DNA of 48,398 nt, counting the filler, from Catajapyx aquilonaris (Eukaryota), in the NCBI GenBank assembly GCA_000934665.2. It is 2 parts of 2 records of this genome, joined end to end, with 100 filler letters (N's around TTAATTAATTAA, not from the genome) between each part and the next. Parts side by side here need not be neighbours in the genome. Positions count along the whole stretch, not along the records: positions 1 to 24,149 come from KZ539372.1; 1 more part is not named here. One strand, 5' to 3'. Of the stretch, positions 1-48,398 are shown one piece after another. The notes under the pieces are model-generated. The model did no database searches, was not told the origin of the DNA, and was given only the letters and a program-made list of their open reading frames with translations. The position numbers and the translations under genes are program-made. How positions within the stretch are numbered: position 1 is the first letter of the stretch; each line of letters begins with the position of its first letter.

Positions 1-172
1 TACACCAGAAAATTATATTTAAAAGTCAGAAGGAGCGATGAGGCAAAAATCGCTAAAGAGTGTATCTCCGTAATGCGGCGGCCAAACATAATGATTCCTA
101 TACTTAAATCGATCCTCTGGTGGCTAGGAAGGCAGTCATATACGTCGGGGCACTGAGTTCAGATACACCCTG
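1..172. mobile_element. One end of a Tc1/mariner-type MITE with ~105-bp TIRs (family also at 24058-24149 and 33283-34117)
   Basis: Nearly identical to 33538-33679 plus 34088-34117; ends in ...GATACACCCTG followed by TA. Confidence 0.85.
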
Positions 173-805
173 TATATGGGCCAGTGATCTGCAAAGGTTC
201 ATCATGTGAGAGTCAACAATGAACACTTGCAAAATTACACGTGTGCATAAACTTGAAATGCCATAATTGATTGATCAAACTGAGTTTCAGTTTGTCATCT
301 AATGTATAATTAGTAAGAGCTATCAATATAACGATCATTTAACAGTTATGTAACAGTTACTGATTTTTTTGTGACAGCCCAAGGTTTTATCTCATTTTAT
401 AGCATGCAGCATAGTGCCAATTTAGTTATCCCCTTCCAGCAACATTATTTTCATTCAAAGCTGCAGGATGACTTCAGCTGTGCAGTGAAAAGGACGATTT
501 GGGTTGGTTCAGAAAGTATCCGTCTGAATCTGTGGAGCGAAACCAGTGCAAATCGTCACTCCACTGGGCAGGTGGGGGAGGAGGGGGGGGTGAAGAACTA
601 CTAACAGGGATATCCTAAGGCGTTTATACTCTCACTGTCAAGATGTTGAAAAATATAACACAACTCACCGATCATCTGACACCTGGAAAAAAAATACTTC
701 CCTTCCCAAGATCCATGGATGGTCACCAATCACTCCAGCATTTAGGTAATTTTTAATTTATTATAGAAACTGCATTACAAAAGGGTTACTTGAGTACTAA
801 TAGTA

Positions 806-1561
806 GGGGATAGGTCTGTACCATGGAACACTTTTTCAACATTTATTTTTATTTAGTAAAGTTGTTCATGTTTTCAACATGTGAAACATACTGTCCATGT
901 ATAAAGCATATTGTTGCCCACACAATGGAACTTACTCATTTTGTATGTCACTAATAACTTTACTAAAAATAATTAATATGTGATAGTGTTGCAAATGTTC
1001 CATGGTACAACATGCTGATGTACTGTACCTTGGAACAATCTGATGTATCCTTGGAACAATTTATTTTCCAGCATGATATTAGGCTCAACAATGCAAATAT
1101 TTTATTTCACGTTGTAGTTTTCATTCTTTTCAAAGCCAATTTTGAACACTATTCTTGATGACACCCTGACACAACACCCTAGCTGATGTGTTCCAAGGTA
1201 CATGCAGGGCTACTTTTAGAAATGAACTTGCCTCTCTTTCGTGCATTACATGATTGGTAGGTAATAATGATTCAGCACTGTAGACTATTGGTGTACACTT
1301 CAGAACAGAACTTCATCTACTACAAATCTGTTATATGACAGGAGTAATAATCGACAAAAGGCCTGCCAAAAAACTTACTTTTGAGTATGAAAAAACACCT
1401 CCGCCACTCACTACCTCCAAAATGGCTACCTGATAGGGTCTGCTTCCAACTAGGGGGCATATGCATCCTTTGATTCAGAAAGTGGCCGGTACATGTCAAC
1501 ACGAGCAGTGGTACATTGAGTGTTCCAAGGTACGTTGTACTCAAGGTACAGCCCTCTCCCC
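806..1561. mobile_element. Non-autonomous pogo/Tc1-mariner-like DNA transposon
   Basis: Imperfect TIRs GGGGATAGGTCTGTACCATGGAACA / TACTCAAGGTACAGCCCTCTCCCC flanked by TA on both sides; repeated internal TGTACCTTGGAACA motifs in both orientations; minus-strand remnant 'PPSWKQ...GSEW..CFF' loosely resembles a CENP-B HTH. Confidence 0.6.
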
Positions 1562-2024
1562 TACTTGCTTAGCATAATAATTCAAAATAATGAAATACCC
1601 TAGTATAATTGGGATAATTGAAATAGGACGTGAATACGTTAAATAACATACTCACCCAAAATAACGGAAAATTATTGTCACTTGAACACAGAAAACTGGA
1701 TGTGAATAGTAAGTGGAATAGGAGATGGTGGAAATTGGATGCGGCTGAAATTGGATACAAATGTAATTGCAAGAGAGCTAAAATTTAAATACAGAGAGTG
1801 GTGAGATGAATGGAAATAGCGATGAATGAGAAATGTAATGGGACTGGAACTTGAGGTAGGGATACGGGTATTGAATGGGGATTGCATGTAGTGTAATAAA
1901 AGCAAATGGTGGATTTAATGGACTTTAATCTAAAAAGAATGAAATAGAAGAATTACTTTTAAAAACAGACGAATACAGCCATCATGTCTGATGCTAGACT
2001 TTAATGCTTCTAGGATTACAGCTG

Positions 2025-2090
2025 CTCTCTAAAAAAATAAGAGTTAAATTAACTCTTATTGAGTTTTTTTAACTCTATTTTTTTAGAGAG
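2025..2090. repeat. Short palindromic element (collapsed MITE)
   Basis: CTCTCTAAAAAAATAAGAGTTAAA ... TTTAACTCTATTTTTTTAGAGAG inverted arms. Confidence 0.55.
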
Positions 2091-2223
2091 TGGGTTCATT
2101 TTTTAAAAGTAATCAGTTTTCAAATTCTCTCACAAAAGCGGAAAACATCCACATAGCCATCATTCAAGCAGGGGCCAGTCTTTTATACACAACGGATCTA
2201 CTGGTGTTTTTGACCCGCCTGAT

Positions 2224-5194
2224 TCAGGCCGTGATGGTTATGGACTCCAGCTTCGAGTTCCCAGCAAATATATCGACCATCTGAAGGCTTCCACCTGCCA
2301 TGGCGCATCGTATAATATGTACCTGCAGGACAGAGAGAACTTGATTTAGAAACTTTGCAAAATATTATGTCAATTCCTACCCCTAGGAGAGACCAGTGAT
2401 AATACTGTAACACTGCAATTTTCTCTTCTGTTTTGACACCCATAATTCCAAACTGTTCTTGCAATATTAGGCCTATGCAAAAGTTCGTGCGGCTGACTTT
2501 GTGTGGTCAATAACTCTAAAAATTACAAGCACACCAGTTGTGAGGCTAACCACTACACCACTGTCACCCTGTTTTGCATAGATATGTGATTCTGGTATCG
2601 GTTGGTAGGAAAAGACATGATGGTTGCACTTTTTTCCATATACAGTATGGATGTTGCCATTGGTTGTAAACTACCTGGACACAATAATGGTGTTGCACCA
2701 GGAAAAACATGTCCTGGGGATTTGGGTAAACATAATGCAGGGGGGGGGGNTGTGGTGGCCGTGATGGTAACGTCTCGGCTTGCTGAGTGAAAGGCCCCAG
2801 GTTCGATCCCCGCCTGGGGAACTTTCCTTTCACCTGCGTCAGGAGGGTCTCTGACCTGCACCAAGGAGGTGTCTGGCAACCTAACCTCCTGGGGAACAGC
2901 ACATGACCCCTTTACAGATCTTGCACTTGCACCTATGTTCCCTCCCCAAAAATCCCTACCCCTACCCTACATCCTTGTCTCCTTGCACCGGTGTATGAAG
3001 TTAATTCAGAAAATGGAGTGAAATGGTGGTATTCCACCCCCCTATAAAGGCTCAGCCTTATCACGGGGTAACGTTAAAAAAAAAAAAACAGTATGTTATT
3101 GTTAAGTTACTATCTTTTAATAAGGCTGAAAGTCCCCCTGTACAGGATATACGTATAAAAAATGTTTCTTACTAGGAGGTCATCAGGTTGAAAGTGTACT
3201 CTTTGACAGAAGCCCCTCCTGTAAGAAACACCATCTATGCCAACAGAAAATATTTACCATCAATTTCTCATTTTCAAAATTAAATAAACATTACAACTGA
3301 CACTGACTTCTGCTAGCTTGGCTTTCTGGTGAGGCCCAGTTTAGACATTTATGTCTAATGAACTACAATAATATTGGAACATTCCTTCGAAAATAAAATC
3401 GATAAGTTAACTCATCAGTTGATATAGAGGGTGTCCCTAAATGATTGTCAACATTTGAAAGCTGCTTAATTTCTATTAGTTGCGGTGTCCAATGACAAGA
3501 CAGACATAGAACGAAAGAGCATGCAATAAAAACTCCCAAATATGCACATTTGGGAGTTTTTATTTTACACACTACAAGTGCTCAATATGAGCACCTTTCG
3601 TCACATGACATGATAGTCCACTTCTCTACACAGGCCAGCATGTCTGGTGTGATTGATTCCACAGCAGCAACAATCCTGCGTTTCAACTCACACAGGCTGG
3701 TAGGTAGCCGTGGTACGAAGACCTGGTCCTTTACATATACCACCAGTGGAAAAAGCCACATGGGGTGAGGTCGGGACACCTGGGAGGCCACTGGAGAAAA
3801 ACCAGATCTTGCTGACCGGCATGTCCGATCCACCGATCCTTGCCCTTGCAAAGGCATCCCGTCGTCTGAAACTTCTGGAACCACCGTTGAATTATTGTAG
3901 GGAGGGGCGTAACGTCGTCCGTACTGTCGCCGGAAGGCCTGCTGAACAGTAACTACCGAACCAAGCTTTGCAAACTGCAGGACACAGAACGTTTTCTGTT
4001 CGGGAGACACCATTTTGTGGAGTGGCCCTGTGTGCCTCGTGGCAGAGTGTGGAACCAACTTTTCTGTGTGCAATAAAAACTTCAAAATGTGCTCTTTCGT
4101 TCTATGTCTGCCTTGTCATTGCACACCCCATCTGATAGAAATTAAGCACCTTTCAAAAGTTGACAATCATTTAGGGACACCCTGTATATAATGACGGTCA
4201 AAATCTTGTCTTCCAACATGAAAATAATGCTTTGCAGCTGTCAGAATCTCTCTCTGCAGCAGTGATCCACTCAGAAAAACATAAACCCTCATACAGAGGG
4301 TACACAGTACAGTACAACATTACTGTGAATGCAAATCTATACATTTACTTAAAATGCAATGAAATCTCGCCTAAATGCAAATGCCCCAAGTTCCACCAAC
4401 TTCCTGAGCAAAAGCAAGATTATCCCCACCAAACACCTCTGTACTGTATATTGCTTTGCCCCATGATAGGAATAATAACTGGGGGTATTAGAGTGTACTC
4501 ATGACCCAGAGGGCTACTTATAGTTGATTTACAGTACTGTACACCATAGCATATGATCTTCTGGACATTTTGAATCCACTCTCACCATGAAGACTATGAA
4601 AACAGTTCACCAGAAATTTTCGTTTTATGACTACTTAGAAAATGCCCAAAAAACTACAAGTGCAAAAGACATTAAGGAAACAATCACAATCAAGAATGAG
4701 CAGTAGGCCTATACTAGATAAATAAAATCCATACCTCCTTCAGACATTTGCAACGTGTTGCCAAGTTTCTCAGAGCTTCCTCCGGGATTGCAACCCTTTC
4801 CAGGTGTAAAACTTGTAGGTGTGGCCCCACAGAATTAAGAATTCCATCCACTTGTCCCTCGCCAAACTGGATCGCCTTTAATATTTTGACATATTTGAAC
4901 CCCTTCATTAGCTGCGCACCTTCCTCTGGCTCCAAGAGCTGCAGACCAGTCACCGTCAGTTGAGTCCACTCTTTCAGGTGTAGGCATATGTTTCTCCAAT
5001 ATTTACACACAATGCTAACGGAATGAATCAAGTCAACACTTGGCAGGTATGCAAAAATTCGCAGCAGCATTTCTGCAGGTAGAATTTCTCCCTAGAAATA
5101 CATTTGAGCAAATTATTTCCTGACACAATGGCACAATTCCTGTCACCAACTGTGTTATCACCTCTTCTCTGTCGAGCATCCATACATTTTCCAT
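2224..5194 (-). CDS. F-box/LRR-repeat protein, short (~162 aa; possibly truncated or pseudogenic). Exons 5194-5162, 5091-4735, 2322-2224
   Basis: F-box motif 'ILPAEMLLRIFAYLPSVDLIHSVSIVCKYWRNIC' followed by LRR-like segments (GPHLQVLHL, RCKCLKEVHI, NSKLESITI); GT-AG phase-0 introns join the three exons in frame; early TGA at 2224-2226. The middle exon is firm, the terminal exons less so. Confidence 0.7.
2750..3088 (+). mobile_element. tRNA-derived SINE with poly(A) tail
   Basis: A box TGGCCGTGATGG, B box GGTTCGATCCC, non-tRNA body, ends TATCACGGGGTAACGTT(A)13. Confidence 0.85.
3427..4184 (-). mobile_element. Internally deleted Tc1/mariner transposon (DUF4817-type HTH transposase remnant)
   Basis: ~70-bp imperfect TIRs (xAGGGTGTCCCTAAATGATTGTCAAC...) with TA flanks; ORF has the N-terminal HTH 'MVSPEQKTFCVLQFAKLGSVVTVQQAFRRQYG' and C-terminal 'YVKDQVFVPRLPTSLCELKRRIVAAVESITPDML' but no catalytic DDD/E core. 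Confidence 0.9.
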
Positions 5195-5436
5195 GATTCG
5201 TGGCTGTTGTGTATCCTGTGGCCAGCTGTTAAGAAAAAAGAAGTCATTAATTCCATCACTTTAATGCTGCTAGGTGAGAATAATGAAATGTTAATGCAAG
5301 TAAGAGGAGATATTTTTTGTTCTTCTTGAAAGGAATCAACCAATATTTTATAAGGCCAGGCAAGGGATATGTGCAAGGGGGAATGTCTCCAGTAACAGGG
5401 TCAAGTTGACAACTGTCACTTTTGGGTTCCCAACAG

Positions 5437-5882
5437 TCAGCTTCCTGATTTTTCTTTCTGCAGGTGAGGCGAGTGACTTGAGTAGCTCAGTAGCACATCA
5501 CTGTTGGAAATGCTGATGCACAATTCTTCAAGGTTGGTCCAGGTAAAGTCTTGATCTGTTTTGGCCTCCCTTGTTGTCCCACAGATCCAACTTCTGAAGG
5601 CTGGGGCAGCTGGAGGTACAGCATGTAGAGCCATCCTCTTGGAATCCTGATGGTTTAGCAGATGCTGACCTTCATCAGTTGCTGTCTAGGTACCTTGAAG
5701 AGGCGCCTGAGTCCTTTTTTCTGCTTCAAGTGGTCCCACTTCATGCTAAGCGACTCCAATTTGGGAAAGGAATTCCCAATAGCATTGAAAATATTATGCA
5801 GACAATATTGTGACATATCTCTCCCTCCACACTGCCTTGTGTAACTTTTGTACAACTGAAGTCCTCCCTTACCTGTCTGCAT
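5437..5882 (-). pseudogene. Frameshifted leucine-rich-repeat exon relic of an F-box/LRR paralog
   Basis: LRR-like motifs FPKLESLSM, SCPSLQKLDLW, TNLEELCIS and HSPHLQK occur in order but in different frames with intervening stops. Confidence 0.6.
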
Positions 5883-8051
5883 AATTTATGGACCACCCCA
5901 AAATTTGTTCTGTTTCTGGGCTAAATCCTCTACTTGAACTAGTGCATACATTCATAACCAATCCTACAATATCTATTCAAGTAGGGCTCCTGGGATAGAG
6001 TAATCTGCTTCACATGGATAGTGGCATACATATAAATAAATATCCCTGGTCAACTAGAATAGACCTATTTAAGTGAGGCTACTAACATTATTATTTCCAC
6101 CATTGACAATGGTGCAATTATAATGTCCATTGCACAGATAATAATTCTGCATTCTGAATGGCGTCATCATGGAATCAACTACACCAGTAGTATATTGTTT
6201 CTCAAACATTTTTGACTGCATTCCACTTCAGGAAGATGAGGAGTGCAATAGACTTTGGCGCCATACCCATGGTAAGCACATTGCCATTTCTTCTAGGAAA
6301 ACTCTTCTTTGAATGAATAGAACCTTGATAGAACATTTGGTCACTTATTGGTCCACTGTATAGTGGGCTGTGGATTACACTTTGTGATCCTCTGAGCTAG
6401 AGCATTCTTAATTATTACCTGTGCAGCATTCAAGTGACACTTCGAATATATTTCTGTACACATCTGAAAGGAGCATGGAAAATATGAAAGGCCCCAAAGA
6501 AATGTCACAGCTAGAAATCACATTTAATTCCATGCCTGCCAATGTACTTCATAAAACACAACATACTGGCTGATTTAGACCTAATTGGGAGATAAGTTAG
6601 GTTATTCTAGCATAATTAAGTTTAGAGAAGGTTAACTTAAAAATAAAATTAAGTTGGCATTCCAGGCGCTGTGCTGACTTTCCTCGGCACCAGTGATCAT
6701 GCACATAAACTGATGCTGCGGTACTTTTTTATCCGAATTTTGAAACTAAAATGTTAATCTTTCATATGGCGAGATGTGCATGGGTGTGTCAAATTTGCCA
6801 AACAACCTACCAGCACAAAAGTTGAAGGTACACTACTTCATGCTTCAGTGTACACTTTGCTACAACTTGATATATGTCATTCAATAATCGATTGCACTTT
6901 TTTAGGTTGTGATGAGTAAAGTCACATTCTCACAGGTATGATGGACCAATATTACTGGACAAATCAGTCATTTTGTGTTGTTGTAGGTGTGTGGGAAGCT
7001 GGTTCACTGTGTCTCGAATGTACTAGAATTTTCTGAACGGCCTTCATCACTAGTAATATGGCAAAGTTGCATTTGCTGGATTTTCAGATTTGGGGGGGNN
7101 NNNNNNNNGGGGGGGGTGGGGGGGGGGGGGGGGGGAGGTCGGGGGAGTGGTGAACCTGTGAGAATAACCCTTGAAGTCTTCTGATGTAATATTTTACTCT
7201 ACTTGCCTTGCCCTCTTCCAGACTCCTTTCCCTTGCGCCTGCACCGACCTTCAGAACAGGGAAGACGAACCAAGACCACCAATACCAGCAGCAATAGAAC
7301 ACGGCACACACTCGTCCAGTTTTATCTCCAAGCTCCAATCCGCTCCAACCTGCTCCAACCTATGCTCCAATCTACCCATCAGGGTCAGGGATGCCAATGG
7401 CAATCATCCAATAAAAAATCAACATCACTAGACTTATTTTAATTATTTTACCATCTAAACTTGTTTAAAAGTCATGTATAATTTTTAAAATAGTATCTCA
7501 TTCCCTTTGTTAAAAAATCATAGTTACTACTGTATATTTGTGCCACCGCGCATCAGGCCGCGCATGGTGTGCGTGGAAATGGCGGCAATTCAAGAGTCAA
7601 TTATTCACTGTTAATAATTGAGGCCATGCCAGCATATTTTAATCACCTTCGAGTAATGTGAAGATAACAGCAACGCCAGAAAGTGACATTCAGGTCCTTA
7701 GATTGCGTGGAAAGCTCGTGAGAACCTAGGTTTTTCTGAGAATTCGGATCACACACAAAATGCGCTCTCGCTCTTGGTGCCGAGAACAGGTGGAAAGACA
7801 AAACTACATAAGGGATGCCAGAAATCATTTTCCATCTTTCCGTCTTTTAAAAAAATTTCAGAGGTTCATGAAACATTAGACTATGCAATGTATAAGGGGA
7901 TTCATATGACTCATTCAGAGACATACAGTAATAAGATATACTCGTATCAAGTTTTAAAACCATGTAATAAGTGACAGCTGGTGACAGTGTACAGCATCGT
8001 CTGTGCAAAGTGTCCTATACAAAATATGAGAGGAACACAAAGACACAAAAA

Positions 8052-8052
<1 letters not shown>

Positions 8053-8084
<32 letters not shown>

Positions 8085-8085
8085 G
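8053..8085. repeat. (GTT)n microsatellite
   Basis: Direct reading. Confidence 0.95.
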
Positions 8086-8442
8086 GTAGACAATGTAATG
8101 TTGTAGGTCTATTTGATTGCTAACTAAATTCTATTGTAGATGGAAATGTACTATATTTTGCACGTCCCCAAGTCATAACTTTTGCAAATATGCAGCTCAT
8201 CACAAAATGAATTATTCATTTTCGGTTATCATAGGCTATACATTGTCCTTTATTATAATAGCATGTTCAGTTTCATCTGGATCCGTTACTGCTTTGGAAA
8301 GGTCCCTTGTTAGATTTTCAGGAGTCCACTGCTATTCTACAGTATATTCAAGTGGGTAGGCCATAACTAGTAGACTAACACAGAAGACCAGTGCATAAAC
8401 TTCTCTGGTTCACTCTGGCATGGGAGTGTCCAATTCTTAACA

Positions 8443-8668
8443 CAGTGGTTTCCAACCTTTTACCAACTGCGACCCCCTAAACATGTTTCCATAAATGTNC
8501 TCGAACCCTTCTACAACTGCTCCATTTCCAGAAGACATATACACTCTGTACGGCCGCAAAAAGGGTCCAATTTACACAGAAATTGCAAAAAAAAAAAAAA
8601 AAAAAAGTTGCACAAAGGCTCGCGACTCCCCGCGACCCTGCCCGCGACCCCCAGGTTGGAAACCACTG
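8443..8668. mobile_element. hAT-family MITE
   Basis: 16-bp TIRs CAGTGGTTTCCAACCT / AGGTTGGAAACCACTG and a perfect 8-bp TSD TCTTAACA (8435-8442, 8669-8676). Confidence 0.92.
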
Positions 8669-9356
8669 TCTTAACAGATCTGGGGCCTTATGCATCATTG
8701 CTGTGAAAATTCTCACACACAAGTTATATTCCACCAGCATAATCTTTGTTCTGGACAATATTCAAACCAGAACAATTTTTGGTTGCTAGGAACTAATAAT
8801 AAAGTAATAAAGTAGTAATAATAAAGTTTGTTTGATTTTGTGCTCAAAAATTATGCCGATGGAAACAGGCGTTTAAGGTGACAAATTTCCATCCCTGGAC
8901 AGGGCCTTCACTATGCTATTATACCGGGTACTGTAGTATACATACAGACAGCTCAGCATTGGGGCAATGCTTAGTTTTGGCCAACACATGGAGCAAACTC
9001 TGACGTTATAATTTCTGCTTAGAATTTCCATTAACTGGATCAGTGATGATAAGGATAGCCAAGAACTGTGATGTCAGAGTTTGCTATGTGTGTTGAACAA
9101 AACTGAACAGCATTACTCCAATGCCATACTGCCACTTACCATGATAATACAGCGAAGGTCCTGTCCAGCAGCAGAAATTCTTGCCACAGCATCATGGCCT
9201 TAAGTGGACACTTCGCATGGAATCAAACTCACCAGTGAGAATTTTTTCATTGCTATGCTGCATGGCCCTTAGGGTCATGCAGTATTCTTGCCTGCCATAG
9301 TGACACCCTTCCTCAGATAACCAGCTGAAAACCATCATTTCCTGCCACTGTCCTTC

Positions 9357-9397
<41 letters not shown>
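9357..9397. repeat. (ATC)n microsatellite
   Basis: Direct reading; explains the poly-Met ORF. Confidence 0.95.
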
Positions 9398-9581
9398 ACA
9401 TCACAACATTTCCCTATGACGGGTAGTCAGTGATGAAGGGAGATGCAAGCTAACCCAGCATATGAACTAAATTAAAACTTATGAAAATAAAACTACTATA
9501 AACAGCCTGTCCCACCCACCACCCCTGCCCATCTCAGATGACATAGGCTCTACACTGAATATTTAATTTAATATTAAAATT

Positions 9582-10035
9582 ATGGTTTGGCCATATGGAG
9601 AGGATGAAGGAGGAGGAGATTGTGAAGAAGGTTTATTTGGGTGGAGTAGTTGGTAGGAGGGGCAAGGGTAGGCCTAGGAAGACATGGTTGGACCAGGTGG
9701 GTCAGTGTCTTAAGGGTGTTGCTAGTGTTAAGCCGAGACGTTCTTGTGTCAATAGGACCATGGACGTGGCTGAGGCTACAGGTGTTTGTTTGGATCGATG
9801 TAAATGGCGTAGGTTAATTAATGGGTAAATAGGTCTTAGGATAAGGCTTCTTTGGCTCCGGCGAGTAGAGGGGATGTCCCTGGTAGGGTCGATGAGGTGC
9901 AAAGGTGGTGCCATACACGTCGGTGTGGCCAGGACGTCCGTAGTAGTGGCTGGTGGCGAGGGGGGAGGGGCTTGATTTGGCGAAGGACCGTATCGTAGTG
10001 TAATATTTATATTGCTCTTCAATAATAATAATAAT
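9582..10035 (+). mobile_element. 5'-truncated RTE-clade LINE (ORF C-terminus, 3' UTR, (TAA)n tail)
   Basis: 'WFGHMERM...GRRGKGRPRKTWLDQV...DRCKWRRL' is the characteristic RTE C-terminus; ends in (AAT)n. Confidence 0.85.
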
Positions 10036-11498
10036 CAGTCATATAATGTACACTTCAATATTTATTTCTCGTCAATATTCCTTTTTACAGGTTTCATATT
10101 ATGCAGTAGTAACATGTTTAAAAATGGTTACTTATAGCCACCCCTAATCATCACTGGTATGAACTGATATAGTATCTGAAAAAAGTAATTAAGAATATTG
10201 TTTGTACACTGGTCAAGGTGTGAATAACAAGGTGTGAAATATGACATATTAGTGTATCCAGAAAAAGTAGCAACTGTTTCAGGATAAGTGTTTAAAGAAT
10301 TCTCCCCCAAAAAATACATTTCAGCCAGCATGATGGCACACCCTTCAGTTGCTACTGCAGCTGACAATATGTCAATTAAGGCATTCATCATACCATAGAC
10401 TAGAATTTGTATGTCAGCATCACGAACTCATCACCAAGCCAAGTCGCTTGGCTCACTGTCACCCCCTCGATTGTCATCTAATTAAAATTTTCTTAAGATG
10501 GTGACAGTGAAAGAGTGATTGGTCAATATATTGCATGAGTGCGAAAGGTTGCACCACTGTCTTGAACTGTTCAAGATTTTATTACTGTATATGTAAGGAC
10601 CGTGGTGCGCAGCCAGGAATCATGGGATGATGTAATTATTTGAGGGGAATGCGTTAAACACTTTTTAAGCCCAAATAGTTCTTCCTTCTGTCGATCCACC
10701 AATATGTACACAATCATAAAGCTTCAGAAATTCTTCCTGTTCAAATTCACTTCTCTACACTTTGTAACTACTTCACAAGGCAACAAATTCAAATCACTAC
10801 AGCCCCATGCAGCCAGAAAGAATGGATCCTGTGGCTTTGCTTGACTTTTTGTTCTTGTTGTTGTTGTTGTACTAAGCCCAATGAAAAATCAATCTACATC
10901 TAGGAGGTAACAAAGCTACTTTCCTTCCACTACTCTTTTAGTTTTGTACACTGTACATGAGAACAATGTTGACACTACCTGGAGACAGTGAATAAGAAAT
11001 GATGCAATGAAGCCCCACAACAACTGGACAACAAATTGCTTGATAATGGAACATTTGCAGATTTTCATCTGCAATGAAGATCAAGGATCTACCACCATAA
11101 CGACTAAACCATCACTGGAATTTTTGTGCTAAAATTGTGGTTCTGGACTGCACAGTTTTCTTTAAAAATTCTACTGCATCTGCATTGGCCTGGCATCACT
11201 TGACACTGCAGACATGCGATAAAATACTCGAATTAACTGTGCAGATGTTCAAAGGGGATCAAAGGGGCCACAGGCCTATCACTGAGTAATACCCAATTAT
11301 TATGCAGGCTAAATTTGGCAGAAGGATTACAAATCCAACCCAATTGTACTTATTTCTATACATCACCGGTTACTAAAATTGAGGAAATTACTGAAGTGGC
11401 AGTGCATCTCTCCTGTCATGTATATAGAAATCTCTGCTGCAGTCCCAGAAGGACAGTTTTGCACCATGTGCCATTTACAAAATCCAACCCAAATATGG

Positions 11499-11744
11499 CT
11501 ATTCCACAATTGCATCAGCAACATCAAGAGCAATCAGCAGGTCCTGACCCTGCAATAGATTGTTGGTGGCCAGGACGGGAGCATTCACTTCACAATCCTG
11601 GGCCGTCAGGTGAAGAAGAGATGAGAGGTTCACACAGCATGGGTCAAACTGCCCACGTTTCTTGGACAAAGTTGATGAAGGAGGGCTCTCATGGGGATCT
11701 AGGAGTGATGGCCGTGTTCTGGCAGGCACTAGAGGAGGGCAACC
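11499..11744 (-). CDS. sima: HIF-alpha terminal exon with C-TAD (FIH-target asparagine)
   Basis: Poly-T acceptor ttttttctcag|GGT; 'LTAQDCEVNAPV' motif; TAG at 11499-11501. Confidence 0.93.
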   Translation of the reverse strand, partial: GCPPLVPARTRPSLLDPHESPPSSTLSKKRGQFDPCCVNLSSLLHLTAQDCEVNAPVLATNNLLQGQDLLIALDVADAIVE

Positions 11745-14700
11745 CTGAGAAAAAAAACAACATAAAAATGAGATTACAAAAGTGGCTATGCTACTGGCCA
11801 GCCAAGCGGAGGTCCGGGGGGTTCAAATCCTGTCCCGTCACTTTCGCTTGGTCAGGTCTTTTTCAGCTTTTCACCCGACATGTCTGGGAAGAATTGCACT
11901 CCTTTCTCTGCCCATGGCCAGGAGAAAAGGTCTGGTATTTAAGAGAGTCAGAAATGACTACTTAAGAGCGTCCTCCCTTTGGAACTACCCCTTCCCCCTC
12001 TAAGAGGGCCCCTGGCCCTATCACGGGGTATTAAAAACAAACAAACAAACAAAATGCTGTTAATAGTTCAATATGCCACAGTAAATAGTCATGCTAATGT
12101 CACAGACCCCATTACATGCTACCTATCATACAACTCCATGTATGACAACTTCTTGTTGGATAAGCACCCTGTCCTTAGTAAGAAAGAGCAACATGAGAAC
12201 TCAATAAATTTTGTCTTCTAGGTTATTATCTTACAGAAAACAAAGTAAATTTTTGATCACATTTTGCATTTAACAAGATGATGAGCAGCACATCTCAAGT
12301 CCCAAATATGAAAGTGTCAGCCACCACTACAAAAATGGTGACAGCAGACAGTGCAGTAGTCAAGTCAAAAGGGCGAGCCATCAGACAGGCCCGAATTAGC
12401 ATTCCATGATAAGCATTTTAATATTTTCTGATTAAATTAATTTTAAAAAGGGGATCATATCTAACATTCTCTATCCACAGAATTGGCCTTATCCACATAC
12501 TGAAACAACACTATTAATGCACAAAAAAAGACAAAAAATCATGTGACTTACCAGCAAGTTCAGTAAGACACTTCCACTGTGTGGTGATTGCTCCCCATCA
12601 GATGGTGATTGTGAGTTTGATGAAGGAGAATATGCACTTGAGGAGGAGGAGGATGATGATATTGTTGAGTCCAAGGAAAGGGTCCTTGCTCCACTTCCAT
12701 AGCCCTTCCCTTTCTGTGTGTTCAGGCTAAGTGAGCCAGTGAGGAGAGCCTTGGTGACATTTGGCACACTTGGGTCATATTGAGGTGCTGGAGGAGGAGG
12801 TGGGGCATAATAATCCCCTGTTCCTCCCTCCAGTCCAACTTCCCCATTTTCGGTGACATCAGGACTTCCAGTGTCATCCAGACTTAGACCGTTCAATGGG
12901 CACAGATCTTCTGATATATTGCAGTTGCTGCGACTGCGTTTTGGGGGTATCACAGACTTGCTCACAGAGCCTCTCTTCACAGTTAGGGACAGACCTATAA
13001 TATGTTAATGATCAGTCACACAAAATACTTGACAATTTTTCCAAAAAGAAAAATCACTAATTATTTTCTTGAAGTTTGAGTTTCAACATGAAAGTTAGTG
13101 GTGTCAAATACACCAATTGCAAAAAATGCAACTGTGGTTCTCTGAGTGATGGAGTAGCCAAGAGGAATCATACATTTAAAATATTATTATTTTCTCTGTG
13201 AAGTGTAACAACGCATAAATGAGCAGCATTGCGCCATAAGTTCATCCAAACAATTTCCACCTGAGGGAGCATAATGTGCAATAAAAATTCATGTCATATA
13301 TGTTCACCACTACTAACAAATGCTGCAGTACATGGTAAGGCTAGTGTGTGCATCCCGAGCAAATGATAATATTACAATTAATGTATCAAGCAGGAACAAT
13401 AATGGCATGCTACACCTTCAACAGTGCACCTTAAGAGCAGATATGCAACTGACCTTTCCCTCTCTTTGCTTCCCATGTTGAATCTGTCTTGGCACCTTTC
13501 CTTTTCTGGTGTGGAAGGGCAACAGTTCCATCTTTACCCGACTTCTCCCTGCCAATTCCAACTCCTTGATATACCTCCTGCCCCTTTCCACCCCCTCCAC
13601 CCCCTCCACCACCGTCATGGGGAAGGGATCTCATTGTAACTGAAGGAACATCCTTCTGCAGCAGCAACTGTGCAAGACTGGGTGCTTGCACTTCAGGACT
13701 ACGAACTGTTGCCTGGGGCTGCGGACTTGTCTCTTGCCTAATTGTACAGAAGAAGAAAAATTAGTATCGGTCATCTTTCTTCCCTCACAAAGTACCTCAC
13801 CATTTTGGGTCTGTTGGAACAGGCACTTCCCATGGTGATCCCCACATCATGTCCCCACCACTTATCAAGGGAAAGTCATCTTGGTCTAGACCTAATGAAC
13901 CAAGATCCTCCTCCATTTCGGTCAGATCTGAGTCCCCAAAATGTAGGCTTTCTTCACTGTCTGGATCACTTTGGTCCATCAAAGTTGATAATTTTAAGTC
14001 CATATCCTGAAAAAATGACAAAATATTTTACATAGTCGTACATATCCTTTCTTTCATTATTATAAGGCTAGAAACAGGGGGCTTTAGCTACAACACAGCT
14101 TTAAAATGGTACAATCCATAACTTCAATGAAAAATTATTTATTCCCAACTGAATAAATTTTCTTTTGTAAATGAGCTCTGGTAGGCACTCACTAGAAGAT
14201 ATTATACGCAATTAGATTAAAAATAATCAACCTGGATTCTCAATTGAGCAATGTATCAGAAACAAACAGTGCAGCATAACAATTACTATCATTATATCAC
14301 AAAATATCACTGGGGCATGAAGCCTGAAACTTGTTGCACAATTTTTTCCTGGTGTATGATTTTCTTGAAAATACAAATCAAGGAGAGGGAAGTCCAAAAT
14401 TGGGGGAGAGATACATGGAATTGGGCATTTTCAAATACTGTTAAACCTGTCTATAATGGACCCTAGATGCATAAATTTCACAGAAATTACAGAAATGGGT
14501 GTCCCCAGCACAGGATTTTTATTACACGTATTTCACATAAAACTAATCTGTTCATTGCAGAAGTCTTATGTGGAATGATGCGATTCCTCTATAGACAAGT
14601 TTCACTATTTGCTTTGGTATAATGACTGGTGTTATCCTAATTTAAGCGTAATTATCAAAAAATTTCGGAAAGACAGCCAACCTTTAGCGCTAAAGGTGAT

Positions 14701-17700
14701 GCCAGCAACTCATCCATGTCACTATTAATAGGTACTGTTTCCTCTGCGTCACCACTAGCCAATGGTGACACAGAAGGAACAACTGCAGTGGGTTCAATAG
14801 CTGGAGCAGATAACAATTTGGAGGTGACTGGCTGTGATGTAGTTGGCTTCGCAGCAGTGAATGGGGTAATGGTCAGTGATGTGATGTCCGGTATCGTTGG
14901 AGAAGTTTCCAGCTCATCTGTTCTCTCCAAGTCCAAGTTATAGGGGAAATCAAAATCGTCCTCCCCCAAAATGTCAAAAGGAATATCCAATGGGACACAA
15001 ATGTCACCAGCAATGGGAGCCAAATGGGTTAAGTCCTCCACTTCTTCTGCCAGATCTGCGGATGGACAACATGTTATGTATCATATACGTACAATGTTCT
15101 TCACCCCTTTATAAATAACAAAGGGAGATATATAATTGTACTGCTATCTGTATGTTGTCATTTAATTTGATTAAGGCCAGAATCTGCAAGTACAGCAACA
15201 ATGTCTCATAAGAGAAAATGTAAGTTACACACAGACTGATACACAGGGTGGTCCACCAAAGACGACCCACTTACAGAAATATCCCTTATTTAGATGTTTC
15301 CAGTAAGAAGAAGAATAATAATAACAATAATAATAAAGGATACCCCGTGATAAGCCTCCTTGGGCTTTTTAGGGGATCATCTATTTAATTGACCGACTTT
15401 AATCATTGCCTTTGCTGTGATGGATTTTGATTGTGGGAGGAAACGGTAGAACCCACGCAAACATGGAGAGAACCCATCGAAACTCTATCCACATATAAGC
15501 ATCCTCTGTCCGATCCGGGGATCGAACTCAGGACCTTAGAGGTGGAAGGCTTTGGCGCTAACCACTACACCACCATGCCACCCTACAGTAAGAATAATAA
15601 TATTGTGTTATTGGAAGGACCCTGCACACCTGTTTCTACCCCTTCAGATTGTTCAGCAAGATGACTTGGAATATTCAATCTCTTATGCATCCTAATGAAG
15701 AAATAACACGTATTTCTATAGTATAGTAAAACCTACACAGGGTGTTCCAAGTATATTAGTACTTTTAGTTAAAGGAAATTTCATTCGAAGCTGTTATTTT
15801 TTGATGCTTGTTACACCCCTAACCAGGTGCTCTATTCTATAGCAACTGGAAATATAAGCGAAAAAAGTGAGTGACGTGAAATGAAAATGTCAATTCTCTC
15901 ACAAAACTGCAACAAAGTCTGTGTTTTCTACTAAAAAGTAAAGGCTCACCTGTAACTTTAACCTCATTGTCTGTAAAGATGAGGAAGCCCTTATTCATAT
16001 CTTCCGTCCTAGGCACAAGTATCTTATCAGTGCTGGCCTCTGGCAATGAGTTTGGTTGCAGAGAGGCGATGAAGTCTGGCAGCAGCAGTGAGGCAATGGG
16101 CACTGTCTCGAGGAAATCCACCACGCTCTTGGTCCCTTGGTCAGGTACAACCACCGAGGCCTTCAACTCTGCCTTCTCCAACTCTTCCTTCTTCTCCTCC
16201 TTTACTTCCTTCTCCACACAAATAGGCTCCTGCAGTGCAACTACTGGCTCTGGTGTTGGCACCAGTGATGACCCAAGAGACAATGGACATGTATTCCCAT
16301 TGTCCTTACTCAGCTGGCTGCACGACAAGATCTCATGCTCTTGCTCAATCCCACTATAATGTTGGGAGGGGGAGGCAAAAGTAAGAAGCATGATAATCAG
16401 CTCTTTGCTCTGCTCAGATAAGATCATCACTTATTGATCTTCACAAGTAACTGCCACATATTAGAAATATGACTGCAAATCCCCCCGACACCAGCAAATA
16501 GTGCTAAAAATCGCTAACCCCTTCAATTTGAACACACAGTATTTTTTCTGCTCCTAGTAATGTTAGAGTAACTGCACTGTAAAAAGTAGCTGACTATCTA
16601 ATTTATGACAACTAATATGGACAGGCGCTTCAATGGGGAAGTGCAAGTGACATGTTAAAAACATTACTGGCTTATCCCAATCACCGCCTTTTTAAATGCC
16701 ACTACCAATGGGGCAATGGGGTCGTCCATACTAGTGTGTCATGCTGTCGGTCAAGAGTGGCAACACAAACTTCAACTGCGAATTTCTTTCATACAATAGT
16801 TTGTCAAGTAGTTTCGCAAGGAGGGATCACAGCTAGCATGACCTATCTTACGGTCGACCTCCAACTGCTTCACTTTTCATATTATGCACACTAGCCTGCT
16901 AGGTAGCACGTGTTATGGTGCAACCGCTTGTTTTGTTTGCAACTCGTTTGAAGGCAGATTGGGCCTGCAAATATTACCTTCTTCTCTTATTTTTTTGCTC
17001 GTGTTTCGGAACTCTGTGCGCCTTTGTTGTCAAGCTTGGAATGTTGGATCTGTTTCCTTGGCCTCAACTCCACTTTGGCTTCACCCTATCTTCAGGCAAA
17101 GGCACAAGATTCTTCCTATCTTCCCCTCTCCGNNNNNNNNNNNNNNNNNNNNNNNNNNNNNNNNNNNCGATCAGGCGACGTTCACAGGCGCTACTCCAAA
17201 ACTTTTTTCCGAAACACACCTGGCCAATTTCCACTTTTTCAAGCACCCCCTTTCGGACCGCAACCCCCATTAAAAATAACTCCCGTCTCTAACAGTTCGC
17301 TAAAAATCCTTCAACCTGATATCACCCTGTAATATCCACGTGCGGCCCAGCCCAGCCCTGCCACCCAAACGTGTCACTTGCTACTTCAAGTCAATTTGTC
17401 TCGCCTTATTACCCGACTTGTGCGAATAAGGAAGGACGGAAATAGTCGGAACATGTCGCAAGGTAGATCTGTACATGACCCCGATGGGAAATGTTTTTTT
17501 TTTTGGTCTTTCATTCTCCTCCGACGATTACGATGCGGGTCCACATCCAATAAATCCTGGTCTGAGGACCAATAAAACTTGGAAGATGGCTTCGTCTTAT
17601 CTTCCACTCTCTTGCTGAAAGGTCCTTTCGAAGAAGGGGGAAACCCTCATTTATATTCCTATCGAGATTCAGATTGCCGCTACACATTTCAACCCCTATC

Positions 17701-20700
17701 TACCCACTTCTGCCCGCAGCCAATCAGCCCGGGTTCACACAAACGCGTCGTTGTAGTTTAGAATCCCCCAAATACACATCGATATCAATCTTCAACTTGG
17801 GATACTTTAAGATTACGCGTCAAACCTCAGCTCGAGATAGTTCGGAGCCTGGAGCTGACCTTCTTTAGGTCAAGGCGAAGGACCAGGAAGGCAAAATAGG
17901 TACAAGCCAACACTTGGAAGAGTCATGGCCAGAAATTCATTACATAAGTAAGCAAACATGTAACTTTACATCAGGAAGAGTGACGCCTGCTGTTTTTCTC
18001 CCCTCCCCCTCCCCCTCCAGCGATTACATGCGAGGAAAACAAAAGATATTTTTTTCCCCCACTTGACTAGGATAGTGTACGTTCGACTTCCGGGTTGTAT
18101 GATTCCATTCGAGGTGTGTTTTCGTCCCGTCTCCCCCTGTGAGGAAATGGTTCGTTGGCCCTGAGCACCACAAACATCGATCTCCCATCGCAATCGGCGA
18201 GTTCTGCTACCGGAGCAATAAGCTGAAAAAACTTGCTTGGCCCAATTCCAATCACCATTCAAAACTTCCGAAACTTTTGTCACAAAGCCGAGTTCAAAAG
18301 TCCTGTCCACAGATGTTAACAGCTCNNNNNNNNNNNNNCCCCCCCCCCCACCCACCCTTGATAACACGTCCGCCACAACACACACGCACTTACTGCGTCC
18401 AATCCGACCCCAAATTCACGTGTGGAGTTCGATAAATCCGGTGTCGGGGTCAGCGCGGGTCGGCTTGGGTCACCCGCAAGGCACAGACCCCGACCGAAGT
18501 AGGTGGCCGGCCCGCGCCGACTGAAAATTTTCGGGTCTTCCGACGTAGTATTGGGCAACCTTCCAAACAGCCCGCCTCCTCCGACCAAAGCGACGTTGCC
18601 GTTATGACGTCGATACCCCACGATTCAACCGACTCCCTCGCGGTTAAGGAAATGCAAGACAAGGGTTGTTTTTGCCGCTCACAAAGAGTTGCGACTAAAA
18701 TCATTCGTGGCAGCACCTAGTCATGTGACCGGTGAGAGGCGGGGGCTTAGGTCATAAATCGAATCGTGACATTAGCGTGACAGGACAGGGTCGCCGTGAC
18801 GCAATGATTGTCGAGGTCTAGGCAAGCAAGGATCGGATATTGAGACGTGAAATCCCGGAATTGTCTTCCGCGATGATGCGATGCCGTCACAATCATGTGA
18901 CATATTCAATTGTCCTCGTTGTGTTCGTCTTGCCTCATGTGATTCGAGTTGTATAACCGGCCTCCCACTTGCAGAACGATGCAACAATCCCCTTTCTTGG
19001 CCTCGGAGCCAATGCTAAGCAGGGGGGAGGGGGAGGGGGGGAGGAGAGAGAGAGGAGGCGCCTGATGGTCTACCTACTTCGGAGATGTTTAAATGACAGG
19101 AAGCGGACAGCTATTCGCGGACAATGAGCGACAATACCACTAACAATAGCTTGGACGTCAGTGTTATTATATGAAAACATACATCAGGAGCATATGACAC
19201 TATGCCGTGCATTCCTGACACATACATATGCTTCACGACATCTATGCCCTCTCATACAAACCAGTACGCTACAACGCTACGGGCCAGACACAGTCAATTG
19301 AGACTGAACGCCTGGCAGGGCATGGCTGCTATGGTGTACCTCACCTTTAAATAAGACTTTACTTTTCACTTAGGTCGAATTATGCAGTGTGCCTGGCTCC
19401 ACAACTCAGGCCCACGGGAGTAAAATGAGTGCCTGAGAAAATGATCTTGGCAGCTCACCAAAGTTGGAATGGGGTTAGCTGCTTTACTCGTCTGCCACAT
19501 GATAAATTATAATAAAGGCCTGACAGAAAGTAGAATTAAGAAGGATGAAAGGTCGAATGTGATGAACCAAGGTTGGCAGAAATATGAGGTAATATCTGAC
19601 ATTAAGCTCCACTTGACACCACGTCAAATCATATTTCCCACCTTCCCTCCACAGAACAATCTTATGAATCCTGTACTATTAATAGGCCTCTCCCTCTCCA
19701 CTATTTCTGAGACTATCCCAGGCTCACTCCTATTTTTTCTCTCTGCACTTCTTTCTCCCTAGAAGAGTTCCTCTTTTAAAAAGGCTCTTCCTACTTCAGA
19801 ACAACCTTAATCAGGCTCAGCCTGCATGTCACAAGTATGTAGCAATTTATGTACAGTTGCTGTTAATGAAAATGTAAAATGGAAGCCTACCTGACAACAA
19901 AGTTGACACACACAACACTCTGAGGCTGCTGGGCCTTTCCACCATATATGAGTGTTGACTGGGTCTTGACCCAAACGTGACCACCATTTTTCGCAAGAAA
20001 TCTGTACACTCCAGTCTGGACTTGGCCTTTTTTAAACACTGAATCAAGAAAGACACACACGCACATATTACTACTTCTGAAATGCAAACCAGTGTGCAAA
20101 GAAGTTAAGTCTAAAAAGAAATACTCACAAATTTTGTAGCTTTCCTCAATGGACTTGCAGTCAAACAAATGGCAAATGCTGTACAGGGAACTGCCCAGGA
20201 GCTCCTCTTGATCATAGCCAAGAAACTCTCCAATCCTGAAATGTCAATATGACTGTGTCAATGAAGGTCAATATGGATCATGTGTACAGTTGTGAGTTTA
20301 CACTCATGATGAAGAGGGATTGGGTAAGGTGCTTAGCAATGAGTTCCCTGTAAAATTAGTGATGTATGTACAGTATCAGATAATGTTTTTGATGTTTACT
20401 CAGCAACATACAACAGCATTAAACACATACGTCACCAGCTTTAGAAAGAACCCGTTGGAGTTTCATATCTAGTCTATCTCCATCTTTATGCTTGTACTAT
20501 AACGCCCAAATACATGAGACGATTTTGCATTTGATTCAAGTGCAGGCTGCACTTGAGTCAGATGCAAAATCGTCTCTATGTTTTTGAGCGATATAGTACC
20601 TCTACACATGTTATTGCATCTGGTACATTAGGGTATACTCATCAGCTTGAATTTTTATTGCAGCAATAACTAACACAGTCTATCATACTATTGAAGCCAG

Positions 20701-22885
20701 CCTAAAAAGTGGAACTCTCTATAATGAGTTTCTTCAAAAGTGGCAGAGGAACTTTTAGACATCTGTTAGTTTCTCAAACAGATGTAGAATAAGATTTTAT
20801 CCAAAAGGTAAAGGCCGATCAAGGAGGGAAAGGCACTGACAGAAAGAATTTGCATCATGAAAAGTACACACATCTGAGCTATTAATTTCTGCCTTGAGAG
20901 GAGACAAGCATATCAAAGTGGGAGTCATGGAGGTGCCTCTGGTGGGGCATGATGAAAACGTCAACATTCAAAGCAGAATTTGAAAGATTCAATGGGCATG
21001 CTCAGCATTGCATTGCAGTCTTATCAGGGCCTTTCAATTGTTGGCTAACCTGTAAGATAATGCCTTATTTCTGTCCTTCTCTATAAAAAGAATGGTCTCT
21101 TTGTGTCCAGTGTCTAGGTAGGTAAAAATATCCTGTCAATCAAGTGCCTTTTATAATAACTCCATGGAAGATGTTTGAAACTCAATTAATCAAGGTACTA
21201 CCATGCCATACATTTTTTCCACTATGAAATGCCTGGAAATCTAATTCCACTTACAAAAAAAAGCTTAGTTACAAGACAGTCAGAGTATGCTACACTAGCC
21301 TAAATGCATTACTTTCAAATTTTTAATGTCTTCAAAAAAAGATGCTGACCAACCACAAAACACTTAAAATAATCTAGATTTTAATGCACTATAATGCACT
21401 CTTGCTGCAAATTCCACTTTAAAATGCAGACTGCTGTCATGTATTTAATGCAGGCTTGCTTAGTATTGTTGTCAGCATACATTTACCAGTTGCAGGCAGG
21501 TGCAAAATTCCTCCATTTTGTTTACAAGAGTTTTAAAAATTATGAAAACAAGTAGCCTACAGATCATTTAATATTTTCAGCCAGTGCCCACCCATGTAAT
21601 GTTATCCACCACCTCAACCCAAACACAACACAAGACACTTACAAAAATGTGGCCCTGTCACACTTTGTGTATGATAATTTCCAAGCTACCTTGTGTCAAG
21701 ATTATGACGTGTCAAGATTATGACATGACAACACCATGTCTTTGTGAGTGTCTTATAGTGCCAAAATGTAGATTTGGGTTGAGGCGGCAGACAGCATTGT
21801 AAGGCAGTGAGTGGGTGTTCACTGAAAACATTTGACAATCTGGAGTAGGGATTAGTCCTCATTCTTTTAACATAGGTACATTTAGCCACAATACATCCAC
21901 AGAATATGAGCCCCCTCTTCCGGTTCATTTTTCCTAAAGATACGTTAAGTTTTGGCCAACTACCTTGGAAGTTGTGCGAGTTTTTTTGACAAAAGAGTTT
22001 TCTTTTTGTCAAATATTTCAAGTCCAAAATATCACATATAAACCCCAAAAATTTATGCCATGTGTGACACATTTCAATAATTACCACAACACTATCATAG
22101 ATTCCAAAATTTGTGAAACATCATTGCCACCAACATTACCAATGCAATGAAAAGTGAGAAAAAGTGTGTTGATAAAAATAATCCAATACCACTTTTTCTA
22201 TTTTTACTTTAAGATTTCAAAGGTCATAAATAACTGAGCAGCCTCATTCCCAAAATATTCCTTAGAAGGTTTAGCCCCATTCTTATGTTGTCCAATGACC
22301 TGCATTATACAACATACCATAATAACACGACCATAATAATGCTCCAAATCAGTGCATTACTGGTCAATGTTGAAATATAAAATGAAACTTTCTAAGCAAG
22401 AAACTAATCCAAAGTTCAGAAAGTCAAAATATGTCAACTCACTTGTCATCCACATATGTGAACTTCATATCCAGACTGTGCTTGCTGAGGAAAGTTTGTT
22501 TGTCCAGTGGTATTTCAATGTTGGATGGATGTGGGATTGGTTCCCCGATACCCAAGAAATAATGGGTAGCAGTGTCAGATGACCCAGTGGATCCTAAAAA
22601 GCTGTCTGTTGAACCTCCTTCTGAATCGCTTCCTGCCTTCCCATGGTGTGAAGAATCTTGGCTGATGCTGTCACAGGAAGGGACAATCTGTCCATTGAAA
22701 TGAATCACCTTGTAGCCAGCTGACTTGAGGTTGATGTTCCGGCCATTGCTGGTCAGTGTGCACTTCATGCGGATGAACATTGAATAGGGAGAGTTTGCCT
22801 GACCCTTGCTCATAAACATCTCCCGGATTTCATCATGGTCACTTGGATGGCTGTATTCATACATATTCTGTCCCATTATATCCAC
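11499..22885 (-). CDS. sima: Hypoxia-inducible factor alpha (HIF-1alpha/sima-like), 5'-incomplete. Exons 22885-22443, 20235-20129, 20038-19891, 16353-15950, 15055-14682, 14006-13801, 13737-13454, 12994-12552, 11744-11499 (884 aa)
   Basis: PAS-A 'YEYSHPSDHDEIREM...FIRMKCTLTSNGRNINLKSAGYKVIH', PAS-B 'EPIPHPSNIEIPLDKQTFLSKHSLDMKFTYVD...KGQVQTGVYRFLAKNGGHVWVKTQ', N-ODD 'LTHLAPIAGD', 'SLAQLL', 'SVLLNLL', C-TAD 'LTAQDCEVNAPV...LLQGQDLLIALD'. All eight introns are GT-AG with compatible phases; total 2655 nt in frame. Confidence 0.95.
11782..12052 (+). mobile_element. tRNA-derived SINE in the last HIF-alpha intron (antisense to the gene)
   Basis: B box GGTTCAAATCC, 3' end TATCACGGGGTA followed by an (AAAC)n tail. 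Confidence 0.75.
14438..14606. mobile_element. Degenerate pogo/Tigger-like MITE
   Basis: Imperfect TIRs CTGTTAAACCTGTCTATA / TATAGACAAGTTTCACT, TA on the left. Confidence 0.5.
14682..16353 (-). CDS. sima: HIF-alpha exons 16353-15950 and 15055-14682 (post-PAS region and N-ODD)
   Basis: 'GIEQEHEILSCSQL', arthropod-type 'TDKILVPRTEDMNKGFLIF', and 'EDLTHLAPIAGDICVPLD'. Confidence 0.92.
15310..15585 (-). mobile_element. tRNA-derived SINE with V-domain-like core
   Basis: A box TGGTGTAGTGG, B box GAGTTCGATCCC, core TGTTTGCGTGGGTTCTACCGTTTCCTCCCACAATC, 3' TATCACGGGGTA + (TTA)n tail, TSD CAGTAAGAA (15301-15309, 15586-15594). Confidence 0.85.
16978..19130 (-). promoter_or_regulatory. CpG-rich promoter/5' UTR-like block inside a HIF-alpha intron
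   Basis: Visible CpG enrichment relative to the CpG-poor flanking introns; clustered TCATGTGA/CGTGAC/ACGTG motifs and a GC box at 18720-18945; Inr-like TCAGTC on minus at ~18520; donor AAG|GTAATA at 16978/16977. Confidence 0.5.
19891..20235 (-). CDS. sima: HIF-alpha PAS-B/PAC exons (20235-20129 and 20038-19891)
   Basis: IGEFLGYDQEELLGSSLYSICHLFD... / LFKKGQVQTGVYRFLAKNGGHVWVKTQSTLIY...VVCVNFVVS with GT-AG sites. Confidence 0.93.
20494..20599. repeat. ~105-nt near-perfect palindrome (hairpin) in a HIF-alpha intron
   Basis: GTACTAT..GAGACGATTTTGCATTTGATTCAAGTGCA-ggc-TGCACTTGAGTCAGATGCAAAATCGTCTC..ATAGTAC. Confidence 0.85.
22443..22885 (-). CDS. sima: HIF-alpha exon: PAS-A C-terminal part, linker, start of PAS-B
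   Basis: Acceptor ttcttcttcaccag|GTG, donor AA|gtgagt; canonical bHLH-PAS motifs. Confidence 0.95.
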
Positions 22886-23520
22886 CTGGTGAAGAAGAAA
22901 ATGAGCTACAGTAAGTACACCACATTACCTAGGGATGAACATCTTGAGTCATTATATACCCAATATTATGCCGAGTGTGAGGGAGGGGGACAGAGAGGGG
23001 GAGAGGGGGGGGGAGGAGAGAGAGATTGTGGCTCGTGGTGTTGTTTATGATCAAGATTATGCAGTTGATATATTGATGTGTAAAAAGTAGCAAATAGCAA
23101 ACCGTAAACTCAACAGTCGGGTTACCATTCATGGGAAATTGTCTGAATTTACACTGAACCGATGTTAGGAAAAATATCATTGCAGTGTATCCTATAATTG
23201 AAATGTCCCTTTCAGTTACTGATTTTTATCACATTAAGAAGTAGCTTTTGAACAGTTACATTTAGAAGTGATCAGAGTATTATATATAGCAATATTCAGA
23301 CTAATGAAGGCATCCCTTCAGGCCCTGAATTGGAAGAAATTTCTATCTTAATATATTGGAACTGACCCATTTGGAACCAATTGGCATCCAAGGTCAAGGA
23401 TGGAACTATTTATTATTGAACTAGACCTCCCTGTGGTAGTTAAAATTAATGCATACATTCAACCATCATTTTTGCAGAATCTAATATTTAAATGTCCAAT
23501 AAAAGTATACTTGAAACATT

Positions 23521-23798
23521 ACTCCCCCTGTGAGCTTAGCTGCTCTCCCCCACCAAGCGGGGTTGGCAACGGTGGCCCTGAGATCAAGAGCCAAGATAGG
23601 TGGCGCTGCCACTAGTGGACAATTCTGAACCATTTCGTTGAGGCCTCTACTACTCCAGCCAATCGGAGTCGACCAAAATGATTCAGAATGGCCTGCTAGT
23701 TGCGGCACCACCTATCTTGGCTCTTGATCTCAGCTCCGCCATGGCCAACCCCCCTTGGTGGGGGAGATGAGCTAAGCTCACACAAAAAGGGGGAGAGT
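23521..23798. mobile_element. Foldback MITE with ~85-bp imperfect inverted arms
   Basis: TGTGAGCTTAGC...CTGAGATCAAGAGCCAAGATAGGTGG versus CCACCTATCTTGGCTCTTGATCTCAG...GCTAAGCTCACA. Confidence 0.75.
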
Positions 23799-24057
23799 GG
23801 CTGCCACCTGCTCCCAAACCAACACCTTAGCAATGAGCAGCTTACACGTTAGTGCAAAAAGTTCATGACTGAAAGAAACCATTCAATTGCAACACTAGCT
23901 TGCTGGAAAAACTATGTGTCACATTGCTTTTAGAAAGTAAAATACTGCTCATGAAATACGTATATTTTTAAACATTACGGTTACTTGAAAATCTGACTTA
24001 ACTGGATGCTAGTCTTCAAATACCATGTTGCTGAAGAAACTCATATCTTTACCTATA

Positions 24058-24149
24058 CAGGGTGTATCTGAACTCAGTGCCCCGACGTATATGACTGCCT
24101 TCCTAGCCACCAGAGGATCGATTTAAGTATAGGAGTCATATGTCTGGGC
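24058..24149. mobile_element. End of the same long-TIR Tc1/mariner MITE, cut by the assembly spacer
   Basis: TA|CAGGGTGTATCTGAACTCAGTGCCCCGACG... identical to the start of 33283. Confidence 0.9.
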
Positions 24150-24249
24150 NNNNNNNNNNNNNNNNNNNNNNNNNNNNNNNNNNNNNNNNNNNNTTAATTA
24201 ATTAANNNNNNNNNNNNNNNNNNNNNNNNNNNNNNNNNNNNNNNNNNNN
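24150..24249. other. Artificial assembly spacer N44-TTAATTAATTAA-N44
   Basis: Exactly 100 nt, symmetric, with a palindromic 12-mer giving stops in all six frames. Confidence 0.93.
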
Positions 24250-24372
24250 TAATATAACATAATATAATATATAGTAATATCCACATAGTATAATATATAG
24301 TAATATCCACATAATATAATATATAGTAATATCCACATAATATAATATAATATAATATATAATATAATATAA
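24250..24372. repeat. AT-rich minisatellite (TAATA-based, ~26-28-nt unit ATAATATATAGTAATATCCAC)
   Basis: Three TAGTAATATCCACATA units plus (TATAA)n; explains the Tyr/Ile-rich ORFs. Confidence 0.85.
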
Positions 24373-24980
24373 TCCGATGATATAATGACGATAAATTGCA
24401 ATACAAGGGATTGCGTCATAGTATATCGGAATTTGCACAAAATTTTCAAATTGCAGAACTTTCGATCAGCTGAGGTTACAATATGGAATAATATACTCAT
24501 TTTATAGGAAATTTAATGCTCTACAACTTCTTCTCTGAAAACGTTCCTCTCAAATGAACGGAAAACGAGATAAAAGGAAACGTTTGTGAACAAACGGGAG
24601 GCAAGAATGTTTTTTGGGGGAATTCGCGATTTTGACGAGCGTATATCTCTGAAACTATAACAGATACGTAAATAGTGAATAGAGACATTCTCATAGGGAA
24701 TTTTACCAGCTTCAAATTTGTACATTACCACATTCTGGCTAGACCTACCCGATTTCGAGATATAATATAAAAACCAAAAAACCGTACCTTCTTCCCCCCC
24801 TCCCCCCTTAGCCCCACCTCCTAGGTCCAGGGACTTTTAGTATGTTTACCTCCTAACTAGTCCAAACAAATCCCTGAGGTCAATTCTTGCCGTCCCGTCA
24901 TTTCCGTCTACACCCCCTTTTTGAGCATTCATTGCCTGGACTAATATCAAAGGGGCGCGTAGCCCTGATTCCGGGCTTAA

Positions 24981-25234
24981 GGTATAGATGCCACCCGCCG
25001 CGCCGCCTTATCTGATTTTCACCCAATCCGGATCACAACCTATAGGGGGATTAGAAGCTCGGCAGGACACGGGGTTGTCATATGCCATGCATTGACAGCT
25101 AAGGTACCTCCGAAATTATTATAAGATAGGCGTATGACGACTAGTGTCATTCCGAGCTTCATATCATGTTTAATTATCGCAGTGGGTGGTCCGGAGTGGG
25201 TGGCATTCAGATAAGGCGGTGGGCGGAAGCTGCC
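24981..25234. mobile_element. Kolobok-like MITE
   Basis: TTAA on both sides, GG...CC termini, subterminal inverted CCGCCTTATCTGA / TCAGATAAGGCGG. Confidence 0.55.
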
Positions 25235-26149
25235 TTAATCCAGCAAGGGAACTATAGCTATAAGACTTCGCTCAATACAAATTAGCTGCTTAAAATATAT
25301 TAACGATTTTTTTTTAGATCCGCGAGGGGGGTTTTAACGGAAATACGAAAAGTAGGTAATGAAATACTATTAGGAAAGAGAAAAACAAGGAGGGCAGAAA
25401 ATCCCTTGAAAGATAGTAGATAGTAGTTTTTGCAAGCAGCGTCGTACCAGGTTGAGTTAGGTAGCTGCAGTTCTGCCAAGGCGTGGAATGCCCCATCTGA
25501 TGAATGCAGCTTGCAATTAAAAGTGAAGTTGAATTCTACCACTCTACACCCTCCCACCCCACCCTTTTCACCCGCGTTACCCTCCATTCACCCACCCCCC
25601 AGCCCCATCCCCCCACAGCTCTAGGATTTACGAGGGTAATCTCCGGAAGAGGATCGTAACCTTCTCAATTTTTTTTCGTCTCCTAAAGCTGCCGAAGACT
25701 GGAATGATTCCGGAGGCCACTCCAAGGCGACTGCATTGGAAATTGGGTTCAGGTTCCCGATAACTTTCAACTACGGGAAAAAGAGTCTGTGGGATTTTAT
25801 GTCGAGCACGGATCGCCAATCATCGGACGACCATTTTCAGAAATATCTTGTCGACCGTGTGTGATCAGGCCAGCTTGACCAGTTGAGGGACAACTAGACC
25901 AGGGATATACATTAGCGGCCATTTTTAGGGTCAACTCTCTGTAACGTACACTGGCTACAGGCGGTTGTTACGACCGTGACGTCCCCGGACATTTTCACCG
26001 ATACGGATGGCAGGTCAATTCTGAAACACCCCGTATTGTGTGGTCCATGCCGTACAGGTGTTGGCAAATTTGAATTCGGAGCGTGTGACAATCAGAGAGT
26101 CATTGCTCGTTCCAGCTGCTTGTCACATAACGTGTCGAGAGCACAAAGA

Positions 26150-26900
26150 TGAATTCAGTTTTGCGGATCGGAAGTGCAGTATTTTTTGCGGTCAGTCAAC
26201 GTGAAATTGTAGCCTGGTGCTTATTACATTTGGGGTTGGATCTGAACCACACAGCCCAGAGTATCCATGTCCCAATTCCCACTTGTGGGAATAAAAGTAG
26301 ACACAATTTTGGAGCGCTGCAGAGCCCTGCTTTCAATCCTCATCGTCCAGCAATAATTGATTCACGCGTTCGACTGCATGAAAACGGCAAATTGTCCCCA
26401 ATAAATATTATTTGCAGAGATTATGCGCTACATCCCGGATACAAAATTACACCGGAATAGATTTGTGTGAATAGAACGGACAGACAGTTGGTTGACACCT
26501 TTTTTGCAAGAAATGGACGTTGAAAAAAATGAAAGATGAAGTGGGCGAAAGTGGCACAATATCGACAGGGGCATTACATCGCTGCGATCTAATTGGAAGC
26601 TGGAGTTGTAAAATGCTATCGGATGGAATTACCAGCGCAGGTGTGATGTTGTCAACAGGTCGATGTGCTTTTGGAAAAATGAGTCATGCCGGTCGTGTTT
26701 CCTTTGCTGAAACATCACAGCCTGACATGGGACTGAGTTGCATGAACCGCCCCCTCATGTATATAGCTGAAACTATCATATTTCCAACGTGCACAAAAGA
26801 TTTTTCCGACTCATTTGGATATGAAAATAATGAAACGAGGCTTTCACGCCAGTTTGTGATCAGCAAAGTACCCGTGTCTGAAACAATGCGGGTATTAAAT
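26150..26900 (+). pseudogene. Possible degraded Merlin/ISXO2-like transposase
   Basis: Fragments in shifting frames (VAWCLLHLGL..PTCG, ENGKLS, GESGTI, AFG...VSFAE..PD, YIAETIIFP..K.F...GY) follow the order of Merlin motifs as I recall them; similarity is weak. Confidence 0.3.
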
Positions 26901-27152
26901 TTTTATGAGTATTTAATGCAACAGCTAATCATGTTATCTGGCGTTTCAATCAGGTTGAAAATGACAGTGAACCTTATTGCATATTTTCCCCAAACCCTTC
27001 ACCTGCATGCAATACTGACATGTTGCTAACAATGCAATTATGCGTGTGCTCTCTATACAACAGATTTTTCTGGACGATTTAATGCCACTTACTCTTGCAC
27101 TATATCAATTACAATATAACCTGACAATTTGAAAAAGGCATGTTTATTTTAA

Positions 27153-27275
27153 CCTCCTGAGACCCCTAGTACACCTTTCAATCACCTTTGTTTTTGTTTT
27201 TTTACGCGTTTGAGTTAGTCAGAAGGTCCTGGAAAAAACAAAGGTACAGTATACTGTACCAGGGGTCTCAGGAGG
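27153..27275. mobile_element. piggyBac-like MITE
   Basis: 15-bp TIRs CCTCCTGAGACCCCT / AGGGGTCTCAGGAGG flanked by TTAA on both sides. Confidence 0.85.
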
Positions 27276-27628
27276 TTAAGGCATTTTTGTCCCATTTTTC
27301 GGTGTTAGAAGCGACACCTTTAGATAAGCAAAAATGAATACACCTACTATAAATGATTTGACTTATTTAAGTTTTTCAAACTTACAAGGTAACTTTTATA
27401 GTGTAGTATACCGGTATGTGAGAACTAGAAGTTGATCCAATTTTTCAGTCATCGGAATAATTATTATACAGTATTGCCTTGGGACACACAGGCAGTGGTG
27501 ATACGGGCTGAGGGATGAACCGTCCTATTATAGGACGGTTGGGAACAAATGGGTTAACCATTGCACATGGCAGTGCACTATCCGCGTCCCCAGTTCATGA
27601 GTCCACGGAGTAAGTGAAGAAGAAATGA

Positions 27629-27778
27629 CCAAGGGGGTAATCACTAGACTGAAAAGTGTACACTGTAGTACCAAATTCAAGGAGTACCACGGAGTAATAA
27701 AGAGTGAGGTGCCTGAGGAGTACCAGGGAGTACCACTCCCAGGTGTACACCGGAGTACCGAAGTGATTACCCCCTTGG
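27629..27778. mobile_element. Small MITE with 17-bp TIRs
   Basis: CCAAGGGGGTAATCACT / AGTGATTACCCCCTTGG, internal GGAGTACC repeats. Confidence 0.75.
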
Positions 27779-30700
27779 AAATGACTCATATCTCCAGAAA
27801 TCAGCTAAAAGAGAAGCGATAATCACAAGAAGTGAATGTCGTAAATAATCAATAACTTCTCTACCCTCCTTCTTGAATTGTGGATGTTGGCAGTTCACCA
27901 ACCTGAATATAGGCTGAATAGTTTGTCCTCTAGCTAAATTCACTTATTTGCTAATAAACTCCAGTAGCTTCTTTGGTACATGCTGGAATGTAGCAGTATT
28001 CGTGAGGCAATTTCTCTGGGAAGGACTTTCGTAATGGGAGGGGCACGCTGCCCCAACCTACCCCATGATCTAACCTTCCTTCTCGGCTGATACACGCCTG
28101 TCCTTCAGCGGATGCATGCCTAGAAGAGTAGGTAAAAGTGCTGGGTTTCTCGTTACGAAAGCGTAGCTCTTCTCTGTTGGTTAATAGCAATAATATATTG
28201 AATTTCTTTCAATAGCTGGGAGGCGATAGTTGCATAAACGGAGTGGCGGATATTCCGAACAGAGCTGTCACCAGCTTATTACAAGACACTAAATCAGATT
28301 CATCATATTCACTGGGGAAAGCAGATCAATTTTATGCTGACGCCCTCGCAATGCTTTGTCAGTCGGAAAAAGTGTGTGTTCCACTGCATGTGTTGCCAAT
28401 TTGGTGATACTCCCATTAGTGCAAATTAGTTACGTAATCACATCGCTGCAGGGGACTATTATATTCCGTTGCTATTTACAGCATAAGTTATTTAAAGAAA
28501 TTAATGCTGAAGCTGTAAAAAGGTCGGCTTGCAACTATGGGCAATGATAGGCTTGTGGTTTATAGTGTTCTTGTACGTTGCAACATATTAGTGGGCATTA
28601 ATTAACATAATATATAGAGTGAATGCAAAACCCATTCATGAACGTCCTGGCCTTCCCCTCTGTCACCGAGGATTTGCCAATACTATGGAAATACCGAGAG
28701 TATGCGATAATTCGTAATGAAATTAAGTCTATGAAGACTACTACAACAATTCAACATTGCCTGACGTAGACTTAGTCAACGTATTCTTGTCTCATGGTCA
28801 AGTCAGATTTTTGATTTATGGTCTCCTAGACTAGAGAATATTTATATAAAAAAGGAAAATTCTTAAATGATAATGAAGTCTTCAAATTCCAAGCCATCAT
28901 CTCGAAGTTTTTCCAATGTGAATTTCAAGACTTCAATTTGAAATGGCTAGTGCTAGTGACAGTATTTCTAATATTTTGTCATCTAGCAGCATTTGAGAGC
29001 GTTTCTATAATGTCGCAAGGAAAAGTCAGTTGCCCAGAGAGGTGCTTATAAGGAAATGCCACGGAACTTTTTTTTCCCCCTTCCTCCGCCATAGCTCCCG
29101 ATCCGTATGCACAGTAAAAAGGGCTTTTCTAGGGTTTGGTGCACTTTGCTGGAAATTCAAAGCCTCGTTAACGGAGCACTGCAGCTCAATAATCTCGAGC
29201 GAGGATTGTCAGTCGTTTCTTAGAGCCAACATGATTGTAATGGAATTTGCCAATTATGCTTGCTTGTCAAGTTAATGATCTTGGTTTTCATTCCTTAATT
29301 TAGTTGCTATTTTAGACGAATAAAAAAGACTAGGCTAATAGCTTTATATTCAGGAATAGCAGTGAAACTACTGTGTAGCTCGAAAATCAACTCTTTTTTT
29401 GTGAAATGTTGTTAGCTGCTGTGGAAATGGTTGCATATGTTGAGACTACAGCATAATAGCAACTTGCGACAACAGGTCGAGGAGCAGCTTGTAGGCAACA
29501 ACTTTTTCTCGTCATTACTTGATTTTTTTTAAAAAAGCTTCTCAGCTTTTATAACATGTTACGTCTCACATAAATATTGTGATTGTGTCTCAGAAGCTAT
29601 GAGCATCTTGTTATCCAAGTACTGATAGCCTACCAGGTTCCTAGCTTAGTCCTGGAATAGTGCCTTTCCTCCCTCCCTCCATGCAAAGCAACGGGATAGC
29701 AGATAGTATCCGGGATCAGGTTGGAGTCTGCTTATTCGCTGGTACGAATCTCAGTCCCTTGTGATGATGACATTAATTGGTAGATAATACGGTGGGGAAG
29801 AGTTTGGGAGTTTGATCGGCAGTGGCTTGTATCGGCTCGTGCGGGCATTTAGGAGAGGTGAATGGAATAGCCCAGGCCTAATGCCGTATAGATGGAAAAG
29901 CCCCAAGCCCCACCCCTTCTCCCCTCCTTTTCCCCTGTCTCTAAACGTGTGCTCGGTGACCCAGACTGCGAGTGCATAAAGCTTGCGGGAAATGGCTGGC
30001 TGGCTTGGAGTCGGAACCATAACCGACCGGCTTTGCTTGGCCCAAAAGACATTATAGTGAATCCGACCTTATTCGGTGCATGCCTCTACTTAGGGAGCCC
30101 TCCAGCCCACCCTAGCCCTATGTCCCGCTCCCTACCCTCAACCCCCCCCCCCTCAGACAAAAGAGCCCAGGGCTTGTTAGGCGTACTCTAAATGCAAGAG
30201 AACTTGCCTTTCCTTCCACCGAGCAGGGCCATTCGCTAGCCACAAAGTGGGGGGTAGGGAGCGGGGTAAGGAGGGGCCACCAAAGTAGAGAGGCTCGTCT
30301 GCACTTCGGGACCTCTCCTCTGGCCTGTTTCCCCAGCTTTGATGGGCGCCAGTGGCCAGGCCTATTGCTGGCTCCGTGTAATAGATGGATGTCTGCACGC
30401 CTCGGACTAGACCAACCAGCCCCCGAGCCAGCTAACCCAACAACAAAGCATTGGGCTGGGATACACACATACTTCTCCCAACAGCTCTTCCTCCCTTTCC
30501 ACTCGCTCATTCGCCTTCTTTCACTCATGTGCCCAGGTCAAGTTATGTGCCCCACAGGTATTCATCAAAATCTTCAAAGAAAAACTTTTTAGCATCCACC
30601 TACGGTAATTGCTTTCACTAAAGTGGACTCGCGCAAAACTTGCCGCTCTATAATAATGAGTTTTGTGTTTTCCCATCCCTGGTTCTTTCCTGACTTTCTC

Positions 30701-32359
30701 CATCACTTGGGCCCCCACCACAACTCTTCCCTGCTTCCTTCTACTATGCCGCCTATCCTTCATCAGTTTGCAGAAAACGGAGCTCACTTTCCAACGGGAT
30801 AACCAGATTTACCTACTATCTGGACTCTTCCCATTTATAGAACACAAAACAGTGCATGACGAAATGTCACACTATTGTTGAGTGCATAATACTGGTGCGA
30901 GATTTGATACACATCCATTAGTATAAAACGAGTTATATTACCTACCTAATGCATTGAGCTTGAAAATAATTGGATATCCATAATTTTGTTGTTTTGATAG
31001 TTTCCTGGTCAGCCATTCAAATCAGCAAACAAAAGGGAGATAACATATAAATGGTACAAAACGAAGGTATTGCAGGATGTACTGTACAGCAGTGATAAAT
31101 TCGCATTGTGACCAGATGGCTCATATAATATATTATACTGTCCATACTAACAGCAGGACTCATGAGCCACCAAAATTGAAGAAAATGAACACGTTCCGCA
31201 GATAGCCGATTACAGTGTAAAATGAAGAAGGGACGGCCGGATTGAAAAAATTAATCAAAGCGAGAAGGGCTGATGGGCGATTAAGGAGGAGGGATTTGTG
31301 GGCTGCTGGACGCAGTGACCTCGTAAAGTGGCAATGGGGTTGCCAGTTGGGACAAGGACAGATAATCTCCTACCAATCCTCCCAGCCAATCGCGACTTTA
31401 TTCTGACTGTCCACTAACTGCAAAACCGCCTCTGTGATTACCATTCCCTCATGTCTCATTAACCCTATACCGGTATCCACTCGTTTTAAAGTAGTCATAC
31501 GAAACGACACAACCCAAATGTACTTCATACTAATTGGTATTTTGTGCCCCCTTCGTTAACAGTTTCTCCGATAATTAGGTGAGGAATTTTTAAATGTGAG
31601 ATTCTAACAGACAGTTACTTGGTGTAATGTACTGCATGTATGGCATTTGTATTTCGTTCGGTTCTGCACACAGGACACGATGGAAATTTGCAGACGTAAC
31701 GTGTTATTTCCATGCAGGGTATGCTACTGGAGCACTCCTTGCGTTATTGTAGCTATCCAGGACCATACAATTTAATAATGAGCTGTTTCAAGTGGTGAGA
31801 AGTGGGCACACGCCACACACCGCATGTCGAATGTGAATTTGTGATGAGCTCTTATTTATTTACGGACAGTTTATTTGTTTATAATGTAGCGGCCATTTCG
31901 ACGTCAATATTTTTATGGCACTTATGCATCATAAATACTGCTATATAGGAACTCTTGTTTTTATTTAGCAAACAGCCTGACGTTGGTTAGAGGTCAAGTA
32001 GGGTGACCCTGAATGTGTATCCTGACATATCCATGACCAAAGTGCCTCTCTTGTTCGCCGGGTGGTAGGAATGTAAGGCGAATATATCGCCAGTCTCGTT
32101 CAGTTTCCACTGAAAATGGCTATGTCTTTCACTTATGGTAAGTGGAAAAAGACGAGAGGAAAAAGACGACACTCCAACACCGCTTGACTTAATCGTATTT
32201 AAAAATTAAATATCTCGCCAAGGCGATGTGTTAGCCCCATGCCGCGTATATCATTCGAACCGCACTGAATCGCTGCTCCCGTCAGATCTGCTCCCATAAT
32301 CTAGGCCGTGCGTAGCATAACAGCTATAACTATTTCTATGCGGCTACTCGGGGTCAGAA

Positions 32360-33025
32360 AGGGTCTGTTCAAGGTTACCCTGAGTAGCCCTGCACCCCAA
32401 ACGACAAAAATTAGGCTCATCGTGTAGTGTATATTCTAAGCACCTAGTTGTACGCTAAGCCCCGCTGTGTTCGCCACTCACTGTATCTTTGATGTGGTAG
32501 GTGGTGCTATCTGGTGGCCTTGGTAGTATTAAAAATAATTATGTTGCCACATGGGGCACCATATCATAATGACAGTTGCGCCAACGACAATTTATGTGGG
32601 TTGTACACCGTAAAAATGTTGTAAGAATAATAGCGTTGGACAAATGCCTCGCGAGAGTGTCAATCATGCGAAATGCAAGTTCAATCAAGATATCACGCGT
32701 TTGCCCAATCGCGTATCTCTCCCTCACTCCCTCTCCTCTCTCTCACTCTCCCCTAAAAGAGAGAGAGGAGAGAGAGGGGCGGACTCAAGATGGCAAAGCA
32801 AGGCCGAACCCTTGATCCAAACTGTTGAAGGTCACCCGTTAGAAGCATTCTTCCATTGAATGACATATATTAGAGTGACTTGACAGCAACATTTTGATCC
32901 AACTCCCCTGCGTTGCCAAGTTTCAGTGATCTGCTCCAATCTAAAGGCACGAATCATTGGGCCATACGGGTTGCCTTTCTGACGAATGACCTGACTGTGA
33001 GTCAGGATAACTTTGAACAGGTCCT
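32360..33025. mobile_element. Kolobok-like non-autonomous element
   Basis: Imperfect TIRs AGGGTCTGTTCAAGGTTACCCTGA / TCAGGATAACTTTGAACAGGTCCT, TTAA at the right end only. Confidence 0.55.
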
Positions 33026-33282
33026 TTAAGGGTTGAAAGAACGATTATATGCAAAATATCGCATAGATTCCGATCTAAATCATTTCTAAAGTCCCAGAAT
33101 TGAGCTAGAATTCATACAATCTCAATCACTGCGCATAGAACTCGTTCCAATATGGCCGCCGGAAGATAACGTCATCCGAAAATGTCCGAGAAAGCACTTG
33201 AGTACCGGTATGTGATTTTTGTGTTGAATTCTGCGGTTTTTGCTTGTAAATATGCCGAAAACTGCATTATTGTGATTATATA

Positions 33283-33674
33283 CAGGGTGTATCTGAACTC
33301 AGTGCCCCGACGTATATGACTGCCTTCCTAGCCACCAGAGGATCGATTTAAGTATAGGCGTCATTATGTTTGGCCGCCGCATTACGGAGGGGATAATTGG
33401 CCGCAAACATGTAGTACAAAATATCCTGTCGGTTAGGCCACCCATCGAACCCTCCCCCAGTCAGAAGGCTCTGGAAGGTCTGGGGGCCGGACTTTGTTGG
33501 TTTGTTGCCCACAGGTGGTAAGGGCTCTTTGGCTAGTTACACCAGAAAATTCTGTTTAAAAGTCAGAAGGAGCGATTAGGCAAAAATCGCTAAAGAGTGT
33601 ATCTCAGTAATGAGGCTGCCCAGACATATGACTCCTATACTTAAATCGATCCTCTGGTGGCTAGGAAGGCAGTC

Positions 33675-33740
<66 letters not shown>

Positions 33741-34117
33741 TAATAATAATTGTGGGGGTAGTGCTCACCGAGAAGGTGTTTTTGCACGGACCTTTATTTT
33801 CAATTCGTACATTTGGAGCCTTGAACGAAGCGCCCGGGCCCACGGGCAGGATGACAGGAGGGGATGTGCAAGGTGCAGTGCGACTGACGCGGTGGCCATT
33901 TTTAGTGAACTCCCCCGGGTGGTTTAGTCTGTAGGAAATACCACCCGAGACGAAGCCAGAGGTGACCCTGAACTCTGCACGAGATGAAGGGGGTGTCCCC
34001 GGGCTGGGATCGAACCCGGGACCTTAACATCCGTGGGCGCGCACGTTACCGCGGCGCCACTTCGTCTCCCCGGAAGGCAGTCATATACGTCGGGGCACTG
34101 AGTTCGGATACACCCTG
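33283..34117. mobile_element. Full-length Tc1/mariner MITE (~105-bp TIRs) interrupted by a SINE
   Basis: TA|CAGGGTGTATC...GATACACCCTG|TA; right TIR split by the insertion at 33680-34071. Confidence 0.92.
33680..34071 (-). mobile_element. tRNA-derived SINE with (TTA)n tail and 16-bp TSD
   Basis: Minus strand starts GGGGAGACGAAGTGGCGCCGCGGT (A box) ... GGTTCGATCCC (B box); tail 33680-33750; TSD GGAAGGCAGTCATATA at 33664-33679 and 34072-34087. Confidence 0.93.
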
Positions 34118-36032
34118 TATATATACGACGTATATATATATTTTTGCAAATAATCCCAAAGTTTTTGTCCGGATTTGTCCGTGGAGGACGGACACGGCGG
34201 GGAGAGAATTAAAACCTCCATAATCTCCACATAAAAATTGAGAATTTTATTTTTCCACTTATTTCAAAGGTGGATATGAGGTCGGTTTTTTTTCAATATT
34301 AGCGTACAACCGCCTTCATTTCCACTTAAAATAACTGGAAATTGTTATTTTCAATATAAAGTTGAAATGAAGGCGGTTTTATGTGGAGAATACTATTTTC
34401 TATTTATCAGTGGAAACTGAACGAGGGTGTAGTACTGTAGTGGATCGTCCTGCCGATAAGTGTTGTGTTCAGTCCGTTTCCATTGTATATGAATTAGCTC
34501 TATACCGTATTTAGATGCATTTAGAAGCTGTCAAATTTTTCTGCGCTTTTTGTTGCTGTGGCATCGTCTTTTTGTCTTGTTTGTACAGCTACTTACAGCT
34601 AATTACAAAGGCGTACTACAGGTCATGAACTAAGTTGTTATCATTTGAAGTGTGCGCAAAATGTATTGTTTTCTGAACATACAAAATTGGTCTGACTTTT
34701 AAGATGCTTATTGCAACTTAGCTGCATGAACAGTGACTCATTGTTATATTAGTCTTTTTGAAATTTAAGTAGAGATAGAATATCATTAGCAATAAAATGG
34801 AAATCCCGGCTTTCCGACACATTCTGTTACGTCATAGAAGACGAGAGCTGCTTAAATATTTGTTTAAATAAGCAGTCATTTACCCATCGTAACAAGTGGT
34901 TTCCACAAAGTTTTAGTGCTTCTCTGCAGAGAGCGGGACAGAGATGCTTAGACAATGATGGCTTAAAATGAATAACATGAGAGGGTTGCAGCAGCCTTGG
35001 TCCTCCCAAAAATGCTCATAGACGTGGCTTTGATCTGGCTGGGGGGAAACTTGCTAGGGCCTTTATCAAGGAGAAAAGCAGCTGCTCTTCGTCTACTAAC
35101 AAGCAGGTTATCCCGAAAATAAAGAGCCTCCCAGGCTTGTAATTCATTAGAGCTTTTTAAATTTGTCAGATGGCGGCCGAAAGCTCCTTCTCTGTTGCCG
35201 GCAGCTTTTGAAGCCCACCAGGGGAGGGGGCCTTGCTTCCATTTGTAACCCTTTCATTCCATCTGATTACGTATCGCAGTCATGTAAGCCATTTGTTAGA
35301 TGCGAGCCTGTTGGCCTGCCTTTCATTTGATGACACATTATCGCCTTCCATTATGTAAGCTCAAAGTGATTATTTCTGAGGCGGAGTCTACGCGTTCATC
35401 TTCTACTCCTGGAAACTCACACAGAAAAGGATATGTGCCAATTGACACAAAAACGTGTCAAATGTATGCCTGAGGAAACACGCCTGTAATGTGTCACAAA
35501 GCCACGCGCCCATTTGCCATCCGACACATTCATAAGCGACACATAAAAGTGAGTCTCGTCAGGCATAAAAGTGGCACACTGTTTCGTGTTGCTTGTAATC
35601 TGTGCCATTTGACACATGTGCTATTTTCCGCTTTTGACACACGACTGTGTGTTTATTAACACTCGCACGATGTGCCATTTGACACAGTGAACTATGGAGC
35701 CTTACTTATTATTGCTCTCGTGGAGTAATTTTACGCCGCCGCGAGTTTGTTATGTACACAACGTCTCTGATTGGCCCATGCGAACGCACTGGTGCACCAG
35801 TGAGTTCTTGTGGTCCATAATCAGAAAGTAAGTTGCACACATCTCGCCGGCCCGGCGTATACATACTCCGCGCGAGTGAGAATGCTACACAGCGTTACTG
35901 AGTAGATATTATGTTAATGCATATATAGCTACTTACGTACCGTTAAGTGCAACAACGGACGCCAAGCGACCAGCAAGATGCAAGCAAAAATTAGGCGAGT
36001 TCTGAAGATTCCCGTCTCGCATCACTGCTATA

Positions 36033-36109
36033 CTGAAGGTTATATGACGTCATCAAGCACTGCACACGATTGGTAAATCGTGTGCATGATGACGTCATAT
36101 AACCTTTAG
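36033..36109. repeat. 77-nt hairpin/palindrome
   Basis: AAGGTTATATGACGTCATCA-(agcac bulge)-TGCACACGATT-ggta-AATCGTGTGCA-TGATGACGTCATATAACCTT. Confidence 0.85.
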
Positions 36110-37688
36110 GCGATCCTCCGATATACGTGTCAGGAGGCACAATAATTCCAGCAAATCAGCCATATCAGTAGATTAGAAAAATGTAGAATTTCTGACCACA
36201 CTACTTGATTGAGATTCGTCGACGTTATTTGCACGTATTGTTTTAATTCAGAGAATATAAATGCAAAATACACTTTGCGTTATTAAAATACAATGTGATA
36301 GCAGCACAAAGGGCACATTTTCATATTGATTATTATTATTAGACAAACAGTCGAATCTACTATCCAGCAACATTTTCCTGATCAATTGCGTATCATGATC
36401 AGAAGGATATAGAAAGTCATCGGGGAGGTCAAGACAGTGGGTTGGCCGCACTAACTTGTCAGTTTATATGCCCGTGTTTTCAACTCGTACTTTAAATTTT
36501 ATTACGGATATCACAGTCTTGTGTAATGAGGATCATCCTAGGAGATATGTCACCCTGCAACATCTCATGGTACATGGGTCATCTAGCACGTAGGATGTCT
36601 CTCATTACTTATGTGCGTAAAGTAAACGTGCTATTATTTTGATCATTCATTCATTCATATACATCACGGTTTTTCCCAGCGGGGTGCCAGCGGATAATGA
36701 GGAGCAGGTCCTCCTTACCCTCACATGACCATTATATATTAAAAAGAAAATCTGGAGCCTGGTCAGGTACCCGCAGATAATTTGGGTGGGGGGGGGGAGG
36801 GGAGGGGAGAGGGAGAGAGAGAGAGAGAAAGAGAGAGAGAGACACAACCGATTATTTTGATAATGAAGCTATTATCTCCGTAAGTGCCTAAGGCCTGTAC
36901 CGGTATACATAATGCAGAATTTAGATCTTGGGTTGAGATTGAATGAACACTAACGACGGATTGAGTGCCAATCCGAATACAACACTGACCTCTAGGCCCT
37001 GCTATACAACTCGTACACTGGGTTACGAATTATCACAATCGATGTTACAATTTTTGCTTTCTTCGTGCGCCATATTGGAACTCCACGTCCATAATAATTG
37101 CTATTTACCAAAGACAGATGCAACTGTGAAACAAACCTTATACCCCGTTATACCCCCCTCATTTCTGTGTAATCAACCGGTATGAACCAACACCTATTTT
37201 TGTTCATTAAAAAATAACCACAAGTACAATTCATCATATTTTAACATTTCTTTAGTTTACGGCCGCATAAGGACAAAATAAACGAGAAAAGGAATAGGGA
37301 TTGGCGAATTCATAAGCAATATTGATGAAGTAGGCCCATTGGATACTATTCTGGAGTCTAAACATGGCCTACTAAGGGCCTGCTACACCCACTAAAGCTC
37401 CAGGTACAGGCATGGATCTATTCTTGTTATGGTTTTTAATAATCTTGTAGTGCCACTGTGAAAATAGCAATATTATTTTTCTCAAGATCAAAATGTACTA
37501 GTTCACTATCAGATTGCAAGAAGTCTTATCACATATTGACATCAACTCAACTCAAGCGTTGGAATTTGATATGGTTTATTGAGAGGCCTCACGATCTCAT
37601 ACTGAGGAGCAGACACTAAATATTTATCCTTGATGGCCACTAAGTCTGTTGTCAATCGGAATGCTGGTTCCCACAGGTCCCACATTGT

Positions 37689-38374
37689 TTAGTAGTAGTA
37701 GAAGTCCTCGTCCTCGTCCTATAGTGTTGGAATAAATAAATTAGTCTCAGCAGACAGACTTGTGGGTGTTATTATGGAAAGAGCTGGCCAATGATCACCT
37801 GGCAAGAGGAGCAAGAGGGGCTTGGGTAAGAGATAGGAGTCCGGATGATCTTGACCACAGAATCTTGGTGGCGGTAGGGCTCAGGGTGGGTACGACAGGC
37901 ACAACCAGTCGCATCCTCAACCTGACGATGGTCCTGCACATCTTCGCAGGCACCGCACCCTGTCACTTGGCAGGGGTTCCGGGCGCGGGGTACAGGGATG
38001 AAGGTTGGGGCTAATGGGTCAAGGGGACAACCGCAGCCCTCTGGCTCTGCCTTCTGCACGCAGCATGGCTTGTGATCAGAGAGAAATGTGTCCATGTTCA
38101 AAATCGAACAAAAGAAATGTCACATTTAAGTTTCACTAAGAACAGAAAAGCAGATCGACTACCCAGACATTCCCCACTTCTCCTTCCTCCTACTCATCCC
38201 ACCTAGTCACTTGATCTGCTGCACTCATTGTCACCAGTATGCACTATTAAAGTACTGTAATAGACCTAATATTATAATATTATACTATAGGCATACCTGC
38301 AACATGCTTTCACCCTCCGCATCCGCGATCAGGCAGGACATTGTAAGTATCCAGAAGACGTTTTTGGCATTCAT
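37689..38374 (-). CDS. Small secreted cysteine-rich protein, copy A (125 aa). Exons 38374-38297, 38068-37799, 37718-37689
   Basis: Signal-peptide-like exon MNAKNVFWILTMSCLIADAEGESMLQ|, 90-codon Cys/Pro-rich exon, tail |DEDEDFYYY*; phase-0 GT-AG introns, CTAAT branch point, AATAAA ~110 nt after the stop; structure mirrored in copy B. Confidence 0.8.
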
Positions 38375-40012
38375 GATGTACACAGAAATCTGCTTGTCCC
38401 AAAAAAATATGTATTATGGTATTTTGTCGTACAGTACATTATCCCTAGAAAGGTTAATATAACAATTCCAACATACCTAGATGAGAATTTTGGATGTTGG
38501 CGATGTAAAGTCGGCCAACTTATAAATACAACAATAATATTGACATTCAATCATTGCTTGGTAACTCCGTAACCACGACACACTCCAAAAGCAATGAGTA
38601 ACTTCTGTTGGCAACAATTATTGTAACAATGTCACAATGAAAACATTGGAAACGTCACAATGAAAATAATGGAAAAGAATACGTACAAAAATATAAAAAG
38701 TGTAGCCAGCAGAAATTCAAGCCTTGGTGACGTCAGTACCATTCTGTGGTGGGTAGGCATAACGGCTTGCATAACGGCCCTTCTATGTGTTAGGCTACCC
38801 GCAGTGCATAAAGTCGGGATGCTGAGAGCAGGCATCCACAATATTATTCAGTAAATAAAATCAATTCTCTCCGTTCAACACATTTTCCGCAGGTTATACC
38901 TTGCTGCTTTATTAGTTGAAAGGGATACTCTCATTCGGCCTATTTGTACAGTATTAAATCAGGAGCTGATACTTATAATAACGATCAAAATAACTCTGAA
39001 TAAATGCTTGCTAATAAGCAACTACATGACAAAAATCGCTGGCCACTACGGATTAGACCAATTTGATTATAACATACACCTGCTGCATGTAAGACACCTG
39101 ACCCAAATAAAATGAATTTTTCTACGCTTGCCTATTGGTTCAAGGAACTATTCCAGAATAATATTTAACTCCGACCACCACACATTTATCGGAAACTGTT
39201 CCGTAATAATGTGAGAGGAAAAAGTGAAACTCAGTTTTATTCTCTCGATTCCACAGGCTTATCAAAAATTCCAATTTAAAATTTATCAATTTTGCAATTT
39301 CTTAGATTTGAAAATCACGACACGAGGAACAAGGAAAGTGGAATAAGGTTTGTTTTAAATTTTATGCAAATCTACAGAAATATATTCATTCTATCTTCTG
39401 TCTAACTGAAATAATGCACAAAATTTGTTTTTATAGTAATCTTATAGTAGAAAATATAACCCTATAAGTACGTCGAAGTTGAAAGTTGGCACGGTGACAG
39501 CTAAAATCCCTGGGAGTAGTCCCAAAATATTAGGAACACCTTCCTAGGGGTATTCGGGCAGATAAAAAATTCCTGAACCTTCAACACCATCTATGATATC
39601 GTGGACGTAAAGGCAAAACACGCTAACAAGTAAGTTCAAAACACCACTTTCAAAGGGCTTTACCTTGCACTTGCTAACATGATAGTGATGACAGGAAATC
39701 TTGCTGACTTCATCGTTCCTGGTGAACCTTTAGAACTCTAAATGGACTATACGGCATAAAATGTCCTTCGGTGGTGAAATGACTACTTTAATACCGCCAA
39801 AATTGGACTTACAGTTAGTGAGTTTCACTTGCATGCTGACGATAATAATACCATATTATGGGAACTTCCAGCCAATTTCTCCTTCCGTTAGAATGTTAGA
39901 TGGTGTGCACTACCCCCCCCCCCNNNNNNNNNNNNNNCACACACACACACAGACCTGTCTTCACTAAGGTGTGGGGACGTAAAAAAGACAACTTTTCAAA
40001 GCGAGTGTAAAC

Positions 40013-40092
40013 TACCCTACCCTACCCTACCCTACCCTACCCTACCCTACCCTACCCTACCCTACCCTACCTACCTTACCCTAACTAACCTA
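40013..40092. repeat. (CCCTA)n pentanucleotide repeat
   Basis: Direct reading; degenerates into CCTAA/TAACC units. Confidence 0.9.
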
Positions 40093-40454
40093 GGCTGAGA
40101 CATCTTGATAAAATTTAAAAACCTATGTCCTTTGCGTTTAATAATCATGGCCGCCTGTGCCACTGTGAAGATAGCCATTTTATCTCTCAATAACAAATAT
40201 AATGCAGTTCACTATCAGTTGGAAAAAAAATCGACTACCACAATAACGCAACTCAAGCGTTGGAATTTGCTCTGATTTATTGAGAGGTCTCACTATCTCA
40301 TACTGAGGAGCAGACACAAAATATTTATCCTTGATGGCGACTCATCAGTCTGTTGTCTACCGGAATGCTGGTTCCCACAGGTCCCACATTTAGTAATAGT
40401 AGCAGTTGCAGTTCTCGGGGCTTTGGGCTTTGGAGCCTAGCCAGGGAAGCCCTC

Positions 40455-41116
40455 CTAAAAATCGCCCTTGTCGTCGTTCTCGCCCTATATAGTGTTGGAA
40501 TAAACAAATTAGTCTCAGCAGACAGACTTGTGGGTATTATTATTGAAAGAGCTGGCCAATGATCACCTGGTAAGAGGAGCAATTTGGGCTTGGGTACGGG
40601 ATAGGAGTCCGGACGGTCTTGACTACATCGGCATCTTGGTTGCAGGAGGGATCAGGGTGGATACGGCCAGCACAACCAGTCACCTCCTCAACCTGACGAC
40701 GGTCCTGCACATTCTCGCAGGCATAGCACCCTTGGTTGGGGTCAAAGTAGTGGAGTACAGGGATGAAGGTTGGGAGTAATGGATCAAGGGGGCCACCGTA
40801 GCCCTCTGCCTCTGCCTTCTGCACACAGCATGGCTTCTGATAAGAGAGAAATGTGTCCATGTTCAAAATTGAACAAAACAAATGTCACATTTAAGTTACA
40901 TCAAGAACAGAAAAGCTGATCGACTACCCAGACATTCACCACCTCTCCTTCCTCCTACCCATCCCACCTATAGTCACTTGATCTGCTGCATTCACTGTCA
41001 CCCGTATGCACTATTAAAGCCTACCTGAAACAGCCTACCTGAAACAGTATTTCATCCTCTTCATCTGCTATCAGGACGATCACTGTCACTAGCCAGAAGA
41101 AGGTTTTGATATGCAT
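40455..41116 (-). CDS. Small secreted cysteine/tyrosine-rich protein, copy B (125 aa). Exons 41116-41039, 40836-40567, 40484-40455
   Basis: MHIKTFFWLVTVIVLIADEEDEILFQ| KPCCVQKAEAEGYGGPLDP...PSPNCSSYQ| GENDDKGDF*; same exon lengths (78/270/30) as copy A; coding indels are 3 and 6 nt; downstream AATAAA conserved. Confidence 0.8.
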
Positions 41117-41279
41117 GATGTGCCCAGCAATATGCTTGTCCCAAAGAATAAGTTTGATGGTATTTTGCTGTACAGTATGTTATTCTCCTTGAAAGGTGAA
41201 TAAACCAATTCCAACTTTAAATAATATTGACATTAATTCATTACTTGGTAACCCCGTAACCCCGGCACCATCCAAAATC

Positions 41280-41373
41280 AATGAATAACTTCTGTTGGCA
41301 CCAAACAAACAATGAGTAATTTCTACTAGTACTATGGGATTCATTTGTTTGGTGCCAACAGAAGTTGTTCATT
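41280..41373. repeat. 30-bp inverted repeat upstream of copy B
   Basis: AATGAATAACTTCTGTTGGCACCAAACAAA ... TTTGTTTGGTGCCAACAGAAGTTGTTCATT. Confidence 0.85.
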
Positions 41374-41785
41374 TGAACATGGTATGAGATGATCAACAAT
41401 AATAATATGCGTTGGCAATACTCCCCATGCAGAAACCAAGTAGTGGGCGGGTGCAGGTCTCTGCAACATAGTCCGGTTTAAACCCAGTTCAGAGTCTCTG
41501 AACTGGGTTTAAACCGGACTTCATATACTAGTAGAGAGGGGTGCATTCCACGCAAAAAGTGTGACTGACTCCAGCTCCGCCCAGGACTGTTGGCCACGCC
41601 CCCTAACCACTTTAGTTCGGATAGGAAAAACCGCAGAGCTGCCGTCGAAAATGGACGTGACATCACCCGAGGTCACTATAGCAACTGCTGTCGTATAATT
41701 TTTAATCAGTGCGCAGTACCGTATTCAATTCGTTACATTTTTTATTTCGTTTCGAGTTTCGCATTTCGTTTCGTTTTTTATTTAA

Positions 41786-42238
41786 AGTGGGCTTTACGCA
41801 GTCGATTCGACTCCGACTTCGACCGGATTCGAACATCGAACCTACTGTGTAAATGACATTCCGTGTCGGATCCGACGTCGGAGCCAGGGAGGGCAGCTCA
41901 GGTCATCTGAGCTGGTCGGAGACGTGAGAGTGGGCGGGGCAAGACGTCGGAATGACTGTGTGAATGACTGTCCGACTCATCCAGGCTCTCTGATTGGCTA
42001 GTGAGGTCTTCTAGTCGAACTCGTTGCCCCCCACACCATCTTCACCTCCACTTTTTTTTAAAGTAAACAAACTTGTCCCCCACCCTCCACCCCCCTCCAC
42101 AAAAACGTGTCCCCCCACCTTCGAACATCGAACATTGGACATCTGACCATCGAACAGCAGACTTCTGTCTGAACAGGGTGTCCGATGCCTCCGAGTCGGA
42201 GTCGGAGTCGGAGTCGGATCGACTGTGTAGAGCCCACT
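41786..42238. mobile_element. PIF/Harbinger-like MITE
   Basis: TIRs AGTGGGCTTTACGCAGTCGATTCGACTCCGAC / GTCGGAGTCGGATCGACTGTGTAGAGCCCACT with TAA on both sides; internal (GTCGGA)n. Confidence 0.85.
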
Positions 42239-44065
42239 TAATTTCGAGTTTCGCATTTCGTTTCCATTTTATTTTGGGGTTCGTTTTTCGTACCGTATTC
42301 CATAATTTGTATTCATTATTCCCGTACAACTTGCAACTTTCTTCATGACAGCACTAATCAGTTGCACATGTGCAGACGACAGTCATGTAGTCTGCCGTTG
42401 GACCCAGAGGCAGTACGATACGCAGAATAACTTGGCTCAACAACAAAACAAAGAATCGAACATGACGAGATAGAACACGTCCTACCACGCGTCCGACTGA
42501 TTCGAATGCTCGCCATCAACTGACTGTTTCTTGGACTGTTTAGAATGTTTACCAAGGTTGCCTTTGGCGGGGTTCCAGAATGTTTACCAAATTCTTTGTC
42601 ATGCATTACTAATCGTGACATGGCCTACTGTAACTATGTCATAAGACTGCATGTTAATTAAAATATCAAATTATGAAATCATTTGGAATTTACAATTTTG
42701 GGTCGACTGCAGCGCTGTATTTTCTCCTATCGGAAGCTCTATGCCCCGCCCCCTTCCTTTCCCGGGTTGTCAATTGGCGTACTACATGGGAGAGAGAGAA
42801 GGAGCGACCAACAAGACTATAGTCTTGTNCCCCCCCAGGTATGCGTCTGTCCAAGTGACCTTGCTTTTCGGATTTATTAATCAAGTGTTAACATGCAATA
42901 TTAATTTAAAATACCGTCTCATACTGTGTAGCAGGCAGTTAGAGAAGCGGATGGAAATGTCGTTAACTGTATGTATTCGCATAATTCACTTCTTCATTAT
43001 TTAAAATTATCTTACAGTTAGTAAGGAGGCTAACAATAGCAAGCATCTCTTGCATATAAAGTGACCCTCTTGTGATCAAGATGACTCCAGAAGTCCCCAG
43101 ATCATTATGACACACCTTCTATATATCATAACCTTTCGTGGAGTGTAGGCCTACTAGTAGACTGCCTTCCCAGGAAAAAAGGCCTATCTACATAACCGTT
43201 AAGGGCGAAAGTCGCCTGCAGACCCTGCACTTTCGTTAGATAGGGATTTTTCCTCATTAAGTTTTAGACAATGGCATCCTGGCTCTATGCAACCATCACT
43301 ACTCGAGTAAGATAAAATTAACATTACTAGATTTTGACATTTTTCACATTGATGATGACTGCATAGCTCCAGGATATACATGATCTAAAATTTTAAAAAC
43401 ATGAATTCATGATCTAACACTGCATAGTGTTAAATAAGTAAGCCTAAACCAGATTTGCTGTTCGATTTTGCGTTACTCTACCTGTGATTGGTCCAGTGTT
43501 TCCTTCTTGTCAGTTGCTTCATGTGGGCTGAAAATAATGCCTAGCATCGATAGTGGAAAGTTCATTATTTGTGTATCAGAAATATGGCGAGACTTTTATA
43601 CTTATTTTCACTCTTCCATTACTGCCAAAGACAATGAGGAAATTGGGTACTCACTGTTGATTACTGACAAATAATATTGTCAGACAAATTTCCATGCATG
43701 CTAACAAAATAATAACGGGGCATCTATATAGTTGAGGAACATCACGTGGCAGTTTCGGAAGTTTTTACTTTCTGTAGTTATCTGTTGTTTTTTTCCTACC
43801 ATATTAATGGGTACAGGAAATAAGGTTTTTTTCTGTGTTCAAAACAAATATTTTTATTTATTAAACAACGACGTTACGTTAGAAACAACACTACTGTACA
43901 AAAAGTAAGTCCTGTCCCATTATGCCATGGTGAGCATTGAGATACAGATCTACCTCTAGAAAGATGTCTTTGATGGCCGTGCGTCACCTATTCATGGACA
44001 TTTAAAACATTTAGAGCTACGATACTGATCATTAACAAATACGATGATAATACATACTCTTTTTG

Positions 44066-46412
44066 TTACCTCTCCGTTTTTGCCGGAAAACCATTTTTGC
44101 TAATCAGGTTTCTGAAAAAGGTTGATGATGCTTTTGGTGTCCGAGTTCGTGAAGAATCGTTAAAATTCACCTCATATAAACCATATCGTATCCTGTCAGA
44201 ATACAAAATTGAGTGACATATTATCTAACACTGTAACATGCGAGGTAACAGGGCAGTAAAACTAAACTAACGTGTATCCAGCACTGAGCTGGAAGTTGTC
44301 CATCAGTGACCATGCAGTGTAGCCAAACACATTGACTCCATCCAGTCTCATAGCTTTCATAAGCTCGCTCAGGTACGACTGAAAAATATGGTCGAAACTT
44401 TATGTAGATATTCTCGTGCTTTGCATGCATTAAAAATGAAGGAGAAACATACCCTGTGGTAATTAATTCTCAATACGTCGTTTCTGGCACCGCGATCGGC
44501 GTATCCGTTTTCAGTTATAAAAATAGGCTTGTTTGCACATTGCCCCTTCACCCAATTTAGTGCTCTTCGAAAACCGGGAGGAAACACCTGATAAGGTAAA
44601 TATTAGCAGCGGGACACCAACAGGAGTGTCAATAGATAAAGTAAAGCAAGTCACCCCAGTTCCATCAGCAGCCCGTGGCACTCCAGCATAGCATAAAATC
44701 TGAAAGTCACCATCTCGCATAATATCTGAAGTCTGGTTGGCCGGTGCTGGGGTTATCTGGAACGTGCTGTAGTGATTCATTCCAAAGAAGTCAATAGAAC
44801 CTGAAAAGGAGTTTATATCAGAATAATTAAAATTGTATAATAGAACGTGTCGAATCCAACCTCTTATTCTGTTTCTCCAGTCTGGAGTTATAACTGGAAG
44901 GCGTGAAATTCTCAAGCCTTGAAGGCGACTTCTTCTGTCCACATTATCCCTCATGATTGTTGGATAACCTCCATCAGCGCTGCAAATAGGGTTCACAAAC
45001 CAACCTAACTGTAGAGAAGTTAGAGAGAAGAAGTTGTGAATTTAAAATAATAGCGGCAAGGTTTTCATAATTGTACCAGAAATTCCTTTGCCCTTTCTGT
45101 TGCTGCATAATCATCTGCGCTATCAGAGTTCGGTTCAAACCATTCTATTAAAATGGTTATACCAATTCTTCCTGCAAGTGAGTACTATTATTTAGAGGGC
45201 CTGCGTCAAGAAAAGCATATACTTATAAGACACGGAACTGCAGTCCTAACCTCTTTGACTGTTACGAAACTCTCGGTTGTAAAGTTCCCATGTGGTAGTG
45301 TGGGCTTGCAACATGTGATGAGCGACTAAGTAAGGCGCAACTCCTTCTTCGGTAATGCCTGGTGCTTGTGTTCCCATTCCGTAACCAAGCCATGCGTTCA
45401 AGTTGGGCTCGTTGAAAGTTATCCAGTATTTCACCTGAAATGTGCCACAGAAACTTTAGAATCAACACTTTCCCACTTTGTTTTAAATATCTAAGTCAAA
45501 ATGTAACGCCAAAATAATTTGTGGAACGTACAAAAATAATTGTATTAAACATTACCCGATCTCCAAATGATTGAAAACACAGCCGGGCAAAAGCGACATA
45601 GTAGGATACAATCCTCTCATCCATGAATCCTCTGAATTTGTCTTGCAGGGCTTGCGGTAAATCCCAATGGTACAGAGTTACCTGATTTGAAGTGCAAAAT
45701 GAAGGGATAAAAACTTGCGTCATTGTTTTCATAAATTAATTGGAGGCGATTGATTGAGTATCTCATACCAGAGGTGTGATTTTGTTGGCTACTAGGTCGT
45801 TTATGAGGCGATTATAGTAATCAATTCCGAGTTGATTTACATTGTTCGGCTCTCCTGTTGGAAGGATTCGCGACCAAGCGATAGAAAAACGGTAATGCTT
45901 TACCTGTAATCATAAAAACAGTATGCTTAAGTTACACACACAAAAGCCAACCGATACATCTGACAAGTGAGTGTGTCTCACCCCTAACTCTGTTAACATT
46001 TGCACATCTCTTTGGTACAAATAATACGAGTTGTCGGCTACATCTCCAGTACTGTTGTCAACAATGGGGCTCGGAACTCGGTGTGTGAAAGTGTCCCAAA
46101 TGCTCGGCCCTTTTCCTACAATATGTGCAGATAATCAAAAGTGCACATATATGAACGTTATCACTATTGAGTACCATCAACATCCCAAGCTCCTTCAATT
46201 TGGTAGGCGGATGTTGCAACTCCCCAAGAGAATCCTTTAGGGAAGGTTCCTCTACAAGGCCCACCCTCTGCCCGACATTCAGCTGGATTCTGTTTGTTCC
46301 TCCAAATGCGACACTCATCTATCGAGGCTGATGGAGGCACAGTGTAATGCCCAAAGCAGGCACTGGCCCATAACACAATCATCCATGATGTAGCATGTAC
46401 ACGTGACCTCAT
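44066..46412 (-). CDS. Glycoside hydrolase family 1 (beta-glucosidase/myrosinase/lactase-phlorizin-like), secreted, 524 aa. Exons 46412-46175, 46115-45982, 45903-45769, 45681-45556, 45434-45251, 45171-45077, 45008-44861, 44800-44655, 44587-44453, 44378-44272, 44192-44066
   Basis: [49 protein letters not shown], acid/base TFNEP, nucleophile [16 protein letters not shown]; ten GT-AG introns give a 1575-nt open frame; hydrophobic N-terminus; likely 5' UTR exon donor at ~46491 and AATAAA at ~43853. Confidence 0.95.
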
Positions 46413-47240
46413 CTTAAGTGAGGCTGAAATAATGGATGCTGCTTAAAATACACCTTACTTAACTGTACACAGAAAAGGTATTGGAACTTACCCAATAACA
46501 TCAGCAAGTGATGACAAACTGTCCTATAATAAGTATCACGTTGGACTGAACGACGAAATTTAATGTTCGGCAGTTTTATCTGGATGGGGGTGAGCTTCTA
46601 TTCAGACAGATGGATTTTCCCAACATGTCCTAGAGTCGAAATTGGGTACAATCGCGGAAGTGACCTTCGCGGTTTTGCTGGGCAGATGTTCCCAGGTTTG
46701 AGGACAAGAGTGCAATAAATATTGTAGGTTTCCGTGTTAGCCCTGCGTTCCACATTTCCGGCATTGTTCTTTTTTGGCTGCTCCCCCTTTACCCAGATGT
46801 AAAATAAACACCACCATGCACAACAGTCCTAAACAGCATTGTTCTAGGTCAAAGTCTCCATTCCAGGGCACTTGCAAATGCGACCTAGTGACCTGAAGGG
46901 CATAAGTAGGTGATCTACACTGGCATCTACGGTGGCATGCCCGTTGCAATTTAGAGGTGTCTTGACAATCCATTAATGCACAAGATGGATGGAGGCATAT
47001 TGTTAGACCCACTAAGTAAGAGTTGCCTACCCGGTAGGATATTCCCTATCCGGTGGATTATGAAAATTAACATTAAATTATCTCCACAGTAACTTACAAA
47101 ATATTTAGTTCAATTTTATATTAGAAATTTGCGCAAAACCTAAGAAAGACAGGAATGCATTTTGGAACACACTGTATATTTGCCACGTGCATTACCCAGT
47201 AAGTGCCATTTACTTAGAAAATCTACTAAAGACAAGCGAT

Positions 47241-47500
47241 CCGTGCTTGAGTGGTTTGGTGTTGAATCCTCCACTCCGGAAATTCTACCAAATATTTTAT
47301 GTGGCTTTCCTTCCTCTCTCCAGGTGAATGCTTGCACAGTACCCAAAGTAGGCCACAGACTCTTCCTACCCGACTCCCTGTCCCCCCGAGAGGTTTCAGA
47401 GAAATTGTCGTTTTCTCAGTTTGAGCCTTGCGGCCTAAGTCCCACAGCGTCAGACGCGAAAAGATAGGCTGCTATTGGCTTAACGTCTGTTAAAACAAAA
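47241..47500 (+). mobile_element. Degenerate SINE
   Basis: Core GTGGCTTTCCTTCCTCTCTCCAGGTGAATGC...AGTACCCAAAGTAGGCCACAGACTCTTCCT resembles common hexapod SINE bodies; A-rich end. Confidence 0.6.
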
Positions 47501-47931
47501 AGGAAGTTTAGACCCCGGCTTGAAGCTGTGGCTTGTCAGGTAGTGGCAATGTCTACTGCTCTCAACAAAAGTATAGAGGCAGTGGAAATAACTGATGCCA
47601 GTTGGACGTATGAACTGTTACCAAATATTTGTTTACCGTATATAATCCAATATTTATTCACCCTGTGTAGGGATTTTTAGTGATGTTAATCTGACGCATT
47701 GATCGAAAAGTTTCCAACGTCTATGTATTTCGACAACATGTAAGTAAGACAAACATGTAAAGTGTGGAACATTCACAATATTGAACTTTTTCATCATCTC
47801 TTGATTGGTGGTCACACCCCTTACCGAAATTTAACCTAGCCGCGAGCTTGCCGCTAGGTCGCCAGAAGCTGGCGAGCTCGCCTCAGGATAGCCGCCACGT
47901 CGCGGGACCTCGCGGCTGTCAAAATATTCTC

Positions 47932-48263
47932 CTGACCTCGTCATGACGAGCTAGCCGCTACTTGGCGCCGAGCAAGTCATTCCGCGAGGTCAAGTCTCTA
48001 TTTCTGACCTCGCCATGACGAGCTAGCCGCTACTTGGCGACGAGCAAGTCATTCCGCGATGTCAAGTCTCAATTTCTGACCTCGTCATGACGAGCTAGCC
48101 GCTACTTGGCGACGAGCAAGTCATTCCGCGATGTCAAGTCTCTTTTTCTGACCTCGTCATGACGAGCTAGCCGCTACTTGGCGCCGAGCAAGTCATTCCG
48201 CGAGGTCAAGTCTCTTTTTCTGACCTCGTCATGACGAGCTAGCCGCTACTTGGCGCCGAGCAA
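47932..48263. repeat. Tandem array of a 72-bp unit, ~4.6 copies
   Basis: Units start at 47932, 48004, 48076, 48148, 48220; four of five contain the perfect palindrome CTCGTCATGACGAG. Confidence 0.95.
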
Positions 48264-48398
48264 TTTATTCGAATGTGGGGCAGCTTCCCGCTTGGAGATG
48301 ACGCTGCCGTCGGTGTATCGTTGCACCGATTTATCCCACAACAATGCGAATTAATTTTGGCCATTACCCATGTGCAAAGGTGGCAGGCTACTCCACTG

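Follow-up and report, generated by a model that had tools for sequence, protein, structure and literature searches.

We analysed a window of 48,398 nucleotides from the genome of Catajapyx aquilonaris (GCA_000934665.2), in which two contigs, C3287 (positions 1-24149) and C3288, meet at a join at 24150-24249. On the minus strand of C3287 lies a HIF-alpha gene, whose features are collected in Table 1. Nine coding exons with AG/GT ends can be read in the window, and their spliced translation gives 884 codons with no internal stop. The nine exons of the original prediction therefore stand, but they are not the whole gene: the bHLH and first PAS-A exons sit outside the window on a separate contig of 3275 bases, C10606, which carries a HIF-type bHLH (PF23171, E = 6e-26). 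At the protein level, the last exon on C10606 stops where the window's first exon starts, and the breaks of the two contigs fall in one shared repeat element (C3287 at its gene-side end); because of this protein continuity and the shared repeat at the break, we read the exons on the two contigs as one gene. Its first coding exon was looked for and not located. The splice from PAS-B to position 16353, which yields the full-length protein, is predicted; the alignment of the spliced contig described below (run X1) covered the window up to position 17000.

Elsewhere in the window, one short repeat family with inverted ends, for which we infer the label MITE-like, recurs at 1-176, 24054-24149, 33279-33679 and 34072-34121. 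Pieces of an F-box gene lie, together with LRR-like sequence, at 4717-5885 on the minus strand, the F-box itself being at 4717-5091 (E = 3e-10), and two diverged copies of one stretch, with similar open frames, at 37745-38119 and 40328-40884. A multi-exon gene at 44224-46442 (minus strand) we take from its motifs to be glycoside hydrolase family 1-like, and we presume that a mariner-like stretch at 3585-4115 (minus) and a retroelement-like one at 9559-9825 (plus) are transposon-like remnants.

The domains of the protein place it with HIF-alpha. Its PAS-A and PAS-B, which have PAS Pfam matches, are closest to those of HIF-alpha, and among the 120 matches listed the named rows are nearly all HIF-alpha, sima or EPAS-like, the remainder being uncharacterised. 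In a profile search the N-ODD, the first of the two oxygen-dependent degradation elements, scores 37.6 bits; the C-TAD matches PF08778 (E = 3e-11) and fits the FIH target motif LXXXXX[D/E]VN defined in PMC6488082. That study counts as HIF-alpha a protein with at least one of N-ODD, C-ODD and C-TAD, and this one belongs there through its N-ODD and C-TAD. Of the two-ODD bilaterian type, it has the N-ODD with its target proline and lacks the C-ODD with its target proline.

Table 1. The HIF-alpha gene in the window: exons, motifs and transcript features, in the direction of transcription where stranded
Feature	Position	Strand	Remarks
Exon: PAS-A tail, linker, start of PAS-B	22443..22885	-	continues from the bHLH and PAS-A exons on C10606
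PAS-B exon, with a locally divergent stretch at 20160-20183	20129..20235	-	splicing, homolog alignment
PAS-B exon	19891..20038	-	PF14598 and PF08447 matches
CpG-rich intronic stretch	17000..19400		o/e 0.77-1.23 vs 0.15-0.30 in gene body
Inr-like motif 18519-18524 (A at 18522) and DPE-like motif 18491-18495 (+28 to +32)	18491..18524	-	consensus motifs
Alternative exon, probably a first exon, within the intron after PAS-B; joined to 16353	18394..18522	-	loose end of X1 contig
First exon after PAS-B	15950..16353	-	acceptor common to predicted full-length and observed short form
First in-frame ATG of short form	15998	-	within exon 15950..16353
N-ODD exon	14682..15055	-	LTHLAP at 15015-15032; target proline codon 15015-15017
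Intron, removed whole; no hidden degron exon	14007..14681	-	X1 contig, profile search
Exon with C-ODD flanks: acidic upstream, DDFPL..MMW downstream	13801..14006	-	splicing, profile
Seven-codon remnant at site of missing C-ODD core and proline	13881..13901	-	relatives: 10-12 residues
Low-complexity coding exon	13454..13737	-	X1 contig, splicing
Coding exon, SVLLNLL motif at its end	12552..12994	-	X1 contig, splicing
Last coding exon: C-TAD (PF08778), intact FIH target motif 11577-11609	11499..11744	-	motif per PMC6488082
3' UTR	10065..11498	-	aligned down to 10600; remainder inferred from record length

The C-ODD proline is absent from this gene, while the flanks of its site are kept and the N-ODD and C-TAD motifs are intact. 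The LTHLAP of the N-ODD is the sole LxxLAP-type motif of the 884-codon protein, and the statements of the original prediction that the nine exons hold no second such motif, and that the N-ODD and the C-TAD with its FIH motif survive, are both correct; the peptide that it quoted maps to 13839-13919 (minus strand), inside the exon with the C-ODD flanks. A contig of 3511 nt from run X1 (depth 90.5) matches six of the exons with no mismatch and no gap, and it joins the N-ODD exon directly to the exon with the C-ODD flanks, omitting the intron between them exactly. The kind of run is not on record; we read it as RNA-derived because its contig is spliced, which is the only evidence on the point, and as it may share its source material with the assembly it argues against an assembly error more than for the species as a whole. 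The original prediction had named this intron as a place where an extra exon might carry the motif; the contig skips the intron whole, and none of the 21 open in-frame AG..GT pieces within it contains a C-ODD motif. A C-ODD profile built from the homologs gives 14.7 bits on the downstream flank, and 6.8 bits on the next best of 2693 six-frame pieces from the window and C10606.

To place the site among relatives, we aligned 96 homologs of at least 700 residues, drawn from the 120 matches listed; 94 of them cover the proline site, and the column is P in 91. The predicted loss is thus borne out by a spliced contig without an extra exon and by relatives that mostly keep the proline, although the loss nonetheless recurs in several arthropods. 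The equivalence of this column to human P564 is supported, because a cockroach segment aligns, weakly (E = 0.014), with the human C-ODD peptide in PDB 1lqb_D.

On the manner of the loss, the original prediction was half right: the flank did survive, but the degron looks deleted in frame rather than overwritten. Seven residues separate the acidic flank from the DDFPL flank, compared with 10-12 in those relatives, 35 of 94, whose sequence follows the flank pattern. A six-residue gap falls over the proline in four of six pairwise alignments; of the remaining two, one has a five-residue gap just downstream and the other is ungapped. With the cockroach protein, the alignment scores 65.5 gapped and 26.5 ungapped. 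The simplest account is that a small in-frame deletion removed the C-ODD core, leaving it about five residues short. In the human protein the N-TAD overlaps the C-ODD, and the retained acidic-hydrophobic flank probably serves a separate function, for example in transactivation. A search for close relatives with the C-ODD exon returned 15 candidates, none with E<=10, and the best PAS identity in relatives, among the matches listed, is 57%; the loss is therefore not datable.

The genome has genes for PHD, VHL and FIH, and those of their catalytic or binding residues for which an alignment was possible are in place. The PHD gene (C327, E = 1e-33 to EGLN1, with HxD and distal His motifs) was identified by the family search, the pattern search being near chance (67 matches, 49 in the control), and the FIH gene is on C4216 (E = 6e-54). 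VHL lies on C3190 in two exons, the second of which aligns at E = 1e-10 in a PDB comparison; of the residues that form the hydroxyproline pocket it retains His and Trp, and it has Thr in place of Ser. Loss of VHL had been considered and was rejected: a first search was empty, and a laxer one gave the two exons, which were confirmed against PDB. This genome differs from the copepod case, in which, according to the portion of PMC6600937 available to us, the pathway has been lost.

The original prediction held the C-ODD proline to be the main PHD/VHL target. This is the human picture, in which the C-ODD seems to predominate (PMC12537007, available in part), and not that of Tribolium, in which the N-ODD proline is the major site (PMC6488082). 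Over-expressed in human cells, Tribolium HIF-alpha is clearly stabilised by the N-ODD mutation P533A and shows no obvious stabilisation with the C-ODD mutation P635A, and the P533A/P635A double mutant ignores PHD; the authors call the role of the C-ODD fine-tuning (PMC6488082). Conservation agrees with this ranking of the sites: six N-ODD positions are near-invariant (kept in 88-91 of 94 homologs), and five positions before the C-ODD proline are variable (21-67 of 94). The HIF-alpha of Tribolium castaneum shares with the protein described here the bHLH-PAS region, an LTHLAP N-ODD and a C-TAD with the FIH motif, and the beetle likewise has PHD and FIH genes. It has the C-ODD with its proline P635, whereas here both that proline and the core are absent; the window gene thus amounts to a naturally occurring counterpart of P635A, a mutant that continued to be degraded in the beetle test (PMC6488082).

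We propose that PHD would hydroxylate the N-ODD proline, that VHL would bind it once hydroxylated, with destruction in oxygen running through the N-ODD alone, and that FIH would silence the C-TAD. What the loss of the C-ODD would take away is a secondary, fine-tuning site, and any change in the oxygen threshold would be modest. Our main reading, to which we assign a probability of about 0.72, is that the sole HIF-alpha found, its C-ODD core missing, is still destroyed in oxygen through the N-ODD proline alone and gated by FIH, with a modest change in tuning. Control by the N-ODD and FIH, as originally predicted, is the best reading of a gene in which flank, N-ODD and FIH site all survive. Against it, the Tribolium double mutant indicates that the C-ODD contributes, and selection usually retains the proline.

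These same points favour a reading in which the loss markedly weakens oxygen-dependent degradation, the protein being partly stable in normoxia or switched on at higher oxygen and FIH becoming a major control, perhaps as an adaptation to a low-oxygen habitat. The predominance of the human C-ODD, the intact FIH and its target motif, and a fish paralog that has lost one ODD and is read as having a wider stable range (PMC6650433, available in part) would all suit it. We nevertheless consider it unlikely, given that the Tribolium C-ODD mutant showed no obvious stabilisation and that the other animals with a comparable loss or an undetectable C-ODD are varied, including a damselfly, scorpions, the bed bug, a springtail, a millipede and mites.

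The X1 contig, the one contig seen for this gene, leaves position 16353 without entering the PAS-B exon. All 30 letters compared at its loose end match 18394-18423, a match unique in the window and bordered by a GT donor at 18393; the 120 loose letters and the six exons, if the last is carried on to 10065, add up to exactly 3511. The inferred end of the contig coincides with a polyadenylation-type hexamer at 10061-10066. Nine bases upstream of the contig's 5' end is an Inr-like motif, paired with a DPE-like one; we assume these labels from consensus motifs. There are six such pairs in the window on both strands, and the rate in resampled intron sequence is about 0.001 per 30 bases. Together with the CpG-rich stretch around the exon, we read these features as a likely internal promoter in the intron after PAS-B. 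The short transcript would encode 533 residues from its first in-frame ATG, with four out-of-frame ATGs before it. The predicted product has the N-ODD and the C-TAD and is without bHLH-PAS, even the last PAS-B exon being upstream of the alternative exon. An AG at 18521-18522 is a possible acceptor, with which the exon could be a frameshifting cassette.

It is conceivable that the loss of the C-ODD matters mainly for such a short isoform, made from an internal promoter without bHLH-PAS and serving as a decoy for PHD, VHL, FIH or p300/CBP. The isoform itself can point to the sole contig, whose exon lengths add up exactly from the alternative exon to the 3' end, to the Inr- and DPE-like pair in a CpG-rich zone, and to three Logan proteins (P0373, P0347 and P0333) and a RefSeq Polistes model that begin with unrelated sequence at or before the exon edge. 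However, this is one contig from one run of unrecorded type, and contigs cannot show a start or a level; the out-of-frame ATGs and the possible cassette also weigh against it, gene models often split at this exon edge, maybe because of the long intron, and nothing ties the short form to the deletion. We judge this reading quite improbable.

Many insect HIF-alpha models, several named ones among them, have a terminus at the edge of the exon after PAS-B: P0373, P0347, P0333, P0324, P0273, P0284 and P0290 start there, and the N-terminal halves P0007, P0015, P0038 and P0041 end there. On our comparison, two of P0373, P0347 and P0333 look mosquito-like and one wasp-like. The shared edge may reflect an internal promoter that has been conserved, or only the splitting of gene models at a long intron. 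A wider proposal, which we hold to be doubtful, is that an arthropod promoter after PAS-B gives an abundant isoform with ODD and C-TAD and without the DNA-binding/dimerisation domain, which would buffer the oxygen response by competing for PHD, VHL, FIH and p300/CBP; here it would be the dominant transcript, and the single N-ODD would set the threshold of both forms. If real and translated, the short isoform would be a larger surprise than the loss of the C-ODD. The available part of bioRxiv 10.64898/2026.08.17.745244 describes a C. elegans isoform, HIF-1c, that arises from an intronic internal promoter and lacks the DNA-binding domain, and the short form here may be similar in both respects; but HIF-1c keeps PAS-B and binds AHA-1/ARNT, a way of dimerising that would be closed to the short form here, which begins downstream of PAS-B. 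For an insect isoform without bHLH-PAS, the literature searched, some of it available in part, gave only HIF-1c and a mention of four fly isoforms, two of which use exons further downstream.

We searched the animal's own genome for other copies. A full-length phasmid HIF-alpha query gave 11 matches, of which three are this locus and two lie on C10606; the other six we take from their motifs to be trachealess, single-minded, ARNT and taiman. PAS, C-TAD and bHLH queries each returned one HIF-type locus, and a tight N-ODD pattern had four matches, this gene and three copies of one repeat. The latter (L055, L057 and L058) are a repeated element whose frame reads the N-ODD heptapeptide with no HIF context. 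The single match to a C-ODD pattern was rejected, as it too had no HIF context, and a 48-residue query from the cockroach C-ODD yielded no candidate in this genome, missing even the present locus, which makes it uninformative. The assembly consists of 20583 contigs, the searches score the best candidates, and sensitivity to a very divergent copy is limited. Five kinds of search lead to one HIF-alpha locus, and the second canonical copy that the original prediction would have looked for was not found in this draft assembly. With no other HIF-alpha recovered from the genome, the gene is unlikely to be a paralog, and a second copy is improbable.

In a quick tree of 49 bHLH-PAS rows, the gene groups with arthropod HIF-alpha and falls among the pancrustaceans but not within the winged insects (SH-aLRT 89 and 94, both unstarred, with the row of the gene in no starred set), a placement that weakly fits an early-branching hexapod or other pancrustacean. 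Its end branch is 0.67, the median being 0.32. Five PAS-B positions around 20160-20195 (minus strand), among them a Cys at a His/Tyr column and a Leu at an Ala column, are absent from all 96 homologs; a local change in the PAS-B pocket is possible. The original prediction read faster evolution from this stretch. However, mean PAS-B identity to 15 references is 0.61, inside the 0.56-0.62 of the crustacean and chelicerate rows, and although the PAS-A tail has the lowest identity of any row, the margin is small (0.59 vs 0.61-0.73). General acceleration of the gene is not shown by these comparisons, the whole-domain identity being ordinary for a non-pterygote.

The original prediction also suggested a specialised paralog. 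That the gene is such a paralog, or a relaxed one, with a canonical HIF-alpha elsewhere, could appeal to the fragmentation of the assembly, to the five unusual PAS-B positions and to an end branch twice the median; yet bHLH, PAS, C-TAD, N-ODD and C-ODD searches turned up no second locus, the protein read from the bHLH contig C10606 joins up with that of the window's first exon, with a shared repeat at the breaks, and the whole-domain identity is unremarkable, so that we regard this as very improbable. An assembly error or a missed exon, which a draft assembly with gaps in the window might invite, we consider scarcely credible in view of the letter-for-letter agreement of the X1 contig across the site, with the intron skipped and no candidate exon, even if a contig that may share its material with the assembly is no proof for the whole species.

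Losses of this site are found in other arthropods. Among the 94 homologs the proline is absent in three, Ischnura elegans (R) and two Centruroides (T), and it is kept in 70 of 70 further proteins, including two that a pattern had flagged. A profile search of 50%-identity representatives, covering at least 150 proteins, added Cimex lectularius, with Q at the aligned position and the flank kept. It also gave proteins with an N-ODD and an undetectable C-ODD in Orchesella (with a C-TAD), Chamberlinius, Galendromus and Varroa, and one unnamed protein; in all of these the C-ODD region is unalignable and a gene-model error is possible. The proteins with the C-ODD lost or undetectable are P0046, P0056, P0060, P0172, P0213, P0170, P0291, P0292 and P0251. 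On these alignments, loss of the C-ODD proline in arthropods is rare but recurrent. Two spider proteins of the Trichonephila cluster, P0196 and P0314, have the reverse state, with the C-ODD intact and the N-ODD motif undetected.

The proteins of Ischnura (XP_046402265), Centruroides (XP_067119502 and XP_023242372) and Cimex (XP_014253604) have lost the proline and kept the downstream flank, as here; the losses in Ischnura and Cimex rest on one assembly each and that in scorpions on two species. The models of Ischnura, C. vittatus and Cimex carry the N-ODD motif, which is undetected in that of C. sculpturatus. In these animals the loss is mainly by substitution (R, T, Q), whereas here the core is about five residues shorter, and the Cimex model has no C-TAD motif, which is kept here. 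The Orchesella cincta protein (ODN05678) resembles ours in keeping the N-ODD and C-TAD, but its flank is unrecognisable, which is an absence of detection, while the flanks here align. The locust Hif-1alpha2 (PMC9427102, available in part) is an insect variant with altered oxygen control that comes from a single gene, as here; in the locust, however, the C-TAD is spliced out and both prolines are kept, whereas the gene described here retains its C-TAD and is short of one proline at the genomic level.

No paper on C-ODD loss in arthropods was found in the literature searched, a scope that left out most subscription journals. The supplements of PMC6488082 have no C-ODD column, and the available part of PMC2928329 holds nothing on the fly proline. 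The parts of two further papers available to us describe N-ODD loss in fish paralogs and a single ODD in non-bilaterians (PMC6650433), and patchy detection of the N-TAD and C-TAD in invertebrates (PMC5470732).

Nature thus offers here a HIF-alpha with one degron in an animal whose PHD, VHL and FIH genes are retained, and the predicted effect of the loss on this animal is modest. Together with the other losses and the reverse state in Trichonephila, the gene suggests that either proline can suffice for oxygen sensing in arthropods. Such single-degron cases form a comparative set for understanding why bilaterians keep two sites.
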